Source: Halioxenophilus sp. WMMB6
GTDB taxonomy: Bacteria > Pseudomonadota > Gammaproteobacteria > Pseudomonadales > Cellvibrionaceae
Assembly: GCF_033283405.1 (NCBI RefSeq)
Contig: NZ_JAWMQR010000007.1
Coordinates: forward strand, 148,807 to 212,806
Length of the DNA stretch: 64,000 nt
Direction of reading: 5' to 3'
In this document: one piece after another, positions 1 through 64,000 of the stretch
Position numbering within the stretch: the stretch's first letter is position 1
Layout of the letters: every line of letters starts with the position of its first letter
The notes under the pieces: generated by a model
Told to the model about the DNA's origin: nothing
Databases searched by the model: none
What the model saw: the letters and a program-made list of their open reading frames with translations, nothing else
Translations under genes and position numbers: made by a program

Positions 1-407
1 GCTCCAGCTTCTGCGCGGCCTCCAGGTAGTGGCGCTCCAACCGGCGGGTGAGAGGGTCGCGTACCAGCGCCATGCAGACGCCGTCGAGGTCTTGAATCAT
101 CAGCCAGGGACGGCCGCTGTGGAGCCCGGTTAACAGGGTTTTGTGGTCGGTGCTGAATATCTGCTTAGCCAGAAAAACCAAAAGAGAGTGCCTTTTTGTG
201 CCGCCAAAAAGTTAGAGATAGGGGCGGTAGGGGGTGATATCAATCGGGATTGCCCGAAAACCTCTGCCGACTGGGGCAGAGATTGCGGCGAAATTGAGCG
301 GGCGCAGGGGCGCTATTGGCGGGAATGGCTTGTTTAGCCTGGCCAGTAAAGCAGGCCAGTAAAGCAGGCCGGCAAAGCCTACGGGAACACCTTGTGGGTC
401 AGTGCCT

Positions 408-698
408 TTAGCGAATGGGGCGGCCGTTGTCGTCGAATTGCAGGTGCTCAACGTCGCCATCTTCATTGGTGATTTCGGCGCACTCTAAAACACCGCTGTC
501 GCGATAGCGGTAGCGGTGGTCGAGATCGACCTCGCCGTAGACAATCCGTTGGCAGTGCACCAGGCGGTCCTGTTCGTCGTAGGTACCGACAAAGTAGGTA
601 TTGCGGTTATGCTGGGCCTCGCTGTCGATCTCGCCCACCAGTTTCAGGGGCAGGGCGACACCGGTATAGCTGGTGTACATGCGGGTGGATTGGGACAT
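408..698 (-). CDS. hypothetical protein (start uncertain: TTG at 731 or ATG at 698/680)
   Basis: ORF in the six-frame track. No recognisable motif and no clear Shine-Dalgarno sequence. Acidic Asp/Glu-rich C-terminus. Confidence 0.3.
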   Translation of the reverse strand: MSQSTRMYTSYTGVALPLKLVGEIDSEAQHNRNTYFVGTYDEQDRLVHCQRIVYGEVDLDHRYRYRDSGVLECAEITNEDGDVEHLQFDDNGRPIR

Positions 699-843
699 GG
701 CGCTAAATACCAGAGTGCTGTGTGTTACCAAATAGCAGCGTGAGCGGTGGCTGCCGCGAAAGAAAGGCCATTCTAAATGTGTGGTTTAATATGGCAAGCA
801 AAAACCCTGCGCCAGTTGGTCAAAATAAGAGTGGAGATTCACC

Positions 844-1596
844 ATGCCAACAACCCCATCGGTACTCTGTGAGCTGGACAACGGCCTCTGCCGCCTCACC
901 CTCAACCGGCCGGAGAAGTTGAACGCCCTCACTTTGGGTATGTTTCAGGAGATCAACGAGTACCTCGACGGTCTCGACTACAGCGCTGTCGGCTGCCTGC
1001 TGCTGAGTGGTGCCGGCCGCTCCTTTTGCGCCGGCCACGACCTCGACAGCCTGGCCGCGGGTGAGGAGGCGGGCCATGCCGAGCGGTTTGAGAACGGTCT
1101 GGTCGAGCGCCTGGCCAATCTGCCGTTTCCAGTGGTGGCCAGTGTCCGCGGCCACTGTTATACCGGTGGCCTGGAGTTGGTGCTGGCGGCGGACCTGATT
1201 ATCGCCGCCGACAACGCCAAGTTCGCCGATACCCACGCCAAGTTTGACCTGGTACCTATCTGGGGGCTAACCCAGCGACTGCCCCGGCGGGTGGGCATGG
1301 CCAAAGCGCGGGAGATGATGTTTGCCTCGCGCACCTACAGTGGTGCGCAGGCAGAGGCGATGGGGCTGGCCAACCAGTCAGTGCCCGAGGCTGAGCTGGA
1401 TGAGGCCGTGGTGGCTCTGTGCCGGGATATTCTGGCCAACAGCCGCCGCTCCAACCGCGCCATTAAGAAGCTGCTGCACGATACCGACGGCTTGAATCTC
1501 GCCGCCGGCAACGCCTGGGAACTGCACCACAGCGAGGGCCACGGCCCCGGCTTTGCCGAGGTGATCCGCGCCAAGCGCGCCCAGCAAAAATCGTGA
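844..1596 (+). CDS. enoyl-CoA hydratase/isomerase (crotonase) family protein
   Basis: N-terminal LNRPEKLNAL...GAGRSFCAGHDL oxyanion-hole motif typical of crotonase fold. GGAGA 6 nt upstream of ATG 844. Confidence 0.85.
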   Translation: MPTTPSVLCELDNGLCRLTLNRPEKLNALTLGMFQEINEYLDGLDYSAVGCLLLSGAGRSFCAGHDLDSLAAGEEAGHAERFENGLVERLANLPFPVVASVRGHCYTGGLELVLAADLIIAADNAKFADTHAKFDLVPIWGLTQRLPRRVGMAKAREMMFASRTYSGAQAEAMGLANQSVPEAELDEAVVALCRDILANSRRSNRAIKKLLHDTDGLNLAAGNAWELHHSEGHGPGFAEVIRAKRAQQKS

Positions 1597-1697
1597 GTGG
1601 CACAGCCGGCAGCGATTGCCGCCGGCACACTGTTTGCCTTTGTCTCTGTTTCTGCCGCTGGCAGTGATTAAACCCGCAACCCACAGAGAAGCGCTTC

Positions 1698-3104
1698 ATG
1701 GCCGCCTACCACTTTACCCTGGGCGATAAACGCTACCGCTTTCACAGCCTGGCCGAGCTGATGGCCAAGGCGACACCACTGCGCTCCGGTGATCAACTGG
1801 CCGGGGTCGCCGCCGCCACCGCCGAGGAGCGGGTGGTGGCGCAGATGGCACTGGCGGAACTGCCGCTGGCCACCTTCCTTAACGACCTGCTGATCCCCTA
1901 CGAGCAGGATGAAGTCACCCGCCTGATCATCGACGAACACAACGCCTCCGCCTTTGCCGCCATCGCCCATCTGACGGTGGGGGACTTTCGCAACTGGCTG
2001 TTGAGTGAGGCGGCCAGCAGCGAGGTGCTGGCGGCAGTGGCGCCGGGTATTACCCCCGAGATGGCGGCGGCGGTGAGCAAGCTGATGCGCAATCAGGATC
2101 TGATTCTGGTGGCGAAAAAGTGCCGGGTAGTGACCGCCTTCCGCTCCACCATCGGCCTGCCCGGGCGCTTCGCCACCCGCCTGCAACCCAATCACCCCAC
2201 CGACGACAGCACCGGCATTGCCGCCTCCATTCTGGATGGCCTGCTCTATGGCAACGGCGACGCGGTGATCGGCATCAACCCGGCCACCGACAATGTGCGC
2301 CAGTGCAAGCAGCTGCTGCAGATGCTGAACGACGTCATCGAAACCTACGCCATTCCCACTCAATCCTGTGTGCTCACGCACGTTACCAACACCCTGGAGG
2401 CGATGGCGCAGGGGGCGCCGGTGGACCTGGTGTTTCAGTCCATAGGCGGCACCGAGGCCACCAACCGCAGCTTTGGTATCGACCTGGCGCTGCTGGCCGA
2501 GGCTGAGGCTGCCGCCCTGGCGCTTAAGCGCGGGACCGTCGGGCAGAATGTGATGTATTTTGAGACTGGCCAGGGCAGTGCCCTCTCGGCCAATGGCCAC
2601 CACGGCCTCGACCAACAAACCTGCGAGGCCCGCGCCTACGCGGTGGCGCGCAAGTTCAAGCCGCTGCTGGTTAATACCGTGGTTGGTTTTATCGGGCCGG
2701 AGTACCTGTTCGATGGCAAGCAGATCACCCGCGCCGGGCTCGAGGATCACTTCTGCGGCAAGTTGCTGGGGCTGCCGATGGGGGTGGATGTCTGCTACAC
2801 CAACCACGCCCAGGCCGACCAGAACGATATGGATAACCTGCTGACGCTGCTGGCGGTGGCGGGCTGCAATTTCATTATGGGTATCCCCGGCTCCGACGAC
2901 ATTATGCTCAACTACCAGACCACCTCCTTCCACGATGCCCTCTACGTACGCGAGGTGCTGGGCCTGCAACCGGCGCCGGAATTCGCCGAATGGCTGGAGC
3001 GCCAGGGTATCTTTGCCGAGGGCGGCACCCACCTGGCCAAGGGGCTGCCCGGCGCTTTTGCCCAGGCGCTCAACCATATTCCAAAACCCGACGAGGCCCA
3101 CTAA
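1698..3104 (+). CDS. eutB: ethanolamine ammonia-lyase large (heavy) subunit
   Basis: 468 aa. Full-length similarity pattern to EutB ([15 protein letters not shown]..., conserved TIM-barrel regions), from established knowledge of EutB. Stop overlaps the eutC start (TAATG). Confidence 0.92.
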
Positions 3105-3940
3105 TGGCGGATCAGGATCAACCCCCGGTCATCAATAACCCCTGGAGCAAACTGCGCGCCTTTACCGCCGCCCGCATCGCTTTGGGGCGGGCCGGCAGCA
3201 GCCTGCCCACCGAGCCACTGTTGGCCTTTCAGCTGGCCCACGCTCAGGCGCAGGATGCGGTGCACCTGCCACTGAATGTGGCGCAACTGGCGGCCGAGCT
3301 GGCGTCGCTCGGCTGGGGTGAGGCCATCGCGCTGCACAGCCAGGCCCAGGACCGGCGCCACTATCTGCAACGGCCGGACCTCGGCCGGCGCCTGGAGCAA
3401 GCCTCTTCTGCCAGGCTGCGGGCACAGGTGGGTGTTGACCAGGATGCATCGGCCAGGCCAGAGGTCGATCTGGCCATCGCTGTGGTCGATGGTCTCTCCT
3501 CGCTGGCGGTGCAGAGCAACACCCTGCCGTTTTTACAGGCACTTAAGGGCTGCCTGGCGGCCGACGCTCAGCCCTGGTCACTGGCGCCGCTGACCATTGT
3601 CGAGCAGGGGCGGGTAGCCATAGGTGATGAGATCGGCGAACTACTCAATGCCCGGGCAGTGGTGGTGCTGGTGGGTGAACGGCCGGGGTTGAGTTCTCCC
3701 GACAGCCTGGGCCTCTACTACACCTGGCGCCCCCGGCCGGGTCGCACCGATGCCGAGCGCAACTGCATCTCCAATATTCGCCCCCAGGGGCTGAGCTACC
3801 AAGAGGCGGCCAACCGCCTGCGTTACCTGCTGAACGAGTCCTGCCGCCTGCAACTCTCCGGCGTCAACCTGAAAGACCGTAGTGATGATCAGGTTATAGA
3901 GCACCAGGGTGGAGCAAAAAACTTTCTCCTGCCTCAGTAA
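3104..3940 (+). CDS. eutC: ethanolamine ammonia-lyase small (light) subunit
   Basis: ATG at 3104 overlaps the eutB stop. [36 protein letters not shown] is the typical EutC N-terminus. The upstream in-frame extension to 2990 is rejected as a shadow of eutB. Confidence 0.88.
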
Positions 3941-4166
3941 CGGCACTTTTTTCGTCGCCAGGCCAGTCAGCATCTCCAGAAAAACCAAATTGAACCGGTT
4001 AAAAAGGCGGAAATTGCCTTTATAAGCGGCTATTTGGCTCAATTCGGCCTTTTTCTTATGAATTTTTTGTGACGGCGGGGGCTATCCGCCTTGGTGCATA
4101 AGGCTTAGCTAATTCGGGGCACAAAACTTGCTCAAGGCGTCAGGATTTGGGACTAGGGATAAGTAG

Positions 4167-4673
4167 ATGCCGCGCTTTATTGTGGGTTATGTGCGGGTGG
4201 TGGATGCCATCAACCGCCGTATAGGCCGCCTGATGATGTATGGCCTGTTTGTCATGATGGCCATTCTGCTCTGGTCTTCCATCTCCAAAACCTTCTTTAT
4301 GCCCTCCCTGTGGACGCTGGAGTCAGCCCAGTTTGCCATGGTGGCCTACTACATTTTGGGCGGCGCCTACGCCATTCAGCTGGGTGCCAATGTGCGCATG
4401 GACCTCTTTTATCACAGCTGGTCTCTGCGCCGTAAAGCCTGGTTCGATGCCTTTACCATCCTCTTTATGATCTTCTTTCTGGGGGTGCTGCTCTATGGCG
4501 GCGTGGAGAGCACCCTCTATTCGCTGGAGTACAACCAGCGCAGCCGCACCGCCTGGCGGCCCTATCTGTGGCCCATCAAAGCGGTGATGTGTATCGGCTT
4601 TGTGTTGATGCTGCTGCAGGCCTTGTCGGAGCTGTTTAAAGATGTTGCCCAACTGCGTGGGGAGGAGTGCTGA
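4167..4673 (+). CDS. dctQ: TRAP transporter small permease (DctQ family)
   Basis: 168 aa with 4 predicted TM segments. The Q-M-P gene order with M and P immediately downstream fits the TRAP architecture. Confidence 0.82.
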   Translation: MPRFIVGYVRVVDAINRRIGRLMMYGLFVMMAILLWSSISKTFFMPSLWTLESAQFAMVAYYILGGAYAIQLGANVRMDLFYHSWSLRRKAWFDAFTILFMIFFLGVLLYGGVESTLYSLEYNQRSRTAWRPYLWPIKAVMCIGFVLMLLQALSELFKDVAQLRGEEC

Positions 4674-5995
4674 TGTCCCACGAAATGATCGCGCTGATGA
4701 TGTTTTCGTTGATGATGCTGTTGATGGTCACCGGCCAGCGGGTGTTTGCCGCCATTGGCGCCGTGGCCGCCTTCTCCGCCCTGGCATTGTGGGGCACCGG
4801 CGGCTCGGATATCCCCTTCTCGGCGGCGATGAAGCTGATGAGCTGGTACCCGCTACTGACGCTGCCCATGTTTATCTTTATGGGCTATGTACTGTCGGAG
4901 TCGCGCATTGCCGATGACCTCTACCAGATGTTCCATGTCTGGATGGGGCCGGTGCCGGGCGGCCTGGCCATCGGTACTATCGCCTTGATGGTACTGGTCT
5001 CGGCCATGAATGGCCTGTCGGTGGCGGGCATGGCCATTGGCGCCACCATTGCCCTGCCGGAGCTGTTGCGCCGGGGTTACGACAAGAAAATGGTGACCGG
5101 TGTGGTGCAGGCCGGCTCCTCACTGGGAATTCTGGTACCGCCCTCGGTGGTGCTCGTGCTCTACGCCATGATTGCCCGCCAGCCGGTGGGCCAGCTGTGG
5201 CTGGCGGGGGTGATGCCCGGGCTGGTGATGGCGGCCCTGTTTATCGTCTACATCGCCATTCGCTGCCGGCTGCAGCCGAGCCTGGGGCCGGTGCTGCCCA
5301 AGGCCGAGCGCCAGGTGAGCCTGGCGGAGAAACTGCGCCTGCTGCGTGCCGGCCTGCTGCCCATCGTTATTTTTGCGGTGATGATGGTGCCTTTTGTCAA
5401 CGGCTGGACCAGCCTGGTGGAGAGCTCCGCCCTGGGTGCCATCGCCGCGCTGATTGCCGCTTTTCTTAAACGCCGCCTCACCCTGCCGGTGTTCGAAAAC
5501 TCGGTGCGCCAGACCCTGGGCATCTCCTGCATGTTTATGTGGATCATTCTGGCGGCGCTGGGTTTTGGAGCGGTGTTTGATGGCTTGGGGGCGGTGAAGG
5601 CGATCGATCACCTCTTTACCGATCAACTCGGACTCAACCCGTGGATGATCCTGATTCTGATGCAGCTCTCGTTTCTGATTATGGGCACCTTCCTGGACGA
5701 CACCGCCATGCTGGTGATCGTCGCTCCGCTCTACGTGCCGTTGGTGCAGCACCTGGGTTTCGACCTGATCTGGTATGGCGTGCTCTACACCATCACCACC
5801 CAGGTGGCCTACATGACGCCACCGTTTGGCTACAACCTGTTTTTAATGAGGGCCATGGCGCCGCCGGAGATCAGCCTGCGCGACATCTATGGCTCTATCT
5901 GGCCGTTTGTATCGGTGATGATCCTGGCTCTGGTGTTGGTGATGCTCTTCCCGCAAATGGCGCTCTGGTTACCGGAGAGTGTCTACGGCAAATAA
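4673..5995 (+). CDS. dctM: TRAP transporter large permease (DctM family)
   Basis: About 440 aa polytopic membrane protein. ATG at 4673 overlaps the dctQ stop (TGATG) with GAGGAG upstream. DctM-like sequence throughout. Confidence 0.88.
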   Translation: MSHEMIALMMFSLMMLLMVTGQRVFAAIGAVAAFSALALWGTGGSDIPFSAAMKLMSWYPLLTLPMFIFMGYVLSESRIADDLYQMFHVWMGPVPGGLAIGTIALMVLVSAMNGLSVAGMAIGATIALPELLRRGYDKKMVTGVVQAGSSLGILVPPSVVLVLYAMIARQPVGQLWLAGVMPGLVMAALFIVYIAIRCRLQPSLGPVLPKAERQVSLAEKLRLLRAGLLPIVIFAVMMVPFVNGWTSLVESSALGAIAALIAAFLKRRLTLPVFENSVRQTLGISCMFMWIILAALGFGAVFDGLGAVKAIDHLFTDQLGLNPWMILILMQLSFLIMGTFLDDTAMLVIVAPLYVPLVQHLGFDLIWYGVLYTITTQVAYMTPPFGYNLFLMRAMAPPEISLRDIYGSIWPFVSVMILALVLVMLFPQMALWLPESVYGK

Positions 5996-6077
5996 GTGTC
6001 TACGGCAAATAATCGACTGTGAGTGAAATAGATTCCGCAAGTACCGCGCAATTCATACAAACACAAGGAGAACAACC

Positions 6078-7118
6078 ATGAAGTCACGACGTAGCTTTTT
6101 AACCGGTGCCGCCGCCCTGGCCGGTACCGCCGCCCTAACACCGCCCAAACTGTTTGCCGCCAAGCCGAAGATCACCTGGCGGATGCAGACCTACGCCGGT
6201 CCGGCCCTGGCCGAGCATGTGATTAAACCGGCGATTGAGAGCTTCAATAAAATTGCCGGCGAAGAGATGCAGATCGAACTCTATTTTGCCGACCAGCTGG
6301 TCCCCACCGGTGAGCTGTTCCGCGCTCTGCAGAAGGGAACCCTGGATGCGGTGCAGTCGGACGACGACTCCATGGCCTCACCTACCGAAGTGACCGTGTT
6401 TGGTGGCTACTTCCCGTTTGCCAGCCGCTATTCGCTGGATGTGCCGGTGCTGTTCAACCAGTACGGACTGAAAGAGATCTGGGAGGAGGAGTACGCCAAG
6501 GTGGGTGTTAAACACATCTCGGCCGGCTCCTGGGATCCGTGCCACTTCGCTACCAAAAAGCCGGTCAACAGCCTCAAGGATCTGAAAGGGCTGCGCGTGT
6601 TCACCTTCCCCACCGCTGGCCGCTTTATGGCCCAGTTTGGCGTGGTGCCCGTCTCCCTGCCCTGGGAGGATGTGGAGGTGGCGGTACAGACCGGTGAGCT
6701 GGATGGCATTGCCTGGTCGGGTATTACCGAGGATTACACCGTCGGCTGGGCCAATGTCACCGACTACTTTCTTACCAACAACATCTCCGGTGCCTGGATT
6801 GGCTCCTTCTTTGCCAACATGGAGCGCTGGAACGAACTGCCCGACAAAATGAAAGAGCTGCTTAAACTCACCTTCGACAGCTCTCACTACTATCGCCAGT
6901 GGTGGTACTGGGGTGGCGAGGCCAAGCTGCGTGTCGATGGTACCAAGATGAAGTTGACCAGCATCCCCGATGCCGAGTGGGATCAGGTGGAGTCGGCGGC
7001 ACACACCTTCTGGGATGAGATTGCCAAGGAGTCGGAGATTAAGGCCAAGGTGGTGAAAATCTTCAAGCAGTACAACGAGGATATGGCCAAGGCCGGGCGG
7101 CCCTATCGCTACAGCTAA
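6078..7118 (+). CDS. dctP: TRAP transporter substrate-binding protein (DctP-type), Tat/Sec signal peptide
   Basis: AAGGAGA RBS. N-terminal MKSRRSFLTGAAALAGTAALT twin-arginine-like signal. Periplasmic binding protein-like sequence directly after dctQM. Confidence 0.82.
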   Translation: MKSRRSFLTGAAALAGTAALTPPKLFAAKPKITWRMQTYAGPALAEHVIKPAIESFNKIAGEEMQIELYFADQLVPTGELFRALQKGTLDAVQSDDDSMASPTEVTVFGGYFPFASRYSLDVPVLFNQYGLKEIWEEEYAKVGVKHISAGSWDPCHFATKKPVNSLKDLKGLRVFTFPTAGRFMAQFGVVPVSLPWEDVEVAVQTGELDGIAWSGITEDYTVGWANVTDYFLTNNISGAWIGSFFANMERWNELPDKMKELLKLTFDSSHYYRQWWYWGGEAKLRVDGTKMKLTSIPDAEWDQVESAAHTFWDEIAKESEIKAKVVKIFKQYNEDMAKAGRPYRYS

Positions 7119-7121
7119 ACC

Positions 7122-7149
7122 AAAAATGGCGCCTTAGGGCGCCATTTTT
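7122..7149. terminator. bidirectional rho-independent terminator (aaaaatggcgcc-ttag-ggcgccattttt)
   Basis: Perfect 12-bp palindrome with A-run and T-run flanks, between convergent dctP (+) and the 7171..7932 gene (-). Confidence 0.8.
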
Positions 7150-7170
7150 TATGGGGGAGTAGTTATCGGC

Positions 7171-7932
7171 TTACCAGTCGGAGCTGCCCCAGCCGGAATT
7201 GCTGTTGATCACCTTATTGATGTTGCGGCGCTGCTCCTCAATGGAGGGGGTCTCTTTCTCTTCCGGTTTCTTCTCCGGTGCGGCGGCGGGAGCGGGTTTG
7301 GACTCGGGTGCTTTTTTGGCCGGGGTTTCATTTACCGCCAGAGCCGCCTCCCGGGCGGCACGTGCTTCGGCCTCGGCACGGCGCTTGTCGGCGTCGGCTC
7401 TGGCCGCCAACGCCCTTTTAGTTGCATCCGCTTGGGCCATCTCGGCACGCATCTGAGCGATATGCCCTTTTTGGTAGGTGACGGCCTCGGCCGCTTTTGA
7501 CTCTTCCGCTCGCAGATTATCAATCTGTTGGGCAAGGTCCTGCTGGGCACGGGCGGCTCGGTCCAGTTCAAGTTGCGCCCGGCTGACGGTCAACTCAGCC
7601 AGTGTAAACTCGCGTGACAGTTTGCTCGCCTCGCGCTCGTTGTCAGGATTTGGCTTCTCATAATTGAGGGCGATGGCTGCCTGCATCTTGCTGCCGGTGG
7701 CTTCCATTTCGGTTTGCTTCTCGGCCAACAGTTGTTCGGCCTTGGTTACTTGGCCAGTGAGCTCAGGCATCTGCTGCTCCAGCTCGGCAATTTGCGGAGC
7801 TTTATTGCTCAGTTCCTGTTCCAACTGTTGAAGCTTGGCTTGAGCCTGATCCAAGGATTCCGCCACCGCGTGAGTTGCTAATGCGGAAGTGAAACTCAAG
7901 GCCAAAACCCATTTGAATACTGCTTTTGTCAT
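7171..7932 (-). CDS. secreted coiled-coil protein with Ala/Lys/Glu/Pro-rich C-terminal tail
   Basis: Start at internal ATG 7932 gives a classic signal peptide (MTKAVFKWVLALSFTSALATHAVA). Long heptad-like LxQLEQEL / AEL...L coiled coil. Low-complexity KKAPESKPAPAAAPEKKPEEK tail. Confidence 0.55.
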   Translation of the reverse strand: MTKAVFKWVLALSFTSALATHAVAESLDQAQAKLQQLEQELSNKAPQIAELEQQMPELTGQVTKAEQLLAEKQTEMEATGSKMQAAIALNYEKPNPDNEREASKLSREFTLAELTVSRAQLELDRAARAQQDLAQQIDNLRAEESKAAEAVTYQKGHIAQMRAEMAQADATKRALAARADADKRRAEAEARAAREAALAVNETPAKKAPESKPAPAAAPEKKPEEKETPSIEEQRRNINKVINSNSGWGSSDW

Positions 7933-8312
7933 AGGAACTGCACCGTCTATAACCAATATGAATGATAACCAGGGTAATAATGCGTGAAGTCGCACGTGTG
8001 GTAAAGAATATTAATTCTAGTGCCAATGGCGCGTTTTTTCTGGTTTATCGTAGACAAGATTAGAAATAAAGCGATATTCGGCGCGAAATGGCAGAGGAAT
8101 TGTTAAATTGCTATTTGTATAGAGTATTTGTGTGAAATTTTTATTCTTTTTTGTTTGCTGTATTAAAAAAAATATAACTGCCTGAAGAAAAAAATATTTT
8201 TTCTGAGCGTATTCGTACGTGATTTTAATACCGCAAAAAAAAATTAATGGGAGAAAATTATGTCGCTGGTTATATCTCTCATTGTTATTGCACAGAAGTT
8301 GTATTTCTGTTG

Positions 8313-8590
8313 AGTTTACCAGGCGTTTGGTTTAATTCAGGTTCAGCAATATTTTTTTAACGATCAAATTATTTGGCATTTCGGAATGGCTATTTCCAGA
8401 GCCAGGTAGTTGTGTGCCGCCTTCGTTGCTTTATTGCGTAATGCCAACAGGCTACGTCAGCTATTCAACAGAAAATCTATTCCTGTTGAATTTCTTGTTA
8501 CTGCGGTTTAATTCAAACGGAGAGGAATATTTTTTAACGGCTGAATTATTGGGTATGCCGGTTACCAATTTCCTGAGACGAACAGTTGCT
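8313..8590. repeat. two imperfect direct repeats (about 110 bp units, about 166 bp apart), each containing a 7-bp inverted repeat (TTGAATT...AATTCAA / TTGAGTT...AATTCAG)
   Basis: Shared blocks ctgttga(g/a)ttt, ggtttaattca, aatattttttaacg, aattatt(t)gg seen directly in sequence. AT-rich context upstream of the Kazal lipoprotein gene. Confidence 0.6.
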
Positions 8591-8704
8591 CTGCTGAGCG
8601 AGTTATCTTTTGCGGGATACTGGCTTACTGAACCTGAACATAACGGCTGGATGACCTCCGAGCCAAAATCCCTTTTACCTGTTTATAAGATTCTGGAGCA
8701 TGCC

Positions 8705-8971
8705 ATGCAGCGTTATCGTTTTATAATGATACTGGTCGGTTTTATTTTGACTTCCTGTCAAAGTAACACGCAATCTTTGGTAGTTGATGCGGAGGTCACC
8801 GTCACTCCTGACGCGACTGTCTGTAACGAGCCGCGGCCAGAAATCTGTACGCGGGAGTATCGCCCGGTTTGTGCTCATTTGGCTGATGGCAGCACGAGCC
8901 AATATCCGTCTGGCTGTACCGCCTGTGCCGACCCAATGGTCGATGCCTGGCTGCCGGGTGAGTGCCAATAA
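8705..8971 (+). CDS. Kazal-type serine protease inhibitor domain lipoprotein (88 aa)
   Basis: GGAG 7 nt upstream of ATG 8705. Signal peptide plus lipobox ILTSC. Mature part CNEPRPEICTREYRPVCAHLADGSTSQYPSGCTACAD...GEC has 6 Cys with Kazal spacing and matches the ovomucoid third domain ([33 protein letters not shown]). Predicted P1 is Arg (CTR|EY). The longer upstream ORF (8414) is rejected. Confidence 0.72.
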   Translation: MQRYRFIMILVGFILTSCQSNTQSLVVDAEVTVTPDATVCNEPRPEICTREYRPVCAHLADGSTSQYPSGCTACADPMVDAWLPGECQ

Positions 8972-9068
8972 GTTTACCCGGTGAAGTCGGTATCTGGCTG
9001 AATTACATTCGAGAAATGGCTGTATGACACGGCAGCGGATGGCTGGCTGCCGATCAACAACTATCCCG

Positions 9069-9596
9069 CTATTGTTCGCTGCTTGCCTCGCGTCGCTGCA
9101 GTATCGCTTGCCAAAGTTGACCGTAGGCCTCCTGACCCTGCAAATTATCTTTGCAGATGGTTATGGAGTTTTGCATTTTGACCACAAAGTTCTGTTCGGG
9201 ATGAGCTAAAGAGGATTGCATATCCTGTTGAATTGCGACATTGATACGTCGACGCAACTTGGCGCCGGCTTCGCGGGCCGGGGGAAATGCCAGCTTAAAA
9301 TCATCGTAAGAGAGATTAAACGGATAGTCCCGGCTGAACAGCGTCATATCCACTGCCAGGGCGGCGCCATTGCGCAGCTCTTTGGCTTTCTGTGAATTTT
9401 CAGGGTGCTGCTCCGCCAGGGTGTCGGCCATGATGTCGTACAGGACGGCACAGGTTGCCCAGGCTTCGGCCTGCTGCGCTTTGTTTTCGATTTGGGCAAT
9501 GGGCTTGTTGATCAGCAGATAACTGTCGATCTGCGCGTGACAGAGGGCGGGCAGGCAGAGTAAAAAAAACGGGATCAATAATTGTCGGGTGGTCAT
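9069..9596 (-). CDS. hypothetical periplasmic/secreted protein
   Basis: 175 aa with N-terminal signal peptide MTTRQLLIPFFLLCLPALCHAQ. No recognisable domain. Confidence 0.55.
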   Translation of the reverse strand: MTTRQLLIPFFLLCLPALCHAQIDSYLLINKPIAQIENKAQQAEAWATCAVLYDIMADTLAEQHPENSQKAKELRNGAALAVDMTLFSRDYPFNLSYDDFKLAFPPAREAGAKLRRRINVAIQQDMQSSLAHPEQNFVVKMQNSITICKDNLQGQEAYGQLWQAILQRREASSEQ

Positions 9597-9844
9597 TACG
9601 TAAAGCCTTGCAAGCAGGAGGGAGCTGGGCGGTTACTATAGCCAGAGCCTTGGCGACTGGCCAGAGAGTGTCAACATTGAGCGGCCTGCCGTGAGTTGGT
9701 TCCCTTGCCAAATCGCTCATTGGGTGATGCTAGGTGCGTAATAAACTGCCAGGGCCGAAAAAAGGGTCAACGCGGGTAGGATGGGATTTACATCGCAGTG
9801 GCCAATAACTCGTTTCCCAGCGGGGTATGCTCCGGCGCTAACCG

Positions 9845-11224
9845 CTAATCCCGTTTGGCAGTGGCTAAACGGGCTGGCAGTAGTAGCAACACCAGCGTCA
9901 AAGGCACTACAAAGAGAAAAATTCCCCACTCAAATACCTGGTTGCCGGCTTCGCTGGTGATGGTGCTGAAGCCGGCGAGCACGATGGCCGCCAGGGCGTT
10001 ACCAGAGAGCCCACCCAGGGAGCGGTAGCTGCTGAACAAGCCCATCGCCAGTGCGCGGGATTCAGCCGGTGAGGCCTGCAGGGAAGTTTTTTGGGCAATC
10101 AACTGGCTGGCGGCCATGCCGATACCAAACAGTGCCAGAGCCAAGGCCAGGGTAAAACCGTTAAGGCAAAACAGAAACAGCAACAGTGGGGTGATCACAG
10201 CAGCCAGAGCCGCCCAGCGCAGATAGCGGTCGCCGTGTTTATCGAGCAGTCGGCCCAAGGGTGGGCTGGCGAGCACCTGGGCACCGGCGACCAGGGAAAA
10301 ATAGAGCCCCATCATGCCGCTTTCAATACCGAGGGCGGCGGCACTCCAGGCGGGTAGGGTAAAGACCACTGCAAAGTGCAAAGCAATGGCGGTTAACATT
10401 AACAGGCAGCCCAGATTAAAAGGGAAGTTGGCAACGGTTCTGAATTGTTGCCGGGAGCTATGAGAGCGGCCAATGGCCAATGCCACAGCAGCGGTGGCGA
10501 TGACAAATAACATTAGATCTAGCCAATAGGGTTCGCCCTGCACAATGGCCTGTAACGCCATGGCCAGGGGTAGCACCGGCACGCCAATAAAACTGAGCGC
10601 GGTGAAGTTGGCTGGTTGTTGCTGGCCTTTAGGAATATAAAAAAATGCCAATATAAGGGCACAAATTCCCAGTGGTACATTTAATAAAAAGAGCATCGGC
10701 CAATCAAAAAACTGCAGAATCATACCACCCAGGGTAAAGCCCAGAACGGTGGTTGCGACAAGGGCGGAATTGAGTAGGGCAACGTAGCTGGTGACTTTTT
10801 CCTTGGGGGCAACCTCGGCCACCAGTGCCATGCCGTTGGCCATAATGACCCCCGAAAAAGTTGCCTGGCCCACCCGCCAAAAAAGCAGTGCCGCGTAGCT
10901 ATCAGACAGGCCGGCCAGTGCGCTGGAGAGGGTAAAACCGACCACACCCAATATAAAAACAGTCTTGCGCCCGAGGAAGTCGCCAATACCCCCGGCCAGC
11001 GGTTGGCCGACGGCGGTGGCTGCCATAAAGTACATTACCATGGCCGACAGGTGTGCGTAGGGAACGGCAAAGTGCTCCGATAAAATTGGGTAGGAGGTGA
11101 CCGCCAGCGAGCCGTTGAGCGGGTTCAACACATAGCCGATCATAATGGCCATCATTGCGAGTAGGCGAGTGGTTTTTTTATTTGTCCCGTCTGTGGCTGG
11201 TTGCCAATTATTATTTGTATTCAT
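9845..11224 (-). CDS. MFS transporter (drug:H+ antiporter-like, about 14 TM segments)
   Basis: Polytopic membrane protein with MFS signature region GxLaDrfGRK-like (GDFLGRKTVF). Start taken at MNTNNN (11224). Confidence 0.85.
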   Translation of the reverse strand: MNTNNNWQPATDGTNKKTTRLLAMMAIMIGYVLNPLNGSLAVTSYPILSEHFAVPYAHLSAMVMYFMAATAVGQPLAGGIGDFLGRKTVFILGVVGFTLSSALAGLSDSYAALLFWRVGQATFSGVIMANGMALVAEVAPKEKVTSYVALLNSALVATTVLGFTLGGMILQFFDWPMLFLLNVPLGICALILAFFYIPKGQQQPANFTALSFIGVPVLPLAMALQAIVQGEPYWLDLMLFVIATAAVALAIGRSHSSRQQFRTVANFPFNLGCLLMLTAIALHFAVVFTLPAWSAAALGIESGMMGLYFSLVAGAQVLASPPLGRLLDKHGDRYLRWAALAAVITPLLLFLFCLNGFTLALALALFGIGMAASQLIAQKTSLQASPAESRALAMGLFSSYRSLGGLSGNALAAIVLAGFSTITSEAGNQVFEWGIFLFVVPLTLVLLLLPARLATAKRD

Positions 11225-11731
11225 AGATAATGTTTCGCATACACGAATATAAAATTTTTCAAAGAGGGGCATGGTAACCTAGCTGTGGCGTTAATCAAAA
11301 GTGCTGCTGCAACCGGTGGCTGGAATTGGATGGGTGCAAGGCGCTGTGGTTAGCGCGGTGGCAATATAAGATCAGCGCGTTGTTCGGTTTGCCTATGGCT
11401 GGGTATAAGGTGAGGGGAGCCTTGCGCGGAGTAAATGGTTAATCGATATGCACAGTAAACATTGGTAAATTCGCCGGTCAGTTCTCGGCCAGACGGCAGG
11501 GAAATAAAAAGTGTGGCAGGAGAGCGTTAAAGGAGAGCATGAAAGAGAGCGCGTATAGAAGATATAAATTAAAAGTGAAGGAAAAAGCGGCAATCAATTT
11601 CTGGGGCTGAACAGTGATTGGCTGAAGGTAGTTGGGCAAATGAGGTTGGGCAAACAAGGTAGGGTAAAAGTGATGGTGGCCAGTGATGCCTGTGCGGCCG
11701 AGGCGCTGTTTGACCACAGCGCCTGGAAATT

Positions 11732-12532
11732 TTAACGCCAGAGAAAAAAGCTGGATTTTTTACCGAGAATGGTCGGGTGGAATTGTTGGTCTGCGGCGCG
11801 ACTGTTTAACCCGTAACAGACATGCAGCGGCAGCAGGTGCTCCTCGCGCGGGTGGCAGTAGCGGGCGTAGGGCGCCTTGTGCCACTCGAGCAGTCGTTGG
11901 TAGCGCTGCTCCTCGCTCAGTTGTGGAGCGCTGCAGGTCTCGATTAACCAAGCTTCAAATTGCAGGTTTTTGTTGGTCGAGCTGGCATCGGCGGCGGAGA
12001 AAAAAGCCGGCAGATTATGAAATGAGAAACCAGAGCCGATCACCAGCAAGCCCTCGTGTTGCAGCGAGCGCAACGCCCGACCAATCTGCAGGTGTTGTTC
12101 GGCACTCATTGAGTTGACCAACGACAGCTGCACGCAGGGGATATCGGCTTGTGGGTAGAGTATTGTCAGGGGCACAAACATACCGTGATCAAAGCCGCGC
12201 TGGTCATCCATCTGGGCGGCGATGCCGGACTTCCGCAGGGCCTGTAGAATCTTGCCGGCGAGCTGCGGCTCCCCGGGGCTTGGGTATTGAATATGGTAGG
12301 ACTCCTCGGGAAAACCATAGTAGTCGTAGATCAGGCCGGGCTTTGGCGAGGCGGTAATTGTCGGTAGAGTGGCCTCCCAGTGGGCGCTGATCAGCAGGAT
12401 CGCCTTGGGTTTGCTGAGCTCACCCGCGATCTGTTTGAGGGTGGTCACCATTTCGCGATGGCCGGGGTCGCCGAGCAGGGGTAATGGGCCGCCGCCGTGC
12501 GATAGGAATAGGGTTGTGGGCTGGGTAGACAT
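11732..12532 (-). CDS. class III extradiol ring-cleavage dioxygenase, 4,5-DOPA dioxygenase family (YgiD-like)
   Basis: LFLSHGGGP N-terminal motif and His ligands (ISAHWE...) characteristic of the DODA/YgiD family. Confidence 0.8.
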   Translation of the reverse strand: MSTQPTTLFLSHGGGPLPLLGDPGHREMVTTLKQIAGELSKPKAILLISAHWEATLPTITASPKPGLIYDYYGFPEESYHIQYPSPGEPQLAGKILQALRKSGIAAQMDDQRGFDHGMFVPLTILYPQADIPCVQLSLVNSMSAEQHLQIGRALRSLQHEGLLVIGSGFSFHNLPAFFSAADASSTNKNLQFEAWLIETCSAPQLSEEQRYQRLLEWHKAPYARYCHPREEHLLPLHVCYGLNSRAADQQFHPTILGKKSSFFLWR

Positions 12533-12738
12533 AGTTTAGTAACCGAGCAGAATGGAAGGTTTCCAACTTTACCTAGGGTGGGGGCGGTAAGCCATCGCAA
12601 AAATTAGAATGCGATGTTCAAACTATTTGGCGAATAGGGTTAAACACCAGAATTTTTCGCATTGCGCAATTTCGATCAGGCATAGGTTGAGCGGGGCTGG
12701 CATTCTGCCCTGGCCAGTGTGGAACGAGCGAGCAGAGT

Positions 12739-13590
12739 ATGAGTTACCAGGAGAAGATTTCTAGGGTGTGCGATTTTATTCAGCAAAACCTGGATGAGTC
12801 GTTGCCGCTCGACCGCCTGAGCCTGGTGGCCGGGTTTTCCAAGTACCATTTCGCCCGGCTGTTTGCGGCCAACACCGGCATCACAGTGAACCGCTTTATA
12901 CAATTGTGCCGACTGCGGCGGGCCTCTTTTCAACTGGCGTTTGAGCCGGAGCAGAAAATTATTGAGGTAGCGCTGGTGGCGGGGTTTGATAGTCCAGAGG
13001 CGTTTGCCCGGGCTTTTCGCCGGGTGTTTGATCAGTCGCCTTCGGAATTCCGCGCAGCGCCTAACTGGCCCCATTGGCACGCCCAATTTGAATTCTCTTT
13101 GCCGAGATCTGAAGGACAAACCATGACTGTAACCATTGTTGATTTTCCAGAAACCAAAATTGCCTATTTAACCCACCGGGGGGCGCCGGAATCTGTGCTT
13201 AACACCGTCAGCCAATTTATCGATTGGCGCAAAACCACCGGTTTATCTCCGGTCAAAACCAGTGCCACCTACGGTATTCCCAATGGCGACCCGAACACCA
13301 TGCCGGCGGAGGATTTCCGTTGGGATGTGTGCGGTACTATTGAGGCGGATGTGCCGGACAACGCGTTTGGTGTTACCACCGGTTTTATACCCGGCGGCCG
13401 CTGTGTTCGCGTACGCCATTTGGGCAGCCTGGATAATCTGGATCAGACTGTCTACCCCATCTACCGGGAGTGGCTGCCAGCTCAGGGTGAGGAGCCCGGT
13501 GATTTTCCCTGCTTTTTTCACTACCTCAATTTTGTACATGAGGTGGCAGAAGCTGAATTGATGACAGATGTCTATATTCCACTAAAGTAG
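12739..13590 (+). CDS. AraC-family transcriptional regulator with C-terminal GyrI-like effector-binding domain
   Basis: N-terminal AraC HTH (SLVAGFSKYHFARLF...VALVAGFDSPEAFARAFRRVF). C-terminal half has the GyrI-like fold signature. Confidence 0.8.
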   Translation: MSYQEKISRVCDFIQQNLDESLPLDRLSLVAGFSKYHFARLFAANTGITVNRFIQLCRLRRASFQLAFEPEQKIIEVALVAGFDSPEAFARAFRRVFDQSPSEFRAAPNWPHWHAQFEFSLPRSEGQTMTVTIVDFPETKIAYLTHRGAPESVLNTVSQFIDWRKTTGLSPVKTSATYGIPNGDPNTMPAEDFRWDVCGTIEADVPDNAFGVTTGFIPGGRCVRVRHLGSLDNLDQTVYPIYREWLPAQGEEPGDFPCFFHYLNFVHEVAEAELMTDVYIPLK

Positions 13591-13641
13591 CCAACTCACT
13601 TTTTTATTGGGTGCGAATAAATTATTTGCGCTCCCGCCAAA

Positions 13642-13674
13642 TAAAAACCGGCCGAAAATATGGCCGGTTTTTTC
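13642..13674. terminator. bidirectional rho-independent terminator (aaaaaccggcc-gaaaatat-ggccggtttttt)
   Basis: 6-bp GC stem with A-run and T-run flanks between convergent genes. Confidence 0.75.
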
Positions 13675-13694
13675 TTTCGCAAAGTGTGCCACTT

Positions 13695-14063
13695 TTAAAA
13701 AGTCAGTGTTGCCGCGCCTTGTTTAATGCGTTCAAAAATAACGCTGGCACCGTGAATTTCCACCCCTTCGATTAAACTCTCCTGATCATAACCCCGGGCG
13801 TGGGTACAGGGTGGGCAGGCCCACACCTTACCGCCGCGGGCAATAAAGCTGGTGAGTAGCTCCTGCAGTTTTTCCATGGGGTGCACGTGGGTGTGTGGAA
13901 TACCATTTTTGCGCACCAGATCAATGGCGTTGCTGGTCAGGAACAGGCCAACATTCATCTCTGCGGTTTGGGCGCCGTTGGCCAGGGTCAGGCCTACGGA
14001 AGAGACTTCGTCGTTGATGCCTTTGGTCATTACGATAATCAGATCGGTGGTTGCGTTAGTCAT
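13695..14063 (-). CDS. DsrE/DsrF-like (YchN-fold) family protein
   Basis: 122 aa. Conserved Cys in CPPC context and overall DsrE-like pattern (IIVMTKG...GGKVWACPPCTHARG). Confidence 0.7.
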   Translation of the reverse strand: MTNATTDLIIVMTKGINDEVSSVGLTLANGAQTAEMNVGLFLTSNAIDLVRKNGIPHTHVHPMEKLQELLTSFIARGGKVWACPPCTHARGYDQESLIEGVEIHGASVIFERIKQGAATLTF

Positions 14064-14213
14064 TGTCTTTCTCCTGGTAGTTATGGTTATTCAGTCTCTG
14101 TGACCGATGGGGAAAGCTTAGTGACAGCACGGTTGGCGATATAGGCCATAATCTGTACCATTCGAGTACAGATTTTGTACCTGATATTTTGTAACAGATA
14201 ACAGTGATTAATC

Positions 14214-14903
14214 ATGTTCGATTACGAAGAAGTCTGCCCGGTCTCAAAAGCGGCGAGTCTGTTGTGTGAACGCTGGACGTTGCAGGTGTTGCGCGAAATG
14301 TTTATGGGCGCAACCCGCTTCTCTGAATTTCGGCAATACCTGCCCAAGATGTCGCCCACTTTGTTGAACAGCCGTTTAAAACTGCTGGAGGAACAGGGGC
14401 TGATCATCAAAAAGCGAATACCCGAAAAGAAAAACCACGAGTATCAGCTCACCCCTATGGGTAGGGCCGTTAGACCGATTATTGCCGAGATGGGCAAGTG
14501 GGGCATACGCTACGCCTGGGAGAGTATGAACAAGCAGGCGATGAACGCCGCAGTGTTGGTGCGCGACTTTGCCGTGGCCCTACGCTTTGAGCAACTGCCC
14601 GAGGGTAACTTCTGCCTGCAATTTAATGTGCAGGAGGCGGAGGGTCTCTATCAATGCTTTGTCACCATTGCCGAGGGGCGGGCAGAGCGCTGTGAGGAAA
14701 ATATCGGCCACGATGTTGACCTCTACCTCACCGCTGATTTAGAGACCCTGGCCAGGGTCTGGTACGGCGAATTAGCACCGGCCAATGCGGTTGAGAGTGG
14801 GCTGTTAAAGGTGGTGGGCCACAGCTACCTGGCCAAAACACTCTCCCAGTGGTTGGGCGTTAGTCAGTTTGCCGACTGTAATCCTCGCCGGGCGAGTGGC
14901 TAA
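14214..14903 (+). CDS. HxlR-family winged-helix transcriptional regulator with C-terminal extension
   Basis: N-terminus CPVSKAASLLCERWTLQVLREMFMGATRFSEFRQYLPKMSPTLLNSRLKLLEEQGLI is a canonical HxlR HTH. About 120 aa extra C-terminal domain (SCP2-like?). Confidence 0.75.
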   Translation: MFDYEEVCPVSKAASLLCERWTLQVLREMFMGATRFSEFRQYLPKMSPTLLNSRLKLLEEQGLIIKKRIPEKKNHEYQLTPMGRAVRPIIAEMGKWGIRYAWESMNKQAMNAAVLVRDFAVALRFEQLPEGNFCLQFNVQEAEGLYQCFVTIAEGRAERCEENIGHDVDLYLTADLETLARVWYGELAPANAVESGLLKVVGHSYLAKTLSQWLGVSQFADCNPRRASG

Positions 14904-15053
14904 ACCGAGGCTATGCCGTTGCAGGCAAAAATGAGTGCGCTGTTGATCATTGGCAATTGCCGTAAGCGAGTTTTGAATTTAAGCTCGGTTCAGCGGAAGC
15001 AATCAGAATATTGATTCAGCCACCGACCGCTAAAAAAATAATAAGGATAAACA

Positions 15054-17150
15054 ATGCGATTACTGAAACTCCTCACCCTGGCGTTACCGGCGGCGTTGGC
15101 GGCCTGTAACCACACCAGCCCACCCCCCACCAGCGACCACGACTGGCCCAATTTTGGCGGTGATGGCCGCGAGCAGCACTACACCGATCTCGATCAGGTC
15201 ACTATGGCCACTATCGACCAGTTGAGCCTCGCCTGGTACTACGATCTGGAGCCGGGTTTCTCGGTGTCGGCGCCGGTAAAGGGTGGCGACAAACTGTTTA
15301 CCACCACCGGTCATAACCATATCCGTGCCTTCAATGCCGCCACCGGCGAACTGCTCTGGGAGTATGATCCCGGCGTGCGCGACCTGGCCCAGAGCCCACT
15401 GCACATGAGTTGGGGTAACAAGGGGATCGCCTGGTGGAACGAGCGGGTGTTTATGGCCACCACCGATGGCCGGGTAATTGCCCTGGATGACACTACCGGC
15501 GAACCTGTTTGGCAGCAGCGGCAGTTTGAGCTCACCGAGCTGCGCAACAGCAATGGCGCCCCCCGGGTTTTTGACGGCAAGGTGATTGTCGGTCACGGCG
15601 GTGCCGATATCAGCCCTATCCGCGGTTATGTCACCGCCTACGATGCTATGACTGGCGAACAGTTGTGGCGCTTCTACACCGTGCCGGGTGACCCATCACA
15701 GCCGCCGGCCAATAAAGCCGAGGCGGTAATGCAGCCCACCTGGCAGGGCGACTGGTATGGCAAGGGCGGGGGCGGCACCGCGTGGAACAGTTTCAGTTAC
15801 GATGCCGAGCTCAACCTCATCTACCTGGGGGTAGGCAACGGCTTCCCCTACAACCACCTGTTGCGCAGCCCCGGTGGTGGCGACAACCTCTTCCTGGCCT
15901 CCATTGTTGCGGTCAACGCCGATACCGGCGAGTACGTCTGGCACTACCAGGTGTGCCCGGCGGAGCAGTGGGACTGCACGGCCACCATGGACATGACCAT
16001 CGCCAATGTGGAGTTAGCGGGTAAGCCGCGTAAGGTGATTATGCAGGCCCCTAAAAACGGCTTCTTCTATGTGCTGGATGCCGCCACCGGGGAATTTATC
16101 TCGGCCGAGAAGTTTGCCAAGGTGACCTGGGCCGAGAAGATCGATCCCGCCACCGGCCGGCCGGTGGAGAACCCCGGCATCCGCTACCAAAACAGCGGGG
16201 CAATGTTTGAGCTTTGGCCCGGGGTGCAGGGGGCGCACAGTTGGCTGCCCCAGGCCTACAGCCAGGAGACCGGCCTGGTCTATCTGCCGGTGATGGAGGT
16301 GGGCACCTTAATTGGCCCACTGCCACCGGGCATGGGCGGCTTCAGTGCCAACATGGGCGCCCTGGTGCTGCCCGATGCCGATCTGCCCGGTAGCCGCAAA
16401 AGCTTTCTAAAAGCCTGGGATCCAGTTGCACAAAAGGCGGTGTGGAGCTTGGAGCTGCCCGGCGACTGGCCGGGTGGGGTTTTGGCCACCGCTGGCGGCC
16501 TGGTGTTTCAGGGGCGGATGGATGGCTACCTGAAGGCCTATAACGCCAGCACCGGTGACGAGGTGTGGTCCTACAAAACGGTGGCGCCTATCGTTGCCCC
16601 GCCCATCGCCTACAGCGTGGCCGGCCAGGAGTATATCTCGGTGTTAACCGGTAGCGGCTCCCAGGGGGGCGGCATTCTGGCCACCGGCAATGCCGCTTAC
16701 CGTACCGACTATGCCCTGCCGCGGCGGGTGCTCACCTTTGCCCTGGATGGCACTGCCCAGGTGCCAAGTTTTGCCATGCCCGAGCGGGTGGCGGCGATTG
16801 ATCCCGACTTTGTGCCCAACAAGGAGCAGGTGATGGCCGGTGCCATGGCCTTCGCCACCAACGCCTGTATCGTCTGTCACGGTATGAATGCCATCGGCGG
16901 CGGTGCCGCCCCGGACCTGCGCTTCTCGGCCATGATTCTGGATGAGAGTGCTTTTAAAGCGGTGGTGCACGATGGGGTGCTCAAGGCGCGGGGTATGCCG
17001 CCGGCGCCGCAGCTCAACGACCAGCAAGTTGAGGCAATTCGCCACTATTTGCGCATGCGGGCGCTACAGGCGCCGGCGGAATTAGAGGCGCTCAAGGCCG
17101 GTGGCGCGCTGCCGGTGAGTGATGCCCAGCCGGTTAGTACTGGAACCTAA
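15054..17150 (+). CDS. PQQ-dependent quinohemoprotein alcohol dehydrogenase (type II ADH, C-terminal cytochrome c domain), lipoprotein signal
   Basis: Eight-bladed PQQ propeller W-motifs. C-terminal CIVCHG heme-binding CxxCH. N-terminal LAAC lipobox. Confidence 0.85.
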   Translation: MRLLKLLTLALPAALAACNHTSPPPTSDHDWPNFGGDGREQHYTDLDQVTMATIDQLSLAWYYDLEPGFSVSAPVKGGDKLFTTTGHNHIRAFNAATGELLWEYDPGVRDLAQSPLHMSWGNKGIAWWNERVFMATTDGRVIALDDTTGEPVWQQRQFELTELRNSNGAPRVFDGKVIVGHGGADISPIRGYVTAYDAMTGEQLWRFYTVPGDPSQPPANKAEAVMQPTWQGDWYGKGGGGTAWNSFSYDAELNLIYLGVGNGFPYNHLLRSPGGGDNLFLASIVAVNADTGEYVWHYQVCPAEQWDCTATMDMTIANVELAGKPRKVIMQAPKNGFFYVLDAATGEFISAEKFAKVTWAEKIDPATGRPVENPGIRYQNSGAMFELWPGVQGAHSWLPQAYSQETGLVYLPVMEVGTLIGPLPPGMGGFSANMGALVLPDADLPGSRKSFLKAWDPVAQKAVWSLELPGDWPGGVLATAGGLVFQGRMDGYLKAYNASTGDEVWSYKTVAPIVAPPIAYSVAGQEYISVLTGSGSQGGGILATGNAAYRTDYALPRRVLTFALDGTAQVPSFAMPERVAAIDPDFVPNKEQVMAGAMAFATNACIVCHGMNAIGGGAAPDLRFSAMILDESAFKAVVHDGVLKARGMPPAPQLNDQQVEAIRHYLRMRALQAPAELEALKAGGALPVSDAQPVSTGT

Positions 17151-17165
17151 GCCGGCGCCGGTGGG

Positions 17166-18890
17166 CTAGTCGCTAATCACCAGGTTGCGGCCAGCGCGCT
17201 TAGCGCTGTAGAGGTTGTCGTCGGCACGGCGCATCAGAATCTCCAGGGTGCCATCGGCCGGGCTCTTCTCGGCAATGCCGACACTCACGCTGACTTGAAT
17301 CTCACGCTCATCAAGGGCGATGCGGGTGGCGTGAATGGCCTGGCGGCAGCGCTCGGCAATGGCCAGCGCCTGCTCCTTATTGGTGTTGGGCAGCAGCAGG
17401 ATAAACTCATCGCCGCCCCAGCGGACAATCACATCACTGGGTCGGCAGTGGCTTTTAATAATCTGCGATACCCGCTTGATCACCCGGTCACCCACCACGT
17501 GACCATGCTCGTCATTGATCCCCTTGAAACGGTCGATATCCAGTGCGGTGACACTCATGGGGGCGGCTTCGGCTTGCGCCCGTTGCCACAGCTGCGGGGC
17601 AATTTCATCAAAGGCGCGGCGGTTGAACAGTGAACTCAACGGGTCGATTTGCGCTTGGTACTTGGCCAGGTTGCGCTCGGTCTCTATCTGGTTGAGACGG
17701 TCGGCCAGCGCCAGGGAGAGCAACAGCGCCTCTCCCAACAGGCCCAACTCCACCGCCAGATAGGCGTAGTGGTAGAAGGGGATCAGCCCCCAGACGGTGA
17801 CGCAGGTGATGCCGGCTCCGCTGACGCCAAGCAGGGTGGCGGCAAAAAAGTAGTTGGCCGAGGGCAGCTGTTTTTTCAGGGCGTAGAGGCCGAGCAGTGC
17901 CACCGCCAGGCTGAATTGCAGCACACTGGCAAAGGCCAGGGTGATCAGCGCGGCGTGGCTGGCGGCCAGCAGTGCCACCAGGGTGGCCACTACAATCAGT
18001 GCCTGGTAACCCAGAATCAGACGCTGCAACGCTGGTGCGTTCTTCTTAAGCTCTAGGAAACTGCAAGCGAAGCATAGCCCTGACAGCGAGAAGAGAATCA
18101 TGAAGGTCGGGTTGCTCCACTGTTGCCAGATGGGGTTCTCCGGCCAGAGGCTGGCGAAGCCGTGGCCGGTGTAGGCGTAGTTCATGGCGATAAACGACGC
18201 TAGATAGAGGGCATAGATCAGCCCGGAGCGGTTGCGCAGTTTTAACCCCAGGAAGAGGTTGTAGATCAGCAGTGCCAGCACCGCGCCATAGAGCAGGCCG
18301 TAGTGGTAGCTCTCGGCTACCGCCCGGTCGGTGGCGATGGCGGGACTCTCAAAGTAGATGGGTGCCACCGCCGGGTCGAGGGAGTTGATGCGCAGCAGCA
18401 GATAGCTGCGTCCGGGGGGTAACTCCAGGTTTGCGGCAAAATAGCGGCTCTTAACCGGCCGCTTGGCAAAGGGGCGGGCGTCACCCATCGGGTAGCTGGC
18501 CAGGGTGGTGGACTGGTTGAGCAGATAGAGGTCGACCTGTTCCAGCCACGAGGACTCAACCCGTACCTGGCGGACTATGGCCTCAGTGCTGGCATTGTCG
18601 ACGCGGGTGACCAGCCAGATATCCTGCCGGTTGGAGAGACCAAAGCTGGGTACATCTGTTTGTGATACCGGTAGTTCGCCGGCCAGATAGCGATTTAATA
18701 GGGTTTGCGGGGTAAGTGATTGGTCACTCTTCAGAATGGAAAAGTGGCGCCCAACCGGGTTGGGGTAGCTTTGCTCAGCCAGCAGGCCATCGGCGAGTGG
18801 GTGTGCAGAGACCGGGCGGATAAAAATTGCGCAAAGCAGAACCGGCAGCAACCAGGCCACGGCTGGCAGCTGAAGAAAAGGACGTACCAT
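17166..18890 (-). CDS. 7TMR-DISM (extracellular plus 7TM) sensor diguanylate cyclase (GGDEF)
   Basis: N-terminal signal, periplasmic domain and 7 TM segments. C-terminal GGDEF domain with the intact RWGGDEF active-site motif. Confidence 0.8.
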   Translation of the reverse strand: MVRPFLQLPAVAWLLPVLLCAIFIRPVSAHPLADGLLAEQSYPNPVGRHFSILKSDQSLTPQTLLNRYLAGELPVSQTDVPSFGLSNRQDIWLVTRVDNASTEAIVRQVRVESSWLEQVDLYLLNQSTTLASYPMGDARPFAKRPVKSRYFAANLELPPGRSYLLLRINSLDPAVAPIYFESPAIATDRAVAESYHYGLLYGAVLALLIYNLFLGLKLRNRSGLIYALYLASFIAMNYAYTGHGFASLWPENPIWQQWSNPTFMILFSLSGLCFACSFLELKKNAPALQRLILGYQALIVVATLVALLAASHAALITLAFASVLQFSLAVALLGLYALKKQLPSANYFFAATLLGVSGAGITCVTVWGLIPFYHYAYLAVELGLLGEALLLSLALADRLNQIETERNLAKYQAQIDPLSSLFNRRAFDEIAPQLWQRAQAEAAPMSVTALDIDRFKGINDEHGHVVGDRVIKRVSQIIKSHCRPSDVIVRWGGDEFILLLPNTNKEQALAIAERCRQAIHATRIALDEREIQVSVSVGIAEKSPADGTLEILMRRADDNLYSAKRAGRNLVISD

Positions 18891-19023
18891 GAATAGAAAC
18901 AGAAGGAGAATCTGGCGTAAATTTGATCATGGCAGTATAGAGGTAATCGGCGCCAGGTGCTACCAATAATGGCGCATAATTCAACATTATTATAGTTGAG
19001 CCAGGCGCCATGCGGGCGCGAAT

Positions 19024-20208
19024 TTAGTAGGGCAGCTGCACCTCGGCAAAGCCGGTCAGAATGGTTTCGCCGGTTTGCGTGGTCATGCGCACCTCAACCT
19101 TCACCACAGGGCAACCGTAGGGAGAGCGATCGATCTTCTCCACCACCTCGCCATCCATATAGGTGATATCGCCTTCAAAGGCGGGGCTGCGGAACTGGGT
19201 TTTGGAGTGCCAGATAAATCCGTTGTGGCCGGCCCAGTAGGCGATGTAATCCACATGCCAGGCGTTCATTGAGGCGCCATAACCGTACATGCCGCCCATG
19301 CCGACCTTGGAGGCCTTCTCCAGGTTGACGTGGCCGCTGGAGGGCCCATGGTAGAGGCCATCGCCCAGGTGCGGGTCGACCTTGCGTGCCTCGTAGTCGT
19401 AGCTCATATCCTCGGCAAAGCCGGCTTTCTGAGTGGCCGGGTCGACCATCCCTTCGGGCACATTCCAGTGCCAGCTGCCCCACATGTTCTGGGTAAAGGC
19501 GCGGTACTCGGTGACGAAGGTGACCACGGTGTGCGGGCCGACCACGCGGCGTGGCAGTTTGTCGCCCACTTTCACGTCGCCGTAGGCGGGTGATTTGCCC
19601 TCGCGGTTGGAGAGTATCCAGTCGTAGCGCAGCTTGCGCACCTCGTCCAGCTCCTCTTTGCTCCACAGTTTCGGGCTTGCCTTTTCGGTACCATAGGCGC
19701 CGCGTTTGTTGGCCTCATCGCGGTTGTAGCGGATGGCGGTGGCTCGTTCACGGGCGATCAATACGCCGTCCTGGTTGCGGTGCTCGGTGTCGCCGCGGCT
19801 GAACACGGTGGGGCCGGCAAAGCCGGTCTGTTTGAGATCGTAGCCATCGAAACGGCGGCTCTGAGTCAGTTTGTCGCCGGGATAGATGTGATTGCCGTAG
19901 AACCACCACTCCTCACCGCCAAAGATCAGGTGTGAGTTCTCAATGTGGCCAACCCCCGCCGGGTGGCAGCCGTGGCCGTAATCCATCGCCACGGCAAAGG
20001 ATTGCGGGGCGACGATGCCGCCGAATTGTGACTCCTTGGCAAAATTCTGATCCCAGTGGATAGGGTTGGGATTATCCATCGCCATTGCCCAACGGCGGAT
20101 ATCGGTGGCGCTGCAGGGCTCCCACAGTTCGGCAAATACGACCGGTTTGCCAACCCACTTATCCAGGTCACTCAGGTCGAGGGTAAATTCGTTGTCGTCG
20201 GCTGCCAT
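19024..20208 (-). CDS. double hot-dog fold (FAS1-like / MaoC-like) dehydratase family protein
   Basis: GGGAGAAG RBS before ATG 20208. C-terminal MaoC-like hotdog (FRSPAFEGDITYMDGEVVE...VRMTTQTGETILTGFAEV). N-terminal second hotdog. Confidence 0.6.
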   Translation of the reverse strand: MAADDNEFTLDLSDLDKWVGKPVVFAELWEPCSATDIRRWAMAMDNPNPIHWDQNFAKESQFGGIVAPQSFAVAMDYGHGCHPAGVGHIENSHLIFGGEEWWFYGNHIYPGDKLTQSRRFDGYDLKQTGFAGPTVFSRGDTEHRNQDGVLIARERATAIRYNRDEANKRGAYGTEKASPKLWSKEELDEVRKLRYDWILSNREGKSPAYGDVKVGDKLPRRVVGPHTVVTFVTEYRAFTQNMWGSWHWNVPEGMVDPATQKAGFAEDMSYDYEARKVDPHLGDGLYHGPSSGHVNLEKASKVGMGGMYGYGASMNAWHVDYIAYWAGHNGFIWHSKTQFRSPAFEGDITYMDGEVVEKIDRSPYGCPVVKVEVRMTTQTGETILTGFAEVQLPY

Positions 20209-20341
20209 CTCTCTTCTCCCATGGTTTTTGTTGGCCGGGCAGGGCAATGCCCTGCTAGTTGTGACGTGACTGATGCCAGTGTACGCTAGCCTGGCAATAG
20301 GTACAGATTCAGTTTTGTGTAACTTAAATGGGTACAGATTG

Positions 20342-21784
20342 ATGGCAACAGCGGGTGACCGGGCAACCCTCTACGAAACCGTCGCCGAAGCGCTGGCAGA
20401 ACAGATTCATGGTGGCTGCTTCCGGCCGGGAGAGAAGATTCCCGGTACCCGGTTGTTGGCCGACACCTTCGGGGTGAGCATCAATACCATCCTGCAGGCG
20501 CAGAAACTGCTGGAGAACTGGAACCTGATTGAGGCCGTCCCCCGCTCTGGTTTCTATGTGAAAGCCTCCTCTCCGCCCGTGCTTGCCCAGGCGCTGAGCC
20601 ACTCGCAAACGCTGATGAAACCAGCTCTGGTGCGCCATCAGCGGCTGGCGTTGGAGCTGATTCAGGCCTCCGGTATGCCCGCTCTGCAGCAGCTCGGCAC
20701 GGCGCTGCCGCATGAAAGCTTTCTACCGCTGGTGGCGCTGGAGCGTATTGCCGCGCGGGTGGCACGCAGCGGCGAGCACGGTTTTGCCAGCTACGAAGTA
20801 CCCCCGGGTTTGCCCAGTCTGCGCGAGGCCCTCGCCCAGCGCATGGTGGGGCTGGGTTGCCGGGTGGCGGCGGACGATATTCTGATCACCAATGGCTGCC
20901 ACGAGGCGCTCTCCCTGGCGTTACGCTGCGTGACTGCAGCCGACGATGTGGTGTTGGTGGAGTCGCCCACCTACTACGGGCTGTTTCAGGTGTTGGATGC
21001 CTTAGGCCTGCGGGCATTGACCATCCCCTGTCATCCGCACACGGGCATCAGTCTGAAGGAGATTCGCAAGGCTTGTGAACAGTGGCCGGTGAAGGCCTGT
21101 ATTCTGCTGAGCAGCTTCGGCGCGCCGCTGGTCAGCTGCCCGCAGGATGAACACAAACAGGCGCTGTTGCAGCTGCTGGCGGAGTTTAGTGTGCCGCTGG
21201 TGGAGGACGATATCTTTGGCGATTTGAGCTTCGACGGCAAACGACCGCCGCCCTATAAAAAATTTGATGACCGGGGTGAGGTACTCTATTGCAGCTCGTT
21301 TTCCAAATCGGTGGCGCCGGGTTTGCGGGTGGGATGGCTGGCCGCTGGTCGCTATGTGGAAAAGGCTAACTACTTGAAGTTTGCTCAGAATATTGCCACG
21401 CCCAAGCTCACCCAGATGGTACTGGCCGAATACCTGCGCCACGGCAGCGTCGATAAACAGATTCGCAAGGTGCGGCGCATCTATGCGGCGAATATTGCCC
21501 AGGTGATTGAATTGATTGAGCGCCTCTTTCCAGCGGGGACGCAAACCTCGCAGCCGCAGGGCGGCTTTATACTGTGGGTAAAATTGCCGGAACACTTTGA
21601 TACCGCCCAACTGTTCCAACAGGCACTGATTAAAAATATTTTTATTGCGCCGGGAAAACTCTTTTCGAGCGATCGCCGTTTCCGAAGTTTCTTGCGCATC
21701 AACTGTGCCCAGCCTTGGGTTACCGTGTTGCAACCGGCGTTAACCACTCTGAGTCAATTTCTGGCAGGCACTAACGTTGGTTAA
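20342..21784 (+). CDS. MocR/PdxR-type GntR-family regulator fused to PLP-dependent aminotransferase domain
   Basis: N-terminal GntR HTH (LYETVAEALAEQIHGGCFRPGEKIPGTRLLADTFGVSINTILQAQKLLE). Long fold-type I aminotransferase domain with SFSKS lysine region. Confidence 0.8.
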   Translation: MATAGDRATLYETVAEALAEQIHGGCFRPGEKIPGTRLLADTFGVSINTILQAQKLLENWNLIEAVPRSGFYVKASSPPVLAQALSHSQTLMKPALVRHQRLALELIQASGMPALQQLGTALPHESFLPLVALERIAARVARSGEHGFASYEVPPGLPSLREALAQRMVGLGCRVAADDILITNGCHEALSLALRCVTAADDVVLVESPTYYGLFQVLDALGLRALTIPCHPHTGISLKEIRKACEQWPVKACILLSSFGAPLVSCPQDEHKQALLQLLAEFSVPLVEDDIFGDLSFDGKRPPPYKKFDDRGEVLYCSSFSKSVAPGLRVGWLAAGRYVEKANYLKFAQNIATPKLTQMVLAEYLRHGSVDKQIRKVRRIYAANIAQVIELIERLFPAGTQTSQPQGGFILWVKLPEHFDTAQLFQQALIKNIFIAPGKLFSSDRRFRSFLRINCAQPWVTVLQPALTTLSQFLAGTNVG

Positions 21785-21790
21785 GCGCAA

Positions 21791-22408
21791 TTACTGGTAG
21801 CTCTGCCCCTGAATTAACAGCTCCATATTGTGCTGTTCAATGGCCAGTGCCTGCTCCATATCGTTCAGCTCTATATGGAGCACGTTAATGTTGTGCTCCA
21901 GAGTGCGCATATCCCGCAGCGCCTGCTCCCGCTCTTCGGCACTGCTCTGGTCATCGGTGAGCACCGCCTCTAGATAGGCGATATCCTCTTCGTGTTGTTG
22001 GATGAGCGAGTGGTGTTGATCCATATCCGACGCTATGCGGTTGATCAGTTGATTTTGCTGGCGTCGTTCCAACCCATGCTGGTAACCCAGCTGGAACTCG
22101 GCGCGGGTGGGCGCTGGGCAAAACTGTGGCAGCACGGCGCCGTTTAAGCCAAAGCCCAGGCCATTGTTGTAGTTGCAAAAGCGCATCAACCCCTGTTCGT
22201 GGCCCTCTTCATAAGCGGCCAGGTCGGGGGTGACACCGGCCTTGGCGCAGGCCTTGCGGTGCTTGGCCAACCACTGACTGCTGCGCCCCAGGCTGCCATC
22301 TTCCAGGCCGATTTGATACCAGTCGGCCACCAGGCACTCCTCTTCAGAGAGGGTCGCACAGCCGGTTAACACCAGTAAAATTGTTGTTAGTAACGTCAGA
22401 CGAATCAT
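21791..22408 (-). CDS. lipoprotein of unknown function (DUF2799-like)
   Basis: Signal peptide plus lipobox LTGC. Cys-containing N-domain and acidic coiled-coil C-terminus. Confidence 0.55.
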   Translation of the reverse strand: MIRLTLLTTILLVLTGCATLSEEECLVADWYQIGLEDGSLGRSSQWLAKHRKACAKAGVTPDLAAYEEGHEQGLMRFCNYNNGLGFGLNGAVLPQFCPAPTRAEFQLGYQHGLERRQQNQLINRIASDMDQHHSLIQQHEEDIAYLEAVLTDDQSSAEEREQALRDMRTLEHNINVLHIELNDMEQALAIEQHNMELLIQGQSYQ

Positions 22409-22583
22409 GGGTGCTCTCTTCGTTATCGGGCAGCCGAGCGGTGGCTGGCACGATCGCTTTTTTATTAAAGTTAGCAGTTTAAAAATAGAGCGTGAACCAT
22501 GGCTGAATTTAGCGACGGACGGTTGAAGATGTGTATTTGCTAATTCAGCGGCGAAGGTGTGGCAATAAACTCTGTTCGGTGCT

Positions 22584-23180
22584 TCAACTGAGGTGGGTAA
22601 TGCGCTCGATATTATGCGACAGGATCTGCGCTACCTCTCGGGCGGGTATCGGTGTTGACTGGCGCAGCCACCAAGCCAAGGTTTCGAGCATGGTGCTCAC
22701 ACTTAAAATAACCTTGAGCTCCAAATACTCTTTATCGCTTGCCGTGTTGGAGGGGGTCAGCACGGTTGCCAGCTGCCGGGAGATATGCAGTAGCTCCGCC
22801 TTTAAAATATTGGCCGCGCCGCCGGTGAGCAGGGTGGTCCAGAGTGTGCGGTGTTGCTGCACATAGTTACACAGCTCCAGCCAGGCGGTATCGATATCCG
22901 TCCCCTCTGTTTTGGGTAGGGTGAGGTTTACGATCCAACGAATTTCGTTGGTGGCGACATCGTTCAACAACGCCTCTTTGGTGCCGTAGTGGCGATAAAA
23001 GGTGGCATGGCCAATACCCGCTGCCGCGGCAATGTCGCGCACCGAAATCTGATCCAGCTGGCGCTCCTCCAGCAGCGCTAAAAAGCCCTTCCGCAACGCT
23101 TCGCGGGTACGAATCTGGCGAGCATCCAGTGGCTGTTTGTCGTTGCTGTCGGTGAGTGGATCCATAGTCGGATTTGGCAT
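22584..23180 (-). CDS. TetR/AcrR-family transcriptional regulator
   Basis: HTH ISVRDIAAAAGIGHATFYRHYGTKEALLNDV. Divergent from the ferredoxin-P450 genes. Start chosen at ATG 23180 (alternative 23165). Confidence 0.75.
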   Translation of the reverse strand: MPNPTMDPLTDSNDKQPLDARQIRTREALRKGFLALLEERQLDQISVRDIAAAAGIGHATFYRHYGTKEALLNDVATNEIRWIVNLTLPKTEGTDIDTAWLELCNYVQQHRTLWTTLLTGGAANILKAELLHISRQLATVLTPSNTASDKEYLELKVILSVSTMLETLAWWLRQSTPIPAREVAQILSHNIERITHLS

Positions 23181-23329
23181 CGGAGTTGGGTGCTTGGTTG
23201 GGCTAACGGGTTGTGTAAATTGGCTGTGACACAGCAATAGCAACGGATTAAGCATGAAACCGCAACAGAGTGCAACCAACCCGGGTTACTGTTCTGGCAT
23301 CTGCAGAAGCCGGCAGCCATTTAATTTCT

Positions 23330-23374
23330 TTGACACGAAGTTGCGCATAAAACTATGATACACCATGTATCATA
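23330..23374 (+). promoter_or_regulatory. sigma70-like promoter (TTGACA-N18-TATGAT) overlapping a 21-bp perfect palindrome TATGATACA-cca-TGTATCATA (candidate TetR operator)
   Basis: Seen directly. The palindrome with 9-bp arms sits on the -10 element, 40 bp upstream of the ferredoxin ATG and divergent from the TetR gene. Confidence 0.45.
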
Positions 23375-23412
23375 ATAATAGAGGGGCACGGTAGCGTGCT
23401 TACTTCGCGCCA

Positions 23413-23763
23413 GTGCCTGCCAGTTATACAATCCGGACGCCGCTAATGTTTGAGATATCGATCACCGATAGGGCAGGTGCCACCAGCACCATTATTTACG
23501 AGCCGGGGATGACGCTTATGCAAGCCATCACCGAGGCGGGTGTGGATGAGCTGTTGGCCTTATGTGGTGGCGTCTGCTCCTGTGGCACCTGCCATGTCTA
23601 TATCGATAAGGAGCAACAGGGCCTCCTGCCGGCCATTTCTATCGATGAAGAGGCGCTGCTAGCGGCTAGTAGCCATCGCCGAACGGCTTCGCGTCTCTCC
23701 TGCCAGTTACCACTAACGGATAAGCATAATGGTTTAACCCTGGTTATCGCCCCGGAAGAGTAA
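23413..23763 (+). CDS. [2Fe-2S] ferredoxin, adrenodoxin/putidaredoxin type (P450 redox partner)
   Basis: CGGVCSCGTCHVYID cluster-binding motif and a 4th Cys (LSCQ) downstream. 116 aa. Confidence 0.85.
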   Translation: MPASYTIRTPLMFEISITDRAGATSTIIYEPGMTLMQAITEAGVDELLALCGGVCSCGTCHVYIDKEQQGLLPAISIDEEALLAASSHRRTASRLSCQLPLTDKHNGLTLVIAPEE

Positions 23764-23858
23764 GTTTCATTAATTTATTCAGCTCGTGCTCCGTTGCTGG
23801 GTAGCGCATTTAAACAGATTAACTCCACCAGAGCCCAATAATAAAAATGGAGGCAGCT

Positions 23859-25136
23859 ATGTCAGTAGCAGCAGTGCTTGAGAAAGACTATTTTACGGAT
23901 TATTCAATTCTCCTCGATCCCTACGAATATTTTGATGCTATGCGTGCGATTGGCCCGGTGTGTGAAATGCCAGCCACGGGTGCCTTGCTGGTTACCGGCT
24001 TTAAAGAGGCGGTGGAGGTTCTGCGCAACAATGTCGATTTCTCCTCCATTAATTCCACGGTTGGGGCCGGTGTGCCATTGCCGTTTGAGCCTAATGGCAG
24101 CGATATCAGTGAACAGCTGGAGCAGCATCGAGACTTCTATGTCGGTGGCGACCTGGTGGTTACCTTTGATGATGGCCGGCACCGGGCACTGCGCTCTATT
24201 GCCAATAAACTGTTCACCCCTTCGCGTTTAAAACAGAACCAGGAGTACATTCACCAGCTGGCCAAAACCATGGTGCAACAAGCGGTAATGCAGGGCGGGT
24301 GTGATCTGGTGAATGATATCGCCACACCGTTTGTAACCTTGGTGATCGCCGATCTATTGGGCGTGCCGGCTGAAGACCGGGAAAAATTCCGGGAGGTGAT
24401 CGACAATGCGCCACCGCCGGGAAATTTGGATCAGTCTGACGCGCCGACCGAAAACTCGCCTCTGGTGTTTATGGGGACCTATTTTTTTCAATATTTGATG
24501 GATCGTAAATCCTCGCCGAAAGCAGATGTGCTGACCGAATTGGCGCAAGCGACCTATCCCGATGGCAGCGAGGCAGATCTGTTGGATATGGTCAAGCTGG
24601 CAACCTTTATGTTTGGTGCAGGCCAGGATACCAGTGCCAAACTGCTCTCCAACGCCATGAAATATATCGTCGATATTCCGGGGCTGCAGGCGCAATTACG
24701 GGCGGATCCGAAATTGATCGGTAATTTTTTGGAAGAGGTTTTGCGGTTGGAGGGCTCGACCAAAGCGACTACCCGCGTTGCCCGCAAGGATACCCAGATT
24801 GGTGAGCGTAAGGTGTCGGCCGGTACGCGGGTGCTGGTGGCGCTGGCAGCGGCTAACCGTGATCCAATGCGTTGGCCAAAGCCCAACACCTTTATTCTTA
24901 ACCGCCCAAAAATAGCGGAGCATGTTGCCTTTGGTCGTGGTGTGCATACCTGTGTGGGCGCACCCCTGGCCAGAACAGAGGTGCGGATCATCCTGGAGCA
25001 CTTCCTGGCTGCAACCCGTGAGATCGGCTTGTGCGAAAGCAATCATGGCTCCGCCAACGCTAGAAAATTTAACTATGAAGCGAGTTTTATTATTCGCGGG
25101 TTAAGCGAATTATTTATTACGTTGGCAGCAAACTAA
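23859..25136 (+). CDS. cytochrome P450
   Basis: GGAGG 5 nt upstream of ATG 23859. Heme-thiolate loop FGRGVHTCVGAPLA, ExxR (EVLRLE) and the I-helix AGQDTS motif. Confidence 0.9.
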   Translation: MSVAAVLEKDYFTDYSILLDPYEYFDAMRAIGPVCEMPATGALLVTGFKEAVEVLRNNVDFSSINSTVGAGVPLPFEPNGSDISEQLEQHRDFYVGGDLVVTFDDGRHRALRSIANKLFTPSRLKQNQEYIHQLAKTMVQQAVMQGGCDLVNDIATPFVTLVIADLLGVPAEDREKFREVIDNAPPPGNLDQSDAPTENSPLVFMGTYFFQYLMDRKSSPKADVLTELAQATYPDGSEADLLDMVKLATFMFGAGQDTSAKLLSNAMKYIVDIPGLQAQLRADPKLIGNFLEEVLRLEGSTKATTRVARKDTQIGERKVSAGTRVLVALAAANRDPMRWPKPNTFILNRPKIAEHVAFGRGVHTCVGAPLARTEVRIILEHFLAATREIGLCESNHGSANARKFNYEASFIIRGLSELFITLAAN

Positions 25137-25175
25137 TTTATATCGCGGCTCATTATTAAATGGAAAAATTATTTG

Positions 25176-25209
25176 ACAGTGGTTTTTCAGTGAGTAGAAT
25201 GCCGCCCAA
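25176..25209 (+). promoter_or_regulatory. candidate sigma70 promoter TTGACA-N16-TAGAAT upstream of rtcB leader
   Basis: Near-consensus hexamers seen directly. Followed by a 9-codon uORF with AGGAGA RBS, a 7-bp hairpin (cttccga...tcggaag) and a T7 run before the rtcB RBS. Confidence 0.35.
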
Positions 25210-25418
25210 ATTCAATTCTTTACAGGAGAACTTTTTAATGCCAGCAGCGAGTAAAAGCAGTAGCTAGTTCTTCCGAGTGTTTCATTCGGAAGGGCCATCA
25301 TTCCTTCCGAGTCAGATCTAAAAGCCCTGACCGGATCTCCAGTTGGGGTTTTTTTATGCCCGTTTGTCGGCCAATAAGCCCCGTATTATTTATACTCATT
25401 TTTGAGTAGGGACTCTTT

Positions 25419-26627
25419 ATGCCTATTAAAATGGAATTAAACAAAAATAGCGGCAACGGTGGTAAGCCGGTAAAAATTTATACGCATGACATTGAACAGA
25501 CAGCACTTACGCAGTTAAAAAATATTGCGCAACTACCATTTATTCACTCCCATATTGCCGCTATGCCGGATGTGCATACTGGTATAGGGGCAACGGTCGG
25601 TTCAGTGATTCCCACCGTGGCTGCCATTATTCCCGCCGCCGTGGGTGTTGATATCGGCTGTGGCATGATGGCAGTACAGCTCTCATTAAACTCGGCACAA
25701 CTGCCCGATGGTTTGGCGGCTATGCGCAGTGCTATTGAGCGGGCCGTGCCGGTGGGGCTGGCAGCACACAAAACGGTTGCTGTGCGGGAGAGCGCCTGCA
25801 AGCGCTTGCAGCCGCAGGTAGAGGCGCTGTTTGAACGCCACCCGCAATTGTTAAAAATGCAGAAGCACCCCAGGCAAACCTGGGCCAAGCAGGTCGCCAC
25901 GTTGGGTTCGGGTAACCACTTTATTGAAGTGTGTATCGACGAATCGAAAAAAGTGTGGGTGATGTTGCACAGTGGTAGTCGCGGGATTGGTAACAGCATC
26001 GGCCGTTACTTTATTCAGTTGGCCAAAAAAGATATGCAAGGTCATATTCATCATCTACCCGACAGAGACCTGGCGTACTTTGCTGAAGGCAATGACCATT
26101 TTGCCGACTATGTGGCGGCGGTGGAGTTTGCCCAGGAGTACGCGCGGATCAATCGGGAAGAGATGATGAAACTGGTGTTGCGCGCTATACAGCCTTTTCT
26201 ACCGGGCTTTGTTCTGCAAAAAGAGGCGATTAATTGTCACCATAATTATGTGGCGCGTGAACACCACTTTGATGCTGACGTGTATGTTACCCGCAAGGGG
26301 GCCATCAATGCCGAGCATGGGCGCTTGGGAATTATTCCCGGCAGTATGGGGGCTAAATCCTACATTGTGCGCGGTAAGGGTGAAGCGGAATCATTTTGCT
26401 CCTGCTCGCACGGTGCCGGCCGCACCATGAGCCGTACTGCGGCGAAAATGCAGTTTCGGCGCGAGGATTTAATTGCTCAGACCCGCGGTGTTGAGTGTCG
26501 TAAGGATGCTCACGTCATTGATGAAATTCCCGCGGCCTACAAAGATATCGACGAGGTGATGACCAATCAAACTGACCTGGTTGATATCGAACACACACTT
26601 AAGCAGGTACTTTGTGTGAAGGGCTAG
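25419..26627 (+). CDS. rtcB: RNA-splicing ligase RtcB (3'-phosphate/5'-hydroxyl RNA ligase)
   Basis: 402 aa. Conserved RtcB motifs (DVHTGIG, GSGNHF, HSGSRGIG, CSHGAGR) seen directly in the translation. Confidence 0.9.
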   Translation: MPIKMELNKNSGNGGKPVKIYTHDIEQTALTQLKNIAQLPFIHSHIAAMPDVHTGIGATVGSVIPTVAAIIPAAVGVDIGCGMMAVQLSLNSAQLPDGLAAMRSAIERAVPVGLAAHKTVAVRESACKRLQPQVEALFERHPQLLKMQKHPRQTWAKQVATLGSGNHFIEVCIDESKKVWVMLHSGSRGIGNSIGRYFIQLAKKDMQGHIHHLPDRDLAYFAEGNDHFADYVAAVEFAQEYARINREEMMKLVLRAIQPFLPGFVLQKEAINCHHNYVAREHHFDADVYVTRKGAINAEHGRLGIIPGSMGAKSYIVRGKGEAESFCSCSHGAGRTMSRTAAKMQFRREDLIAQTRGVECRKDAHVIDEIPAAYKDIDEVMTNQTDLVDIEHTLKQVLCVKG

Positions 26628-26683
26628 CGAGTTAAAGACTAGTACGTAGTGGCGTAACTATTAAATCAAACAAGGAGGAACCA

Positions 26684-26917
26684 ATGGCCAAGCGGCGTAA
26701 TACCCCGCGTAATTTACATGCCTGCCACCCGATCATGGGCAAAGGCGGTGTTCATGAAAAATCCAAGGGCGCCAAGCGCCAGGCGGTCAAGCACGAAACT
26801 CGCCGGAAGTCGAGCGAGTGGCTTGGCCGCTCTCATTTCTATTGGTCAATTTATTGCCGGCAGCGGTTGCAGGCGTGCCGACATTCACTATTGGTGTGTA
26901 TCGGCCCATTGGCCTAA
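26684..26917 (+). CDS. small Lys/Arg-rich protein of unknown function (possibly shorter; 3' end overlaps convergent gene)
   Basis: Strong SD (AAGGAGG, 6 nt spacing) before ATG 26684. N-terminal 50 aa MAKRRNTPRNLHACHPIMGKGGVHEKSKGAKRQAVKHETRRKSSEW is highly basic. The C-terminal 30 aa overlap the hydrolase gene and may be spurious. Confidence 0.3.
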   Translation: MAKRRNTPRNLHACHPIMGKGGVHEKSKGAKRQAVKHETRRKSSEWLGRSHFYWSIYCRQRLQACRHSLLVCIGPLA

Positions 26918-27934
26918 CTCACCTGCTACGCTTTGCCAAACCTGGTAGCCACGGGTACCGGTGCCGAGTGATCCTTCACGGGCGACAATGCCCACATAGT
27001 GGTGTTCAAAATCGATAAACGGGTAGGCGCCGTACGCACCAGCGCTGGAGACCCGGGTGGTGGTATCGCAATTAAACGGAGTGTTGGCGCACTCTATCCA
27101 GTTGCCGAAGCCGTAGTGCCAATCCTGGTCAATATCACCCTCATCCACGGGCGAGAAAGCGATAGTGGCATCGCCAATCTGATCACTGGTCATGGCCGTG
27201 AACAGTGTTGGCGATAATATTTCACCACGGTAGAGCGCCGCGAGAAAATCGAGATATTCACTTGCCTGCCAATGCATACCACCGGCCAAGCGCGGATTGC
27301 TGGCGGATGGCAGATCGTAACTGGCGTTGGCAAACAGCCCGGTGGCGGATGTGAAATAGTCGAATACCGCCTGCCAATCGGCCAACCCCGCAGCCTGAAC
27401 GGCCATTAAGCCGGCTACCTGCAGGTGAGTGCTGGCGTAATAAAACTGACTGCCGGGTGGTGGACTGCCGCTGTTGCTGCTGGCAAGCTGGGCAACGCAG
27501 TTGGCAAAGTCTGCTAGCGGATTATTAATACACAGTGGCTCCTCCGTAAGGCCGGAGGTAAAGCTGAGCAGATCACGCAGAGTGATCTGGGAGAGGTTGC
27601 CGCTGGTGGGCCAAAAGTCGAGATAGGCCTGGGGGTGATCCGAAAGCGATAAAATACCGTCCTCAACCAGCCGCAGAATAATTGTCGCAGTGACCATTTT
27701 GGAAGTGGAGGCGGAACGGTAACTGGTTTCTGCTGTGGAGTTGCCCCGGCTGTAGCTATATTGAGTACCATCGTTGGCCTGTACCAGCAGCGTGAAATCG
27801 CTGTCGGTTGCAATGCTGGAGAGAATCTGTTCAAGCTCGGCTTCGATGGAGGCTTGGCTGCCGGAGCCGCTCGAGCCTCCACAGCTGGCCAGTAACAGAG
27901 CAGCGGCCAGACTGACCAATGACAATCGCTTCAT
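26888..27934 (-). CDS. serine hydrolase, beta-lactamase fold (class C/esterase-like), lipoprotein
   Basis: Signal plus lipobox LLASCGG. Active-site S-x-x-K (SASTSKMVTATII). Confidence 0.8.
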   Translation of the reverse strand: MKRLSLVSLAAALLLASCGGSSGSGSQASIEAELEQILSSIATDSDFTLLVQANDGTQYSYSRGNSTAETSYRSASTSKMVTATIILRLVEDGILSLSDHPQAYLDFWPTSGNLSQITLRDLLSFTSGLTEEPLCINNPLADFANCVAQLASSNSGSPPPGSQFYYASTHLQVAGLMAVQAAGLADWQAVFDYFTSATGLFANASYDLPSASNPRLAGGMHWQASEYLDFLAALYRGEILSPTLFTAMTSDQIGDATIAFSPVDEGDIDQDWHYGFGNWIECANTPFNCDTTTRVSSAGAYGAYPFIDFEHHYVGIVAREGSLGTGTRGYQVWQSVAGELGQWADTHQ

Positions 27935-28126
27935 TTTTGGATACCCGTTTATTCAGATAAGTGAATAGCGCCAAACCGAAGTGGTTGTTGGAAAGCGCCC
28001 TACGGTTGCAGCGCTTTAGAATAATACGGATGCTATCGGGTTCCAGTGGCGACACTCTGACGTGTGCTTAATGAGACTAGTGTGACAAAAAATTCGCGGT
28101 AGCCTTTTTTATTGGTGCCCGCTGGC

Positions 28127-30562
28127 CTAATTACCCGCCAGCGAATATTCCTGCTGGAGCTGGTTGTTGTGTGTCAGCAACCACTCAATAAATTCTGCGT
28201 TAGGCATGGGCTTGGCGTAAAGGTAACCCTGGCCGAGGTCGCAGTTGAGCCTTTTCAAGATTTCGGCTTCGGCCGGGTATTCAATACCCTCCGCCGCCAC
28301 CAGTTTATTGAGCTCGTGGCTCAGTTCTATAGTCGCCTTAACAATGCTGTGGTTGCGCTGATTGCTATCGATGCCACGCACAAAACTTTGATCAACCTTC
28401 AGTACATCAATGGGAAACTTGGCGAGGTAGGCCAGTGATGAGTAGCCAGTGCCAAAGTCGTCCAGGGCAATGGCAAAGCCAAAATTGACCAGCCGTTGCA
28501 GGATAGTCTGGCTGATTTCCGGGTCGGTCATCAGTGCCGATTCGGTAATTTCCAGGTGCACTCGTTCGGGGTCAACCTGGTAGTTGCGAGTGCGCTCGAT
28601 AAGGTAATCGGGTAGCTGTTGATCAAACAGATTGCGGGCAGAGAGGTTGATCGACATTTTCAGATCCAGACCCTGTTGCTGCCAGGATTGCAGATCTTTG
28701 AGCGAGAGATCGATAACCTGCCGGGTGAGCGGTTGAATGTGGTCGGTCGCCTCCAGGTAGGGCATAAAGATCGCCGCGCTTAAAAAGCCCTTGGTGGGGT
28801 GGTGCCAACGTACCAGGGATTCAGCAGCGGTACAGCGGCCACTGAGCATATCGATGAGCGGCTGGTGGTACATCTCAAACTGCCCCTGCTCCAATGCCTC
28901 TGCCATACCGGCCAGAAGCTCTACCCGGGTTCTCACTTCGTTGTCGGTATCTTTGTTGTAAACGGCGATGGTTTCGTGGCCCTTTTTCGCCTGATACATG
29001 GCGATGTCGGCACAGCGCAGCAATTCGTGGCTATCCAACTCATTGGCGGCGGCCTCAACCACGCCGATAGAGGCGGCGGCCTTCAGGCTGATATCTTTAA
29101 TAACGAAGCGCTCTTCAAACAGGCTGGCTAACAGCTTGGCAAACGTCAGGCCGCCATCGAGATGCGTCTGCTGACTAACGACCACCACAAATTCATCGCC
29201 GCTTAAGCGAAAGGCCCGGGTGTCGCTGGATGGTAGGGCTTGATAGAGGCGATTGGCCAGCTGTTTAAGCAGCTCGTCGCCGATGATGTGGCCGAAGGTA
29301 TCGTTAACCTCTTTAAAGTGGTTCATGTCCAACAGCATGACGATAACCTTGGCGGCCTTCAGGTTGGCGACATAATCATGATAGGCGCGGCGGTTACCCA
29401 GCCCGGTTAGGCCATCGTATTTGGCCAGAAAGGCGAGCTCTGCCACATGCTTGGCATTGGCCACACTTAGCCCAACCGCGTGGCTAATGGTTTCAAACAG
29501 CGCCATCTCCTGATTGCTAATGGCCCGATGTGTGGCAGAGACCAGGACAATGGCACCACTGGCTTCGCCATTGCTCACCAGCGGAATGGCAACGGCAGTC
29601 TTGGGCAGATAGTTAAAAAATTCAATCAGGTGGCTGGCATCCACTTGCGCACCGTTCAGTTCGTGCTGAATCACTATCTCCTGCCGGGTTACCGACTGCC
29701 CGGAGATACTCTTTTCCATACTCACCAGTGGTGCATTGGCCAGTTCGCTGGCGGCGGCGTTGCGGCCAAAGGCACCGACGATGGTCAGGTTTTTGCCGAC
29801 GTTGTCGAGCTGCAGCATCAAGCCGTCGTCCCAGCCGTGCTTGGCCACAAAGGGCGGTAGTATGCGCTCACCCAGGTCGCGCACACTGTTGATATCCTGC
29901 AGTTGGGTGGTGATGCCGTGGGAGAGGGAGAGGATTGCCAGGTGATCATTGAGCTCTTGCTGCGACCGCAAAAAACAGATCAGCAGCAGCAGCCCCATCG
30001 AGAGGGTGGTGGCGGTGGCGAGTGTCAGGTGGCCGTACTCGTGCATTAAAGGCTGGGTGGCCGGAACCGACAGGCCAACGATAGTCATGCCCAGCATCAT
30101 AAAGCCGCGCGCCAGGAATACGCTGGCGGTGATTCTTTGCAGCACGCTTTTGGACCATAACGACCAGGCCACATGGGTCATGGCCAAGGTGGTGACCAGA
30201 GTGACGTAGAGGTGGATGATGGCAATGGAGCCGATGGCCACCCAAAGCATAAACAGCGCCATTACTAAGATCGCAAAAAGGCGTGGCCCCTTGCTGGCAT
30301 GGCGGTTTAGCCGAAACTCAAAGGCCCCCCTGGAGAGGGTGTAGACCAACGCCGAAAAGATAACGCCAGACAGCAGGGTGATGGGAAGGGAACCGTTTAG
30401 GCGCGGCGTGGCCAGCAGCTCGTCGAGCACAATAGTGAACGGGGTCAAGGCAAAGGCGGCGCCCCACCACAGAAGGTAGCGCCGCTCACGGTCGGCCCAC
30501 CACATAATAAGCAGTACAATAGCGGAGATCAGGTGGGTGAAGGGGATAAAGAAAATATACAT
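28127..30562 (-). CDS. membrane sensor with GAF-like, GGDEF and EAL domains (c-di-GMP cyclase/phosphodiesterase)
   Basis: N-terminal about 8 TM segments. GGDEF domain (RLSGDEFVVV) and EAL domain (EAL...DDFGTGYSSL) motifs present. Confidence 0.85.
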   Translation of the reverse strand: MYIFFIPFTHLISAIVLLIMWWADRERRYLLWWGAAFALTPFTIVLDELLATPRLNGSLPITLLSGVIFSALVYTLSRGAFEFRLNRHASKGPRLFAILVMALFMLWVAIGSIAIIHLYVTLVTTLAMTHVAWSLWSKSVLQRITASVFLARGFMMLGMTIVGLSVPATQPLMHEYGHLTLATATTLSMGLLLLICFLRSQQELNDHLAILSLSHGITTQLQDINSVRDLGERILPPFVAKHGWDDGLMLQLDNVGKNLTIVGAFGRNAAASELANAPLVSMEKSISGQSVTRQEIVIQHELNGAQVDASHLIEFFNYLPKTAVAIPLVSNGEASGAIVLVSATHRAISNQEMALFETISHAVGLSVANAKHVAELAFLAKYDGLTGLGNRRAYHDYVANLKAAKVIVMLLDMNHFKEVNDTFGHIIGDELLKQLANRLYQALPSSDTRAFRLSGDEFVVVVSQQTHLDGGLTFAKLLASLFEERFVIKDISLKAAASIGVVEAAANELDSHELLRCADIAMYQAKKGHETIAVYNKDTDNEVRTRVELLAGMAEALEQGQFEMYHQPLIDMLSGRCTAAESLVRWHHPTKGFLSAAIFMPYLEATDHIQPLTRQVIDLSLKDLQSWQQQGLDLKMSINLSARNLFDQQLPDYLIERTRNYQVDPERVHLEITESALMTDPEISQTILQRLVNFGFAIALDDFGTGYSSLAYLAKFPIDVLKVDQSFVRGIDSNQRNHSIVKATIELSHELNKLVAAEGIEYPAEAEILKRLNCDLGQGYLYAKPMPNAEFIEWLLTHNNQLQQEYSLAGN

Positions 30563-30859
30563 TTTTATAATCGTTATTTTTCGAACATCACAGCATAACC
30601 AGAATAATTTAAAGCTACCACCCGAGGCAAAACAAAATATCGCTATTGTGGAAAACTATAGCAGCGAATTTGACGCCACTAATGCAATTCCTCAAGTAAA
30701 GTTGACCGGCTGGCGGAAAATTTTTGAATGCGTATTAAGTAATGAACATTCAAGGAGTGCGCACTGATGCCATTTTTATGGTGGCCTTAATCCGTTAATT
30801 GCCAGCCTGTAGTTGGATAAAAAGTGCTTAACTGTTGAATTGATTGCCGGTGGCCTGCG

Positions 30860-30901
30860 CTGATGGCTGATGGCTGATGGCTGATGGCTGATGGCTGATG
30901 G
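30860..30901. repeat. heptanucleotide microsatellite (CTGATGG)x6
   Basis: Six perfect tandem copies seen directly. Confidence 0.95.
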
Positions 30902-30989
30902 TTATTCCGAATTTTTACAAATCTTGATGCAAGCGTTGCGGGAAGAGTTCTGTGAGCTGGCAGCGGGTGCCGGTTCTACCGGTACCTAA

Positions 30990-31320
30990 TTAAAAACCTT
31001 AACCACTTCAATAAGACCGACAATGTGCCGGTTAAACTCGGCCAGCTGTTGGGCGGGAATCCAATATTCCCGATGGTCGCTGCCGCCGGCAGATTACTCG
31101 GTAAAGTTTGCGAGATAGTCGGCGTCCACCGCAAAGCGGGTTACAAAGCTGCAACCACTTTCGCGTACATTCCAGTCACGCGCGATTTTAATAGCCTAGG
31201 AAATGGTGGCAACCGGGTGGAAAAAGGGCTGTTGGGGAAGCCGCGGCGGCCAATGTCGCCAGCCACAGGCTGTTACCAGGGCGAGTTCCGGTGGGCCGAT
31301 ATGGAGTGACGGTTCGTACC
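30990..31320 (-). pseudogene. decayed gene remnant readable through two in-frame stops (TAG, TAA)
   Basis: Minus-strand frame reads ...HIGPPELALVTACGWRHWPPRLPQQPFFHPVATIS*AIKIARDWNVRESGCSFVTRFAVDADYLANFTE*SAGGSDHREYWIPAQQLAEFNRHIVGLIEVVKVFN*. Protein-like composition across the stops. No intact ORF on either strand. Confidence 0.25.
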
Positions 31321-31392
31321 ATAAGAGCGCCTGCTTGGCTTATTCTGGTTGAGTCTATTTGGGTTGTTTTAGTAAGTGGCAAAACCACCACA

Positions 31393-31421
31393 AAAAACCC
31401 GTCCACCAACGTGGACGGGAA
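31393..31421 (-). terminator. rho-independent terminator of SPFH gene (cccgtccac-gttg-gtggacggg + T6 on minus strand)
   Basis: 9-bp GC-rich stem and U-run immediately after the stop at 31424. Confidence 0.65.
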
Positions 31422-31423
31422 AG

Positions 31424-32578
31424 CTATTGCGCGCTTGTGGCTGGTGCTAGTTTCACCAGGCCGTGTAGCACACTGTCGAGGCCACCATAAACCGAAATTT
31501 TGTCGATCTTGGTGGTGATCCTTTCCAGCGCTTCCAGCTCTTTCAAACGCAGCAACACCGGGTTGTTCTCCATCACTTTGGCGGTGTTGTGCAGCGAGCG
31601 CATCGCCTGGGTCTCTTCATGGCGTTTAATCAGGTTGGCTTCAGCCTCCTTTTGCGCCTCCACTACCTGGTTTAAGATCTGCTTCATGTCGCCAGGCAAA
31701 ATAATATCTTTCACCCCAACACTTAACAGGTTGATACCGTAATCGGTCACCCGGTTGCGCACGCCCTCGGCAATCACCGCGTTTAACAGATCCTTGTCGA
31801 CTAACAGTTCATCCAGGTTTTTAGTACCTACCGCTTCCCGTAAGCGCAGTTGCAGCTCCAAGTACAAGAAGTTGAGGTAGTCCTTCAGCTGCAGTGCCAC
31901 CGATTTTGCATCGACAATTTTAAAGCTGGCGGTCAGGTTGATACGCAGGCTCACGCGATCCTTGGTGAGAATCTCCTGCCCGCTAACGTCCAGAGTTTGC
32001 AGGCGCAAATCGACCAGCTTAACGCTGATTGAGCGGTTGTATAACCAAAATCCGTAACGGCCAGTGGTCAACATCTTCTCCAGCTTGCCGTTAACAAACA
32101 GCATGCCCACCTGCTCATCGGGTACCTCGCTGTAACTGATGGCCTGTGCCAGGGTGCGGTTGTTAGCCAGGGTGGCTCCCCGGCCCAACAGGCCAATCAC
32201 GTCGTCGCCGATTTGATAATCGCTGGTGATATCCACCACACTGACGCTAACCTGCTCACCGCCGCGCCAGGTGGCCAACAGGCCCCCGGGTGGCAGAATA
32301 TCCGCCAGCTTGCCATCGCGATAGACGAGGCCGACTTCGCGGTCGGTCAGCTGCACCGCATCCACCACCCCGTCAAACAGCGGCTGGTACTGGCGCAATA
32401 AAAATTTCAGTCGCGGGTGGTTAAATTCCACGGCGGTAATATCGTAGTGCTCCACCCGCAAATCCTGCCCTAATGCCCACAGTCGTTGTCGACCGGGCAT
32501 TAAAATGGTTGCCAGGCGGTTGCGTCGGTAAACCAGGGCCCGCTCGTTATCGGCAACGTCGATCATTTTCCATAACAT
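31424..32578 (-). CDS. SPFH/band-7 (stomatin-like) domain protein with two extra N-terminal partial SPFH-like modules, no obvious TM anchor
   Basis: GGAGG RBS. C-terminal canonical SPFH region (KLVDLRLQTLDV...VIAEGVRNRVTDYGINLLSVGVKDIILP...EAQKEAEANL). Three repeats of an (E/R)xVGLVYRxGKLxxIL-like module. Confidence 0.8.
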   Translation of the reverse strand: MLWKMIDVADNERALVYRRNRLATILMPGRQRLWALGQDLRVEHYDITAVEFNHPRLKFLLRQYQPLFDGVVDAVQLTDREVGLVYRDGKLADILPPGGLLATWRGGEQVSVSVVDITSDYQIGDDVIGLLGRGATLANNRTLAQAISYSEVPDEQVGMLFVNGKLEKMLTTGRYGFWLYNRSISVKLVDLRLQTLDVSGQEILTKDRVSLRINLTASFKIVDAKSVALQLKDYLNFLYLELQLRLREAVGTKNLDELLVDKDLLNAVIAEGVRNRVTDYGINLLSVGVKDIILPGDMKQILNQVVEAQKEAEANLIKRHEETQAMRSLHNTAKVMENNPVLLRLKELEALERITTKIDKISVYGGLDSVLHGLVKLAPATSAQ

Positions 32579-32880
32579 AATCGTTCCTCCATTAATGATC
32601 GTTTCTCTATTATTAATTTAAAGCGAGGCTCACTGAGCCGGGTCGCGGCTAACGGTTTGGCTTGTTCAGGCGAAGACTCAGGTGTTTGCCGGCAGCCATA
32701 GGCGATGACAAAAGCCACCCGACGGTTGAAGACAAAACCAGAAGCCTGCGCGTGCACAAGCCACCCACCATGAGCGGTTACCCGGCTCGGGTTGGTTTGA
32801 ACCGCATTACCTGAACTGCCGGCAAAGACGGAATCTGGCCAACCGTGAACCTCTAGTTGATTTATAAACAAGCACCATAA

Positions 32881-32940
32881 GCTTGTGAGGACTCGAACCT
32901 CTGGGTCTCTCGACCTCTACCATTGAGCCGTTTACACGGC
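32881..32940 (-). other. tRNA-like remnant (D-arm-like GCTCAATGGTAGAG plus T-arm-like GAGGTTCGAGTCCTC, no anticodon arm)
   Basis: Motifs seen directly. Only about 13 nt between the D- and T-arm motifs. Followed by a CAAGC-TTATGGT-GCTTG hairpin. Confidence 0.4.
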
Positions 32941-32942
32941 GG

Positions 32943-33016
32943 AGTTTTTGGCGGGATTCGAACCCGCTACCGATAGATTATTAATCTACTGCTCTACCCG
33001 AATGAGCTACAAAAAC
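32943..33016 (-). tRNA. non-canonical tRNA-like gene: full 74-nt cloverleaf, anticodon loop TTAATAA (anticodon AAT), acceptor stem GUUUUUG/CAAAAAC, no encoded CCA
   Basis: Manual fold: 7-bp acceptor, D-arm GCTC-ATTCGGGTA-GAGC, anticodon stem GTAGA/TCTAT (part of the perfect palindrome TAGATTAATAATCTA), variable loop CGGTA, T-arm GCGGG-TTCGAAT-CCCGC. Confidence 0.45.
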
Positions 33017-33145
33017 GGTGGTTTATGTCCACCCGGCAATTGGTACACACAACGGTAGTACCGCCTGCGCCGGACTGGCCTTTGGAACCAGTGCCGCTAA
33101 TTACCGGGCGAGAGATAAACTCTGTGTGGCCAATGCCTAAAAAAA

Positions 33146-33703
33146 TTAGGCTTGAGGCCAAATCCGGTTTCCGGAAAATTGCTTCTCCAGATACTCCATT
33201 TGATCCGCCAGTACTTGGTGTTGGGCCAAAAACAGCCCTTCACTCCGGTTGGGGCAGAAAGGCACCGCCAGTAACACCATGCCCGCCTGTTCCGGTGTAC
33301 GGTCGGCTTTAAAGTGGTTGCAGCGCTTACAGGCGGCCACCACATTTTGCCAACGGTTTTGGCCGCCCTGTGCGCGCGGCACAATGTGGTCGCAGGTGAG
33401 CTCACGGGCTAAAAAGCGCTGACCACAATACATACAACGGTAGTTATCCCGGCGAAACAGCAGCCGGTTGCACAAAGGTGGCGCCGGCTGTGCTTGCTGC
33501 TCCCGGCCGCGAGTGGCGATAATGGCGCGCAGAGCAATGTGGGAGCGCTGGCCGCTTGCCCGATTTACACCGCCGGTCAGGTTGAAAATTAACTCGCCCA
33601 GCTCCCACTGCACCTGATTTTTTACATAGAGCAGCGCTGCCTCCGAGCGGGATAGCCAGGCGGTGGCGGTGCCGGTGCTATCCAGGCGCAAGATGCTAAC
33701 CAT
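33146..33703 (-). CDS. HNH endonuclease family protein
   Basis: AGGAGA RBS. HNH motif CMYCGQRF...CDHIVPRAQGGQNRWQNVVAACKRCNHFKADR seen directly. Confidence 0.8.
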   Translation of the reverse strand: MVSILRLDSTGTATAWLSRSEAALLYVKNQVQWELGELIFNLTGGVNRASGQRSHIALRAIIATRGREQQAQPAPPLCNRLLFRRDNYRCMYCGQRFLARELTCDHIVPRAQGGQNRWQNVVAACKRCNHFKADRTPEQAGMVLLAVPFCPNRSEGLFLAQHQVLADQMEYLEKQFSGNRIWPQA

Positions 33704-33721
33704 GGTCTTCTCCTGGTATGG

Positions 33722-34012
33722 TTACCGATAAAAATTTGCGCCATCGATGGATCGATAGCCGCAACTGTTTAAAAGCGTGCCGAGCTGTGCCCGCCGGCTG
33801 CGATCAGATTCGGTCAGCACCACTCTGTTCGGTAGCCGTGATCGGCTTTGCGCCCAGCGTAAAACCACACAGCTGTTGTCCCGTCCGTGTAGTGAAAAGT
33901 CGACCGCCAACACCGAGATGACCAATTCGTTCAGCGCCTTTTTAGCGCTGCGGCTGTCTCTGCAGTAGAGGTCTGCACTGAACACAGCGCGTTTACCCAA
34001 AGCGACTCGCAT
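33722..34012 (-). CDS. hypothetical protein (96 aa), co-oriented 18 nt upstream of HNH gene
   Basis: Very strong SD (AAGGAGGAG) before ATG 34012. Lies directly downstream of the tRNA-Lys gene. No recognisable domain. Confidence 0.45.
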   Translation of the reverse strand: MRVALGKRAVFSADLYCRDSRSAKKALNELVISVLAVDFSLHGRDNSCVVLRWAQSRSRLPNRVVLTESDRSRRAQLGTLLNSCGYRSIDGANFYR

Positions 34013-34051
34013 TGCTTCTCCTCCTTGATGTAAAAATTGCCAATAGTTAAT

Positions 34052-34126
34052 TGGTTGGAGGTATGGGAGTCGAACCCATCTGTGCCGGAGTAAAAGTCCG
34101 GTGCTCTGCCGCTAAGCCAACCCCCA
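34052..34126 (-). tRNA. tRNA-Lys (anticodon UUU), CCA encoded
   Basis: Manual cloverleaf: acceptor TGGGGGT/ACCTCCA, anticodon arm CCGGA-CTTTTAC-TCCGG, T-arm ATGGG-TTCGACT-CCCAT, discriminator A then CCA. Confidence 0.8.
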
Positions 34127-34168
34127 ATAAAAATCCTTGGTCAATTTGTCTGCTTTACTGCCGAATAA

Positions 34169-34243
34169 TGGCAGCAGCCTCAGGGCTCGAACCTGAAATA
34201 CGTGAGTCAAAGTCACGTGTGTTACCCATTACACCAGGCTGCT
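34169..34243 (-). tRNA. tRNA-Gln (anticodon UUG), CCA encoded
   Basis: Manual cloverleaf: acceptor AGCAGCC/GGCTGCT, D-arm GTGT-AATGGGTA-ACAC, anticodon arm CGTGA-CTTTGAC-TCACG, T-arm TCAGG-TTCGAGC-CCTGA, discriminator G then CCA. Confidence 0.8.
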
Positions 34244-34279
34244 GGAGTACTAAATTTAATGGTGATCAATATCATTGGC

Positions 34280-34366
34280 TGGCAGCGGTGAGATTCGAAC
34301 TGACACGGCGCCGCAAGTCACCGCACGGATTAGTAATCCGCTGCCGTACCGTTCAGCCATGCTGCC
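34280..34366 (-). tRNA. type II (long variable arm) tRNA-like gene with anticodon loop TTACTAA (anticodon ACT; Ser-like), mismatches in acceptor (A7:C66) and T-stem (C:C); possible pseudo-tRNA
   Basis: Manual fold: GGCAGCA-TG-GCTG-AACGGTA-CGGC-A-GCGGA-TTACTAA-TCCGT, about 20-nt variable arm, GTCAG-TTCGAAT-CTCAC, CGCTGCC-A. No CCA. Confidence 0.4.
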
Positions 34367-34410
34367 AATAATCTTCCCGTTTGAGTTTTCTGGCTCGCTT
34401 GGCCATAAAA

Positions 34411-34439
34411 AAACCCCGGGGTTGCCCACCGGGGTTTTT
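34411..34439. terminator. bidirectional terminator-like hairpin (A7-ccccgg-ggttgccca-ccgggg-T5)
   Basis: Seen directly, upstream of the minus-strand tRNA array. A second 7-bp hairpin ccggaagg...ccttccg follows. Confidence 0.5.
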
Positions 34440-34639
34440 GCGAACCGGAAGGCATCAGCCTTCCGCGGAATGCTGATATTAAAACAAAATAAGCGCCTGG
34501 CTTAGGCCGAAGCTCTGGTCGTCACACAGGTGGCCACTGGTCGCTATTAACAGTGTTTTGGCAGCGTGGACGGCAATCGCTTGCAGGTGACCTATTGGTT
34601 GTTGGTTCATCGCTATTCTTAATTGGGTAGTCATTAATT

Positions 34640-34678
34640 TGTTTTCTGTTTTCTGTTTTCTGTTTTCTGTTTTCTGTC
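34640..34678. repeat. heptanucleotide microsatellite (TGTTTTC)x5.5
   Basis: Seen directly. Followed by hairpin ctcgct-tgcgatagc-agcgag plus T5 (plus-strand terminator-like). Confidence 0.95.
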
Positions 34679-35396
34679 TGTGCTATTTCTTAGCCCTCGC
34701 TTGCGATAGCAGCGAGCTTTTTAAACGATACGGCCCCAAAAATATTTTGGCAATGCGAATTATTTTGGCGTTCTTGTTGAATTTATACTTTGGTTATAAC
34801 GCCACCAGGGCTGCCATTTTTGCTAGGGCGAGCGCTGGCCTATCGCACTGTTTGACGATATTGCAGACGAGGGTGTTGGTAGAAGATCTGGATTTATTGC
34901 AGAGCTTCCCCGCCGGTAAAAATGGTTGCTTCATATAGAAATAATTAGTCTAAGCCCTTTCTCTCTATTGCCTCGATTTACGTTTATTGATTCAACTTTC
35001 AGGTGAAAAAAAACCCGAAAAGCGTGTTGGCCTTCCGGGTTTCTCGATCTGTGAATGGTCTGTTGAGACGGCGACTGCGAGAGCTGGAAGGCGGTGCCTG
35101 CCAGAACTCAATTCCTACAGGCAAATTATGGGCGCTGGAAATCCTCCTGAGTGAGATTTAACACTCGGGCGGCCCTGGGGTAACAACTGTTATGTTTGGT
35201 GATTGAAAAAATCATTGCTGTAGCTTCTAAAAAAGTGGGCGGATTATAGGTGAGCTATTTAACCGGCACAACCAGTGCTGTGGTGGCGGTTTTGGTGGGC
35301 GAGCGGATTTACACGATAAGTGGTTGCCATTGATGATTTAACGCCGCTGGGGTCGGTTTAACCCGCAAGCAGGGCTTGCGGGTGGGTGGCGCAGGA

Positions 35397-37541
35397 TCAG
35401 AACTGCACCTGCACGGTGAAATCCAGTGAGCGGCCAATACCGGGCAGGCTGGTAAAGGGTTGATTGTGGTCTCCCCCAATCCAACCGGCCAGGTAAACAC
35501 CACCCAAGGGTTGTTCATAACGCTCATTGAACAGATTATTAACCGCGGCGCTCACCGTTAGTTGGCGCCACTGCCGTTGGCTCTGCAGGTGCACCAGGGT
35601 GTAGCTGTCGCTGGTGGGCTCCAGGCGCAACTCATCCACCCGCTGCTTGTCGTCGACCCATTCCATGGTCAGGCGGTTGCGCCAGCCGGCACTGGCGTAC
35701 TCTAATGCGACGCTGATATTGAGCGGCATGATGTGGTAGAGGTCGCTGCCATCGTCCCGGCGTTCGGCCCGGGTGTAGGCCAGGTGCGTGGCCAGGGTTA
35801 ATACCCCCTCGCCCGAACTAAACAGTTGCCTCTGACCATCAATCTCAATGCCGTAGAGGGTTGCGTCCAGGTTGGTGAATTGCAGCTCCGGGCGGGTGAC
35901 CGCCGGTGATTGGCGCGGGTGAAAGCTGCCCACCACCTCGGCATCGATAAAATCATCTACCCGGGTGTAGTAGGGGGCCAGGCTGAGCTTATTGTTGTCG
36001 TCGCTTTGCCATTGATAGGTGGCGGCCAGGCTGTGGGCCACCTCTGGGTTGAGGTCGATATCGCCAATGTAGCCGTTGCCATCGCCGTACCAGCCGATCA
36101 TGGCGCTGGCCATGGGGCTGCGCCCCCAGCTGTAACGCTCGTACAGGTTGGGTGAACGGGTTTTGCGGCCGTAACCGAGCTCCAGGCTCTGCTGGCTGTC
36201 GATGGCGTAGCCAACCAGGGCGGTGAGGTCGAAGTTGTCGTCCCGGCGGTTGCGGTGGCTGCTGTTAAAGGCCAGCGCGGCTGCGGCATCGGGGTTGCTG
36301 GGCATGATGTTGTAGGGCTGCACCGGGTCTGTGGTCATCGCCACCCGTTCGTAGCGCACTCCCAGTTGCGAGCGCCACTGTTCGCTCAGGCGGTTATCGC
36401 TCTCGGCATAGAGGGCGTAGCGGGTGCGTTCGCCGTTGTTGATGTTCACATAGGTATTGGGGCCCATCATCATGGAGCCCGGCACCGCCGGCCACCAGTC
36501 ATCGAGGGTGAATTGGTGCAGTTCGTGGCCCAGGCGCAGCTGGTTGCCCGCACCATAGGGCAGGGTGGCGGCAATGGTGTAACCCAGGTCGCGTCCCTCG
36601 GTGAACATGGGCATGGTGCCCGGCTTCTCCTCGCTGAAGAAGCCCATGGCGTGCTCCACATCTTGCCAGCTGACGCGGCTATCGAGCAGCCCCCAGTCGA
36701 ATTGACGCTGATAGTTGAGGTTGGCGCCGGTAGTGCGGTTGTCGACCATATCCATGTACTGGTTGGGGAAACCCTGGTAGGGGATCTGCTGGTGGTTGAG
36801 TTTGAGCGTCAGCGATTCCACCTCGCTTCGCCAACCCAGAGTGAGCCCGTGGTTTTCGCTTTTATAGAGGGTATCTTGCACCTTGTCGCCGCTGCTGTCG
36901 CGGTAACTGTCGGCCTCGCTGGTGCTGCCGCTGTAGGCCAGGCTAAGCCGGTCGTTGGCCACCCCGGCCCGCAGCGTCAGCCCCTGTTGGTGGCTATTGT
37001 TGCTGTAGTTGAAGGCCAGCGCCAGGTTGGTCTGCAGTGACTCGCCGGCCCGGGCGAACTGGGGTGGTTCAGAGTTGATAACAATGGTGCCGCCAATGCT
37101 ATCGCCGCCGCTGCTGACCGGGGTAATGCCGGCCATTACCTCCACGCTGTGTACCCGGCTGGCATCGACGTAGGAGAGTGGCGGGTTCATATGGTTGGCG
37201 CAGGCGGAGGTGGTCTCGGCACCATCGACCAGCAGCTTGATGCGGTCGTCGTTCAGGCCGCGCACAATTGGCAGGCTGGCCACCCCACCGCCACCGGCAA
37301 AATCGACCTTTTGTAAGCCCGGCAGGTTGGCGGCATTGCCGCTGCCCTGTAGCTGTGATTGTGCGTGGGCAGTAACCTCCACCTGTTCAAGCAGTGGCTC
37401 GGCTGTGGGGTTGGCTGTGGTTGCCGTTTGGGCGGTGGCCAGGCTGCTGGTGATTAACAGTGGCAGGGTACGCAGAGTGAAGCCGGTGGTTCTGCTCTTG
37501 GCCCCTATCGGCATTGCAAGCTGAGTCGGTTTGGCCACCAT
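35397..37541 (-). CDS. TonB-dependent outer-membrane receptor
   Basis: GGGGGA RBS before ATG 37541. Signal peptide. Plug domain and a C-terminal beta-barrel ending with terminal F (…TVQVQF). Confidence 0.85.
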   Translation of the reverse strand: MVAKPTQLAMPIGAKSRTTGFTLRTLPLLITSSLATAQTATTANPTAEPLLEQVEVTAHAQSQLQGSGNAANLPGLQKVDFAGGGGVASLPIVRGLNDDRIKLLVDGAETTSACANHMNPPLSYVDASRVHSVEVMAGITPVSSGGDSIGGTIVINSEPPQFARAGESLQTNLALAFNYSNNSHQQGLTLRAGVANDRLSLAYSGSTSEADSYRDSSGDKVQDTLYKSENHGLTLGWRSEVESLTLKLNHQQIPYQGFPNQYMDMVDNRTTGANLNYQRQFDWGLLDSRVSWQDVEHAMGFFSEEKPGTMPMFTEGRDLGYTIAATLPYGAGNQLRLGHELHQFTLDDWWPAVPGSMMMGPNTYVNINNGERTRYALYAESDNRLSEQWRSQLGVRYERVAMTTDPVQPYNIMPSNPDAAAALAFNSSHRNRRDDNFDLTALVGYAIDSQQSLELGYGRKTRSPNLYERYSWGRSPMASAMIGWYGDGNGYIGDIDLNPEVAHSLAATYQWQSDDNNKLSLAPYYTRVDDFIDAEVVGSFHPRQSPAVTRPELQFTNLDATLYGIEIDGQRQLFSSGEGVLTLATHLAYTRAERRDDGSDLYHIMPLNISVALEYASAGWRNRLTMEWVDDKQRVDELRLEPTSDSYTLVHLQSQRQWRQLTVSAAVNNLFNERYEQPLGGVYLAGWIGGDHNQPFTSLPGIGRSLDFTVQVQF

Positions 37542-38104
37542 GTTTCCCCCTTGGTAGAGCGCGATAAAAACGGAGATCGAGATTAAATCGGAGGGAGTAT
37601 AAAGGCGGGGCTGGTGCCGCCGAGCGTGACATAATGTCGCACACCCGTGGTCGACGGCCTGTGGCCTGCATCTGGGGTGGCTGAAAAGCGGTAAATTCGG
37701 CGCTGGCGAGATGATCAAGCGCGAACAGTGGCTAGCCGCGGCTATTTAGCCTTTGCCACGAAATTGTTCGTAGCAGGCCCTTGCAGGCCGGCGGCACAAT
37801 ACTAAAGTCCAATTGCCTCGCGTTGTCGTATCCAGTTCACTCGTGGCTGGCTCGCTGGGGCCTTCTACCCACCTGGCGAGTTGCTTGGCGCTACGACTTA
37901 ACTATTCAGTCAAAACCTGCCCGGTTGTTACCGCCGCCCTCCAATAAAAAAATCATAGAGCAAAACTTATTCTTCGTATCTGCAGACCTATTGCCGGGTG
38001 ATGCTGTGCTTGGAATTTATTTTTTTATGCCTGCCCTCAGGCGTATTACTTAATTATTTAAAACGGGTGTTTTACTCAAAACTAACACGGTGTTTGGAGT
38101 ACCC

Positions 38105-39646
38105 ATGACCAATAGCACAAGAATACTCTGCCCGCAGTTGCGGGCTAAATTGATGAGCGCCGATGCCGCCGCTGAGTTGATTCCCGCAGGTGCCACACTG
38201 GGAATGAGCGGCTTTACCGGTGCCGGCTACCCGAAAGCGGTGCCACAGGCACTGGCCAAGCGGATACGCAGCGCCCAGGCCAAGGGCGAGGAGTTCAAGG
38301 TGAATTTATGGACCGGCGCCTCCACCGCACCGGAGCTGGATGGCACCTTGGCCGAGGTGGGTGGCATTGGCAGCCGCCTGCCATTTCAATCCGATCCGCT
38401 CTGCCGCCAGCAAATTAACGAAGGCAAGATCGACTATCTGGATCTGCATCTGTCGGAGGTGTCGCAGTACGCCTGGTCCGGATTTTTGGGGCAATTGGAT
38501 ATCGCGGTGATTGAGGTGACCGCTATTACCGAGGATGGCCGCCTGGTGCCGTCGTCATCGGTGGGTAATAACAAAACCTGGATGGAGCAGGCGCAGCAGA
38601 TTATTTTGGAGGTCAACTCGCAGCAACCCATGCAGTTGCAGGGGATGCACGATATTTACTACGGCACGGCCCTGCCGCCCGAGCGCAAGCCGATCAATAT
38701 GACTCAGGCGGATGATCGCATTGGTGAGACACTCTACCGCTGTGATCTGGATAAGGTCATTGCCGTGGTGGAGACCTCAGCGCCGGACCGTAACAGCCGT
38801 TTTGCGCCCATCGACAGTACCTCGGAAAAAATTGCCGAACACATTCTGGAATTTTTTGCGCACGAAGTGAAACGTGGCCGTCTGCCTAAGACGCTGTTGC
38901 CCATCCAAAGTGGTGTTGGCAATATTCCCAATGCGGTGCTGGCTGGCCTGAATGCCGGCCCCTACAAAAATCTGACCGCCTTTACCGAGGTGATTCAGGA
39001 CGGCATGTTGGACATGTTGAAGTCGGGTACTCTGCGCGTTGCCTCGGCCACATCGTTCTCCTTAAGCCCTTCGGGTATTCAGGAGTTTAACGACAATATC
39101 GATTTTTATCGGGATAAAATTATTCTGCGGCAGCAGGATATCAGTAACCATCCGGAACTGGCCCGGCGCCTCGGTGTGATTGCCATGAATGGCCTGCTTG
39201 AGGCGGACATCTACGGCAATGTCAACTCCACCCATGTGATGGGTACGCGCATGATGAACGGCATTGGTGGTGCCGGCGATTTCGCCCGCAACGGTTATCT
39301 CTCCATTTTTATGACGCCATCCACCGCCAAGGGCGGCACCATCTCCGCCATTGTGCCGATGGTGTCGCATGTTGATCAAACCGAACATGACGTTAAGGTA
39401 ATTGTTACCGAACAGGGGTTGGCGGACTTGCGCGGCTTATCGCCCAAGCAGCGGGTGAAGTTGATCATTGAAAACTGTGCGCACCCCGATTACCGCGAAC
39501 AGTTGTGGGACTACTTTGATCGGGCCTGCGCCAGTGGCTCGGGCCTGCACACGCCACACATCCTCTCGGAGGCGCTCAGCTGGCATGCGCACTACGAGCA
39601 GCACGGCACTATGCATCGTCTGCGGGGTTTAAAATCCACGGCCTAA
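38105..39646 (+). CDS. acetyl-CoA hydrolase/transferase family protein (succinyl-CoA:acetate/propionate CoA-transferase-like)
   Basis: GGAG RBS before ATG 38105. Full-length similarity pattern to the Ach1/ScpC family (…GMSGFTGAGYPKAVP…, …GIGGAGDFARNGYLSIFMTPSTAKGG…). Confidence 0.85.
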   Translation: MTNSTRILCPQLRAKLMSADAAAELIPAGATLGMSGFTGAGYPKAVPQALAKRIRSAQAKGEEFKVNLWTGASTAPELDGTLAEVGGIGSRLPFQSDPLCRQQINEGKIDYLDLHLSEVSQYAWSGFLGQLDIAVIEVTAITEDGRLVPSSSVGNNKTWMEQAQQIILEVNSQQPMQLQGMHDIYYGTALPPERKPINMTQADDRIGETLYRCDLDKVIAVVETSAPDRNSRFAPIDSTSEKIAEHILEFFAHEVKRGRLPKTLLPIQSGVGNIPNAVLAGLNAGPYKNLTAFTEVIQDGMLDMLKSGTLRVASATSFSLSPSGIQEFNDNIDFYRDKIILRQQDISNHPELARRLGVIAMNGLLEADIYGNVNSTHVMGTRMMNGIGGAGDFARNGYLSIFMTPSTAKGGTISAIVPMVSHVDQTEHDVKVIVTEQGLADLRGLSPKQRVKLIIENCAHPDYREQLWDYFDRACASGSGLHTPHILSEALSWHAHYEQHGTMHRLRGLKSTA

Positions 39647-39654
39647 TGGGCGAG

Positions 39655-39681
39655 CCTGGGTGTTAACGCACCCAGTCATTT
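39655..39681 (+). terminator. rho-independent terminator (ctgggtg-ttaacg-cacccag + tcatttt)
   Basis: 7-bp stem followed by a U-rich tract, 9 nt after the CoA-transferase stop. Confidence 0.65.
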
Positions 39682-39731
39682 TGACAATCAAAAAAAGCCG
39701 CAAAGATTTGCATTGCCCAACGGCTGTTTAG

Positions 39732-40074
39732 CTAGCGGAGGTTGTGGCTAAAAATGAGAAAAACACGACGTTCGTCGCTAAAGTTGGGGTCGCTCGAGTT
39801 AAAATCGGCAAAGCGCAATAACAGCACACTTTTCCTACCCACTTTAAAACCCAAATCGATATCCAACTCTTCGCCCAGACTGGTAACTGGCGGCGTTTTC
39901 CCAGATTTGGACAAAGGCCTCTTGCAGCACATCATTACTGGCGTCGCTCGAGCCAAGAATGCGATAGGCGACTCCGTTAAGGTAGGCTGCGGTCTTTTGA
40001 TATAAGCGTTCCAACGCTTTTTGATCACGCAGGGTGCAGCGAGCCAGCAGATCCATCAGTTCATCGTTATCCAA
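39732..40074 (-). pseudogene. ECF (sigma-70 family) sigma factor, frameshifted/truncated
   Basis: The first 76 codons encode an intact region 2 (LYQKTAAYLNGVAYRILGSSDASNDVLQEAFVQIWENAASY), then stop. The remainder is in another frame with region-4-like fragments (VLLLRF, SDERRVFLI). No anti-sigma gene downstream. Confidence 0.4.
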
Positions 40075-40342
40075 GAGTGCTTCCTTATACTGCCTGTACG
40101 TTGTGCTTTAATAAAAAGTTGCAACGAAATTTGGTTGGCTATTCTACAAGCCGGTTGGATGATGCTAAAGGACTTTTGCCACCCTTATTGGTTCCCGGTT
40201 GTTATTGCTTGCTGGTTGGCTGTATCACTGGTGCAGCTGCAGAGGAGCGCGTTGATTATTTCGCAATTGCGTTTATGCTACTAAGCTTTCCAGCCTGGCG
40301 GGCAGCCGCAGGTGATGTTAAGCAAGGGATAGTCCAACAATA

Positions 40343-40981
40343 ATGAACAGTTCTCCAGCCAAGCGTTCACGGGGGCGGCCAAAACCGGAACAGACCGCCA
40401 ATATCGAGAAAGAGCTGTTGGATATCGCGCAGGCGGAATTTCTGGAATATGGTTATGGCGGGGCGTCACTGTCGCGTATGGTGCGTGTTGCCGGTATCTC
40501 CAAAACCACGCTCTATTCACGCTATGCCTCCAAAGAGGAGCTGCTCTATGCGATCATCGATCGCCAGATTGAGATGCTCTCGCCAGCCCAGTTAATCATG
40601 AATAAGTTTGGTCCTTTGGGCTTGGAGGAGGGGCTGCGCAGTTACGCCAACTATATGTTGTCGGTGAGTCTGCAGCGGGAGATGTTAGGCATCAATCGCT
40701 TAGTGTTGAGTGAATCCTATCGTTTTCCGGAACTGGGTGAGATTGCCGCAAAACGCACCCGGGCGGGCATTAAGCGAGTTGCCGATTTTATTCGCAGCTG
40801 TGCCGAGAGCGAGCAACGGTTGGTGGCCGACCCGCAGGCAATAGCACAGGTATTTATCTTCGCTCACCGTGGTTGGTACATTGATCAACTCACTTCTCAT
40901 CGCAAGGTGACCACCAGGCAACGACAAGCCTGGGTGGATAACTCAGTGCGAATCATTATGGCGGTATTGGCTTCCTCCTAA
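40343..40981 (+). CDS. TetR/AcrR-family transcriptional regulator
   Basis: N-terminal HTH RGRPKPEQTANIEKELLDIAQAEFLEYGYGGASLSRMVRVAGISKTTLYSRYASKEEL. Confidence 0.8.
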   Translation: MNSSPAKRSRGRPKPEQTANIEKELLDIAQAEFLEYGYGGASLSRMVRVAGISKTTLYSRYASKEELLYAIIDRQIEMLSPAQLIMNKFGPLGLEEGLRSYANYMLSVSLQREMLGINRLVLSESYRFPELGEIAAKRTRAGIKRVADFIRSCAESEQRLVADPQAIAQVFIFAHRGWYIDQLTSHRKVTTRQRQAWVDNSVRIIMAVLASS

Positions 40982-41139
40982 TTGCTGCGCCTCATGATGG
41001 TCGCAGCTACACCCTGCTCGAATCAGCTGTCCACTCTAGCCCTTCCTGCATATCACCGCACGGTGGCCTTAACGGCCAGCGTCTGGAGGTAGATGATTAG
41101 CAGATACTTTGCACCTCAAACTCTGAGCATGATCGCCCA

Positions 41140-42087
41140 ATGCACACCCGCTTGACACTTAAAAGTACTGGTCAGTATTATAAAGGCCATTTTTATACTC
41201 CATTAACTATATTCATAATAACGGCCGGCAAAATTAAACCAGTTTTGTCTAAGGGCCGTGTGGAGACTGCTGAAGTGTCTTTTACTGCGGTAAATCTTAA
41301 AGATCAGATCGGCGCTAAGGTGAGCGTTAGTGTTGATGACCTGCTTGCTCCTGCTACTGGACGAGAACTGCGTAATCTGTTGATTGAGCGTGGTGTTCTA
41401 TTGTTTGAACAGATCTATTTATCCGATGAACAACAGGTGCAGCTGGCGGGCAATATGGGCTCGGTGCGGGCGGAAGGCAAACAGGGTATTTATAAAATAT
41501 CGCTCGATAAAAACGTTAACGCGCGCGGTGACTACCTGAAGGGCTCCTTTCTCTGGCACATGGATGGCACCCACGACTCCACTCCGGTGTTTGCCTCACT
41601 GCTGACCGGTGTCACCTTATCGCCGGTTGGTGGCCAGACAGAATTTGCCAACTCCTATTGTGCCTACGCCAGTTTACCGGCCGAGATGCAGGCGCGTATC
41701 GCCCATTTAAAAGTGGTGCACAGCGTCGAGTGCTCCATGCGGCGGGCGGGTATTGAGCCGACACCGGAAAATTTGGCCTACTGGCGCAGTATTCCAGAGC
41801 GCAGCCACAGCCTGGTGTGGACCCACAAATCCGGGCGCAAGTCACTGGTGATCGGTTGTCATGCCTCGCACATTGAAGGCATGGATCGGGCCGAAGGCGA
41901 GGCGTTATTACAGGAGCTGTTAGCCTGGACCACCCAGCCCCAATTTGTTTACCGTCACCAGTGGCACACCGGGGATCTGCTGATTTGGGATAACACCGGT
42001 GTTCTGCATCGGGCCGAGCCCTATCCGCTCGATTGTGGGCGGGAGATGCACCGCACCACCCTGTTGGGGGAAGAGGCTTTCTCCTGA
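41140..42087 (+). CDS. TauD/TfdA-family Fe(II)/2-oxoglutarate-dependent dioxygenase (start uncertain)
   Basis: HxD...H facial triad context (WHMDGTHD...H), WDNTGVLHRAEPY C-terminal motif typical of the TauD family. Confidence 0.75.
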   Translation: MHTRLTLKSTGQYYKGHFYTPLTIFIITAGKIKPVLSKGRVETAEVSFTAVNLKDQIGAKVSVSVDDLLAPATGRELRNLLIERGVLLFEQIYLSDEQQVQLAGNMGSVRAEGKQGIYKISLDKNVNARGDYLKGSFLWHMDGTHDSTPVFASLLTGVTLSPVGGQTEFANSYCAYASLPAEMQARIAHLKVVHSVECSMRRAGIEPTPENLAYWRSIPERSHSLVWTHKSGRKSLVIGCHASHIEGMDRAEGEALLQELLAWTTQPQFVYRHQWHTGDLLIWDNTGVLHRAEPYPLDCGREMHRTTLLGEEAFS

Positions 42088-42262
42088 TAATTTCGCTGAT
42101 GTCTAACTCCTTGGACTAAACTGCGGCTAGACGAATGTCTTGTAAATTGACGCTTGACCAATAAAAAAATCGTGTCAGTATCATGTTCTCCTTGACTTGA
42201 CCGATGTCGGTTAACCAGCCAGTAGTGCAGTCCGATAACAATCATAAAAAAAGGGCGATGCT

Positions 42263-43969
42263 ATGATTCGTTCACTCCCGCAAAAATGGCACTTAGAGGC
42301 CGATGTTGTTGCCATTGGCTCCGGTGCTGGTGGTTTGTCTGCGGCTATTACCGCCCACAATCATGGTGCCACTGCTCTGGTGTTAGAGAGCTCCGAACTG
42401 GTCGGCGGTGTGACTGCGTTCTCCATGGGTGAGGTGTGGATTCCCGGCAACCATCTGGCGACAGAGCTTGGCATCGACGACTCCATCGACGCGGGCATGG
42501 AGTATATTAACAACCTTGCCATGGGTTTTAGTGAACAGCGCGCGGTGCTCAATCAGGCGCTGCACGCCCCGGTCGCCTTAAAATATTTTGAGCAGTGCAT
42601 CGATTTAAAGATGTGTGTGGTTCGCCACCTACCCGATTACTACTACCCGCACGTTAACGGCAGCACGGCCGAAGGCCGCTGTCTGGAGGCCTTGCCTTTC
42701 GCTGCTGCCAGCCTGGGTGAGTGGCAACACAAAACCCGCGTCTCTCCCCATGTGCCCTACAGCCTCACCCACGAAGATATCTTCAGCAACGGCGGTCTCG
42801 CCAACATGATGCATTGGGACTACACCGTTATGGGTGAGCGCATGGCCAACGACGAGCGTTGTGCCGGCCCGGGTCTGGCTGCTTATTTTGTTAAGGGCGC
42901 TCTGCAACGCGATATTCCTTTGCTAACCGGCACGCGCGCCGAAGAGTTGATCAGCGATGGCGAGCGCATTGTTGGCGTGCGGGCAGTGCGCGGCGATGAG
43001 GAGCTGTTTATCAAAGCCAGGCGCGGTGTGGTAATTGCGGTAAGCAGCTTTGAACGAAAGCCGACTCTTAGCCGCCGGGTAGGGTTAATGATTGAACCCA
43101 AATCCATGGTGATGGATACCGTTCAGGGTTGTCACCTGCGTATGGCCGGAGAGGCTGGAGCGCAGGTGGCGCGAGTGCCCGATGTTTCAATGCTGGGATT
43201 CCATGTTCCAGGAGAGGAACAGGAAGACGGTGTACCTTTGTGGCGCGGGGCGCTACCCTTTATGGGCCTGCCACATACCATTGTTGTTAATAAGAAAGGC
43301 GAGCGATTTTCTAACGAGGCGTTTTACCGGTCCGTCTATTTTGGTTTGGACGAAATCGACGGTATGACCCAAAGCTACAAGAATTTTCCCTGCTGGGTGA
43401 TTATCGATAGCCAATGCCGAGAGAAGTACCCGTTCGGTTCGGTTATGCCCGGTCAGGAGATGCCGGCGGAGCTGGCGGTTGCGGCCGACAGCCTGGCGGA
43501 GCTCGCGGAAAAAATCGGCATTAATAGCGAAGGCTTGCAGGCTACCGTAAACCGTTTTAATCAATTTTGTGAAACCGGTGATGACCTCGACTACCAGCGC
43601 GGTACTTATCCCTGGGGCGCGATTATGTGTGGCGACCCGAAACAGACGCCCAATCCCAATTTGGGCAGTTTGAGCAGAGGACCTTTCTACGCAATCGCAC
43701 TGCAACGCATGGCCGGTGGCGGTATCACCTCCAGTGGTATTTTAATTGATGAGCACTGCCGGGCCGTGGGCTGGAACGAACAACCGATTGATGGCCTCTA
43801 TGTGGTGGGCAACTCCGCTGCCCGCCTGGACAACGGCGCGCTGATGCAAAGTGGTATTACCAATGCCCGCGGTATCACCCACGGCTATCTGGCGGGCTGC
43901 CACATTGCCGGGAAAGGCAGTGATCTTTTGCAGAAGGCTCTGGCCGAGCGGGGAGAGCAGCAGGCATGA
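42263..43969 (+). CDS. FAD-dependent oxidoreductase (3-ketosteroid-delta1-dehydrogenase / fumarate-reductase flavoprotein-like)
   Basis: N-terminal dinucleotide fold DVVAIGSGAGGLSAAITA...E. C-terminal FAD-binding GLYVVGNSAA motif. Confidence 0.8.
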   Translation: MIRSLPQKWHLEADVVAIGSGAGGLSAAITAHNHGATALVLESSELVGGVTAFSMGEVWIPGNHLATELGIDDSIDAGMEYINNLAMGFSEQRAVLNQALHAPVALKYFEQCIDLKMCVVRHLPDYYYPHVNGSTAEGRCLEALPFAAASLGEWQHKTRVSPHVPYSLTHEDIFSNGGLANMMHWDYTVMGERMANDERCAGPGLAAYFVKGALQRDIPLLTGTRAEELISDGERIVGVRAVRGDEELFIKARRGVVIAVSSFERKPTLSRRVGLMIEPKSMVMDTVQGCHLRMAGEAGAQVARVPDVSMLGFHVPGEEQEDGVPLWRGALPFMGLPHTIVVNKKGERFSNEAFYRSVYFGLDEIDGMTQSYKNFPCWVIIDSQCREKYPFGSVMPGQEMPAELAVAADSLAELAEKIGINSEGLQATVNRFNQFCETGDDLDYQRGTYPWGAIMCGDPKQTPNPNLGSLSRGPFYAIALQRMAGGGITSSGILIDEHCRAVGWNEQPIDGLYVVGNSAARLDNGALMQSGITNARGITHGYLAGCHIAGKGSDLLQKALAERGEQQA

Positions 43970-44511
43970 TTGCAGCGGAACACAGCCTGGTTATCGATAC
44001 CGCCATCGATAATGTTTGGCACTATGTAAAAGATATTCGCCAGTGGGCCAGCCTCTTTCCGGGGTGTCGTGAGTGCGAGGTGATCGACGACAATAACTCC
44101 AAATGGATTATTAAGGTCGGTGCCGGTGGTCTGGTGAAAACCGTGAATGTACTGGTGACCGTGGAGCAGTGGCGTGGGCCGGAAGCCGTGCTCTTCTCCT
44201 ATCAGCTGGAGTCTGAGCCGGTGGTGGGAGGCGGTGTTTATCGTGCGGTTGCTATTGATAAAAATAGCACGGAGATCACACTGCAAATTAAGGTGGAAGG
44301 CAGTGGCCAGATGGCACCCATGTGGGAGGCAATGAGCAAACCGCTGTTACCACAAATGGCAAAATCTTTCGCCGGGAAACTGAAAAATAGTATTGAAGAG
44401 ATCTATGGGCAAAAAACCGCAATGTCGCCCGGCCCTGGCTGGCTGGCGGCTTTACGCCAGCGCTTAAAAAGCTTTTGGTTGCGTCTTGTTGGCCAAAAAA
44501 TAAAACAATAA
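43966..44511 (+). CDS. SRPBCC (polyketide cyclase/CoxG-like) family protein
   Basis: Start overlaps the upstream stop (ATGA). About 150-aa Bet v1-like core (VIDTAIDNVWHYVKDIRQWASLFPGC...). Confidence 0.7.
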   Translation: MIAAEHSLVIDTAIDNVWHYVKDIRQWASLFPGCRECEVIDDNNSKWIIKVGAGGLVKTVNVLVTVEQWRGPEAVLFSYQLESEPVVGGGVYRAVAIDKNSTEITLQIKVEGSGQMAPMWEAMSKPLLPQMAKSFAGKLKNSIEEIYGQKTAMSPGPGWLAALRQRLKSFWLRLVGQKIKQ

Positions 44512-44776
44512 AAATAAGGTTAGTCCGGTAGTCAAATGCCAGGAGAGGCTGCCAGCCTCTTTCTGCTCCAAGTTGTTTTCAGTGTTAAGTAACTATTGGC
44601 TATTTGCCGCCAGTTGTTGCCTACGCTGTCGGCAAAAAAGTAAAAACAATAACACCACATGGATGGGAAATTTCTTGTTGTGCTTTCATGCAAAGCTATT
44701 GTGCTGTGGTGGCTAGGTTCTGCCGCATGCGCCGCATGCTTTACTCATATAAAAAACGATAATAAAGGTGATACAC

Positions 44777-47017
44777 ATGAAACGAAATCAGCACAAACCC
44801 GCCTCTTTTGTTAAAGCCCTGCTGGCCGCGTCGATCGCTGCGGCGCCTTCGGTCTGGGCAGAAACCGAAAAATATCTGGAAGAGGTGATTGTTACTGCCG
44901 AGCACCGTGAGGTGGGGCTGCAGGAGACACAGATCTCCTTAAGTGCTTTTTCTGATGACGATATTAACCAGCTCGGTATTAGTAATGGTTTGGATATTGG
45001 TGACTATGTTGCCAACCTCAATGCCCAGCCGTATGTCGGTGGCCGTTCGGGTGTCTCTTACAATATTCGCGGGGTGGGTAATGCCGAAACGCTCATCACC
45101 TTTGACCCGGCTGTCAGTGTTTACATCGACGGGGTATTGATTGCCAAAAATACCGGCTCCCTGTTGGATGTGTTGGAACTGCAGCGCGTGGAGGTGCTGC
45201 GCGGGCCACAGGGCACGCTCTATGGCCGCAACACTATGGGTGGAGCGGTTAATTACATCACTAAAAAGCCCACCAACGAATTTGAGGCCAGTGTTAAAAC
45301 CACCATTGGCAGCTATGGTCAGGCCGATCTGCGCGGCATGATTAACGTGCCGATTGCCACTGCCGACAGTGCCATTGGTGAATTAAATATGCGTGCCTCG
45401 GCGGCGTTGATCAATCGCGACGGTATTCAGGATAACGATTTTCCAGGTGCCGCTCAGGATGAGTTGGGTACTAAAGATCGCGACGTGGCCATGGTCCAGC
45501 TGATGTGGGCACCCACCGAAGCCTTCTCTGCCAATTACAGCTATGACCGGACCCGTATCGACGAAGAGCAGGAGACCGCCTGGGTGACCGGCGTGCGCCC
45601 TGGCAGCCTGGGCGATATTTTTGGTCTAAGTGCCTATACCGCTGAAGAGAATGATCGGCCCGACTCCATTTCGGTAAACGATGCGCACGGCACCAACACC
45701 GATGTTGATGGCCACGCATTGACCCTGGCCTGGGATATCAACGAAAACTTAACCCTCGACTCAATCACTGGTTACCGCACCATGGAGAATCTGGGGATGC
45801 AGGATTCCGATGGTACTCCGGTCTCCTTATTGGCCACCCGCGATCTACAGGAGAATGAATCACTCTCCCAGGAGTTCCGACTGGTCGGTTCGGCCATGGA
45901 GCAGCAACTGCACTTCTCCACCGGCCTGTTCTATATGGATGAAGAGGGTGATGTCTATAACGAAACCACCATTTTGGGCGGCTCCAGATCCAATGTTGCC
46001 AACTACACCAACGAAGCCTGGGCCGCCTATGGCCAGTTTACCTACGACATTACCGAGGCGTTGGATATCACCGTTGGCTTGCGTTACACCGAAGAGACCC
46101 GGGACATGGAAAAGGTGGCCTTTGCCTCTTCCTCGTTTGCCAACCCGGTATTTCTCAACGAGATTCGCGCTCAGTATGGTGATCAGTTCTATCCCAAGGC
46201 GAGCCGCGATTTCGATAACCTCTCCGGATTGGTCTCCGTCAGCTACGACTGGAATGACGATATCATGAGCTACTTTAAAGTGAGCTCGGGTTATCAGTCC
46301 GGCGGCTTTAATGTGCGCGATACCACGGTTGAAGATTTCACCCGCGGTTTTGATGAGGAGACCCTGATCTCCTATGAGTTGGGTACCAAGGCGCAGTTCG
46401 CCAGCCGCTATCAGTTTAATACGGCACTCTGGTACAGCGATTACGATGATAAGCGGGTTAATAACCTCAATCCGCAGACCTTATCGCAGACGGTGCGCAA
46501 CGCCGGTGTGGTGAAAATCTGGGGTTTGGAGGCGGAGTTCCTGGCCCAGCTCACCGATACCATTCAAATTGGTATCAACTACGGTCATGTCGATCCGGAG
46601 TATAGCGAGTACGATTTTCTGGAATCCGATGGCACCATCACCGATAAATCCGATACCACCAATTTTGCCTACGCTCCGGAAAACAGTGTCAATGCCCACA
46701 TCGCCTACGAGCAGCCGCTGAATTTCGGCCTGCTGCGTGCGCGAATGGATTACAGCTATCGCGATGAGATGACCTTCCTCTCTGCCCAGCCAGAGCGTAA
46801 CTCATCGAAGGAGGCAAAAATAATGAATGCGCGAGTCTCACTGGAAGAGATTCAGCTTGCCGGTGATATGAATATGCGCGTGGGTGCCTGGGTGAAAAAC
46901 CTCACCGATGAGGGCTACTGGAATTTCGGCGTTAATATTTACGATACCTTTGGTTTCGACATCAATACCTACGGCGAACCAAGAACTTTTGGCGTGGAAG
47001 TCGAAGTTCTATTCTAG
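44777..47017 (+). CDS. TonB-dependent outer-membrane receptor
   Basis: Signal peptide MKRNQHKPASFVKALLAASIAAAPSVWA. TonB box/plug (EEVIVTAEHRE). Barrel ending ...VEVEVLF. Confidence 0.85.
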   Translation: MKRNQHKPASFVKALLAASIAAAPSVWAETEKYLEEVIVTAEHREVGLQETQISLSAFSDDDINQLGISNGLDIGDYVANLNAQPYVGGRSGVSYNIRGVGNAETLITFDPAVSVYIDGVLIAKNTGSLLDVLELQRVEVLRGPQGTLYGRNTMGGAVNYITKKPTNEFEASVKTTIGSYGQADLRGMINVPIATADSAIGELNMRASAALINRDGIQDNDFPGAAQDELGTKDRDVAMVQLMWAPTEAFSANYSYDRTRIDEEQETAWVTGVRPGSLGDIFGLSAYTAEENDRPDSISVNDAHGTNTDVDGHALTLAWDINENLTLDSITGYRTMENLGMQDSDGTPVSLLATRDLQENESLSQEFRLVGSAMEQQLHFSTGLFYMDEEGDVYNETTILGGSRSNVANYTNEAWAAYGQFTYDITEALDITVGLRYTEETRDMEKVAFASSSFANPVFLNEIRAQYGDQFYPKASRDFDNLSGLVSVSYDWNDDIMSYFKVSSGYQSGGFNVRDTTVEDFTRGFDEETLISYELGTKAQFASRYQFNTALWYSDYDDKRVNNLNPQTLSQTVRNAGVVKIWGLEAEFLAQLTDTIQIGINYGHVDPEYSEYDFLESDGTITDKSDTTNFAYAPENSVNAHIAYEQPLNFGLLRARMDYSYRDEMTFLSAQPERNSSKEAKIMNARVSLEEIQLAGDMNMRVGAWVKNLTDEGYWNFGVNIYDTFGFDINTYGEPRTFGVEVEVLF

Positions 47018-47034
47018 TTTGTTTGTGCTTCTTA

Positions 47035-47060
47035 GGGCGGCTTCGGCCGCCCATTTTTTT
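47035..47060 (+). terminator. rho-independent terminator (gggcggc-ttcg-gccgccc + T7)
   Basis: Classic GC stem, tetraloop and U-run 18 nt after the TBDR stop. Confidence 0.85.
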
Positions 47061-47304
47061 GTTTAGTTTGCTCTACCCTTCGAACCGGCCGTGCTAATTT
47101 TCACCCGCGGTCGTGATTCATTTTTACTCTAATGCTCAATAATTTTATTCGTTTTATGACTGGGCGTGAACACATGCAACTGCTGTAAAATTCTCCGCTT
47201 CTAGTTTTGAATATTAATGAGTTTTTCGCTTGAAAAGCTTGGCTAACCGTTAATGTCGGCCGCCTTGTTGTTTGGCGTAACCACCCCAGATTTGCGAGTG
47301 ACCT

Positions 47305-47652
47305 ATGAAAAATTTTCCCGACCACTTTAAAGAACTCACTGAATGGATGGAGAAGCTGGGTTTGGCCATGCCGGAGGTGATGCAGGGATTTGGGATTCTG
47401 CATGAAGCCAGTATCAAACCGGGCGCGCTAACGGCGAAAACCAAAGAGCTGATCGCCTTGGGAATTGCCATTACTGTCCGCTGCGACGGATGCATCTCGT
47501 TCCATGTACACGATGCCCTGCAAGCCGGCGCCAGCAAGGAGGAAGTGGCTGAGACTGTCTCGGTAGCCATTTTAATGGGCGGTGGGCCATCGGTCGCTTA
47601 TGGTATTGAGGCGATGCAGGCGCTAATGCAATTTCAGCGGCAGGGAGTGTAA
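47305..47652 (+). CDS. carboxymuconolactone decarboxylase (CMD/AhpD-like) family protein
   Basis: 115 aa with conserved CxxC-H region (TVRCDGCISFHVHDA). Confidence 0.8.
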   Translation: MKNFPDHFKELTEWMEKLGLAMPEVMQGFGILHEASIKPGALTAKTKELIALGIAITVRCDGCISFHVHDALQAGASKEEVAETVSVAILMGGGPSVAYGIEAMQALMQFQRQGV

Positions 47653-47779
47653 GTCGAACCTGAGCAGGTCAGGCGCTTACAGCCCGGCAGAACAACTGGC
47701 TGGCGATAATCCGGTTATGGTGTGGCAGGGTTATCGCTGCCCGAGCCCTGCGTGATAATGCTCTACTTGTCGGCTGTGC

Positions 47780-48226
47780 TTATGGCAGCCGGGCCAGGGT
47801 GAAAAAGAGGTACTGTGTATCGCCTTTTTTGTCCATTACGCCCAGAACGTGGTTGTCGTCGATTTTGGCGAAGTGATCAAAGATGGGGTGTGAATCATAA
47901 ACCATGGTGGCGGTGCACTTACCGCGAAAGCAGACCTCGCGCAAAGAGGCAGTGCCCAGTATCGGGTTGGTGTAGCGTTCGCCGGCACTATTTTGGCTGA
48001 TGATTGGTTCGACATCGTTGGCGGCGTGGAAGCTTTTGCCAACCCACTTCAGCCCCAGCAGTTGTGACTCGCCGGGGTGGCCGGTTAACAGCACCTCGCC
48101 CTGCCATTGGCCGAGCATAAAGTCGCTGGTGACAGGCTCCAGGCTGTCAAAATAGCCGAGCAGTTCGTCACTTGTGTAGGTTTTATCGGTGTTCAAGGGT
48201 GCCTTGGGGGCTAGTGTGCTGTTCAT
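47780..48226 (-). CDS. GXWXG / DUF4334 domain protein
   Basis: GQWQGEV GxWxG motif and the downstream DUF4334-like region. Confidence 0.7.
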   Translation of the reverse strand: MNSTLAPKAPLNTDKTYTSDELLGYFDSLEPVTSDFMLGQWQGEVLLTGHPGESQLLGLKWVGKSFHAANDVEPIISQNSAGERYTNPILGTASLREVCFRGKCTATMVYDSHPIFDHFAKIDDNHVLGVMDKKGDTQYLFFTLARLP

Positions 48227-48264
48227 AGGTGTTCTCTCTTAGCGAACAAAAACCGCGCTTGTTG

Positions 48265-49356
48265 TTATTTCATTAGCAGTACAGGCTTGATGGTTTTGCC
48301 AGATTTCATATCTTCCACCGCCCGTTCAATGTCGCTAAATGGGTAGGTGGTCACCAGCTTGTGCAAAGGTAACTGGCCCTGGCGATACCAGTCGATCATC
48401 TGTGGAATAAACACTTTTGGATCGGCATCGCCCTCAACTGTACCCATGATCGACAAACCCTTGAAAACCAGCGCCAAGGGGTCTATGGGCAGTGGGGCCT
48501 TACTGCTTGGCAGCCCGGCGCAGAGCAGTTTGCCACGCGCCAACAATAGGCCGACCGCCTGTTCAATAACCGCCGGATGGCTGGTGCAGTCGAATACAGC
48601 GTGCAAGCCGCCGATTGCCTTCACGGTCGCTTTCAGGTCGTCTTGCTCCGCCACTATGCCGACCGTGGCGCCGAGATCGCGGGCAAGTTGCACCCGTTGC
48701 GGATTGTGGTCGACAGCGATAATTTCGCCGCACTCCTGTAGCCGGGCGGCAATCACCGCCGCCAGTCCCACACTACCGCAGCCGAAAATGGCGATGTGCG
48801 AGCCGGGCTCAACCGCCAGTACATTCACCACTGACGACATCCCCGTCATAATACCGCAGCCGAGCGGAGCCATTAAGGCGGCCGGTAAATCCTCAGCAAT
48901 TTTTACCATGTTGGTGGTGCGGGCGACGGCGTGGGTGGCAAAGGACGATTGTGAAAAAAAGTGGCCGGCAATGGCTTGACCCTGTTGTTGTAGCGCTGAG
49001 CTGCCATCAGCCCGGCGACCGGCAAAATTCATTAGGCCGGCCTGGTTGCAATAGGAGGGGGTGTGTTGTTGGCAGGGGCTGCAGTGGCCGCAGGCACCAA
49101 AACTCATAATTACCCGGTCGCCTACTCTGAAGTCGTTTACCTCTGGCCCCACTTTAATGATAACGCCGACACCTTCGTGGCCGAGGACGATGGGTTGTGG
49201 TGTGGGCAGGGCGCCGCTGGCGGCGGTGAGATCGGTGTGGCAAATACCACAGGCCTCCAACTCCACCAGGCACTCGCCGGCAACCAGTGGGCCAATCTCA
49301 ACGGGTTCAATGGTAAACGGTGCTTGGGGACGGGTGACGGCGGCTAGAATTTCCAT
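48265..49356 (-). CDS. zinc-dependent alcohol dehydrogenase (MDR family)
   Basis: Catalytic Zn (GICHTDL, GHEGVG), structural Zn Cys cluster (CGHCSPCQQ) and Rossmann GCGSVG. Confidence 0.85.
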   Translation of the reverse strand: MEILAAVTRPQAPFTIEPVEIGPLVAGECLVELEACGICHTDLTAASGALPTPQPIVLGHEGVGVIIKVGPEVNDFRVGDRVIMSFGACGHCSPCQQHTPSYCNQAGLMNFAGRRADGSSALQQQGQAIAGHFFSQSSFATHAVARTTNMVKIAEDLPAALMAPLGCGIMTGMSSVVNVLAVEPGSHIAIFGCGSVGLAAVIAARLQECGEIIAVDHNPQRVQLARDLGATVGIVAEQDDLKATVKAIGGLHAVFDCTSHPAVIEQAVGLLLARGKLLCAGLPSSKAPLPIDPLALVFKGLSIMGTVEGDADPKVFIPQMIDWYRQGQLPLHKLVTTYPFSDIERAVEDMKSGKTIKPVLLMK

Positions 49357-49368
49357 AGTTACGTCCTA

Positions 49369-51063
49369 CTACTGCCAAATAATTTTATGGCCGCTGCTGC
49401 GCCAATGATCGGCGTTGGCCAGGTAGCGCGCCTCGATTTTATCGCGCCGTAATTTCATGGTTGGCGTTAACATGCCGCTCTCGATTGTCCATGCGTCGGG
49501 GGCAATGACCAGGTAGTCGAGCTGTTCGTGATCTTCCAGTGTGCTGTTAACTTGCGTCAGCAGTTCGCTGAATTGATGCTCCAGCTCATTTCTATTACTG
49601 ATTGCGCCAGGCGCCAACACCGCCAGGGCAAAAGGTTGCGGTTGCCCTGGCCCGGTGACACACACCACTTCCAGTGCAGGGTGTGCCAATTTGTTTTCAA
49701 TAGGAACCGGCGCCACGTATTTGCCTTTGCTGGTTTTAAACAGCTCTTTAACGCGGCCGGTTATGCGCAGATTGCCTTGTTCATCCAATTCACCGCGATC
49801 GCCGGTACGGAAATAGCCTTCAGCATCGTAGCTCTCCAGGGTGGCCTCGGCATTTTTATAGTAACCCAGCATCTGCCCCGGGCTCTTCACCAGAATCTCC
49901 CCGGTTGCGTCGATTTTGCACTCGACTCCGGGCAGGGGTACACCCACGTAACCGGGGCGCACCTGGCCTGGTTGCGTGCCGTGGGAAGTGGCGGCATTTT
50001 CGGTCATGCCAAACACCTCCAAAAATTCCAGGCCCAAACTGCGATACCAGGCCACAATATTGGCCGGCAGCGGGGCGGCACCGGTTAAACCCAGTCGTGT
50101 GCAGTCGAGCCCCAATTGCCGCAATATTTTCTGCTTCACCCGTGGGCCAATCAGCGGCAGGGTAAATAGCAGTTTCTGTTTGCGGGGCGATAGCTTGATG
50201 CTCACCGCCTGATAAAATTTGGTCCACAGGCGCGGTACACTAAAAAAGCGTGTTGGCCGGGCACGCCGCAGATCTTGGCTGAAGGTCTCCAGGGAGTCAT
50301 TAAAAAAAACCTGGAAACCAAACACCAGTGAGGGAATCTCCACCGCTACCCGCTCGGCAATATGGGCCAGCGGCAGGTAGGAGAGCATGCGATCCGCTTC
50401 GCCCGGGTGCCATAACTGCTTGGTTGACTGGCAAGGGGCAATTAACGAGCGATAGCAGTGCATCACCCCCTTGGGTTTGCCGGTGGTGCCGGAGGTATAC
50501 ACTATGGTGGCCAAGGCCTCGGCATCGCGTTTATCGACCACGGTAAGCGGCCAGAAATCACGCATAATATTTTCCCAGCTTTGGTGATAGGCAAAATCAT
50601 CGGTCGCTGGTGCCAACGGCAGGGCTACCACCGGCAGCTCGGCGGGAAACACGGTTTTTAATTGCTGCCAACTGTCATCGGCGCCACCCATCTTACCTAC
50701 AAAAATAAGTTTGGCCTGGCAGTGTTCAATTATATAACTGGCGCTGTCCGGATTGAGCGTGGCATACAAGGGTACCGACACATGGCCGGCCATCCAGATG
50801 GCCAGATCGGCAATCAGCCAGTGGGCGCTGTTTTTACCCAATAAAATAATATTGCTCTGCGCGGGCAAGTTTAATGAGTATAAAAAGTTGGCCAGCCGCA
50901 GAGCTTGGTCGGCCACCTCCGACCAGGTGAAAGTTTGCACCTGGCCATAGGCCAGAGGCTGCGTCAAGTAGATGCTATCGCCTTTGCTGGCCGTCCAGTG
51001 CAACAGATAATCCACCGGTGACATGGCCTGTTCCAGGGCCGAGTGCCGAACTAGACTGGTCAT
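49369..51063 (-). CDS. long-chain fatty-acid--CoA ligase (AMP-binding enzyme)
   Basis: GGAGG RBS before ATG 51063. AMP-binding signature YTSGTTGKPKGVMH. The start abuts the upstream ALDH stop. Confidence 0.85.
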   Translation of the reverse strand: MTSLVRHSALEQAMSPVDYLLHWTASKGDSIYLTQPLAYGQVQTFTWSEVADQALRLANFLYSLNLPAQSNIILLGKNSAHWLIADLAIWMAGHVSVPLYATLNPDSASYIIEHCQAKLIFVGKMGGADDSWQQLKTVFPAELPVVALPLAPATDDFAYHQSWENIMRDFWPLTVVDKRDAEALATIVYTSGTTGKPKGVMHCYRSLIAPCQSTKQLWHPGEADRMLSYLPLAHIAERVAVEIPSLVFGFQVFFNDSLETFSQDLRRARPTRFFSVPRLWTKFYQAVSIKLSPRKQKLLFTLPLIGPRVKQKILRQLGLDCTRLGLTGAAPLPANIVAWYRSLGLEFLEVFGMTENAATSHGTQPGQVRPGYVGVPLPGVECKIDATGEILVKSPGQMLGYYKNAEATLESYDAEGYFRTGDRGELDEQGNLRITGRVKELFKTSKGKYVAPVPIENKLAHPALEVVCVTGPGQPQPFALAVLAPGAISNRNELEHQFSELLTQVNSTLEDHEQLDYLVIAPDAWTIESGMLTPTMKLRRDKIEARYLANADHWRSSGHKIIWQ

Positions 51064-52562
51064 GGTCGGTAGGCCTCCAGTCGCTCCCGTTGCAGTCGTC
51101 TGCCGAGCAGAGAACCCATCACCCACTCGAATGCTTTACCGTAGGGTGGCTTCAGAAGTTTGGTGTTCATAAAGCGGCTGGTAAAAAAGACTCCGCGTTT
51201 TTTGGAGAAGGTTTCAAAACTGTGGAAGCCGTGGTACTGCCCCATGCCACTGGCACCCACGCCCCCAAAGGGGAGCTCGTGTTGCGCCACGTGAAAAACA
51301 CAACCGTTGATGGTTACGCCGCCGGAGAGTGTTTGGTTAAGCATCTGCTCAACACGGCCGGCGTTGTTATCGAAGTAGTAGAGCGCCAGTGGCCGGTCGC
51401 GCTTATTAACGTAGGCGATGGCTTCATCCAGGTTACGGTAGGTGACGATGGGCAGGATCGGGCCAAAAATCTCCTCTTGCAAGAGCGCACAGGAGTCCGG
51501 GCAGTACCAGATGAGTGTTGGTGGAAAAACCTGATTATCCCGGCTGCAGGCTTCATTGCCGTTGTTTACCTGAATCATCTTGGCACCTTTGGCGGTGGCC
51601 TCGTTCAGCCAACCCTGCAAGCGATCAAAATGGTCGCCATTAATTAACCGGGTGTAATCGGGGTTGTTTACCAACCTTGGGTAGGCGCGGGCGATGTGCG
51701 CTTGGCAGAGTTCTAAAACCTCGTGCAGTTGTTTCTCGTGTACCAGCAGATAATCGGGGGCAACGCAGGTTTGTCCGGCGTTGATAAATTTGGCAAAGAC
51801 AATTTCAGCAATGGCTTTAGCGAGCGGATAATCCGGGGCAATAATGGTTGGCGACTTGCCGCCCAGCTCCAGTGTTACCGGTGTCAGGTTGGCTGCCGCC
51901 TGCGCCATAATTTTGCGCCCGACGTTGGTCGAGCCGGTAAATATCAGGTGGTCAAACGGCAGCGAGGAGAATGCCCGGGTGTCGGCGGTGCTGCCGGTAA
52001 CCACCGCGACGTAATCCTCGCTGAAAATTTCGCTCAATAACATCTGTAGCAGTTGGCTGGTAGCGGGAGTATTAGTAGAGGGTTTAATCATGGCGTGGTT
52101 GCCCGCTGCCAGCGCGCCAATTAATGGTGACAAGGTCAGCAGCAGGGGGTAGTTGTAGCTGCCGATAATGCCAATAACCCCCAGTGGCTGATAATAGAGC
52201 CGGCTGCGACTCGGTTGAAACAGTGCATTGGTGGCAATTTTTTTGGGCTTCATCCAGCGGCGCAGATGTTTTTTGGTGTAGCGAATTTCATCAATTAAAC
52301 CGAACAGTTCCAGTTGCAATGTCTCGGCGGCGGAGCGACCGTTAAAGTCGCTGTTCAGTGCGGCAATTAACTGCTGGCGATGGCCGAGCAGCGTCTGCTG
52401 TAATTGATCGAGCGCGGCGATTCGCTGGTGGTAGGGGATCGCTTCTGGCCGGGCCATAAAGGCGGTTCGACAAAGGTCAAAGCTCACCTCTAGCGCCGTG
52501 CCCTGAGGCCGAGTGGGCGCCTCCGCCTCCATTTGCACTACTTTTTGGTCGGACAGCAGCAT
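51060..52562 (-). CDS. NAD(P)-dependent aldehyde dehydrogenase (coniferyl/fatty-aldehyde dehydrogenase-like, ALDH3 type)
   Basis: ELGGKSP catalytic Glu motif, Cys region (GQTCVAPDY) and overall ALDH fold. Confidence 0.85.
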   Translation of the reverse strand: MLLSDQKVVQMEAEAPTRPQGTALEVSFDLCRTAFMARPEAIPYHQRIAALDQLQQTLLGHRQQLIAALNSDFNGRSAAETLQLELFGLIDEIRYTKKHLRRWMKPKKIATNALFQPSRSRLYYQPLGVIGIIGSYNYPLLLTLSPLIGALAAGNHAMIKPSTNTPATSQLLQMLLSEIFSEDYVAVVTGSTADTRAFSSLPFDHLIFTGSTNVGRKIMAQAAANLTPVTLELGGKSPTIIAPDYPLAKAIAEIVFAKFINAGQTCVAPDYLLVHEKQLHEVLELCQAHIARAYPRLVNNPDYTRLINGDHFDRLQGWLNEATAKGAKMIQVNNGNEACSRDNQVFPPTLIWYCPDSCALLQEEIFGPILPIVTYRNLDEAIAYVNKRDRPLALYYFDNNAGRVEQMLNQTLSGGVTINGCVFHVAQHELPFGGVGASGMGQYHGFHSFETFSKKRGVFFTSRFMNTKLLKPPYGKAFEWVMGSLLGRRLQRERLEAYRP

Positions 52563-52640
52563 AGTCCCCTCTCCGTAAGCTTCACTGTTCTTTATGTGGT
52601 TAATTAGCGTGGCTAAATTGTGATGTTACTGGTTGGCTTG

Positions 52641-53783
52641 TTATAGAGAGCGGGCAATCAGCTCTTTCATTATTTCGTTGGTGCCGCCGTAGATGCGTCC
52701 GGCACGGGAGTCGATATACGCCCGGGCGATGGGGTATTCGAGCATATAACCATAGCCGCCGTGGAGCTGCACACCTTCATCCACCACCCGGCAGGCCAGC
52801 TCTGAAGTCCACAGCTTGGCGGCGGCGGCCGCTTCCTGAGTCAGTTCACCTTTGAGCACCAGCTCCAGGCAGCGATCGACAAATTGTTGGCCAACCGCGA
52901 TTTCCGTTTTCATCTCCGCCAATTTAAAGCGGGTATTTTGATAAGCAACCACGGGCTGACCAAATACGCGCCGATCCTGGGTGTAGGCGAGGGTGGCGTC
53001 ATAGGCGCCTTGAGCGGTAGCGACGGAAAGAATGGCAATAATCAAACGCTCCCAGGCCAGCTCCTGCATCAATTGGCTGAAGCCCCGGCCCTCTTCGCTG
53101 CCGAGCAGATTGCTTTGCGGCACCCGTACATTGTCAAAAAATAGCTCGCAGGTATCCTGTGCTTTCATGCCGACCTTGTGCAGGGGTTTGGCCTTGCTAA
53201 AACCTTCCCGGCCCGCCTCCACCAGCACCAGCGACAGATCTTTTGAACCGCTGCCGCTGTTGCCGGTTTTAACGACCACCACAATGATGTCGGCCAGGTA
53301 ACCGTTGGTGATAAATATTTTGGAGCCGCTAATAATATAGTCATCTCCCTCTTTTACCGCCTTGGCTTTGATGGATTGCAGATCGGAACCGGTACCCGGT
53401 TCGGTCATGGCCACCGCCCCCACAGCTTCGCCACTGGCCATTTTCGGAAGCCAGTGGTGCTTCTGCTCTTGCGTACCAAAATTGTAAATATAGTTGGCAA
53501 CGATATCGGAGTGCACGGCAAAGCCGGGGCCAGTAGCGCCCACGTAACTCTGTTCTTCCATCAGTACGGTGCTGTAGAGGCGATCGCCGCCCATACCACC
53601 GTACTCTTCGGGAATAGTCATACAGAGCAGACCCAGTTCACCGGCACGATTCCAAACCTGACGATCAATATGCTGCTGCTCTTCCCAGCGGGCGTGATGC
53701 GGCATAATTTCCTGATCAATAAAGCGGCGTACCATGCGACGAAATTCGTCGTGGCCGGAGTTAAATAGCGTACGCGGCAACAT
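52641..53783 (-). CDS. acyl-CoA dehydrogenase
   Basis: AGGAG RBS before ATG 53783. ACAD N/M/C domain pattern and catalytic region (YGGYGYMLEYPIARAYIDSR). Confidence 0.85.
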   Translation of the reverse strand: MLPRTLFNSGHDEFRRMVRRFIDQEIMPHHARWEEQQHIDRQVWNRAGELGLLCMTIPEEYGGMGGDRLYSTVLMEEQSYVGATGPGFAVHSDIVANYIYNFGTQEQKHHWLPKMASGEAVGAVAMTEPGTGSDLQSIKAKAVKEGDDYIISGSKIFITNGYLADIIVVVVKTGNSGSGSKDLSLVLVEAGREGFSKAKPLHKVGMKAQDTCELFFDNVRVPQSNLLGSEEGRGFSQLMQELAWERLIIAILSVATAQGAYDATLAYTQDRRVFGQPVVAYQNTRFKLAEMKTEIAVGQQFVDRCLELVLKGELTQEAAAAAKLWTSELACRVVDEGVQLHGGYGYMLEYPIARAYIDSRAGRIYGGTNEIMKELIARSL

Positions 53784-53808
53784 GGTTATCTCCTGCAAAC
53801 TTTTTTAT

Positions 53809-54954
53809 TTAATAATCTTTGGGTGTTATCTGTTTCAATCGTTGGGACAACAGCTCCAAACTCTGCCAGTCCAATACTGCTTGCGCGCAGCGGTCAATTA
53901 ATTGCGCAGTCATCGGCTTCTGCTCTTCGGGCAACAAGCCATAGGCGCAAACCGACGCGATCAGTGGGCCGCACAGGTTGTAGCGGTAGTCGCTTACCAT
54001 TTCAGCAGCCGAGTACTGTCGGCCGCCCTGTTCAAACTGGCGGCGATACTCATCCAGCAGAATGTTTTCGTATTGTCGACGGGTGGCGACGGTTAAGCTC
54101 TTGGCCAACAGACAGGTGATATCAAACATGGGGTTGCGCAAACCGCAGAACTGCCAGTTGATCAGGCTGGCCCGCCAGTGGTTGGCTGTTGCTGCGCTAA
54201 ACAGTGCATTACTGATGCGCGCGTCACCATGGGTGATGGTGATGCCTTGGCGCTCAAAGCGGTGCCAGGGGGCAACCAGTGGTTGCAGTTGTTGCAACAG
54301 CTCAAGGAGTTCAGCACTAACGCCGGCCAAGTTTGGCGAGTGGAGTTGCGCTAAGCCGTGGCGAAAGTGGTTGGCAATTTGTTCGGCGCCGGTGCGCAGT
54401 CGTACCAGCCAGCGCGGTGCTGAGGCCGGCGACGTGCCCATAAAGCAGCCGTGCAAAACGGCCAGCTCAGCCAGTACCGCCCGCACCTGGGGGAGATAGT
54501 GCTGGTCCAATACCTGGTTGCGATCAAAGGCATCACCGTCGTCGGCCATCAACAGGTTAAATTGGTCGCCATCGTTGGCGGAAAAATAAATTTTTGGCAC
54601 ACGACAGGTGTGGTGGTAGTGCAACTCGGCGTAGGCGGCTGCCTCCCTGTTAAAAAGAGCGCTGGTCATGTGGCCGAGATTCCGGCGGAGATTAGGTCGC
54701 GAAATTTTTACCAAAAGGTGCTTCGGTAATAATTTCGCCTCCTGGAAGTGCAGGTGAATACGGGTGGTAAAATCGAAATGATTTTCCGCAACCGCTTCAC
54801 AGGCGACGGCGGCAATGGGTGGCAGACAGGTATCGTGGTAGCAGAGTGTACGGGTGAGCCAGTCGATATTGATATCACTGGCATCACGCAAGAGCCGCTG
54901 GACCCGTGCGGGCTTGCCACCAGGATGCTGCGCTGAATGCCAGGGATAATTCAT
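53809..54954 (-). CDS. phosphotransferase (APH/ChoK-like kinase fold) family protein
   Basis: HGD catalytic motif (ITITHGDARISNALF) and D-x-x-x-x-N region. Immediately upstream of, and co-oriented with, the ACAD gene. Confidence 0.7.
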   Translation of the reverse strand: MNYPWHSAQHPGGKPARVQRLLRDASDINIDWLTRTLCYHDTCLPPIAAVACEAVAENHFDFTTRIHLHFQEAKLLPKHLLVKISRPNLRRNLGHMTSALFNREAAAYAELHYHHTCRVPKIYFSANDGDQFNLLMADDGDAFDRNQVLDQHYLPQVRAVLAELAVLHGCFMGTSPASAPRWLVRLRTGAEQIANHFRHGLAQLHSPNLAGVSAELLELLQQLQPLVAPWHRFERQGITITHGDARISNALFSAATANHWRASLINWQFCGLRNPMFDITCLLAKSLTVATRRQYENILLDEYRRQFEQGGRQYSAAEMVSDYRYNLCGPLIASVCAYGLLPEEQKPMTAQLIDRCAQAVLDWQSLELLSQRLKQITPKDY

Positions 54955-55101
54955 AGTTCAATCCAGTTGCTGCTCTGGTACAGCTGGTGACGTTTGGTCA
55001 TTGAATTAAATTGCCGCGTCGGGTCTATTGGCCAGTTACTGCCGGCCAGCAGGGTTGTGCTGGCCGGCAGTGGTACTACTGTCTTGACTGGTAGCGGCGC
55101 G

Positions 55102-57432
55102 TTAGAAAGAGCCGCGCAGTGTCAAACCATAGGTGCGTGGCGCCGATACATAACCATTGGCATCCGGCCCTTGCAGCGGTGAATTAAAATGTTGTGTCAC
55201 ATAGCGTTCGTCACTGCAGTTTTGGCACCAGGCGGCAACTGACCAGAGCCCGCTTACCGCGCCCAGTGTGATACTGGCGGAGTATTCTGTCTGGGCATCC
55301 CGTGTGTAGTCGTTGGAGGTGTTGGTGTACTGGTCGCCGGAGTAGCTAAGACCGATGCGCCCGGACAACATCAATCCCGAGGCTATCTCCTGTTCGGCCG
55401 AGAGCGCCAGGTTGCCGGTTAAATCCGGTGCTTGGGCAAAATCCCGATTGGCCAGGCTGCCGAGCTCTGGCGAGTCGCCAAACGAAGCTTCTGCCAGATA
55501 GGTGATATCAAAATTGAGCGACACCGCTTGGCTCAGCAGAACCTGGTTTTCCATCTCGAGGCCGTAGACTTCGGCATCGGCGGCGTTATCGATGGTGAAC
55601 TGGGTGCCGATAAACTGGGCGATCTGTAGATCGGTGATGTCGTTGTAAAAGAGTGCGATGTTGGAACGTGCACGGCTATCCCAGTAATCGGCTTTTAATC
55701 CCAACTCGATACCGTCGATGTATTCCGATTTATAGGTCGGATCCAATGGCACAGCGCCGGGGACTTCATCCGGGTTATTAAGCACGGTGCCAGCACCGGT
55801 GTTGTCGATGTTCACCCCGCCCGATTTATATCCGCGGCTGTAGGTAAGGTAGGCCATCAGATCTTCGCTGAATTGATATTTGGCCGACAAGGTGCCGCTT
55901 ACGGCATCGTCATCAAAGCTGTCGCTGTACTCCGGTCCAGGTTGCACACCAAGCAGTCGGAACAGGGCAACCGGTGAGGGGTTGAAGTAGTTGCGGATCA
56001 TCGCCCCCTCTTTCTCGTCACGCGAGTAGCGTAAGCCAACCGTGAAACCGAGCTTGTCGGTTAAATCCAGATTCCAGTGCATAAAGGCGGCGTAGGATTT
56101 ACTGGTGGCGGGCATGAGCACATCGCTCCACAAACCTTCCGAGGCATCGGCAGTGCCCGGTGGAATGCCGGCGGCGCTCAGGTAGATGTCGAAATAGGTC
56201 TGTGCCTGGTCGCCCCACAACAGTTGGTGCGGCGCTTCGATATCTTCATCGGCGTAGTAGAGGCCGAGCACATAGTCACCGGATTGGAAGGGACCGAACT
56301 CGTTAACGACACCACTTAAGGTAAATTCCTGGGAGATGGTTTCGGTTTTCAGCCCTTCGTTGATAGTGAGAATATTGGCTCCCGAGAAGTCAGCATCCAT
56401 GCCTTGTTGATCAATCTCCCACTTGCGATAGCTGGAGACGGAATTTAGCGTCAGGTTATCGGCCAAGGCCCACTCGATCTTCAACACCGCGCCTTTGTCT
56501 TCGATGGTTTGATCAGTATCGTTACTCAAAACCTGTTCGTAATCTTCAAAATCGGAGGAGGGCGCCTGGAGGCCTCGGGCGGGAATGAGAAAGTTATCGA
56601 TCAGCGGTTGCAGTGGTCCATCGATTACATCCACCTGGCCGTAACAGCAGTTATTCTCTTCCTTGGACCAGTCGGCAATCAGGTGCAGTTTAAAACTATC
56701 ACTGCCTTCGAAAAGATACTGGGCTTTCACTGCCCGTGGGCTGCGATCGTTGTAGTCGCCGCCGTTGGGGTTTTCGATATAGCCATCCCGTTCGCCGGTT
56801 AACGCCGCCAGGCGCAGAGCCGAGTTGCCGGCGATGGGCACATTGACCATGGCGCGCATCATTTGGCTATCGTAGCTGCCAGCGCTGAGTTCATAGTTGG
56901 CGGTAAGGGCCTCGGTGTCGGGTGCTTGGCTGGTTAGAATCAGGGCTCCAGCGGAGGTGTTTTTGCCAAACAGTGTGCCCTGGGGGCCACGTAAAATCTG
57001 CAGGCTTTCGACATCCAGCCAGTTTTGCATCGCCTGGCCGGCACGGGTGCGATAGACACCATCGACAAATACACCAACCGCCCCTTCAAAGGCGCGGCTG
57101 TTGCCCACGGTGCCAATACCGCGAATCAGAATGTTGGCACTGTTGGCGGCGCTGTTGGTAACGTCGAATTTAATGCTGGGCGAGATCTGTTGGATATTGC
57201 TGATACTGTCGACATGGGCGGCGACCATGTCATCGACGCTGGCGACGGTGACCGCAACCGGAACTTCTTGTTGGCTCTCTGTGCGTCGTTGGGCAGTAAC
57301 CACTATCTCTTCCAATACCGGACGCTTCTCAGCCCCTGCCGCGAGCGCATGGCTGGCGGTGCTGGTCATGACTGCCGCTGCCAAAAGGGTCAGCGGCAAT
57401 TTGGTGTGGTGTTTGAAATCGGTTGCAGACAT
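55102..57432 (-). CDS. TonB-dependent outer-membrane receptor
   Basis: GGAGA RBS. Signal peptide. Plug (EEIVVTAQRRTE). Barrel ending ...LTLRGSF. Confidence 0.85.
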   Translation of the reverse strand: MSATDFKHHTKLPLTLLAAAVMTSTASHALAAGAEKRPVLEEIVVTAQRRTESQQEVPVAVTVASVDDMVAAHVDSISNIQQISPSIKFDVTNSAANSANILIRGIGTVGNSRAFEGAVGVFVDGVYRTRAGQAMQNWLDVESLQILRGPQGTLFGKNTSAGALILTSQAPDTEALTANYELSAGSYDSQMMRAMVNVPIAGNSALRLAALTGERDGYIENPNGGDYNDRSPRAVKAQYLFEGSDSFKLHLIADWSKEENNCCYGQVDVIDGPLQPLIDNFLIPARGLQAPSSDFEDYEQVLSNDTDQTIEDKGAVLKIEWALADNLTLNSVSSYRKWEIDQQGMDADFSGANILTINEGLKTETISQEFTLSGVVNEFGPFQSGDYVLGLYYADEDIEAPHQLLWGDQAQTYFDIYLSAAGIPPGTADASEGLWSDVLMPATSKSYAAFMHWNLDLTDKLGFTVGLRYSRDEKEGAMIRNYFNPSPVALFRLLGVQPGPEYSDSFDDDAVSGTLSAKYQFSEDLMAYLTYSRGYKSGGVNIDNTGAGTVLNNPDEVPGAVPLDPTYKSEYIDGIELGLKADYWDSRARSNIALFYNDITDLQIAQFIGTQFTIDNAADAEVYGLEMENQVLLSQAVSLNFDITYLAEASFGDSPELGSLANRDFAQAPDLTGNLALSAEQEIASGLMLSGRIGLSYSGDQYTNTSNDYTRDAQTEYSASITLGAVSGLWSVAAWCQNCSDERYVTQHFNSPLQGPDANGYVSAPRTYGLTLRGSF

Positions 57433-57609
57433 TTTATTGATCTCCTCTGCGACTTATTGTTATCGATTTACGCAGGCCATGTTGACGCAGGCCACGGGGC
57501 GCTGAAACTTACAAGTTGAACAGTGAAACAGTATTGATACTAACCAAGTCCGGTGCTGGCAGCCTCGTCCATTCTGATGAATTTTTTGCGCCACTATTGA
57601 AATTTTTTG

Positions 57610-60414
57610 TTAGTGCAGTATCCCTTTGCGTCGTGCGATGGCAACCGCTTCGGTGCGGCTTTGCGAGTGCAGCTTGCTGTTGATGTTACGCAGGTGGGTG
57701 CGCACGGTATTTTCCGAGACAAACAGCTGGCCGGCGATGGCGGCGTTGGTGAGACCTTCCGCCAATAGCTGCAATACCTGTGACTCTTTGCGCGTTAATT
57801 TTTCAGTTAACTGATCGCTACAAGCTAATGCGGAACCGTTATTAATACCGACGTTATTGTTGGCGTTGGCCAACGCGGTAATTAATTGTCTGGGTTCGGT
57901 GAATAACGCCTCTGCCAACGGCAGTCGCTGCTCTTGTGCAAAATGCACAAACAGCTGCTGCATCAATTCACCTTCGTCGATCAAACTTTGCACCGAGTTC
58001 TCGGCTGCGGCACTGGTCAGGATTTCAGCGAGCAAGGCTAGTGCTTTAGGTTTTTCTCCCTGTTTGAAAAAAGCCAACGCCAACAGGATTTTGAATTTAA
58101 GTGCCCGACGATGGCGGCCCAGCTGTTCAGCCTCGGCGATGAGTGCTGTGAGTTGGGCGGCGGCGCTGGTGGCTTCGCCAAAATGAATTTGCCAGCGCAA
58201 CTCGGCTTCGCAACAAGTGTGTTGGTCGTTGGCAAACAACCATTGCTGTTCCAGCACTGGCCAATCGCAAAGTTCGGCCGCCCGTTTGATCTCGTCTCTG
58301 GCCGCCTGACCATGGCCTTGTAATAGGAAAAATCGGGCGCGCTCCAGGTGAGCATTGGCCACCAGGCGTGGCAGCTCATTGATGTGACCGCAGTACTCGA
58401 GCTCCATCAAGGTTTGCAGGGCGCTTTCTCTCTCCCCTTGGGCAAACTGGATGCGGGCCAGATTACGGTGGCCGCTGATTAGATGTTCCGGAACGCCCTG
58501 TTCGCGCATTAAGGGTACGTAGACCTGCAGCAGTCTTTGGGCGCTGTTGAGCTCGCCGGTTTCATACAGCACTTCCACCAACAGAATGGCGGCCATGGTG
58601 TTGCCATTGGTGGAGCTGTTGATGCCGTGCACATGAATATTGGTCGCCAGCCGAAAGCGGGAGAGCGCCTGGCGCAGCCGGCCTTGCATCAACTCCATAA
58701 CCCCTTCCACGCACTGGCTGTAAATACTGGTAAAGGGGCCCGCGTCCGCTTGTGTCTGCCCCGGTTGATGGTCCAGTAACTGTTGCGCCAATGGGTAGTG
58801 GCCCATCACCAGGGCGACATAGGCATAGGAGGTATGGAAAATGGCCTGAGGGAAAACATATTTATCGGCAATGGCAGCAACGGTTTGTGATGCAACGCTG
58901 TAGGCTAGATCGTTGCGATCCAAAATGGAGAGTAGCATCGGTCGCAGGGCTACAATATGAGCCACCATACTCTCTTCGGCGTGGTCGTCGTTTTCGTATT
59001 TGGTGAGCAGCTCCATCGCCTCGGCAGCGCCGCGGGTGAAGGCGACTGCCCACATATGCACAATTTGTAATACCGGCCAGCGATGCAGTTGCTGCTCAGG
59101 AATCAATTCAAACAGTCTTACCAGCAAACGCGAGCGGCCCTGGCTTAGTAGATGCTCTGCCTGTTGGTTAAAGAGCGGCAGGGCAAACTCCCAATCTTTA
59201 GCGAGAATTGCCTGCTCAATGGCGGGAATTGGACGCTGGTTCTGCAGGTACCATTTGGCCGCGGCCAGATGTAAATGCGGAATTTTTTCCGGGTATTTTT
59301 TTTGCAATTGCGAACGCAAAAAAACGGCAAACAGTCCGTGGTAACGAAACTCCTGGCGCTGGCTGTCGAGGGTGTACAAAAAGATACTGGCCCGCTCCAG
59401 GTGTTCGAGAATTTCCTGGCTGTTGTCTATTGCGCAAATCGCATTGCAAAGTGGAGCCGAGAGTTGCGGCAACAGGCTCGTTTGTAACATAAATTCGAGC
59501 CATACTTTTGGCTGCCGGGCCAGCACCTCTTCAGCCAGGTAGTCGGCAACAAAAGAGTTGGCCCCGGAAAACTCCTCGACAAAGACACTGTTGTTTGGGC
59601 ACTCCTGCAACAGTAGCGAAGCCAAACGCAGGGCTACCGGCCAGCCCTCGGTGGTGTGGTGCAGCCGCTTGAGTTCACCGGTGGATAATGGCTGCTGGCA
59701 GGTCTGCTGTAGAAAACTTTGCGTCTCCTGTGCGGTGAAGCGCAACTTGAGCGGGTCTATCTCCAGCAGTTCGCCCCGGCCGCGCAGACGGGCAATGCCA
59801 ATATCCGGCAGTGCCCGGGAGCCTAAAATAATTCGTCCCCCCTGCGGCAGGCACTCCACCAGTTGTTGTATCAATGCCAACGCCGTACTGTTTTGCAGTA
59901 CCTCCAGATCATCGAGAAAAAGAACAAATGGAGGCTGCATCTGAGCGGCATAATCGAGAACCGCCAGGGCCAGATTGCCGACGTCGAGGGCTTGGTTATT
60001 AACTGCTTGCTGATTAAGACTGGCCAACGCCAATCGCAGGAAGTGCAACAGTCGGGCGACATCGTTATCGGCATTGTCGAGGGTTAACCAGGCTACCGGA
60101 ACCTGTTGCTGCTGCAACGCTTGGTAGGCCTGTTGCATCAGTGTTGATTTGCCAAACCCCGCCGGTGCACGGATTAAGGTCAGGCGTGGTACCTCCTCTG
60201 TGCACAGCAGGTTGCGTAATTCCAGGCGGGCGACCGCCGCCGGGGCGGAGCCGGGGGGCGTCAGTTTGGTGGGCACCACCAACCGGTTATTTGCCTGTTT
60301 GCCTTGCATCGCACGCGCTTTCGGGATGAGTGTCGGTAGAGGGTTAGTCACGTTGCGCACCGAGATCTTATAGGTATCAAAATTGCGCGCGGTAACCAAA
60401 ATTGCCAGGCTCAA
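57610..60414 (-). CDS. MalT-like large ATP-dependent LuxR-family transcriptional regulator (STAND NTPase plus TPR-like plus LuxR HTH)
   Basis: Walker A LIRAPAGFGKSTL. C-terminal LuxR HTH (LTRKESQVLQLLAEGLTNAAIAGQLFVSENTVRTHLRNINSKL). AAGGAA RBS before ATG 60414. Confidence 0.8.
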   Translation of the reverse strand: MSLAILVTARNFDTYKISVRNVTNPLPTLIPKARAMQGKQANNRLVVPTKLTPPGSAPAAVARLELRNLLCTEEVPRLTLIRAPAGFGKSTLMQQAYQALQQQQVPVAWLTLDNADNDVARLLHFLRLALASLNQQAVNNQALDVGNLALAVLDYAAQMQPPFVLFLDDLEVLQNSTALALIQQLVECLPQGGRIILGSRALPDIGIARLRGRGELLEIDPLKLRFTAQETQSFLQQTCQQPLSTGELKRLHHTTEGWPVALRLASLLLQECPNNSVFVEEFSGANSFVADYLAEEVLARQPKVWLEFMLQTSLLPQLSAPLCNAICAIDNSQEILEHLERASIFLYTLDSQRQEFRYHGLFAVFLRSQLQKKYPEKIPHLHLAAAKWYLQNQRPIPAIEQAILAKDWEFALPLFNQQAEHLLSQGRSRLLVRLFELIPEQQLHRWPVLQIVHMWAVAFTRGAAEAMELLTKYENDDHAEESMVAHIVALRPMLLSILDRNDLAYSVASQTVAAIADKYVFPQAIFHTSYAYVALVMGHYPLAQQLLDHQPGQTQADAGPFTSIYSQCVEGVMELMQGRLRQALSRFRLATNIHVHGINSSTNGNTMAAILLVEVLYETGELNSAQRLLQVYVPLMREQGVPEHLISGHRNLARIQFAQGERESALQTLMELEYCGHINELPRLVANAHLERARFFLLQGHGQAARDEIKRAAELCDWPVLEQQWLFANDQHTCCEAELRWQIHFGEATSAAAQLTALIAEAEQLGRHRRALKFKILLALAFFKQGEKPKALALLAEILTSAAAENSVQSLIDEGELMQQLFVHFAQEQRLPLAEALFTEPRQLITALANANNNVGINNGSALACSDQLTEKLTRKESQVLQLLAEGLTNAAIAGQLFVSENTVRTHLRNINSKLHSQSRTEAVAIARRKGILH

Positions 60415-60652
60415 CTCGGCGGCTGCCGAGTTCCTTTATGGGGTTGCTGCGCGGGAACAGCAGCCGGCTGGTGCGGCTGGGTTCCTCATCTGTTTTTGTT
60501 ATTGTGTTGCTACAGCTACTGCTCGGCCCTGGTGTTGCCAGGAGATGAGCTAACTCAATACTTGTTGATAGCAAGCAAGTTTATAGAGGCCAGCGTCAGA
60601 GTCAACATGATAAATCTAATTAATGGTGCAATTGGCGGCCTTATGCCATTGG

Positions 60653-62888
<2,236 letters not shown>

Positions 62889-62909
62889 ACTATTTTCCTC
62901 TGTTTATGA

Positions 62910-63450
62910 ATTTTCCGGGGCTCCTGCCCCGGAAAATTGTCGCCACGCACAAGCGGACGCAATTGTAAAAATTGCTGGTTGTGCGTGACTCGCATTGGCG
63001 CTGCCAATGGTGGTGCATCCCTGCACCACACGCACAACTAAACTCAGTGCCCAGGGCTCCTGCCCCGGAAAATTGTCGCCACGCACAAGCGGGTGCAATT
63101 GTAAAAATTGCTGGTTGTGTGTGACTCGCATTGGCGCTGCCAATGGTGGTGCATCCCTGCACCACACGCACAACTAAACTCAGTACCCAGGGCTTCTGCC
63201 CCGGAAAATTGTCGCCCCGCACAAGCGGGCGCAATTGTAAAAATTGCTGGTTGTGCGTGACTCGCATTGGCGCTGCCAATGGTGGTGCATCCCTGCACCA
63301 CACGCACAACTAAACTCAGTACGCAGGGCTCCTGTCCCGGAAAATTGTTGCCACGCACAAGCGGGCGCAATTGTAAAAATTGCTGGTTGTGCGTGACTCG
63401 CATTGGCGCTGCCAGTGGTAGTGCATCCGTGTAGCGCGCATTTAATCCGG
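62910..63450. repeat. tandem array of four about 136-bp repeat units (period 136, copies differ by a few SNPs), each with 3 or more internal stem-loops
   Basis: Unit landmarks ctcctgcccc at 62921, 63057, 63193, 63329. Internal hairpins ccgggg-ctcctg-ccccgg, gcaatt-gtaaaa-aattgc and gtgca-tccc-tgcac seen directly. Confidence 0.9.
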
Positions 63451-63501
63451 ATAGCTGATTAAAAATACCGAATAAAAATGTCGGTGATTAAATTTGATTA
63501 A

Positions 63502-64000
63502 TTACCGTCCCTGCCACACTGGCGCCCGCTTTTCGGCGAACGCCTTTGCCCCTTCCAGGGCATCGGCGGAATCAAAAATGGGCTCTGCCAAGAGCGCCTG
63601 TTTGGCGAACATCTCCTCGGTGCTCCAGTCTTGCGACTCGTTCATAATGCGCTTGCTGGTGGCGACCGCCATTGGCCCATTGGCGGCAATCACGGCGGCC
63701 AATTCAAGGGCGGCGTTTAAGGCCTCGCCGGGGGCTACCAGGCGGTTGATAAAACCGAGCTCGTAGGCGCGTTCGGCCGAGATAAGATCACCGGTGAGTG
63801 CCATCTCCATGGCGATGCGCCGTGGGATCTGGCGAGGGAAGCGCATCAGGCCACCACCGGCGGCAACCAGGCCACGTTTGGTTTCAGGAATACCAAAGCG
63901 GGCATTATTGGCCGAGACAATCAGGTCGCAGGCGGCGGCGATTTCACAGCCGCCGGCCAGGGCAAAACTTTCAATGGCCGCGATAATCGGTTTTTGGGGT
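63502..64000 (-). CDS. enoyl-CoA hydratase (crotonase) family protein, 5' end outside window
   Basis: C-terminal crotonase region (...GGGLMRFPRQIPRRIAMEMALTGDLISAERAYELGFINRLV...). Reading frame continues to the window edge. Confidence 0.75.
   Translation of the reverse strand, partial: PQKPIIAAIESFALAGGCEIAAACDLIVSANNARFGIPETKRGLVAAGGGLMRFPRQIPRRIAMEMALTGDLISAERAYELGFINRLVAPGEALNAALELAAVIAANGPMAVATSKRIMNESQDWSTEEMFAKQALLAEPIFDSADALEGAKAFAEKRAPVWQGR

Follow-up and report, generated by a model that had tools for sequence, protein, structure and literature searches.

A predicted lipoprotein with a Kazal-type protease inhibitor domain in Halioxenophilus sp. WMMB6 and its bacterial relatives

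Introduction

A 64-kb stretch of DNA from Halioxenophilus sp. WMMB6 (the window) encodes a small protein that is almost certainly a genuine Kazal-fold lipoprotein. Taking the evidence as a whole, we consider it probable that this protein is an envelope-anchored inhibitor of trypsin-like proteases, perhaps with a defensive, ecotin-like role. The protein is a divergent member of a large bacterial Kazal family that is recognised only partly, by automated annotation. Kazal inhibitors are textbook animal proteins that have lately also become known as oomycete and apicomplexan effectors; the bacterial ones exist in databases only as automated 'Kazal-like domain' labels. The locus itself is ordinary, and its interest lies in the size of the family, the lipid-anchored architecture, and the absence of experimental study in the literature searched.

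The window protein contains a Kazal-type domain

The gene begins with an ATG at position 8705 and ends with a TAA at 8969–8971 on the plus strand (88 codons; Table 1), and its precursor product is an 88-aa protein, MQRYRFIMILVGFILTSCQSNTQSLVVDAEVTVTPDATVCNEPRPEICTREYRPVCAHLADGSTSQYPSGCTACADPMVDAWLPGECQ. An original prediction, made from the bare sequence, had proposed a Kazal protease inhibitor domain with Arg at P1 on a bacterial lipoprotein encoded at 8705–8971; the open reading frame (ORF) exists, and the protein string quoted in that prediction is exact. A 185-aa ORF starting at a GTG at 8414, which appears in the mechanical ORF list, is a mere in-frame upstream extension of the 88-aa ORF.

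Table 1. Positions of the Kazal lipoprotein gene, the parts of its product and its upstream features in the window.
Feature	Position	Strand	Basis or remark
Kazal lipoprotein CDS, complete, stop included	8705..8971	+	ORF and translation; homologues conserved at >100 loci
Lipoprotein signal peptide, residues 1–17 = MQRYRFIMILVGFILTS	8705..8755	+	lipobox L15-T16-S17 before C18
Cys18 codon, predicted lipidated mature N-terminus	8756..8758	+	sequence; residue +2 is Gln, not Asp
Flexible tether, 21 aa, residues 19–39 = QSNTQSLVVDAEVTVTPDATV	8759..8821	+	AF2 model and family alignment
Kazal domain C40–C87, 48 aa, six Cys (40, 48, 56, 71, 74, 87)	8822..8965	+	
Reactive-site loop P3–P3' = C48-T49-R50-E51-Y52-R53	8846..8863	+	HMMER alignment to OMTKY3 variants
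Shine-Dalgarno GGAG	8695..8698	+	6 nt 5' of the ATG, read from sequence
AT-rich upstream intergenic region, 709 bp	7996..8704	.	37% GC, composition
Degenerate ~177-bp tandem duplication in the upstream intergenic region	8270-8446 and 8447-8623		direct repeat and unit alignment

The precursor contains seven Cys residues, at positions 18, 40, 48, 56, 71, 74, and 87. The last six are spaced 7/7/14/2/12, which matches the pattern of Kazal inhibitors (Pfam PF00050/PF07648; C1-x7-C2-x7-C3-x~10-C4-x2-C5-x12–17-C6). Translated in all six frames, the whole window holds this spacing once, compared with 0.05 occurrences expected per shuffled window. We observed a single domain-level match in Pfam, to Kazal_1, with an E-value of 3.5e-4 and a score of 20.9 bits versus a gathering score of 21.0; the alignment of the single protein spans profile positions 1–33 of 49, i.e. 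C1–C5 only. An NCBIfam scan of the 88-aa protein gave no match. Kazal_1 was matched by all 14 aligned sequences (13 homologues and the window protein), with a best E-value of 1.1e-6. The original prediction had named the lack of a Kazal HMM hit, together with an incompatible disulfide topology, as an outcome that would count against it, and that outcome did not occur.

We also compared the protein with sequences in the PDB. A phmmer search with the single sequence gave marginal matches (E ~0.05), nearly all of them to Kazal inhibitors, with 2nu2_I at the top. A profile built from the family alignment matched 38 PDB sequences. Almost all of these are Kazal inhibitors, for the most part ovomucoid third domains, and the best match was again 2nu2_I, the P1 Arg variant L18R of the turkey ovomucoid third domain (OMTKY3), with an E-value of 4.9e-4. 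BLASTP against OMTKY3 itself gave 14/32 identical residues with two gaps (pairwise E = 5e-5). In a global alignment, C40, C48, C56, C71, C74, and C87 fall in register with C8, C16, C24, C35, C38, and C56 of OMTKY3, and relative to OMTKY3 the window protein has gained four residues between C3 and C4 and lacks five between C5 and C6. The likeness to OMTKY3 had been described as almost residue-for-residue; this description fits the reactive loop but, given the modest identity, the gaps and the indels, not the domain overall.

The AF2 model of the domain has the short helix on a small three-stranded sheet that characterises the Kazal fold, and the helix after C4 is shorter than that of classical Kazal domains. 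The model superposes on OMTKY3 at 2.0–2.5 Å. A Foldseek search against the PDB returned E-values that were not significant (best 0.52), and its two top matches were Kazal inhibitors. From the Cys register and the OMTKY3 superposition, we infer disulfides between C40 and C74, C48 and C71, and C56 and C87 (1-5/2-4/3-6). Together, the Kazal_1 match, the PDB profile matches, and the loop described below bear out the initial call of a Kazal-type inhibitor domain, with Arg at P1, on a bacterial lipoprotein.

The reactive loop is that of ovomucoid except at P1

In the HMMER alignment, ctreyrpvc of the window protein is aligned to CTREYRPLC of 2nu2_I. The segment C48-T49-R50-E51-Y52-R53-P54 is thus the same as C16-T17-L18-E19-Y20-R21-P22 of OMTKY3 save at P1, where Arg replaces Leu. 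P1 is Arg50 (codon 8852–8854), and the predicted scissile bond is Arg50–Glu51. The 'spacer' Asn that braces the loop (Asn33 of OMTKY3) is not kept: the residue is Ser69 in the window protein and Thr in most relatives, and a minority of relatives retain the Asn, for example in '...TYGNAC...'. Ser or Thr at this position could still donate a hydrogen bond. The bracing Asn is a typical rather than a strictly defining feature of Kazal domains.

The protein very probably inhibits serine proteases. The substrate-like canonical loop C-T-R-E-Y-R-P would block a serine protease at its active site through the standard (Laskowski) mechanism. Recognition by trypsin-like S1 pockets is classically determined by an Arg at P1. 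Arg50 would enter the S1 pocket of such a protease, and therefore trypsin-like (Arg/Lys-specific, S1 family) enzymes would be the likeliest targets; that the target is indeed of this type is a reasonable expectation.

The protein is predicted to be anchored in the envelope by a lipid and a flexible tether

The N-terminus carries a lipobox, ILTS|C18, preceded by an n-region with R3 and R5 and then a hydrophobic h-region (MQRYR-FIMILVGFI-LTS-C18). We read this by eye against the pattern [LVI][ASTVI][GAS]-C, placed among the first ~35 residues (PROSITE PS51257-type), and the 88-aa protein has the features of a bacterial lipoprotein signal, with lipidation predicted. A Cys ahead of the Kazal domain is found in 58 of 63 single-domain relatives, and lipoboxes are visible at homologous loci. 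A weak match to Lysis_col (E = 0.041) spans just residues 5–21, i.e. the lipoprotein signal, and gave no functional assignment.

Since residues 1–18 form a lipoprotein signal that ends in Cys18, the mature lipoprotein would be 71 aa long (C18–Q88, N-terminus CQSNTQ). The mature domain had been given as 66 aa, which is incorrect: the mature chain starts at Cys18 and not at CNEPRPE, and the domain itself is 48 aa. The tether has a pLDDT of 50–75 in the AF2 model, where a two-residue bridge at 38–39 is its only secondary structure, and it varies in length and sequence in the family alignment.

These features suggest the following path. The precursor would be exported by Sec, lipidated on Cys18, and cleaved by signal peptidase II. 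In E. coli, the Lol '+2 rule' governs lipoprotein sorting by the residue at position +2. Under this rule, with Gln and not Asp at position +2, the window protein is probably delivered to the outer membrane by Lol-dependent transfer. The three disulfides, which presumably form in the periplasm, would stabilise the domain, and the single Kazal domain would hang from its lipid anchor on the ~21-residue flexible tether.

Relatives form a large family with a kept scaffold and a variable P1 residue

We assembled a first set of homologues with a word-indexed search of 5.8 billion clustered proteins. This search found 13 homologues, all of them metagenomic and at most 62% identical to the window protein. 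An exhaustive profile search across genomes and metagenomes, clustered at 50% identity, found 2,218 representatives with E<=1e-3, of which 948 reach E<=1e-10. Two motifs mark the family: an invariant 'PRPE-I' before C2, and 'CTACAD' at C4–C5. Some relatives have an insertion of 12–15 residues in the C3–C4 hairpin that brings an extra Cys pair.

Among the best 150 of the 2,218 representatives, 64 are single-domain proteins of ~85–140 aa, and almost every one has a signal peptide that ends in Cys. In the 63 of these that have the core motif, P1 is Arg in 44, Met in 9, Gln in 7, Lys in 2, and His in 1; P2 is Thr in 62 of the 63, and P2' is Tyr in 61. We consider it very improbable that the protein mainly inhibits subtilisin-like (S8) or other non-trypsin proteases and merely tolerates Arg at P1; Arg, a classic trypsin-like determinant, is the commonest P1 residue of the single-domain members.

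Another 95 proteins are longer, and most of these carry 2–11 Kazal repeats. P1 is highly variable in the multi-domain relatives (R, L, M, K, Q, A, E, D, F, or T), and the scaffold is retained. Pfam found Kazal_1 in 53 and Kazal_2 in 25 of the 95 longer proteins, with E-values down to 1e-72. A few are fused to Kunitz_BPTI, Inhibitor_I78, or SSI, all serine-protease-inhibitor domains, or to CBM_2; fusion to a protease was not found among the 95 by Pfam. On sequence grounds, a kept scaffold combined with a variable P1 and with fusions to inhibitor domains is the signature of true canonical inhibitors.

Some Kazal-like domains, such as those of follistatin, agrin, and SPARC, inhibit no protease. 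The window protein could likewise be a membrane-tethered, non-inhibitory binding or structural module with a Kazal fold, as in those proteins and in SLCO transporters. We regard this as improbable: apart from P1, the P3–P4' loop reproduces that of a textbook inhibitor, the top sequence matches are to genuine inhibitors rather than follistatin modules, and the relatives form tandem arrays with variable P1 as well as fusions with three other inhibitor families.

We next scanned one genome per species, for 185,579 species, with two sequence patterns. Relatives were found in the genomes of 82 species, mostly marine Gammaproteobacteria (including Halieaceae, Cellvibrionaceae, Spongiibacteraceae, Porticoccus, Thiotrichaceae, and Chromatiales); further carriers belong to the Methylophilaceae, the Hyphomonadaceae and other Alphaproteobacteria, the Myxococcota, and a few more groups. 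In the record titles of the carriers, taxa known chiefly from marine or aquatic settings predominate, among them Halieaceae, Cellvibrionaceae, Spongiibacteraceae, and Hyphomonadaceae. Kazal domains had been called rare in Proteobacteria, and this family is indeed rare in sequenced genomes, but it is not rare in marine metagenomes, judging from the 2,218 clusters drawn from genomes and metagenomes together.

The loop differs between lineages. Halieaceae members, found with the loop-independent CTACAD pattern, have CTMEF, CTREF, or CTMQF, and other lineages have CTNEY, CTQIY, or CTRIY. In Alphaproteobacteria the lipoprotein is longer and has both an additional Cys-rich module and a Kazal_2-like domain of the form '...PVCGCDGxTY...'; it retains the PEICTREY loop. 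The first alignment came from the word-indexed search and the loci came from the PEICTREY pattern, so that sampling was biased towards this loop. That the loop looked invariant in the first alignment is in part a product of the search, because other lineages show different loops. We had considered that an invariant loop indicates a specific target free of an arms race; this idea was down-weighted, as the loop-unbiased matches also show Met, Gln, Asn, and Lys at P1.

Gene neighbourhoods at 80 loci reveal no linked S1 or S8 protease motif

In the window, the Kazal gene is accompanied by eutBC, a TRAP transporter, two signal-peptide-bearing proteins without a Pfam match, an MFS transporter, and a LigB-type dioxygenase. 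None of these neighbours recurs beside the homologues. All-against-all clustering of neighbours indicated that synteny is lineage-specific only and that the neighbours are housekeeping genes. For example, the gene order in Halieaceae is M20 peptidase, Kazal protein, Na+:dicarboxylate symporter, and MBL hydrolase, and the neighbours in Hyphomonadaceae are an SDR, PCMT, SurE, and seryl-tRNA synthetase.

We then scanned for proteases, as ORFs of >=150 aa with an S1 motif (GDSGGP or TAAHC) or an S8 motif (GTSMAxP). No ORF with such an active-site motif was found within ±8 kb of the gene at 80 genome loci or in the 64-kb window, and a relaxed motif scan of ORFs of >=180 aa gave spurious matches only. 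These data bear on the possibility that the protein inhibits a periplasmic or surface serine protease of the bacterium itself, for instance a trypsin-like enzyme, secreted or GlyGly-CTERM-anchored, whose gene lies elsewhere in the genome, in which case the inhibitor would serve self-protection or the timing of activity. A specific partner of this kind would fit the strong conservation of the P1-Arg loop in single-domain lipoproteins of distant lineages, and the envelope anchor would place the inhibitor where exported proteases pass; with 64 kb of the genome in view, an unlinked target is conceivable. Dedicated inhibitor–protease pairs, however, are often adjacent, as in the aprA/aprI metalloprotease–inhibitor pair and the staphostatin–staphopain pair, and the 80 loci without a nearby S1 or S8 motif ORF cover many lineages. 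Gene neighbourhoods are also not conserved between lineages, and P1 differs (Met, Gln, or Asn) among otherwise similar lipoproteins. We therefore consider an endogenous target unlikely.

The role we favour for the anchored inhibitor is to shield envelope proteins from foreign trypsin-like proteases, which would come from grazers, animal or algal hosts, or competing microbes. We favour defence because the S1 and S8 motif scan of the 80 loci found no protease gene linked to the inhibitor gene in any lineage and because the relatives are mostly marine, with carriers that are largely heterotrophs; this predicted role is a tentative one, a little short of an even chance.

Comparison with known inhibitors

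The closest classical counterparts are OMTKY3 and SPINK1 (MEROPS I1, PF00050), with which the window protein shares the six-Cys register and the P3–P4' loop C-T-x-E-Y-R-P. Unlike these proteins, which are secreted free, it is bacterial and, by prediction, lipid-anchored through a lipobox and tether. Its C3–C4 hairpin is four residues longer, whereas five residues are missing from its C5–C6 segment, which has a short helix; Ser or Thr stands in place of Asn33; and the family adds 'PRPE-I' before C2 and 'CTACAD' at C4–C5.

Among bacterial proteins, WP_258331653.1 of Dasania phycosphaerae has the same lipobox, short tether, single Kazal domain, and CTREYRPVC loop. The genomic match in Dasania (locus L008) is 40% identical over residues 6–88, and for the representative of its 90%-identity cluster (P0009) the identity is 40% across 94% of the query. 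Compared with proteins of the Dasania type the window protein is divergent, with no more than 62% identity to anything in the 5.8 billion clustered proteins. The Dasania homologue is named 'hypothetical protein' by NCBI, as opposed to 'Kazal-like domain-containing protein' by UniRef. In the literature searched, we found neither a paper on a bacterial Kazal inhibitor nor the words 'bacterial Kazal', and none of the family members was the subject of a biochemical study. MEROPS presumably lists a few bacterial I1 homologues.

The likeness to ecotin (MEROPS I11) lies in the proposed role only: an envelope inhibitor, unlinked to an endogenous protease, that protects against foreign trypsin-fold proteases. 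Ecotin likewise lacks an endogenous target (ecotin review, PMC9904509). The two are unrelated in fold and mechanism; ecotin is a soluble dimer of broad specificity that uses two sites and binds two protease molecules, whereas the window protein is predicted to be a monomeric, disulfide-rich canonical inhibitor of 48 residues on a lipid anchor. The 88-aa protein gave no ecotin family match in Pfam or NCBIfam.

Inhibitors directed at another organism's proteases are known among eukaryotes: Phytophthora EPI1 and EPI10 and Toxoplasma TgPI-1 are secreted Kazal-like inhibitors of another organism's serine proteases (PMC1236909, PMC5700374). Like the multi-domain bacterial relatives, the oomycete and apicomplexan inhibitors form tandem arrays with varied P1. 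These eukaryotic proteins are soluble and secreted, their domains often have two disulfides, and EPI1 and EPI10 target subtilases; in contrast, the window protein is prokaryotic, single-domain, and, by prediction, lipid-anchored, with three predicted disulfides and Arg at P1.

More broadly, it is conceivable, albeit doubtful, that a large marine bacterial family of envelope-anchored Kazal inhibitors, undescribed in the literature searched, acts, through an ovomucoid-like loop that most often has Arg at P1, as an anti-digestion or anti-predation shield against trypsin-like proteases of grazers or hosts among protists and animals. If this is true, ecotin would have a counterpart among Kazal inhibitors. 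A lipid-anchored, ovomucoid-like trypsin inhibitor, if shown, would constitute a second class of envelope-protecting inhibitor beside ecotin and would offer a testable handle on the resistance of free-living or host-associated marine bacteria to foreign proteases. A bacterial family of this breadth would again raise the issue of whether the Kazal fold began in bacteria or was invented by eukaryotes and passed to a few bacteria. With its very small size (48 residues) and its stabilisation by disulfides, the domain could be usable as an inhibitor scaffold.

The gene follows an AT-rich intergenic region

The intergenic region upstream of the gene is the lowest-GC stretch of the 64-kb window (37%, compared with a window mean of 55.3%) and presumably holds the promoter or regulatory region of the Kazal gene. 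We found only weak sigma-70-like matches in it, and promoter and terminator matches were no commoner than in shuffled sequence. The Kazal gene has a GC content of 52.8% and a GC3 of 0.528, the lowest among 16 neighbouring genes (range 0.588–0.828). Genes at ~7.1–14 kb generally lie below those at 0.8–7.1 kb and 15–20 kb. The description of the locus as an AT-rich islet therefore applies to the 709-bp upstream region but not to the gene itself.

It had also been suggested that the locus looks horizontally acquired. Its composition and the patchy distribution of the family are compatible with horizontal acquisition of the Kazal gene, but do not amount to proof: around the gene we saw no integrase or mobility genes, no flanking repeats, and no adjacent tRNA genes, and the tRNA genes are 24 kb away. 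The locus is not a known plasmid, because a megablast search with positions 1–25000 of the window gave just 74–80% matches, to eutB and TRAP genes.

Both genes that flank the Kazal gene are present in the protein collection, as WP_317932215.1 (a 253-aa hypothetical protein, 7171–7932, minus strand) and WP_317932217.1 (a 175-aa hypothetical protein, 9069–9596, minus strand). The Kazal product was absent from this collection in all four start-codon variants tried, and had no near-identical match among the clustered proteins; the gene may lack annotation in the source record.

The accession number ending in 216 is skipped between those of the two flanking genes, and WP_317932216.1 may be that of the Kazal product. 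The EutB encoded in the window is 100% identical to that of strain WMMB6, a marine gammaproteobacterium, in which it lies on a contig of 299,316 bp. The genus Halioxenophilus is filed under Alteromonadaceae in the NCBI taxonomy, and a 2024 genome announcement groups it with genera of one family, presumably Cellvibrionaceae.

Variant architectures among Kazal relatives

In a subfamily of the Kazal relatives, ~12-15 residues are inserted between the third and fourth Kazal cysteines (C3 and C4), bringing two extra cysteines (e.g. ...GVRCVTTPCPSTE...). Members are the genomic loci L018, L020, L021, L028, L032, L043, L051 and L053-L056, and the protein cluster representatives P0011 and P0013. The two added cysteines imply, from sequence, a predicted fourth disulfide that is absent from classical Kazal domains. 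We observed a different architecture in Hyphomonadaceae and relatives (loci L059-L078 and L080), which have the same PEICTREY loop. In these lipoproteins, a ~65-residue linker holds a second Cys-rich module (CGGIAGxxCPxGxxC...C), and is followed by a Kazal_2-like domain (...PVCGCDGxTYxNxC...).

Two further lipoproteins, one encoded at L040:7755-8600 and the other P0033, contain two Kazal domains each, with Met and Lys as P1 residues in the former and Met and Arg in the latter. Common to both is a ~130-residue Cys-rich C-terminal extension ending in "...DENGxxSxAIA". L040 lies in a MAG labelled as a Methanosarcinales archaeon, and this label may be a binning error. Among proteins P0014-P0159, some multi-domain relatives carry Kunitz_BPTI, Inhibitor_I78, SSI, DUF333 or CBM_2 domains alongside their Kazal repeats, which would make them composite bacterial protease inhibitors of several classes.

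Genomic context of the Kazal gene

In Halioglobus and Haliea genomes (loci L006-L058, e.g. L027:6002-9709), the Kazal lipoprotein gene lies within a conserved same-strand run: it follows a secreted M20 peptidase gene and precedes genes for a Na+:dicarboxylate/amino-acid symporter and, last, an MBL-fold hydrolase. The arrangement hints at a connection between the Kazal gene and peptide or amino-acid scavenging, confined to the Halieaceae lineage.

In Halioxenophilus sp. WMMB6, genes at window positions 7100-14000, around the Kazal gene, have GC3 values of 0.53-0.71, as compared to 0.71-0.83 for genes on both sides, and this block may be an accessory region. The products of the upstream (7171-7932) and downstream (9069-9596) flanking genes are present in the protein collection as Halioxenophilus sp. 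WMMB6 RefSeq entries WP_317932215.1 and WP_317932217.1, respectively. The Kazal product (8705-8971) was not found there with any of the four start variants looked up; the ORF could lack an annotation in the source genome, or else it could be the gene behind the skipped number WP_317932216.1.

Ahead of the Kazal gene, the AT-rich region contains two imperfect inverted repeats and a degenerate tandem duplication of ~177 bp (8270-8446 and 8447-8623), the units of which are roughly 55-65% identical, rising to 75% over a 32-nt core. The duplication (8270-8623) could be regulatory, or could be an insertion remnant.

Elsewhere in the window, three TonB-dependent receptor genes fall within a single 22-kb stretch.

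Features of the window
Feature	Position	Strand	Remarks
Signal-peptide protein	7171-7932	minus	coiled-coil, Ala/Glu/Gln-rich; no Pfam match
Imperfect inverted repeat	8143-8168/8223-8248		AT-rich region
Imperfect inverted repeat	8287-8313/8465-8491		AT-rich region
Signal-peptide protein	9069-9596	minus	no Pfam match
MFS transporter gene	within 7100-14000		lower-GC3 block
LigB dioxygenase gene	within 7100-14000		lower-GC3 block
AraC/GyrI-like regulator gene	within 7100-14000		lower-GC3 block
Cytochrome P450	23847-25136		grouped with the TonB-dependent receptor genes
RtcB	25419-26627		same group
GGDEF-EAL protein	28127-30562		same group
Four-tRNA-gene cluster	32943-34366	minus	
TonB-dependent receptor gene	35397-37718		
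TonB-dependent receptor gene	44768-47017		
TonB-dependent receptor gene	55102-57432		
MalT-like LuxR regulator	57610-60414		grouped with the TonB-dependent receptor genes

Follow-up and report, generated by a model that had tools for sequence, protein, structure and literature searches.

A probable ribosome-dependent transcription attenuator in the leader of an rtcB gene without rtcR or rtcA nearby

RtcR, a sigma-54 activator with a CARF domain, controls rtcBA in Escherichia coli and Salmonella. Under this regulator rtcB is reported to respond to impaired translation or damaged tRNA (Engl 2016 and Hughes 2020, as cited in PMC8421152). For the many bacteria that lack RtcR, no description of rtcB control was found in the literature searched. 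In Acinetobacter baumannii exposed to tigecycline, rtcB and the gene directly downstream were the most induced (252-fold), and the authors of that study could merely speculate on the cause of the rtcB induction (PMC7652931); rtcB of this species is also induced by minocycline (PMC9741440). The closest precedent for the locus described here appears to be the PA5471.1-armZ system of Pseudomonas aeruginosa (with PA5470), the comparison being made with its published description. In that system the RtcB-like gene armZ (PA5471) is under the control of PA5471.1, a leader of 13 codons, and complete translation of PA5471.1 results in termination, while stalling results in readthrough (Morita et al. 2009, as described in PMC13041342, PMC12057347, and PMC3516279). 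In Anabaena, TrcR represses a translational-stress regulon that comprises a long tRNA array (the trn operon), the HNH gene all8564, and rtcB (PMC8421152, PMC10272220).

The DNA analysed here is a stretch of 64 kb, referred to as the window, and the region of interest is the 282-nt spacer ahead of its rtcB gene. Judged from sequence, this spacer is probably a leader-peptide transcription attenuator, dependent on the ribosome, that gates rtcB and probably also the small ORF behind it. It contains a sigma-70 promoter, a Shine-Dalgarno sequence (SD), a 9-codon upstream ORF (uORF), five pairing segments (A to E), and a T7 terminator, all on the plus strand. The -35 hexamer TTGACA (25173..25178) and the -10 hexamer TAGAAT (25195..25200) are spaced by N16, jointly match 11 of 12 consensus positions, and form the sole promoter-like site on the plus strand within 24500-27200; their spacing would place the transcription start at about 25207. 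A TTGACA-16-TAnnnT promoter was present in seven relatives, with the 16-nt spacer in L081, L082, L084, L001, L002, and L003; for an eighth relative, L083, the sequence examined includes no more than the -10 hexamer. The SD of the uORF, AGGAGA (25224..25229), is located 8 nt ahead of the ATG, and the uORF (25238..25267) consists of 9 sense codons and TAG (ATG CCA GCA GCG AGT AAA AGC AGT AGC TAG), encoding MPAASKSSS. The uORF and segment A share one base, the last of the stop codon and the first of A.

Segment A (GUUCUUCCGAGUG, 25267..25279) is the partner of segment B and is predicted to be masked by a ribosome at the stop codon. Segment B (CAUUCGGAAGGGC, 25283..25295) can pair with either A or C, and segment C (UCCUUCCGAGUCAG, 25302..25315) pairs with B through 25302-25311 and with D through 25307-25315, the latter pairing being the antiterminator. 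Segment D (25320..25334) contains the terminator 5' arm (AAAAGCCCUGAC, 25320-25331) and the antiterminator partner of C (25327-25334), and segment E (25342..25355) is the terminator 3' arm GUUGGGG with a U7 run (25349-25355). The stem formed by 25320-25331 with 25342-25353, followed by the T-run, constitutes an intrinsic terminator between the uORF and rtcB. An additional helix, H0, pairs 25225-25232 with 25266-25273 (-6.6 kcal/mol) and offers an alternative pairing for the SD region of the uORF; its columns were 74.5% paired across relatives, and it may be a by-product of the CCUUCC-like segment A. The spacer after the terminator (25356..25409) starts with ATGCC and could hold a second small ORF, MPVCRPISPVLFILIFE plus a stop codon, which showed no conservation among the leaders of relatives; ATGCC directly 3' of the T-run was found in 12/39 leaders and in the close relatives L081 and L084. 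Sequence inspection and folding also revealed a small hairpin, ACUCA-UUUU-UGAGU, followed by the SD-like AGGGA of rtcB (25394..25412). In relatives, a covarying hairpin was read by eye ahead of TAGGAG.

Most of these parts had been listed in an earlier note on the same DNA, which interpreted them as an attenuation or ribosome-stalling leader replacing RtcR/sigma-54 control, and this interpretation is supported by the presence of all parts, two exclusive folds, conservation ahead of rtcB in many RtcR-less proteobacteria, and compensatory changes. The promoter of the note was present, with its coordinates amended from 25176-25209 to 25173-25200, and AGGAGA with the 9-codon MPAASKSSS frame was found as described. 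The 7-bp hairpin CTTCCGA/TCGGAAG proved to be the core of a 13-bp A:B helix, the second element TTCCTTCCGAG is real and lies in segment C, where either neighbour can be its partner, and CCAGTTGGGG with T7 was confirmed as the 3' arm of the intrinsic terminator.

The pairings A:B, B:C, C:D, and D:E constitute a chain of overlapping helices with shared strands that reaches back to the uORF. Two mutually exclusive folds result, A:B with C:D (antiterminator) versus B:C with D:E (terminator): C:D ties up the terminator 5' arm, and D:E followed by U7 is the intrinsic terminator. A:B is a helix of 13 bp (25267-25279 with 25283-25295, -17.7 kcal/mol), and the alternative pairing of B with C has -13.2 kcal/mol. 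Folding of the leader was more stable than that of shuffled sequences (z = -3.2 to -3.3). Without E transcribed, A:B plus C:D had an energy of -28.1 kcal/mol versus -19.8 for H0 plus B:C, and once E was present H0 plus B:C plus D:E reached -32.0. The minimum-free-energy fold changed with the length of RNA folded, and the decision of the switch must therefore be kinetic. At equilibrium, the full-length terminator won in almost all leaders. Because equilibrium folds of full-length masked leaders were uninformative, the terminator always winning, ribosome masking was simulated on transcripts cut just ahead of the terminator 3' arm and then folded. With the footprint of a ribosome masked at the last uORF codons, the predicted fold changed from A:B to B:C. 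For the window leader, the masked ribosome lowered predicted antiterminator pairing merely from 0.78 to 0.57; for betaproteobacterial leaders, predicted pairing was 0.70-0.77 with the ribosome at codons 1-4 and 0.07-0.31 without a ribosome or with one at the last codons. Simulated antiterminator pairing in the Acinetobacter subfamily was independent of ribosome position. When C:D duplex energy was compared with shuffles leader by leader, significance was weak (mean z = -1.0; p < 0.05 in 11%), and covariation was therefore used instead.

The mechanism suggested by these folds would operate as follows. Transcription from the near-consensus sigma-70 promoter would yield a leader RNA carrying the SD-led 9-codon uORF, segments A to E, and U7. 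With prompt translation of the uORF, the ribosome would sit at the stop codon and mask A, so that B would pair with C, D would be left free, the D:E terminator would form, and transcription would end at about 25355. Should no ribosome occupy the stop codon in time, whether because initiation is blocked, the ribosome stalls early, tRNA or 16S rRNA is damaged, or translation inhibitors are present, A:B would form first, C would then pair with D, and RNA polymerase would read through into rtcB. Because the conserved features of the uORF are length and position alone, the leader would sense general translation failure and not shortage of one amino acid. An attenuator at rtcB in many proteobacteria would account for the induction of this gene by translation-blocking antibiotics, and an A. 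baumannii locus (L195) has a leader of matching layout (MPTLQGKTQ plus stop codon, hairpins, and terminator), its rtcB being followed by a small ORF homologous to that of the window.

Conservation of the layout was assessed at 76 gamma- and betaproteobacterial loci using an automatic criterion of SD, short ORF, and terminator upstream of rtcB. The layout was found at 33 of the 76, compared with 3/76 for reverse complements and 0-1/76 for shuffles. Manual curation identified the layout with an SD-led ORF at 39/80 loci, the distance from stop codon to T-run being 69-156 nt overall and 77-102 nt in most. The leader stays with rtcB despite differing upstream genes between loci, consistently in the same orientation and directly upstream of rtcB or its operon. 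Outside the helices, conservation extends to the SD, the start codon, the length of the uORF, and its stop-to-A junction, the last of which was conserved in the alignment. An open frame of 9 codons has no significance by itself; nine codons were found in the seven closest relatives, with the position of the stop also kept, and orthologous peptides were unrelated (MTKQMRYKI, MQNVKSQFK, MPNTESHKI, MFNKGSQFN, MKNELSLFK, and MTYAGYTNA). A search of metagenomes with the pattern CCGAGTCAG-N(1-14)-AARCCCTGAC returned 105 matching stretches, of which 80 were examined, L091 being the one real leader followed by rtcB; the pattern being short, about 105 matches were estimated to be expected by chance.

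Paired percentages in the alignments of relatives are inflated, since the structure tested came from the window sequence; with that reading, a structure-blind MAFFT alignment gave 79% paired and 14 compensatory pairs for the terminator state, and 72% and 13 for the antiterminator state. In an alignment fitted to the terminator-state model, the unfitted antiterminator was 75.5% paired with 14 compensatory pairs, a percentage reached by 0/500 shuffles, and slid controls gave 30-56%. Compensatory change was present at 9/12 pairs of the A:B helix, the C:D helix was 84% paired with 4/8 pairs changed on both sides, and the terminator helix was 94-95% paired across relatives, also with compensatory changes. 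The A:B core and the terminator were recovered independently by RNAalifold. No conserved unpaired nucleotides, ligand-pocket-type junctions, or single-stranded seed were detected in the aligned leaders, where helices alone are kept. An Rfam scan of the leader region returned nothing above the gathering threshold, the best scores being those of His_leader (RF00514; 26.9 bits vs 49) and NsiR1 (23.8 vs 39).

The rtcB gene (25419..26627, plus strand) encodes a canonical-type RtcB of 402 aa (Pfam RtcB, E = 8.8e-126), 100% identical to the RtcB of Halioxenophilus sp. WMMB6, 55% identical over the full length to RtcB of E. coli K-12, and below the cut-offs of the PrfH-linked models TIGR03073 (132.4 vs 271.8) and PRK09588 (168 vs 407). 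Downstream of it on the same strand is a small basic ORF of 77 aa (26684..26917) with a conserved core of about 50 aa and an RN...KGG.H...W motif, which is probably co-transcribed with rtcB. This ORF adjoins rtcB at 14 other loci (tblastn), aligns with the ORF of 52 aa that follows rtcB in A. baumannii, and had no Pfam or NCBIfam match. The term orphan, which had been applied to this rtcB, is only partly right in view of the conserved small ORF behind the gene and of the tRNA/HNH/SPFH module mentioned below. No homologues of RtcA, RtcR, or PrfH were found in the 64-kb window by tblastn (E. coli RtcR and RtcA queries), in keeping with the reported lack of rtcR and rtcA, and no sigma-54-like promoter (TGGCAC-N5-TTGC at <=2 mismatches) was found from 24745 to 26166. 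Within flanks of about 3 kb, rtcR was absent from all related loci and rtcA was nearby at one only (L077); no regulator gene consistently linked to the rtcB leader loci was found. A module of tRNA, HNH, and SPFH genes with related elements is situated 5-9 kb from rtcB.

Other explanations of the spacer were weighed against these data. An amino-acid- or tRNA-specific attenuator, in which four AGY serine codons and one AAA lysine codon would stall the ribosome if seryl-tRNA(GCU) or lysyl-tRNA were scarce or cleaved, would suit the last five sense codons of the uORF (5/5 AGU, AGC, or AAA), the neighbouring accessory tRNA set at 32941-34367, which encodes tRNA-Ser(ACU) and tRNA-Lys(UUU), and the weak Rfam His-leader match, which reflects attenuator shape alone. 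It is nevertheless improbable, as orthologous uORFs have no common Ser or Lys pattern, Ser makes up 8% of residues across 39 uORFs, and the His_leader score is far under its threshold. In the window AGC is the commonest Ser codon and AGT accounts for 14%, so that neither is rare, AAA is the major Lys codon, and the occurrence of four AGY codons out of four is not significant (p ~0.07, estimated from window codon shares). A serine-specific sensor is not supported, because the uORF sequence is not conserved and length and stop position alone are kept; the earlier proposal that a Ser-rich uORF senses seryl-tRNA finds no support in conservation or codon usage, and the looser idea of a leader responsive to RNA damage or to the state of translation agrees with the data. 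The terminated transcript of about 150 nt might instead be mainly a trans-acting sRNA or the mRNA of a functional micropeptide, with rtcB control secondary. Attenuator RNAs such as rnTrpL are able to act in trans (PMC6614838), and the element does have a strong promoter, a terminator of its own, and a stable fold; the idea is compatible with attenuation, but it is unlikely as the main function, given that helices are conserved and neither a single-stranded seed nor the peptide is, and that the element is constantly found upstream of rtcB or its operon in one orientation.

A trans-acting factor, for example a protein, a small ligand, or a tRNA in uncharged or cleaved form, might instead set the choice between terminator and antiterminator, the uORF being incidental. 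The alternative folds are indeed present regardless of the uORF, and elements based on GGAAGG/CCUUCC but lacking an evident short uORF adjoin tRNA and HNH genes elsewhere, but this too is hardly likely: the leaders are without the conserved unpaired nucleotides or junctions needed for a ligand pocket, match no Rfam family, and are accompanied by no consistently linked regulator gene, while the SD, start codon, uORF length, and stop-to-A junction are the non-helical features that are conserved. A reading without any regulator, in which the promoter and 5' UTR are ordinary, the hairpins arose by chance, and the terminator is leaky or belongs to the upstream P450 gene, is very improbable. Isolated hairpins and hexamers resembling a promoter are frequent, and terminator-like sites numbered 7 in the scanned region against 3.5 expected; the promoter, however, precedes the terminator, the layout is kept ahead of rtcB in distant genera with any upstream gene, and both folds show compensatory changes. 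A ribosome-dependent attenuator is the reading preferred here.

Elements directly upstream of accessory tRNA or HNH genes were likewise matched by a covariance model derived from the rtcB leaders. In the window, such an element scored 32 bits at 34407-34506 (minus strand) and lies 40 nt ahead of tRNA-Ser(ACU). Two related elements precede a divergent tRNA array adjoining rtcB in Agarilytica, a related element in Thalassocella was also matched by the rtcB-leader model, and three metagenome-assembled genomes have the order element, tRNAs, SPFH gene, rtcB. A match at 13545-13674 was weak and was rejected as an ordinary gene-end terminator, and many opposite-strand matches were set aside as two-way terminators. 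It is possible, though rather doubtful, that the rtcB leader is one of a family of GGAAGG/CCUUCC-based attenuators wiring a whole island for translational stress in gammaproteobacteria, marine ones among them. If so, stalled or damaged ribosomes would turn on spare tRNAs and associated genes at the same time as an RNA ligase, purely in cis, and the arrangement would be an attenuator-built proteobacterial counterpart of the cyanobacterial repressor-controlled tRNA-array/rtcB regulon. For rtcB itself, a conserved ribosome-sensing leader would supply a concrete and directly testable mechanism in RtcR-less bacteria, in which the enzyme repairing broken tRNA or rRNA would be produced just as the ribosome signals failing translation. 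Such a leader could also serve as a compact reporter of translation stress and is a candidate new Rfam family.

Among known systems, PA5471.1-armZ shares with this locus a short leader ORF upstream of an RtcB-family gene, PA5471.1 being transcribed from a constitutive promoter. Full translation there lets a terminator hairpin form, as proposed here, and readthrough results from ribosome stalling by ribosome-targeting drugs or in suhB or cca mutants, which may be compared with the stalling proposed for this leader. The differences are that the window gene encodes a canonical RtcB (sharing 55% identity with that of E. coli) and not of the PrfH-linked type, that no prfH is present in the window, that the uORF has 9 codons instead of 13, and that the terminator-to-gene spacer is 63 nt, the P. 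aeruginosa leader being placed about 250 bp upstream of its gene. The attenuator suggested here would extend that single studied case to canonical RtcB across gamma- and betaproteobacteria. As in trpL, hisL, and thrL, a leader peptide is combined with overlapping alternative hairpins and an intrinsic terminator, and the fold would be set by ribosome position; unlike in those leaders, no conserved run of regulatory codons is present. There are five segments instead of the four of trp, and the predicted default of the untranslated RNA is therefore readthrough, in contrast to termination in trp. The RtcR system has the same output gene, rtcB, but relies on a protein that binds tRNA fragments, whereas sensing here would be carried out in cis by the ribosome. 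In the ermC/ermB, mef/mel, bmrCD, and vmlR leaders, an inhibitor-stalled ribosome on a uORF likewise remodels the leader and turns the gene on (PMC8274638, PMC4335068, PMC4191407, PMC9226507). In many of those systems, arrest depends on motifs specific to the drug and the peptide, whereas the peptide is not conserved here; several act on translation, whereas transcription is the proposed level here, and the target in this case is an RNA repair ligase and not a resistance determinant. The Anabaena TrcR regulon, whose genes are induced upon translation inhibition (PMC8421152, PMC10272220), resembles the present arrangement in linking rtcB to arrays of accessory tRNAs and to a gene for an HNH endonuclease, and differs in that a repressor acts on direct repeats in the promoter, the corresponding control here being predicted to reside in cis-acting attenuators.

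The 282-nt spacer at 25137-25418 separates a cytochrome P450 gene (23847-25136) from rtcB (25419-26627, plus strand; Pfam RtcB, E = 8.8e-126). Its reading as an attenuator controlling rtcB, anticipated by the earlier note as an attenuation or ribosome-stalling leader, has good support from the in silico evidence and from expression data published for a bacterium with the same leader layout. The elements described in that note were confirmed. The promoter TTGACA-N16-TAGAAT, matching 11 of 12 consensus positions, is present in the spacer, at 25173-25200 on the plus strand and thus slightly away from the coordinates first given; a promoter scan of 24500-27200 found no second promoter-like site on the rtcB strand. 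On the same strand lie the Shine-Dalgarno (SD) site AGGAGA (25224-25229) and the 9-codon uORF, ATG CCA GCA GCG AGT AAA AGC AGT AGC TAG (25238-25267). The 7-bp hairpin is present as the core of a 13-bp helix, and both the second ttccttccgag element and ccagttgggg followed by T7 are real. A small hairpin was also seen at 25394-25412, immediately 5' of the rtcB SD site, and in relatives a covarying hairpin (CCA...TGG, CCG...CGG) was recognized by eye ahead of TAGGAG.

Folding indicated that the leader RNA is more stable than shuffled sequences (z of about -3.2). Explicit helix evaluation defined segments A (25267-25279, whose first base is also the final one of the uORF stop), B (25283-25295), C (25302-25315), D (25320-25334), and E with its U7 run (25342-25355), with helix energies of -17.7 kcal/mol for A:B, -13.2 for B:C, -10.4 for C:D, and -12.2 for D:E; a further helix, H0, pairs the SD strand (25225-25232) with 25266-25273 at -6.6 kcal/mol. 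Because neighboring helices share strands, the RNA must choose between A:B plus C:D, which sequesters the 5' arm of the terminator, and B:C plus D:E, which is an intrinsic terminator. Both states were obtained in two foldings, the outcome being set solely by the length of RNA folded. Before E is synthesized, A:B plus C:D (-28.1 kcal/mol) clearly beats H0 plus B:C (-19.8 kcal/mol by helix evaluation), and the choice between folds would have to be kinetic.

The leader was compared with those of 80 rtcB loci from species-representative genomes; the window RtcB matches the Halioxenophilus sp. WMMB6 protein at 100% identity. In many gamma- and betaproteobacteria rtcB is preceded by the same layout, which runs from a promoter and SD site through a uORF (8-15 codons, rarely longer) to hairpins and a strong terminator; examples are Cellvibrio, Microbulbifer, Marinobacter, Alloalcanivorax, Competibacter, Thiotrichaceae, Acinetobacter, Massilia, Duganella, Janthinobacterium, and Steroidobacter, and in most of these leaders the uORF stop lies 77-102 nt from the terminator. 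An automatic criterion detected it in 33 of 76 rtcB loci, as against 3 of 76 reverse complements and 0-1 of 76 shuffles. Seven closer relatives were added, by protein look-ups except for one that came from a metagenome. All seven have a uORF of exactly 9 codons whose stop lies directly 5' of helix A, and six carry TTGACA-16-TAnnnT (for the seventh, locus L083, only the -10 lies inside the printed stretch). The layout, uORF length, and stop position are thus kept, but the peptides are unrelated (MTKQMRYKI, MQNVKSQFK, MPNTESHKI, MFNKGSQFN, MKNELSLFK, and MTYAGYTNA). Since the genes upstream vary by locus, the element belongs to rtcB. Three sequence subfamilies were distinguished (Cellvibrionales-type, Oxalobacteraceae-type, and Acinetobacter-type), whose helices are made from different sequences. 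As a separate observation, ATGCC comes immediately after the U-run in 12 of 39 leaders spanning different subfamilies (25349-25360 in the window), as ATGCC or ATGGCC does in the tRNA-associated elements; 15 of 39 uORFs have proline (CCN) as their second codon, and most rtcB genes themselves begin ATGCC.

The structures scored for covariation came from the window leader itself, a caveat on the paired percentages. When 15 leaders of the window's subfamily were aligned with MAFFT, blind to structure, pairing in the terminator state reached 79%, with both sides changed in 14 pairs; 0 of 500 shuffles attained that paired fraction (slid controls, 39-70%). The antiterminator state reached 72%, with 13 such double changes, and its C:D helix 85%. 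A covariance model of the terminator state was then used to re-align 17 sequences. On this alignment the antiterminator state, to which it was not fitted, was 75.5% paired with 14 compensatory pairs, matched by 0 of 500 shuffles (slid controls, 30-56%); the terminator state, used for the fitting, was 83.7% paired. The A:B core and the terminator were recovered independently by RNAalifold.

In masked folding, a ribosome footprint on the last codons shifted the predicted nascent-RNA fold from A:B to B:C, which would free D for the terminator; with the ribosome absent or on early codons, A:B and C:D would form. In simulations of the betaproteobacterial subfamily, antiterminator pairing was 0.70-0.77 with the ribosome at codons 1-4 and 0.07-0.31 without a ribosome or with one at the last codons, the low values reflecting pairing of the antiterminator strand with the SD region itself. 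The simulated change was modest for the window leader (0.78 to 0.57), and the switch was not reproduced for the Acinetobacter subfamily. The common logic would be that transcription terminates when the uORF is translated promptly and to its end, and reads through when the ribosome is missing, held up at initiation, or stalls early on. As to the signal, the earlier note had suggested that the serine-rich uORF senses seryl-tRNA. This was not supported, as the peptide is not conserved and its Ser and Lys codons are common ones; from the same two features we infer that the leader senses general translation failure. Damage to tRNA or to the 3' end of 16S rRNA, both known substrates of RtcB (papers cited in PMC9741440 and PMC8421152), would count as such failure.

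Published transcriptomes fit the attenuator model. In A. baumannii exposed to tigecycline, the top induced genes are rtcB and a hypothetical gene directly downstream (252-fold), the authors offering only speculation as to the cause (PMC7652931), and rtcB is induced by minocycline as well (PMC9741440). In an A. baumannii locus retrieved for comparison, the leader encodes MPTLQGKTQ* and has hairpins and a terminator; rtcB follows, and then a 52-aa ORF whose position matches that of the co-induced gene (PMC7652931). This ORF is homologous to a small basic ORF of the window (26684-26917, plus strand; 77 aa, conserved core RN..A....KGG.H..K...W), which has no Pfam or NCBIfam family and is kept downstream of rtcB in 14 other loci. 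The description of rtcB as an orphan is only partly right: neither rtcA nor rtcR was found in the window, but this companion ORF follows the gene. In 22 of the fetched loci (e.g., L083, 3770-4711), rtcB has as its neighbor, on one side or the other, a 313-aa protein of no known family that is absent from the window.

Leader-like elements also occur upstream of an accessory tRNA module on the minus strand (31424-35160), which contains an SPFH/Band-7 gene (31424-32578), tRNA-Ile(AAU) (32941-33016), an HNH endonuclease gene (33146-33703), a 96-aa ORF, tRNA-Lys(UUU) (34052-34126), tRNA-Gln(UUG) (34169-34243), and tRNA-Ser(ACU) (34276-34367). The covariance model matched 34407-34506 (minus strand; 32 bits, E = 2.7e-5), a GGAAGGC/GCCUUCC hairpin with a terminator 40 nt before tRNA-Ser, and 35007-35156 (minus strand; 21 bits). 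An A in the first anticodon position, as in ACU and AAU, is unusual in bacteria. Some five tandem copies of the 7-nt unit CAGAAAA, at about 34641-34680 on the minus strand, lie just upstream of a 51-aa ORF that ends at the first element. The same module pieces adjoin rtcB elsewhere: two such elements precede a divergent tRNA array in Agarilytica, the elements stand in front of the HNH gene in Thalassocella, and three metagenome-assembled genomes show an element, tRNAs, the SPFH gene, and rtcB in that order. By locus, homologous elements precede tRNA or HNH genes as pairs in L081 and L196 and singly in L019, L017, and L006. Another pairing of tRNA and RNA repair genes was seen in Zooshikella ganghwensis (L197, 6189-9696), where the gene that comes after tRNA-Met, tRNA-Leu, tRNA-Lys, a 98-aa ORF, and the HNH gene is not rtcB but one for an Rnl-type RNA ligase (PF09414).

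With respect to known regulators, the window RtcB is canonical (sharing 55% identity with the E. coli protein along its whole length), and its membership of the PrfH-coupled subfamily was rejected; prfH was likewise not found in the window. A pattern scan found no sigma-54-like promoter at rtcB; as a by-product only, it returned the 15-mer TGGCAGCGCCAATGC four times at exactly 136-nt spacing (62992, 63128, 63264, and 63400, minus strand), which suggests a tandem repeat of period 136 at 62992-63414. Within flanks of about 3 kb, no related locus has rtcR and only L077 has rtcA nearby; there (1609-2935) rtcA lies upstream, and between it and rtcB sits a leader whose 12-codon uORF reads MQHKAIDNLNNT and which includes a terminator; it matches the model only weakly (2779-2935, 17.6 bits). 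In E. coli K-12 (L191, 1729-1790), AAGGAGG and a 15-codon uORF (MTNPLSMTLCRPFQD*) lie upstream of the pseudogenes ykfJ (truncated rtcB2) and prfH, and ykfJ is inducible by 4-azaleucine (PMC3516279). Leader peptides may be general for RtcB-family genes without RtcR.

No description of a leader for canonical rtcB was found in the literature searched, and no Rfam family matched; the element is classified as a widespread, so far uncurated leader, the kind of regulator itself being already known. Among known systems, the nearest is the PA5471.1 leader peptide of P. aeruginosa, which controls armZ by attenuation responding to ribosome stalling; armZ is an RtcB-like gene followed by a release-factor gene (PMC3516279, PMC12057347, PMC13041342), whereas the window gene is a canonical rtcB without prfH in the window. 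Cyanobacteria under translational stress induce tRNA arrays, an HNH gene, and rtcB together through the repressor TrcR (PMC8421152, PMC10272220); by analogy, the proteobacterial set of tRNA, HNH, and rtcB genes may reach the same end by putative attenuators instead.

What the first reader, a model, noticed from the sequence alone, without database searches (positions are those of the whole stretch)
30560..34700. Minus-strand islet mixing canonical tRNAs, non-canonical tRNA-like genes, an HNH endonuclease and an SPFH protein, bracketed by two heptamer microsatellites
Everything between the GGDEF-EAL gene and the TonB receptor is co-oriented on the minus strand and looks foreign or mosaic. In transcription order it contains:
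- a Ser-like type II pseudo-tRNA with anticodon ACT, then tRNA-Gln(UUG) and tRNA-Lys(UUU);
- a 96-aa ORF with a near-perfect SD and an HNH endonuclease;
- a 74-nt tRNA-like gene with anticodon AAT and an all-A/U acceptor stem;
- a tRNA remnant lacking the anticodon arm, then a 280-nt leader;
- an SPFH protein with triplicated N-module, then a decayed ORF with in-frame stops.
The block is flanked by (CTGATGG)6 at 30860 and (TGTTTTC)5 at 34640, followed by about 950 bp of non-coding DNA.
A34 anticodons other than Arg-ACG are not normal bacterial decoders. tRNA-like elements combined with an HNH nuclease suggest an integrative or defence-like module, or a tRNA-targeting/repair system, that I cannot match to any described family. 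This is inference.
Basis: partly seen in the sequence, partly recalled or inferred. Interest (0 to 1): 0.8.

Follow-up and report, generated by a model that had tools for sequence, protein, structure and literature searches.

The report
Shrunken tRNA-array and RNA-repair island
The odd tRNA/HNH/SPFH cluster is a cut-down copy of a mobile island seen in other marine bacteria, joining a spare-tRNA array to parts of a predicted RNA-repair system whose "tRNA-Ile(AAU)" is a tRNA-shaped non-coding RNA, so it is a real variant of described systems, not a new kind.

Summary
ARAGORN and Rfam find tRNA-Ser(ACU), Gln(UUG), Lys(UUU) and a tRNA-like "Ile(AAU)" on the minus strand, with ORF96, an HNH gene, an SPFH gene and both heptamer repeats.

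The island matches described families:
- Intact relatives carry 18-27 tRNAs in the same order: tRNAs, ORF96, HNH, tRNA-like gene, SPFH, sometimes RlaP or an RNA ligase, sometimes GOLLD RNA. This is a tRNA array unit (L-array) with its usual HNH gene.
- ORF96 belongs to the cRec receiver family, predicted to process cyclic phosphates.
[quoted passage not shown] Across 87 relatives its anticodon loop varies freely: 32 "anticodons" and loops of 6-8 nt. So A34 here is not a decoding anomaly.
- The "tRNA remnant" is a conserved hairpin cluster.
- The 950 bp "non-coding DNA" is the island's conserved promoter and leader.

Two results go beyond what I could find described. A ~110-nt structured RNA domain with strong covariation precedes b7a-tRNAs in 59 loci and has no Rfam match. 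An rtcB ligase gene 4.8 kb away has a Ser/Lys-rich leader-peptide attenuator that shares a hairpin with the array leader.

Verdict: a reduced, composite variant of known systems. Function is inferred.

The parts
35243..35271 (-). Sigma-70-type promoter of the island (TTGTGC, 17 nt, TATAAT)
   Evidence: The -10 box and the TTG of the -35 box are conserved in W, L081, L082 and L083. Coordinates. Activity is inferred.
34991..35235 (-). Conserved structured leader RNA ('element A') ending in an intrinsic terminator (35006-35042). Its segments CUGGCAGGC / GCCUUCCAG / CCGGAAGGC can pair in alternative ways.
   Evidence: nhmmer finds it only in the five islands of this type. RNAalifold predicts 41 pairs, 7 with compensatory changes. 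The tRNA-Met that follows it in L081 and L002 is cleanly deleted in the window.
34725..34753 (-). Second promoter-like site (TTGCCA, 17 nt, TATCGT)
   Evidence: Found by the consensus scan. The sequence is conserved in all four aligned islands. Activity was not tested.
34640..34677 (.). (TGTTTTC)5.4 microsatellite, inside the leader and just 5' of the small ORF
   Evidence: TRF. It aligns with an A-rich AGAAACA stretch in L081 and L082. L002 has (TAAATACT)5.2 at the same place.
34479..34634 (-). 51-codon upstream ORF that stops 11 nt before hairpin B
   Evidence: An ORF of 39-44 codons ends just before the same hairpin in L081, L082 and L002. Translation was not tested.
34407..34467 (-). 'Element B': hairpin CGGAAGGCUGAUGCCUUCCG followed by an intrinsic terminator
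   Evidence: Conserved in L081, L082 and L087. The hairpin motif occurs only twice in the window; the other copy is in the rtcB leader.
34276..34367 (-). Class II tRNA-Ser with anticodon ACU, G73 and an encoded CCA
   Evidence: ARAGORN. Rfam 40.4 bits. The nearest array tRNA is Ser(GCU) at 68% identity.
34169..34243 (-). Array tRNA-Gln(UUG) with A1-U72, G73 and an encoded CCA
   Evidence: 85-89% identical to the array tRNA-Gln of L081, L002 and L082.
34052..34126 (-). Array tRNA-Lys(UUU) with an encoded CCA
   Evidence: 91% identical to the array tRNA-Lys of Zooshikella (L083).
33722..34012 (-). ORF96, a cRec-type receiver-domain protein (cyclic-phosphate processing Rec)
   Evidence: Full-length homologs at 45-53% identity lie directly upstream of HNH in L002, L081 and L083; in L082 the homolog is frame-shifted (two pieces at 52% and 60%). 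16 of 22 family members hit Pfam PF20274, best E 5e-15. The window copy itself scores below the Pfam threshold.
33146..33703 (-). HNH endonuclease, 185 aa
   Evidence: Pfam HNH_5 and HNH. All 55 invariant family residues are retained. Homologous to Anabaena all8564, which sits next to the trn array (44% over 98 aa).
33020..33130 (-). ~110-nt structured RNA domain immediately 5' of the b7a-tRNA
   Evidence: Covariance model R1 scores it at 67.9 bits, E 1.6e-14. Across 37 sequences 92.3% of cells pair, against 75.1% in shuffles (0 of 500 reach it) and 30-38% when the partners are slid. No Rfam match.
32943..33016 (-). Band-7-associated tRNA-like RNA (b7a-tRNA), called 'tRNA-Ile(AAU)', with no encoded CCA
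   Evidence: 91% identical to the L002 copy, whose loop reads CAU. The same position and strand upstream of SPFH are seen in nearly all of the 80 metagenome loci that have enough upstream sequence.
32868..32940 (-). Conserved hairpin cluster or mini tRNA-like element: a GAGA-capped hairpin, a T-arm-like hairpin and two further hairpins
   Evidence: Conserved in six sequences with compensatory changes. It sits where other loci carry a second b7a-tRNA.
32579..32867 (-). Conserved leader between the RNA elements and SPFH. ORF102 (32563-32871) is not conserved and is probably spurious.
   Evidence: Alignment A2. nhmmer. ORF102 has no tblastn match in the relatives.
31424..32578 (-). SPFH/Band-7 (stomatin-like) protein with a duplicated N-terminal module
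   Evidence: Pfam Band_7. 67-70% identical to the L002, L081 and L082 proteins. 45% identical to SPFH proteins inside rtcR-rtcBA operons. Stomatin matches in the PDB. Repeats.
31392..31419 (-). Intrinsic terminator marking the 3' end of the conserved island
   Evidence: blastn similarity to the relatives ends at 31442.
25160..26627 (+). Possible partner outside the finding: rtcB RNA ligase gene (25419-26627) with a promoter-like site, a 9-codon leader ORF (MPAASKSSS, 25238-25267) and an attenuator-like leader
   Evidence: Pfam RtcB, E 9e-126. 56% identical to the RtcB of an SPFH operon. Alternative folds. Shared GGAAGG hairpin. The functional link is inferred.

Best explanation
The region from about 35270 to 31392 on the minus strand is a reduced copy of a horizontally spread island. 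The island joins two described modules.

(1) A tRNA array unit (L-array) with its usual HNH endonuclease gene. Here it is preceded by a cRec gene and cut down to three spare tRNAs: Ser-ACU, Gln-UUG and Lys-UUU.

(2) The band-7-associated tRNA/SPFH module of predicted RNA-repair systems.

Proposed working (inferred):
- Two terminator-containing leaders keep the array silent until translation is disturbed.
- The spare tRNAs then top up pools depleted by anticodon nucleases or other translational stress.
- cRec opens 2',3'-cyclic phosphate ends.
- The SPFH oligomer, bound to the b7a RNA (5' domain plus tRNA-like body), scaffolds or targets a ligase, probably the RtcB encoded 4.8 kb away.

The 'AAU' anticodon has no decoding role. 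The role of the HNH nuclease is unresolved: it may spread the array by homing or attack DNA.
For: Shown:
- The order tRNAs, ORF96, HNH, tRNA-like gene, SPFH recurs in L002, L081 and L082, with 18-27 tRNAs. L081 adds two RlaP genes. L083 has cRec, HNH and an RNA ligase.
- The window's tRNAs are orthologous to array tRNAs at 85-91% identity.
- The upstream 'non-coding' DNA is collinear with the leaders of those islands. One tRNA-Met is cleanly deleted.
- Flanking genes differ in every genome.
- The HNH protein is homologous to Anabaena all8564, which sits beside a 24-tRNA array, and to an ORF in a jumbo-phage tRNA cluster.
- GOLLD RNA lies inside the arrays of L081 and L093, as in mycobacterial arrays that also carry HNH.
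- In almost every one of the 80 SPFH loci with upstream sequence, 1-3 tRNA-like genes lie 250-500 nt upstream on the same strand. Many of these loci are rtcR | b7a - SPFH - rtcB - rtcA - CCA-type NTase - RlaP operons.
- ORF96 belongs to the cRec family.

From the literature:
- L-arrays are silent and are induced by translational stress. In Anabaena the trn array, an HNH gene, a slipin gene and rtcB form one regulon.
- b7a-tRNA is described next to Band-7 and RtcB.
- cRec is linked to RNA ligases.
- RlaP adds nucleotides to cleaved anticodon loops in vitro.
Against: - No expression or biochemical data exist for any part of this island. The b7a-tRNA has never been validated experimentally.
- The window lacks RlaP and has no adjacent ligase. 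RtcB is separated from the island by two unrelated genes and a pseudogene, and is convergent with it.
- RtcR is absent from the window.
- Only 3 array tRNAs survive, so any effect on tRNA pools would be small.
- 78 of 80 genomic HNH homologs have no tRNAs within 5 kb, and none of those 78 loci shows a cRec ORF. The HNH family is therefore not strictly tied to arrays.
- The window's own ORF96 does not reach the Pfam cRec threshold.
Confidence: 0.7

Rival explanations
1. The island is an inert, decaying leftover of a once larger tRNA-array island. It is no longer expressed or useful, and its odd anticodons are simply mutations in dying genes.
For: - Most of the array, the tRNA-Met after leader A, the tRNA-Arg between ORF96 and HNH, GOLLD and RlaP are all missing relative to L081.
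- Ser carries ACU where array orthologs have GCU. The b7a loop differs at two of seven positions from L002.
- A pseudogene lies next door.
- Two terminators precede the tRNAs.
Against: - ORF96, HNH and SPFH are full length and keep the residues invariant in their families.
- The RNA 5' domain still scores 67.9 bits.
- The tRNAs keep intact stems and CCA ends.
- GC content is close to that of the flanking genes, which I read as long residence with intact genes.
- Terminators upstream of the array are conserved in the intact relatives too, and known L-arrays are silent until induced.
Confidence: 0.2
2. The island is phage-derived cargo that counters tRNA-cleaving defences. In this reading the tRNAs, including A34 variants, are nuclease-resistant replacements, and the HNH nuclease is a homing enzyme that spreads the array.
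For: - Full-length HNH homologs occur in the jumbo phages Salicola SCTP-2 (inside a tRNA cluster) and Ralstonia RsoM2USA.
- GOLLD, a phage-associated RNA, lies inside the arrays of relatives.
- The homing proposal and the anti-defence view of arrays are both published.
- Three independent changes of position 34 to A are seen in array tRNAs.
Against: - No SPFH relative was found in 2.9 million viral contigs.
- No phage structural or integrase genes appear in the loci examined.
- No att-like repeats flank the island.
- This reading concerns origin and overlaps with the main explanation.
Confidence: 0.25
3. The AAU gene is a genuine tRNA-Ile that decodes AUU, or AUU/AUC/AUA after deamination to inosine. 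The ACU gene would likewise be a new kind of decoder, giving this bacterium unusual A34 decoding.
For: - Both genes score as tRNAs: 67.2 and 40.4 bits.
- The AAU gene has a 7-nt loop with U33.
- Ser-ACU has G73, a long variable arm and CCA. It could be charged with serine and read AGU (sequence reading; identity rules are from general knowledge).
Against: For AAU:
- Orthologs 76-91% identical have CAU in the loop.
- The family of 87 sequences shows 32 'anticodons', 13 loops of 6 or 8 nt, U33 in only 61, and CCA in only 20.
- It always sits between a structured 5' domain and an SPFH gene.

The decoder reading remains open for Ser-ACU only.
Confidence: 0.04
4. The island is an anti-phage defence system with the HNH nuclease as effector, of the Septu/PtuB or retron-associated type.
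For: PADLOC matches to PtuB models (best E 9.5e-10) and a weak NCBIfam match to a retron HNH.
Against: - The matches cover only the ~55-residue HNH motif (residues 81-143).
- No PtuA-type ATPase, reverse transcriptase or msr/msd is nearby.
- ORF96 and SPFH have no meaningful PADLOC match.
- Equally good matches go to the HNH domains of Cas9 and IscB.
Confidence: 0.05

Closest known systems
tRNA array units / L-arrays with an associated HNH endonuclease (Anabaena pCC7120delta trn operon and all8564; mycobacterial arrays with HNH and GOLLD)
   Same: - Co-oriented supernumerary tRNAs with encoded CCA, spread by horizontal transfer.
- A homologous HNH gene sits at or inside the array.
- GOLLD lies inside the arrays of relatives.
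- Terminators or silencing elements lie upstream of the array.
- In Anabaena the array is co-regulated with rtcB and a slipin gene.
   Different: - The window keeps only 3 array tRNAs, against at least 20 in the published definition (abstract of PMC4758250).
- It is physically fused to a cRec gene and a b7a-tRNA/SPFH module.
- Its leaders look like RNA attenuators rather than TrcR-type repressor sites. This is untested.
Band-7 / b7a-tRNA RNA-repair module (Burroughs & Aravind 2016, as quoted in bioRxiv 10.1101/312249; PaFlo8 in the P. aeruginosa rtc locus, PMC13086221)
   Same: - An SPFH protein with a tRNA-like gene directly upstream on the same strand.
- Homologs at 45% identity sit in rtcR | b7a - SPFH - rtcB - rtcA - RlaP operons.
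   Different: - The window has no adjacent ligase, cyclase, RlaP or RtcR. RtcB is 4.8 kb away and convergent.
- The second tRNA-like unit has become a hairpin cluster without an anticodon arm.
- The ~110-nt 5' domain is not mentioned in the sources I could read. I could not open the 2016 paper.
Ro60 (Rsr) / Y RNA (YrlA) module of rsr-yrlBA-rtcBA operons
   Same: - An RNA with a tRNA-like module encoded next to a scaffold protein and RtcB, proposed as a cofactor for RNA repair.
- b7a RNAs give sub-threshold YrlA matches of 28-34 bits.
   Different: - The protein is SPFH, not Ro/TROVE.
- No Ro-binding stem formed by the 5' and 3' ends. The extra domain lies wholly 5' of the tRNA-like unit.
- YrlA scores are far below the gathering score of 69.
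cRec (PF20274) - RNA ligase gene pairs of jumbo phages and bacteria (Iyer et al. 2021, PMC7824862)
   Same: - A small stand-alone divergent receiver domain.
- In Zooshikella (L083) the order is cRec, HNH, RNA ligase, matching the published cRec-ligase linkage.
   Different: In the window cRec is paired with HNH only, with no ligase beside it. Any catalytic activity is a prediction.

Membership tests
tRNA array unit / L-array | At least 20 tRNA genes at a density of at least 2 per kb (definition in the abstract of PMC4758250, seen) | tested here: not met
   The window has 3 array tRNAs plus 1 tRNA-like gene. Relative L081 has 27 tRNAs in about 5.5 kb, L082 has 20 and L002 has 19. The window is therefore a remnant of an array, not an array by this definition.
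tRNA array unit / L-array | Genes in one orientation, close enough to be co-transcribed, and non-periodic | tested here: met
   Ser, Gln and Lys are all on the minus strand with spacers of 32 and 42 nt.
tRNA array unit / L-array | Horizontally acquired and supernumerary: patchy distribution with different genomic contexts | tested here: met
   The same module lies beside T6SS genes (L083), rpoD-dnaG (L081) and a MerR gene (L082). None shares the window's flanking genes. Whether the tRNAs duplicate housekeeping genes could not be tested, because the rest of the genome is not in the window.
tRNA array unit / L-array | An associated HNH (homing-type) endonuclease gene | tested here: met
   The HNH protein is 44% identical over 98 aa to all8564, which lies beside the 24-tRNA Anabaena array.
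b7a-tRNA / Band-7 RNA-repair module | A Band-7/SPFH-domain protein | tested here: met
   Pfam Band_7, 110 bits against a cutoff of 23.6.
b7a-tRNA / Band-7 RNA-repair module | A tRNA-like gene directly upstream of the Band-7 gene on the same strand | tested here: met
   The gene at 32943-33016 starts 438 nt before the SPFH start. The same layout holds in nearly all SPFH loci that have upstream sequence.
b7a-tRNA / Band-7 RNA-repair module | Operonic linkage to an RNA ligase (RtcB or another) and end-healing or NTase genes | tested here: inconclusive
   No RlaP, RtcA or RtcR is in the window, and no ligase is adjacent. RtcB lies at 25419-26627, 4.8 kb away, convergent, with two unrelated genes and a pseudogene between.
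cRec (PF20274) | Match to the cREC_REC profile | tested here: inconclusive
   The window's ORF96 gives no Pfam hit at E <= 0.1. It matches family members by phmmer down to E 2e-20, and 16 of the 22 aligned members hit PF20274, best E 5e-15.
cRec (PF20274) | Conserved aspartates of the receiver fold | tested here: met
   D14, nearly invariant in the family, and D38 are present in the window protein. Catalysis was not tested.
HNH endonuclease (PF01844 / PF14279) | Profile match and retained catalytic motif | tested here: met
   HNH_5 at 60.4 bits and HNH at 53.5 bits. D105, H106, N120 and N129 and the Cys pairs are invariant in the alignment that includes the window protein.
Canonical elongator tRNA (for the 'Ile-AAU' gene) | A conserved 7-nt anticodon loop with U33, an anticodon fixed among orthologs, and a 3' CCA end (encoded in the gene in all neighbouring array tRNAs) | tested here: not met
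   Orthologs carry CAU. The family shows 32 anticodons, 13 of 87 loops that are not 7 nt, U33 in 61 of 87 and CCA in 20 of 87. Array tRNAs score 137/137, 136/137 and 129/137 on the same three measures.
Septu (PtuAB) or retron HNH defence systems | A partner ATPase (PtuA), or a reverse transcriptase with its ncRNA | tested here: not met
   Only the HNH motif matches. No such partner is among the ORFs of 28-38 kb.
GOLLD RNA (RF02032) | Match at or above the Rfam gathering score | tested here: not met
   No match in window 29500-36500 even at E <= 1. Present in L081 (198 bits) and L093 (156 bits).
Ro/Y RNA (YrlA, RF02553) | A YrlA match above gathering score and an adjacent Rsr gene | tested here: not met
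   No window match. Relatives score 28-34 bits against a gathering score of 69. No TROVE protein was found.

The most novel reading that the evidence does not exclude
The b7a RNA, made of the newly defined ~110-nt 5' domain plus a tRNA-shaped body with a fast-changing anticodon loop, may act as a bait or sensor for anticodon nucleases. It would be held on a cytoplasmic SPFH cage, and its loop would evolve under diversifying selection.

In this genome it would form one stress circuit with two other parts:
- spare array tRNAs, including a Ser-ACU variant that may resist cleavage;
- an rtcB gene switched on by a leader peptide (MPAASKSSS) that stalls when tRNA-Ser(AGY) or tRNA-Lys(AAA) is depleted.

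The array leader and the rtcB leader would be co-regulated through their shared GGAAGG hairpin.
Probability: 0.2. Interest if true: 0.8.

Novelty: new variant of a known kind. Interest (0 to 1): 0.5.

Why it matters
- It links two systems studied separately: cryptic tRNA arrays and the predicted Band-7/b7a-tRNA RNA-repair modules. They sit in one physical island in several marine Gammaproteobacteria. This fits the Anabaena finding that a tRNA array, an HNH gene, a slipin gene and rtcB share one stress regulon.
- It gives testable RNA elements for a system that has never been validated experimentally: a covarying 5' domain, a hypervariable anticodon loop and attenuator-like leaders.
- It warns annotators that 'tRNA' calls with A34 or stop anticodons upstream of SPFH genes are not decoders.

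Tried and rejected
- An exact-protein look-up of the HNH protein found no record.
- The word-index search with ORF96 found only itself. The exhaustive HMMER search was needed to find its family.
- Burroughs & Aravind 2016 could not be opened by DOI or PMC id. Its content is cited only through papers that quote it.
- RlaP, RNA ligase and other neighbours of the relatives have no trace in the window.
- The pseudogene has no Pfam match. It is not part of the conserved island.
- A sigma-54 promoter upstream of the b7a-tRNA was considered. In the window's clade the TGGCAC-like string is one strand of an RNA helix. True sigma-54 sites lie further upstream in the RtcR-type loci.
- Att-like direct repeats, an integrase and a GC anomaly were looked for and not found.
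- No SPFH relatives were found in viral contigs.
- The array leader A is found only in the five closest islands. That is too few sequences for a firm structure.
- No structure prediction was run. The useful alignments contain sequences that the tool does not accept.

Full report
**1. The observation**

ARAGORN finds only four tRNA genes in the 64-kb window. All are on the minus strand and all lie inside the flagged region: Ser(act) 34276-34367, Gln(ttg) 34169-34243, Lys(ttt) 34052-34126 and Ile(aat) 32941-33016. All four pass the Rfam tRNA gathering score.

- ORF96 at 33722-34012, with an AAGGAGGAG Shine-Dalgarno sequence.
- A 185-aa HNH_5 protein at 33146-33703.
- A 384-aa Band_7 protein at 31424-32578.

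Both heptamer repeats are perfect. They are the only heptamer arrays in the window. The 'decayed ORF' is a real pseudogene at 30986-31327. It is 68% identical to intact 115-aa hypothetical proteins and has two in-frame stops. The HNH protein is 100% identical to one from Halioxenophilus sp. WMMB6.

**2. The island is a reduced tRNA array unit**

The HNH family is large. At least 593 loci were found among species-representative genomes. Of the best 80, 78 have no tRNA within 5 kb and share no conserved neighbour.

The closest homologs (57-64% identity) are different:
- A Cellvibrionaceae chromosome (L002) and two metagenome contigs (L081, L082) carry 18-27 co-oriented tRNAs. These are followed by an ORF96 homolog, tRNA-Arg(tct), HNH, a 'tRNA-Met(cat)' and an SPFH protein 67-70% identical to the window's. 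L081 then has two RlaP genes.
- Zooshikella (L083) has three tRNAs, then ORF98, HNH and an RNA ligase.

The window's tRNAs are orthologous to these array tRNAs. Gln is 85-89% identical and Lys is 91% identical.

The roughly 950 bp of 'non-coding DNA' upstream is collinear with the leaders of these islands. In transcription order it contains:
- a conserved sigma-70-type promoter (35243-35271);
- a structured leader ending in a terminator (34991-35235);
- a clean deletion of the tRNA-Met that follows this leader in L081 and L002;
- a second promoter-like site;
- a small ORF whose position is conserved;
- a hairpin plus terminator (34407-34467).

Flanking genes differ in every genome. There are no att-like repeats, and GC content is close to that of the flanking genes. 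I read this as an old horizontal acquisition that has since shrunk.

The HNH protein is homologous to Anabaena all8564. That gene sits next to the 24-tRNA trn array of plasmid delta. Another homolog lies in a tRNA cluster of jumbo phage SCTP-2. GOLLD RNA lies inside the arrays of L081 and L093. The combination of array, HNH and GOLLD is already described in mycobacteria, and GOLLD is known to lie near tRNA islands.

**3. The 'tRNA-Ile(AAU)' is a band-7-associated tRNA, not a decoder**

Eighty metagenome loci encode full-length relatives of the SPFH protein at 40-75% identity. Almost all that have upstream sequence carry 1-3 tRNA-like genes 250-500 nt upstream on the same strand. Many of these loci are classical RNA-repair operons: rtcR, then divergently the tRNA-like genes, SPFH, rtcB, rtcA, a CCA-type nucleotidyltransferase and RlaP.

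This is the arrangement reported by Burroughs & Aravind (2016) as the band-7-associated tRNA. I know it only as quoted in bioRxiv 10.1101/312249, which also notes that it has not been validated experimentally. P. aeruginosa PaFlo8 is likewise embedded in the rtc locus.

| Feature | b7a sequences (87 unique) | Array tRNAs (137 unique) |
|---|---|---|
| Distinct 'anticodons' | 32 | not counted |
| Anticodon loops that are not 7 nt | 13 | 0 |
| U33 present | 61 | 136 |
| Encoded CCA | 20 | 129 |

Close relatives differ mainly in the anticodon loop. The rate is 0.176 differences per site in the loop against 0.036 in the body, over 17 pairs that are not independent. The window copy is 91% identical to the L002 copy. 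Two of their differences are in the loop, CUCAUAA against UUAAUAA.

The A/U-rich acceptor stem is a family trait. The 'remnant without an anticodon arm' (32868-32940) is a conserved cluster of four hairpins. It includes a GAGA-capped hairpin and a T-arm-like hairpin, and it sits where other loci carry a second b7a unit.

**4. A structured RNA domain with no Rfam match**

Immediately 5' of the first b7a-tRNA lies a conserved element of about 110 nt (window 33020-33130).
- In a 37-sequence alignment, RNAalifold predicts 18 pairs, 11 of them with compensatory changes.
- 92.3% of cells pair, against 75.1% in column shuffles (0 of 500 reach the observed value) and 30-38% when the partners are slid.
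- A covariance model finds exactly one copy upstream of SPFH in 59 sources, 22 of them outside the seed. It finds none in HNH-only loci, the Anabaena plasmid or the phage.
- Rfam 15 has no match for it.
- In RtcR-type loci a sigma-54 promoter lies upstream of the element, so it should be transcribed with the tRNA-like units.

I could not check whether the 2016 paper describes this domain.

**5. ORF96 and HNH**

ORF96 has a small family of 26 representative clusters, all 96-99 aa. Sixteen of 22 aligned members match Pfam cREC_REC, although the window copy itself does not. cRec was proposed to process 2',3'-cyclic phosphates and is linked to RNA ligase genes. The L083 gene order agrees with that linkage.

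Among the loci held, cRec homologs occur only beside array-linked HNH genes. The HNH domain is of the IscB/Cas9 type, and its N-terminal domain has no match. Its role stays open. Homing that spreads the array has been proposed for Anabaena and mycobacteria. HNH-Rnl2 fusions have been read as DNA-attack modules.

**6. A ligase nearby**

The window encodes RtcB at 25419-26627 (Pfam E 9e-126). It is 56% identical to the RtcB of an SPFH operon. It lies 4.8 kb from SPFH and is convergent with it. A beta-lactamase-family gene, the GGDEF-EAL gene and the pseudogene lie between them.

Its leader has these parts:
- a TTGACA-17-TAGAAT promoter-like site;
- a 9-codon ORF, MPAASKSSS, with codons AGT AAA AGC AGT AGC;
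- alternative hairpins and a terminator.

The free leader folds into a form that sequesters the 5' arm of the terminator. When the segment just after the ORF is masked, as a terminating ribosome would do, a GGAAGG...CCTTCC hairpin and the terminator form instead.

That hairpin motif occurs only twice in the window, once here and once in the array leader. The number expected by chance is 0.12, and 2 of 100 shuffles reach two. In 1.49 Mb of related loci it otherwise marks the same array-leader element in L081, L082 and L087, plus two unrelated sites. Co-regulation of rtcB and the array is therefore a lead, not a result.

**7. The microsatellites**

The upstream repeat lies inside the leader, just 5' of the small ORF. 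The downstream repeat lies about 490 bp beyond the SPFH terminator, past the pseudogene. Neither marks the edge of the island.

L002 also has repeats at comparable places: (TAAATACT)5 at the homologous leader position and (TGTA)20 directly after SPFH. Slippage-prone or phase-variable sites remain possible, but this was not tested.

**8. Verdict**

But it belongs to described kinds. It is a composite, reduced variant: a remnant of a tRNA array unit, a cRec-HNH gene pair and a b7a-tRNA/SPFH module.

All functions are inferred from gene context and the literature. The parts I could not find described are:
- the physical fusion of the two modules;
- the 5' RNA domain;
- the anticodon-loop hypervariability;
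- the attenuator-like leaders.

Noticed in passing
window 25160-26627 (+): A stand-alone rtcB gene. Its leader holds a 9-codon ORF (MPAASKSSS; five of its eight codons after the start are Ser-AGY or Lys-AAA) and mutually exclusive hairpins ahead of a terminator. It looks like a ribosome-dependent attenuator that could sense shortage of tRNA-Ser or tRNA-Lys.
   Followed up: partly
window 25288-25308 and 34447-34464; L081 2780-2796; L082 4205-4221; L087 106-123: The GGAAGG-loop-CCTTCC hairpin followed by a terminator occurs only twice in the window, in the rtcB leader and in the tRNA-array leader. In related islands it marks the same array-leader element. It may be a shared regulatory motif.
   Followed up: partly
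L081 5218-5699; L093 3524-4005: Full-length GOLLD RNA (198 and 156 bits), each with an embedded tRNA, lies inside the tRNA arrays of two related islands. It is absent from the window.
   Followed up: partly
L082 4850-4924; L095 6991-7065; window 34276-34367: Three separate array tRNAs have A at position 34: Trp CCA to ACA, Cys GCA to ACA, and Ser ACU where array orthologs have GCU. The rest of each tRNA is intact. This may be chance, decay, or selection for altered anticodon loops.
   Followed up: partly
L002 2413-2454 and 7344-7425: The L002 island has (TAAATACT)5.2 at the same leader position as the window's heptamer repeat, and (TGTA)20.5 directly after SPFH. Simple repeats recur at comparable places with different units.
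   Followed up: partly
window 34479-34634; L081 2630-2764; L082 and L002 equivalents: A small ORF of 39-51 codons ends just before the hairpin and terminator that precede the array in all four islands. The L081 and L082 peptides are clearly homologous. It may be a leader peptide.
   Followed up: partly
L081 1425-1922 (-): A second, inverted partial copy of the hairpin cluster and leader, with a truncated 54-codon SPFH N-terminus, lies upstream of the L081 array. It lacks the 5' domain and the b7a-tRNA.
   Followed up: no
window 30986-31327 (-): A pseudogene of a widespread 115-aa protein family that has no Pfam model. Some sources label members 'ADP-ribosylation/crystallin J1'. It lies just after the SPFH terminator and is not found in the related islands.
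   Followed up: partly
window 62918-63428: A tandem repeat of 3.8 copies of a 136-nt unit, 96% matching.
   Followed up: no
L081 3244-3468: A sub-threshold tmRNA-like match (25 bits, E 2e-6) in a 240-nt gap between array tRNAs.
   Followed up: no

Follow-up and report, generated by a model that had tools for sequence, protein, structure and literature searches.

Does Halioxenophilus sp. WMMB6 read isoleucine codons with an AAU anticodon, or has a gene that resembles tRNA-Ile(AAU) been kept for another role? We know of no normal use of AAU as an anticodon in bacteria, and a bacterial tRNA-Ile(AAU), taken at face value, would challenge the decoding rules. We therefore analysed the gene together with its surroundings in a 64,000-nt stretch of the genome (hereafter the window) and compared it with related loci, which are referred to by L numbers where they have to be told apart. 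The evidence says that the anticodon is incidental.

A perfect cloverleaf with the anticodon AAU

The element under study is the following.

32943-33016, minus strand: candidate b7a-type tRNA-like gene with loop UUAAUAA (AAU) and acceptor GUUUUUG/CAAAAAC, then CCG (ARAGORN, RF00005)

A sequence-only reading of the window had described a complete 74-nt tRNA-like gene at this site, and ARAGORN, Rfam and the minimum free energy (MFE) fold all returned a cloverleaf, placing it on the minus strand, where it runs from 33016 to 32943 with the discriminator U counted. The ARAGORN call, tRNA-Ile (aat) at 32941-33016, agreed with the reading on the anticodon as well. The Rfam score that it had named as a check came to 67.2 bits for RF00005 (gathering score 29, E = 1.8e-12) with no non-canonical pair, the highest among the four tRNAs of the window, and the single-sequence MFE fold was the cloverleaf itself (-21.4 kcal/mol, z = -3.1).

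In the acceptor stem, five U-A pairs lie between G1-C72 and G7-C66 at the ends, so that the description of this stem as A/U-only was mistaken. The D arm is GCUC-AUUCGGGUA-GAGC, the anticodon arm GUAGA-UUAAUAA-UCUAU, the variable loop CGGUA and the T arm GCGGG-UUCGAAU-CCCGC. At the 3' end the discriminator U is followed by CCG. Since the CC after the discriminator is encoded, only the last A of CCA is absent, and the earlier statement that no CCA is encoded holds for that final A but not for the CC. The anticodon loop is a canonical 7-nt loop with U33, A35-U36 and A37-A38, and thus with a purine at 37. What had been taken for a perfect 15-nt palindrome (TAGATTAATAATCTA) is a 6-bp inverted repeat (TAGATT/AATCTA) around a 3-nt AAT, and corresponds to the anticodon stem lengthened by U32-A38 and U33-A37. 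An isotype assignment by similarity was also tried and dropped, as the best E. coli blastn match was tRNA-Lys (81%, core only), which was uninformative.

Gene neighbours of the AAU tRNA

The genes around the element in the window are listed below.

31424-32578, minus strand: Band-7/SPFH protein (stomatin-like, "slipin"), 384 aa (Pfam Band_7 E = 1.7e-31; PDB stomatin 3bk6 E = 8e-26)
33146-33703, minus strand: HNH endonuclease, 185 aa, upstream of the leader RNA (Pfam HNH_5 E = 1.6e-16)
33722-34012, minus strand: orf96, a conserved small protein that accompanies the HNH gene or RtcB (tblastn)
34052-34367, minus strand: short tRNA cluster, with Ser(ACU) at 34367-34276, Gln(UUG) at 34243-34169 and Lys(UUU) at 34126-34052 (ARAGORN, Rfam)
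25419-26627, plus strand: stand-alone RtcB RNA ligase (Pfam RtcB E = 8.8e-126)

Read along the minus strand, the order is tRNA-Ser(ACU), tRNA-Gln(UUG), tRNA-Lys(UUU), the 96-aa ORF, the 185-aa HNH gene, the AAU tRNA and the Band-7 gene, the HNH gene being placed between tRNA-Lys and the AAU tRNA. The end of the AAU tRNA lies 365 nt from the Band-7 start codon on the same strand, and the Band-7 ribosome-binding site is GGAGGA at 32590-32585. Band-7, HNH and orf96 are all intact. The three other tRNAs of the cluster encode a 3' CCA, where the AAU tRNA reads U-CCG. RtcB lies 4.8 kb from Band-7 on the opposite strand, its link to the AAU tRNA being doubtful in this genome, and no RtcR, RtcA or RlaP was found in the window's neighbourhood of the AAU tRNA and Band-7. 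Beyond these genes the window has the character of ordinary chromosome and encodes TonB receptors, a GGDEF-EAL protein, a P450 and regulators.

The HNH family is kept in marine Gammaproteobacteria at 53-64% identity and adjoins tRNA arrays in L001, L005, L006, L010, L013 and L142. Relatives of orf96 stand beside the HNH gene in the first five of these (40-53% identity by tblastn; for example L001 4661-4957 and L005 4603-4896) and encode proteins of 96-98 aa. In Saccharophagus, where there is no HNH gene, a 97-aa gene between RtcB and the tRNA (L144 5032-5325) presumably belongs to the orf96 family. No match to orf96 was found in Pfam, PHROG, PADLOC or NCBIfam. Membership in a defence system was considered and rejected, as PADLOC matched generic HNH proteins only (PtuB, Cas9) and gave none for Band-7 or orf96.

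The Gln and Lys tRNAs of the window are 92-94% identical to array tRNAs of L005, L006 and L001, and the short cluster is the counterpart of the arrays of 9-27 tRNAs in the relatives; no tRNA or GOLLD remnants were detected upstream of it. Its tRNA-Ser(ACU) (34276-34367, minus strand) carries a second A34 anticodon of a kind that bacteria normally do not use. This tRNA has the long variable arm, G73 and CCA, together with stem mismatches (C-C in the T stem) and a score of only 40.4 bits, and because the L005 array has Ser(GCU), it has the appearance of a degenerating copy with a G34A change. A strong terminator-like hairpin at about 34408-34440 on the minus strand (CCCCGGUGGGCAACCCCGGGG, then a U run) ends about 40 nt upstream of tRNA-Ser(ACU), leaving little room for a promoter of the short cluster. 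Upstream of a 51-aa ORF and the cluster, the window also contains a perfect heptamer microsatellite, (TGTTTTC) x 5.4 at 34640-34677 (ACAGAAA on the minus strand), which was absent from all related loci compared.

The tRNA/Band-7 unit in other loci

In 14 other marine gammaproteobacterial loci an orthologous tRNA was found in the corresponding slot, with a Band-7/SPFH gene about 370-440 nt downstream, a conservation that puts the AAU tRNA far beyond chance. Members were collected by pattern scans from Cellvibrionaceae genomes, Marinibactrum, Ca. Endobugula and metagenomes with two patterns, one taken from the tRNA and the other, independent of it, from the flank upstream. Homologues of Band-7 led to further members in Saccharophagus degradans, Microbulbifer and Marinobacterium. 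Among the 120 matches listed by the metagenome scan, two were true members, and the anticodon tally below covers 15 loci. The Band-7 orthologues 3' of the tRNA in the other loci are full-length and 61-72% identical; in L010 the available stretch covers the 5' end only.

RtcB, RtcR/RtcA, RlaP or long tRNA arrays often lie near the unit in the relatives. RlaP is a biochemically characterised nucleotidyltransferase whose substrates are damaged tRNA ends. The genes run RtcR, RtcB, (RtcA), tRNA, Band-7 in Microbulbifer and Marinobacterium, and RtcB, the 97-aa ORF, tRNA, Band-7 in Saccharophagus. The RtcB adjoining the unit in L008-L011 is 54-59% identical to that of the window, and RtcB genes called by Pfam flank the unit in L144, L146 and L147. 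tRNA arrays of 9-27 genes together with an HNH gene lie upstream of the unit in six loci. The metagenomic contig L005 presents the gene order of the window in a fuller form, namely a 27-tRNA array with GOLLD RNA, a small ORF, an HNH gene (63% identical to that of the window), the tRNA, Band-7 and two RlaP nucleotidyltransferases; its slot tRNA has the identical acceptor GUUUUUG/CAAAAAC and the loop CUCAUAA (CAU).

Several related loci showed features of their own. The GOLLD RNA of L005 (3218-3699, 198 bits) lies within the 27-tRNA array and encloses tRNA-Gln(CUG), which ties GOLLD to this HNH/Band-7/RlaP type of island. L011 (JBLIMQ010000058.1), labelled as a Flavobacteriales MAG, has a tRNA/Band-7/RtcB unit near-identical to those of Cellvibrionaceae (tRNA 90%, Band-7 67%), a likeness that suggests lateral transfer or a binning error. 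In Saccharophagus degradans, L144 9023-9673 gave a weak match to bacterial RNase A (PF18431) 2 kb downstream of RtcB/tRNA/Band-7, and this gene could be an RNA-targeting toxin near a repair locus. In Zooshikella (L001 5650-6696), an ATP-dependent RNA ligase (PF09414) follows the orf98-HNH pair and a 3-tRNA cluster in place of the tRNA and Band-7, which suggests that the module swaps its RNA-repair partners.

Loop, discriminator and CCA vary while the body is kept

Comparison of the 15 members separated a conserved part of the molecule, namely the L-shaped body, the U-rich acceptor stem and the flanking RNA domains, from an unconserved part, namely the anticodon loop, the discriminator and CCA. 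The 5' strand of the acceptor is GUUUUUG in 12 of 15 loci (UGUUUUG, (U)ACUUUG and UGCUUUG in the other three), the D stem pairs GCUC with GAGC (AAGC in L146), and the T arm is standard. The anticodon is CAU in nine members, UAU in one and AAU in the window only, and four members have non-canonical loops: GAGCA (5 nt), UAUGAU (6 nt), a loop of about 6 nt, and UCAAACA (7 nt, no U33). The loop CUCAUAA occurs eight times, and UUCAUAA, UUUAUAA and the window's UUAAUAA once each. The discriminator may be A, U or G, and a 3' CCA is encoded in seven of the 15. Close relatives mostly have A73 and then CCA, as against U73 and CCG in the window; U73 recurs in the closest relative, L142, there with a CAU loop and CCA. 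That loop, discriminator and CCA vary so freely argues for a non-decoding role.

The relatives closest by Band-7 identity (L142, L006 and L013; 70-72%) all have CAU, so that AAU appears to be derived (C34A plus C32U). Judged from this distribution, the AAU of the window has most likely arisen by drift from an ancestral CAU loop (CUCAUAA) in a loop that does not decode. The full arrays contain three further CAU tRNAs, one with the 1:72 mismatch typical of initiators and one Ile2-like, which makes the Band-7-linked tRNA a redundant fourth CAU species. In the array-associated subgroup, seven of eight members have CAU and the anticodon may still matter there; that subgroup may comprise a real Met/Ile2-type tRNA, of which the window copy would be a loss-of-function variant.

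The tRNA is one module of a larger structured leader RNA

Conservation among the loci extends over the whole stretch from the HNH gene (or RtcB/RtcA) to Band-7. The structured leader RNA within it measures about 560-630 nt, and about 35 nt separate its end from the Band-7 ribosome-binding site; its modules are arranged in the order domain I, tRNA, hairpin, elbow-like mini-tRNA, hairpin and rod-like domain II. Besides the tRNA, the window copy contains the following modules.

33021-33121, minus strand: domain I, Y-shaped, directly upstream of the tRNA (MFE and RNAalifold helices)
32927-32940, minus strand: hairpin 1 (GCCGU-GUAA-ACGGC), directly 3' of the tRNA (read from the sequence)
32887-32926, minus strand: mini tRNA-like (elbow-like) module, including UCAAUGGUAGA (conserved in all 15 loci)
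32868-32886, minus strand: hairpin 3 (ACAAGC-UUAUGGU-GCUUGU; helix 13, compensatory changes in 4 of 5 pairs)
32625-32853, minus strand: domain II, rod-like, closed by a long-range 9-bp helix

RNAalifold analysis of the 5' half in 11 sequences gave a Y-shaped domain I and the cloverleaf, together with three hairpins, one of the GNRA type, one T-arm-like and a third. In this half 95.9% of cells were paired, compared with 38-43% when the partners were slid, and 24 pairs were compensatory, compared with 5-11 in the slid controls; none of 500 shuffles reached the observed values. Domain I has an MFE of -51.6 kcal/mol (z = -3.8, with 0 of 200 shuffles as stable) and holds an invariant CUGGUUC...CCAG hairpin and a GUGUACC motif, and its consensus helices 1-6 show compensatory changes. 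A sigma-54 promoter (TGGCAC-N5-TTG) was considered in domain I of L005 and rejected, as the -12 element lacks conservation and covariation marks the region as RNA helices. Within the tRNA module the anticodon and T stems covary in the 11-sequence alignment, whereas no variation occurs in the acceptor and D stems, a constancy that suggests that they are recognised in a sequence-specific manner.

Downstream of the tRNA, hairpin 1 has the equivalent GUCGU-N7-ACGAC in most relatives and is absent in L009 and L010. The mini module consists of a GNRA hairpin, GGUC-GAGA-GACC (32915-32904), and a T-arm-like hairpin, GAGG-UUCGAGU-CCUC (32901-32887), whose helices 11 and 12 have two compensatory pairs apiece; neither ARAGORN nor Rfam called it as a tRNA. 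In domain II (about 230 nt), 49 pairs are predicted, with 89.3% of cells paired, compared with 35-48% when slid, and 33 pairs are compensatory; none of 500 shuffles came as high. Its closing helix joins GAGGUUCAC (32853-32845) to GUGAGCCUC (32633-32625), with the consensus GAGGYYCAY with RUGRRCCUC; 99.2% of its cells were paired, compared with 33-53% when slid, and five of its nine pairs are compensatory. Of the 67 consensus pairs of the 5' half, the window copy keeps 64, and the three that it lost all fall in one helix of domain I, where it has a perfect 12-bp version of its own, indicating that the leader RNA of the window is maintained and not decaying. Rfam gave no match to the leader RNA other than the tRNA at E values up to 5.

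A non-decoding tRNA mimic is the favoured explanation

On these comparisons the element is probably a non-decoding tRNA mimic of the b7a type, whose CAU loop drifted to AAU and which lies within a Band-7 leader of about 570 nt. According to Wang et al. (bioRxiv 10.1101/312249), the b7a-tRNA of Burroughs & Aravind 2016 is a predicted non-coding RNA that strongly resembles a tRNA and is encoded beside Band-7 and RtcB; they describe it as unvalidated and consider that YrlA may make it redundant. The gene context of the present loci fits that description, and most likely the present element belongs to the b7a-tRNA family, an assignment based on the summary by Wang et al. together with the matching gene context. 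In the literature searched, as far as it was accessible, b7a-tRNA was mentioned only by Wang et al. The proposal of the sequence-only reading that this is a decoy or regulatory tRNA-like RNA came close to this explanation as regards a non-decoding mimic tied to an RNA-repair locus, while its decoy part survives only as a rival.

The AAU tRNA is most likely not used for decoding. A genuine tRNA-Ile(AAU), with A34 or a deaminated I34 that supplements the decoding of AUU/AUC/AUA, would be favoured by the canonical loop and by the fact that the three 7-nt variants at position 34 in the close family (C, U and A) remain in the Ile/Met box, but we consider it very improbable. The Ile anticodons of bacteria are GAU, CAU with lysidine, or UAU, and bacterial TadA is specific for tRNA-Arg(ACG), which counts against I34. 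Among the orthologues the anticodon is not conserved, as the tally of CAU, UAU and non-canonical loops shows. The codon counts of the window (ATT 207, ATC 202, ATA 24) leave no decoding gap, since with AUU and AUC equally used and AUA rare a standard tRNA-Ile(GAU) suffices. The determinants of E. coli IleRS outside the anticodon, reportedly mapped by Nureki and co-workers in 1994, are said to be A73, C4-G69, U12-A23 and C29-G41, of which only U12-A23 is present here, the other positions being U73, U4-A69 and A29-U41. The incomplete CCA and the position of the gene inside a structured mRNA leader also speak against decoding. A phage-derived tRNA, or a tRNA end duplicated by an integrating element, had likewise been suggested by the sequence-only reading, in favour of which one might point to the adjoining HNH endonuclease, to a tRNA-like fragment 40 nt downstream and to the mobility attributed to tRNA arrays (PMC8421152). 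Both versions are effectively refuted. Scans of IMG/VR with three patterns gave no family member, and the neighbours of the AAU tRNA are chromosomal, without phage structural or integrase genes. A blastn search of 50,697 phage records gave matches confined to the tRNAs themselves, the best of which (Vibrio phage D520 tRNA-Lys and Achromobacter phage Motura tRNA-Met) were generic, covering the D-arm/T-arm consensus only, with different acceptor stems. The downstream fragment is not an att duplication or a repeat of the AAU tRNA; all relatives carry it as a module of the same RNA, where it is conserved and covaries.

Variation of the loop between lineages, the AAU of the window included, could also reflect an arms race instead of neutral drift, if the tRNA-like modules serve as a decoy or sponge that baits toxins cleaving the anticodon loop or other parts of tRNAs (PIN/VapC, PrrC/RloC or colicin-type). 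In keeping with such a role, variation within the molecule, elsewhere rigidly conserved, is greatest in this loop, and the Met, fMet and Ile2 tRNAs of the arrays share the loop CUCAUAA. Cleavage of array tRNAs in translational stress was observed by Santamaria-Gomez et al. 2021 (PMC8421152), who suggested that these tRNAs may be sponges for toxin RNases, co-regulated with RtcB. We nevertheless regard a decoy as unlikely here, because the 5-6-nt or U33-less loops of several members mimic real anticodon loops poorly and no toxin gene is linked to the AAU tRNA in the window. Nor do we give much weight to a decaying pseudogene, an improbable explanation under which the gene was once a tRNA-Met or tRNA-Ile2(CAU) in a mobile array and underwent C34A, C32U and loss of CCA as the array was reduced from more than 20 tRNAs to three. 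The small array of the window (three tRNAs against 9-27), the mutated tRNA-Ser next to it (ACU where L005 has GCU, stem mismatches, 40 bits) and the U discriminator with CCG, where close relatives mostly have A73 and CCA, would all suit decay. Against it, the AAU tRNA has four perfect stems and the highest Rfam score in the window, the flanking RNA keeps its pairs and a perfect domain I helix of its own, and Band-7, HNH and orf96 are intact beside it. Moreover, U73 accompanies a CAU loop and CCA in L142, and non-canonical loops are common among members in intact rtcR-rtcB(A) operons. We therefore retain the non-decoding b7a-type mimic as the explanation of the AAU tRNA.

A possible partner of the Band-7 scaffold

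For such a mimic, a working model can be proposed by analogy with the tRNA-like YrlA Y RNA and Ro60/Rsr in rsr-rtcBA operons. The leader RNA would be transcribed together with Band-7 and would act as the RNA partner of an oligomeric Band-7 scaffold, and through its tRNA-like modules it may offer tRNA-binding surfaces to RtcB or further tRNA-handling enzymes in the repair of cleaved tRNAs. The most interesting lead is the large structured RNA around the tRNA. As a tentative reading, which we hold at somewhat less than even odds, the tRNA may be one domain of an uncatalogued multi-domain leader RNA of about 560-630 nt, and a cage-forming SPFH protein may have this RNA as its functional partner; toxins that cleave tRNAs could then be engaged by the surface of the hypervariable "anticodon" loop. 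If this is true, and the whole RNA is the partner of the SPFH protein, it would constitute a new RNA-repair ribonucleoprotein alongside Ro60-Y RNA.

The b7a-tRNA family is a prediction that links a tRNA mimic, a stomatin-like scaffold and RNA repair by RtcB. To this the present analysis adds that loop, discriminator and CCA are free to vary in a family of the b7a type, and that the tRNA is embedded in a covarying structured RNA of about 570 nt without an Rfam family. Canonical rtcR-rtcBA operons and mobile long tRNA arrays (HNH, RlaP, GOLLD) are linked by the same tRNA/Band-7 unit, whose carriers include the culturable Saccharophagus degradans and Microbulbifer. For annotation, a warning follows that tRNA finders will label such mimics as tRNA-Met, Ile, Phe or "undetermined".

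Comparison with known systems

With the b7a-tRNA of Burroughs & Aravind 2016, as far as its description could be consulted, the element shares a Band-7 neighbour, a tRNA-like fold and an association with RtcB (in the relatives L008-L011, L144, L146 and L147). It differs from the b7a relatives sampled here in its AAU loop, where theirs are mostly CAU, and in its surroundings, with RtcB 4.8 kb away on the other strand and a shrunken tRNA-array/HNH context.

Compared with tRNA-Ile2 (CAU, lysidine) and tRNA-Met, the family has in common the CUCAUAA loop of most members and the standard cloverleaf, and is set apart by the U-rich GUUUUUG acceptor, the variable discriminator, an anticodon not maintained across the wider family and its position in full arrays as a fourth CAU species beside an initiator-like, an Ile2-like and a third CAU tRNA.

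L-arrays are long tandem tRNA arrays of up to 43 genes in one operon, linked to a conserved HNH gene, co-regulated with RtcB and reported from cyanobacteria as well as other phyla (Santamaria-Gomez et al. 2021, PMC8421152). The loci compared here resemble them in combining a tRNA cluster, a conserved HNH gene and an RtcB association, with 9-27 tRNAs in the relatives and GOLLD RNA in one of these, whereas the window has three tRNAs and the b7a tRNA only. Neither Band 7 nor SPFH is mentioned by Santamaria-Gomez et al. 2021 (PMC8421152).

YrlA, encoded in rsr-yrlBA-rtcBA (Chen et al. 2014, Wang et al. 2018), is likewise a tRNA mimic that does not decode and belongs to RtcB repair loci, and the likeness extends to the conserved D- and T-arm-type elements and to a proposed ring or cage scaffold partner, Ro60 there and Band-7 here. 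Rfam gave no Y RNA match for the leader region down to E = 5, and no Rsr/TROVE gene was found among the larger ORFs scanned around the locus. In architecture the two RNAs differ: YrlA is circularly permuted, has its acceptor stem closed and lacks an anticodon loop, while the present RNA is a standard open-ended cloverleaf with a full anticodon arm. The partner of YrlA is Rsr; the partner gene here is Band-7.
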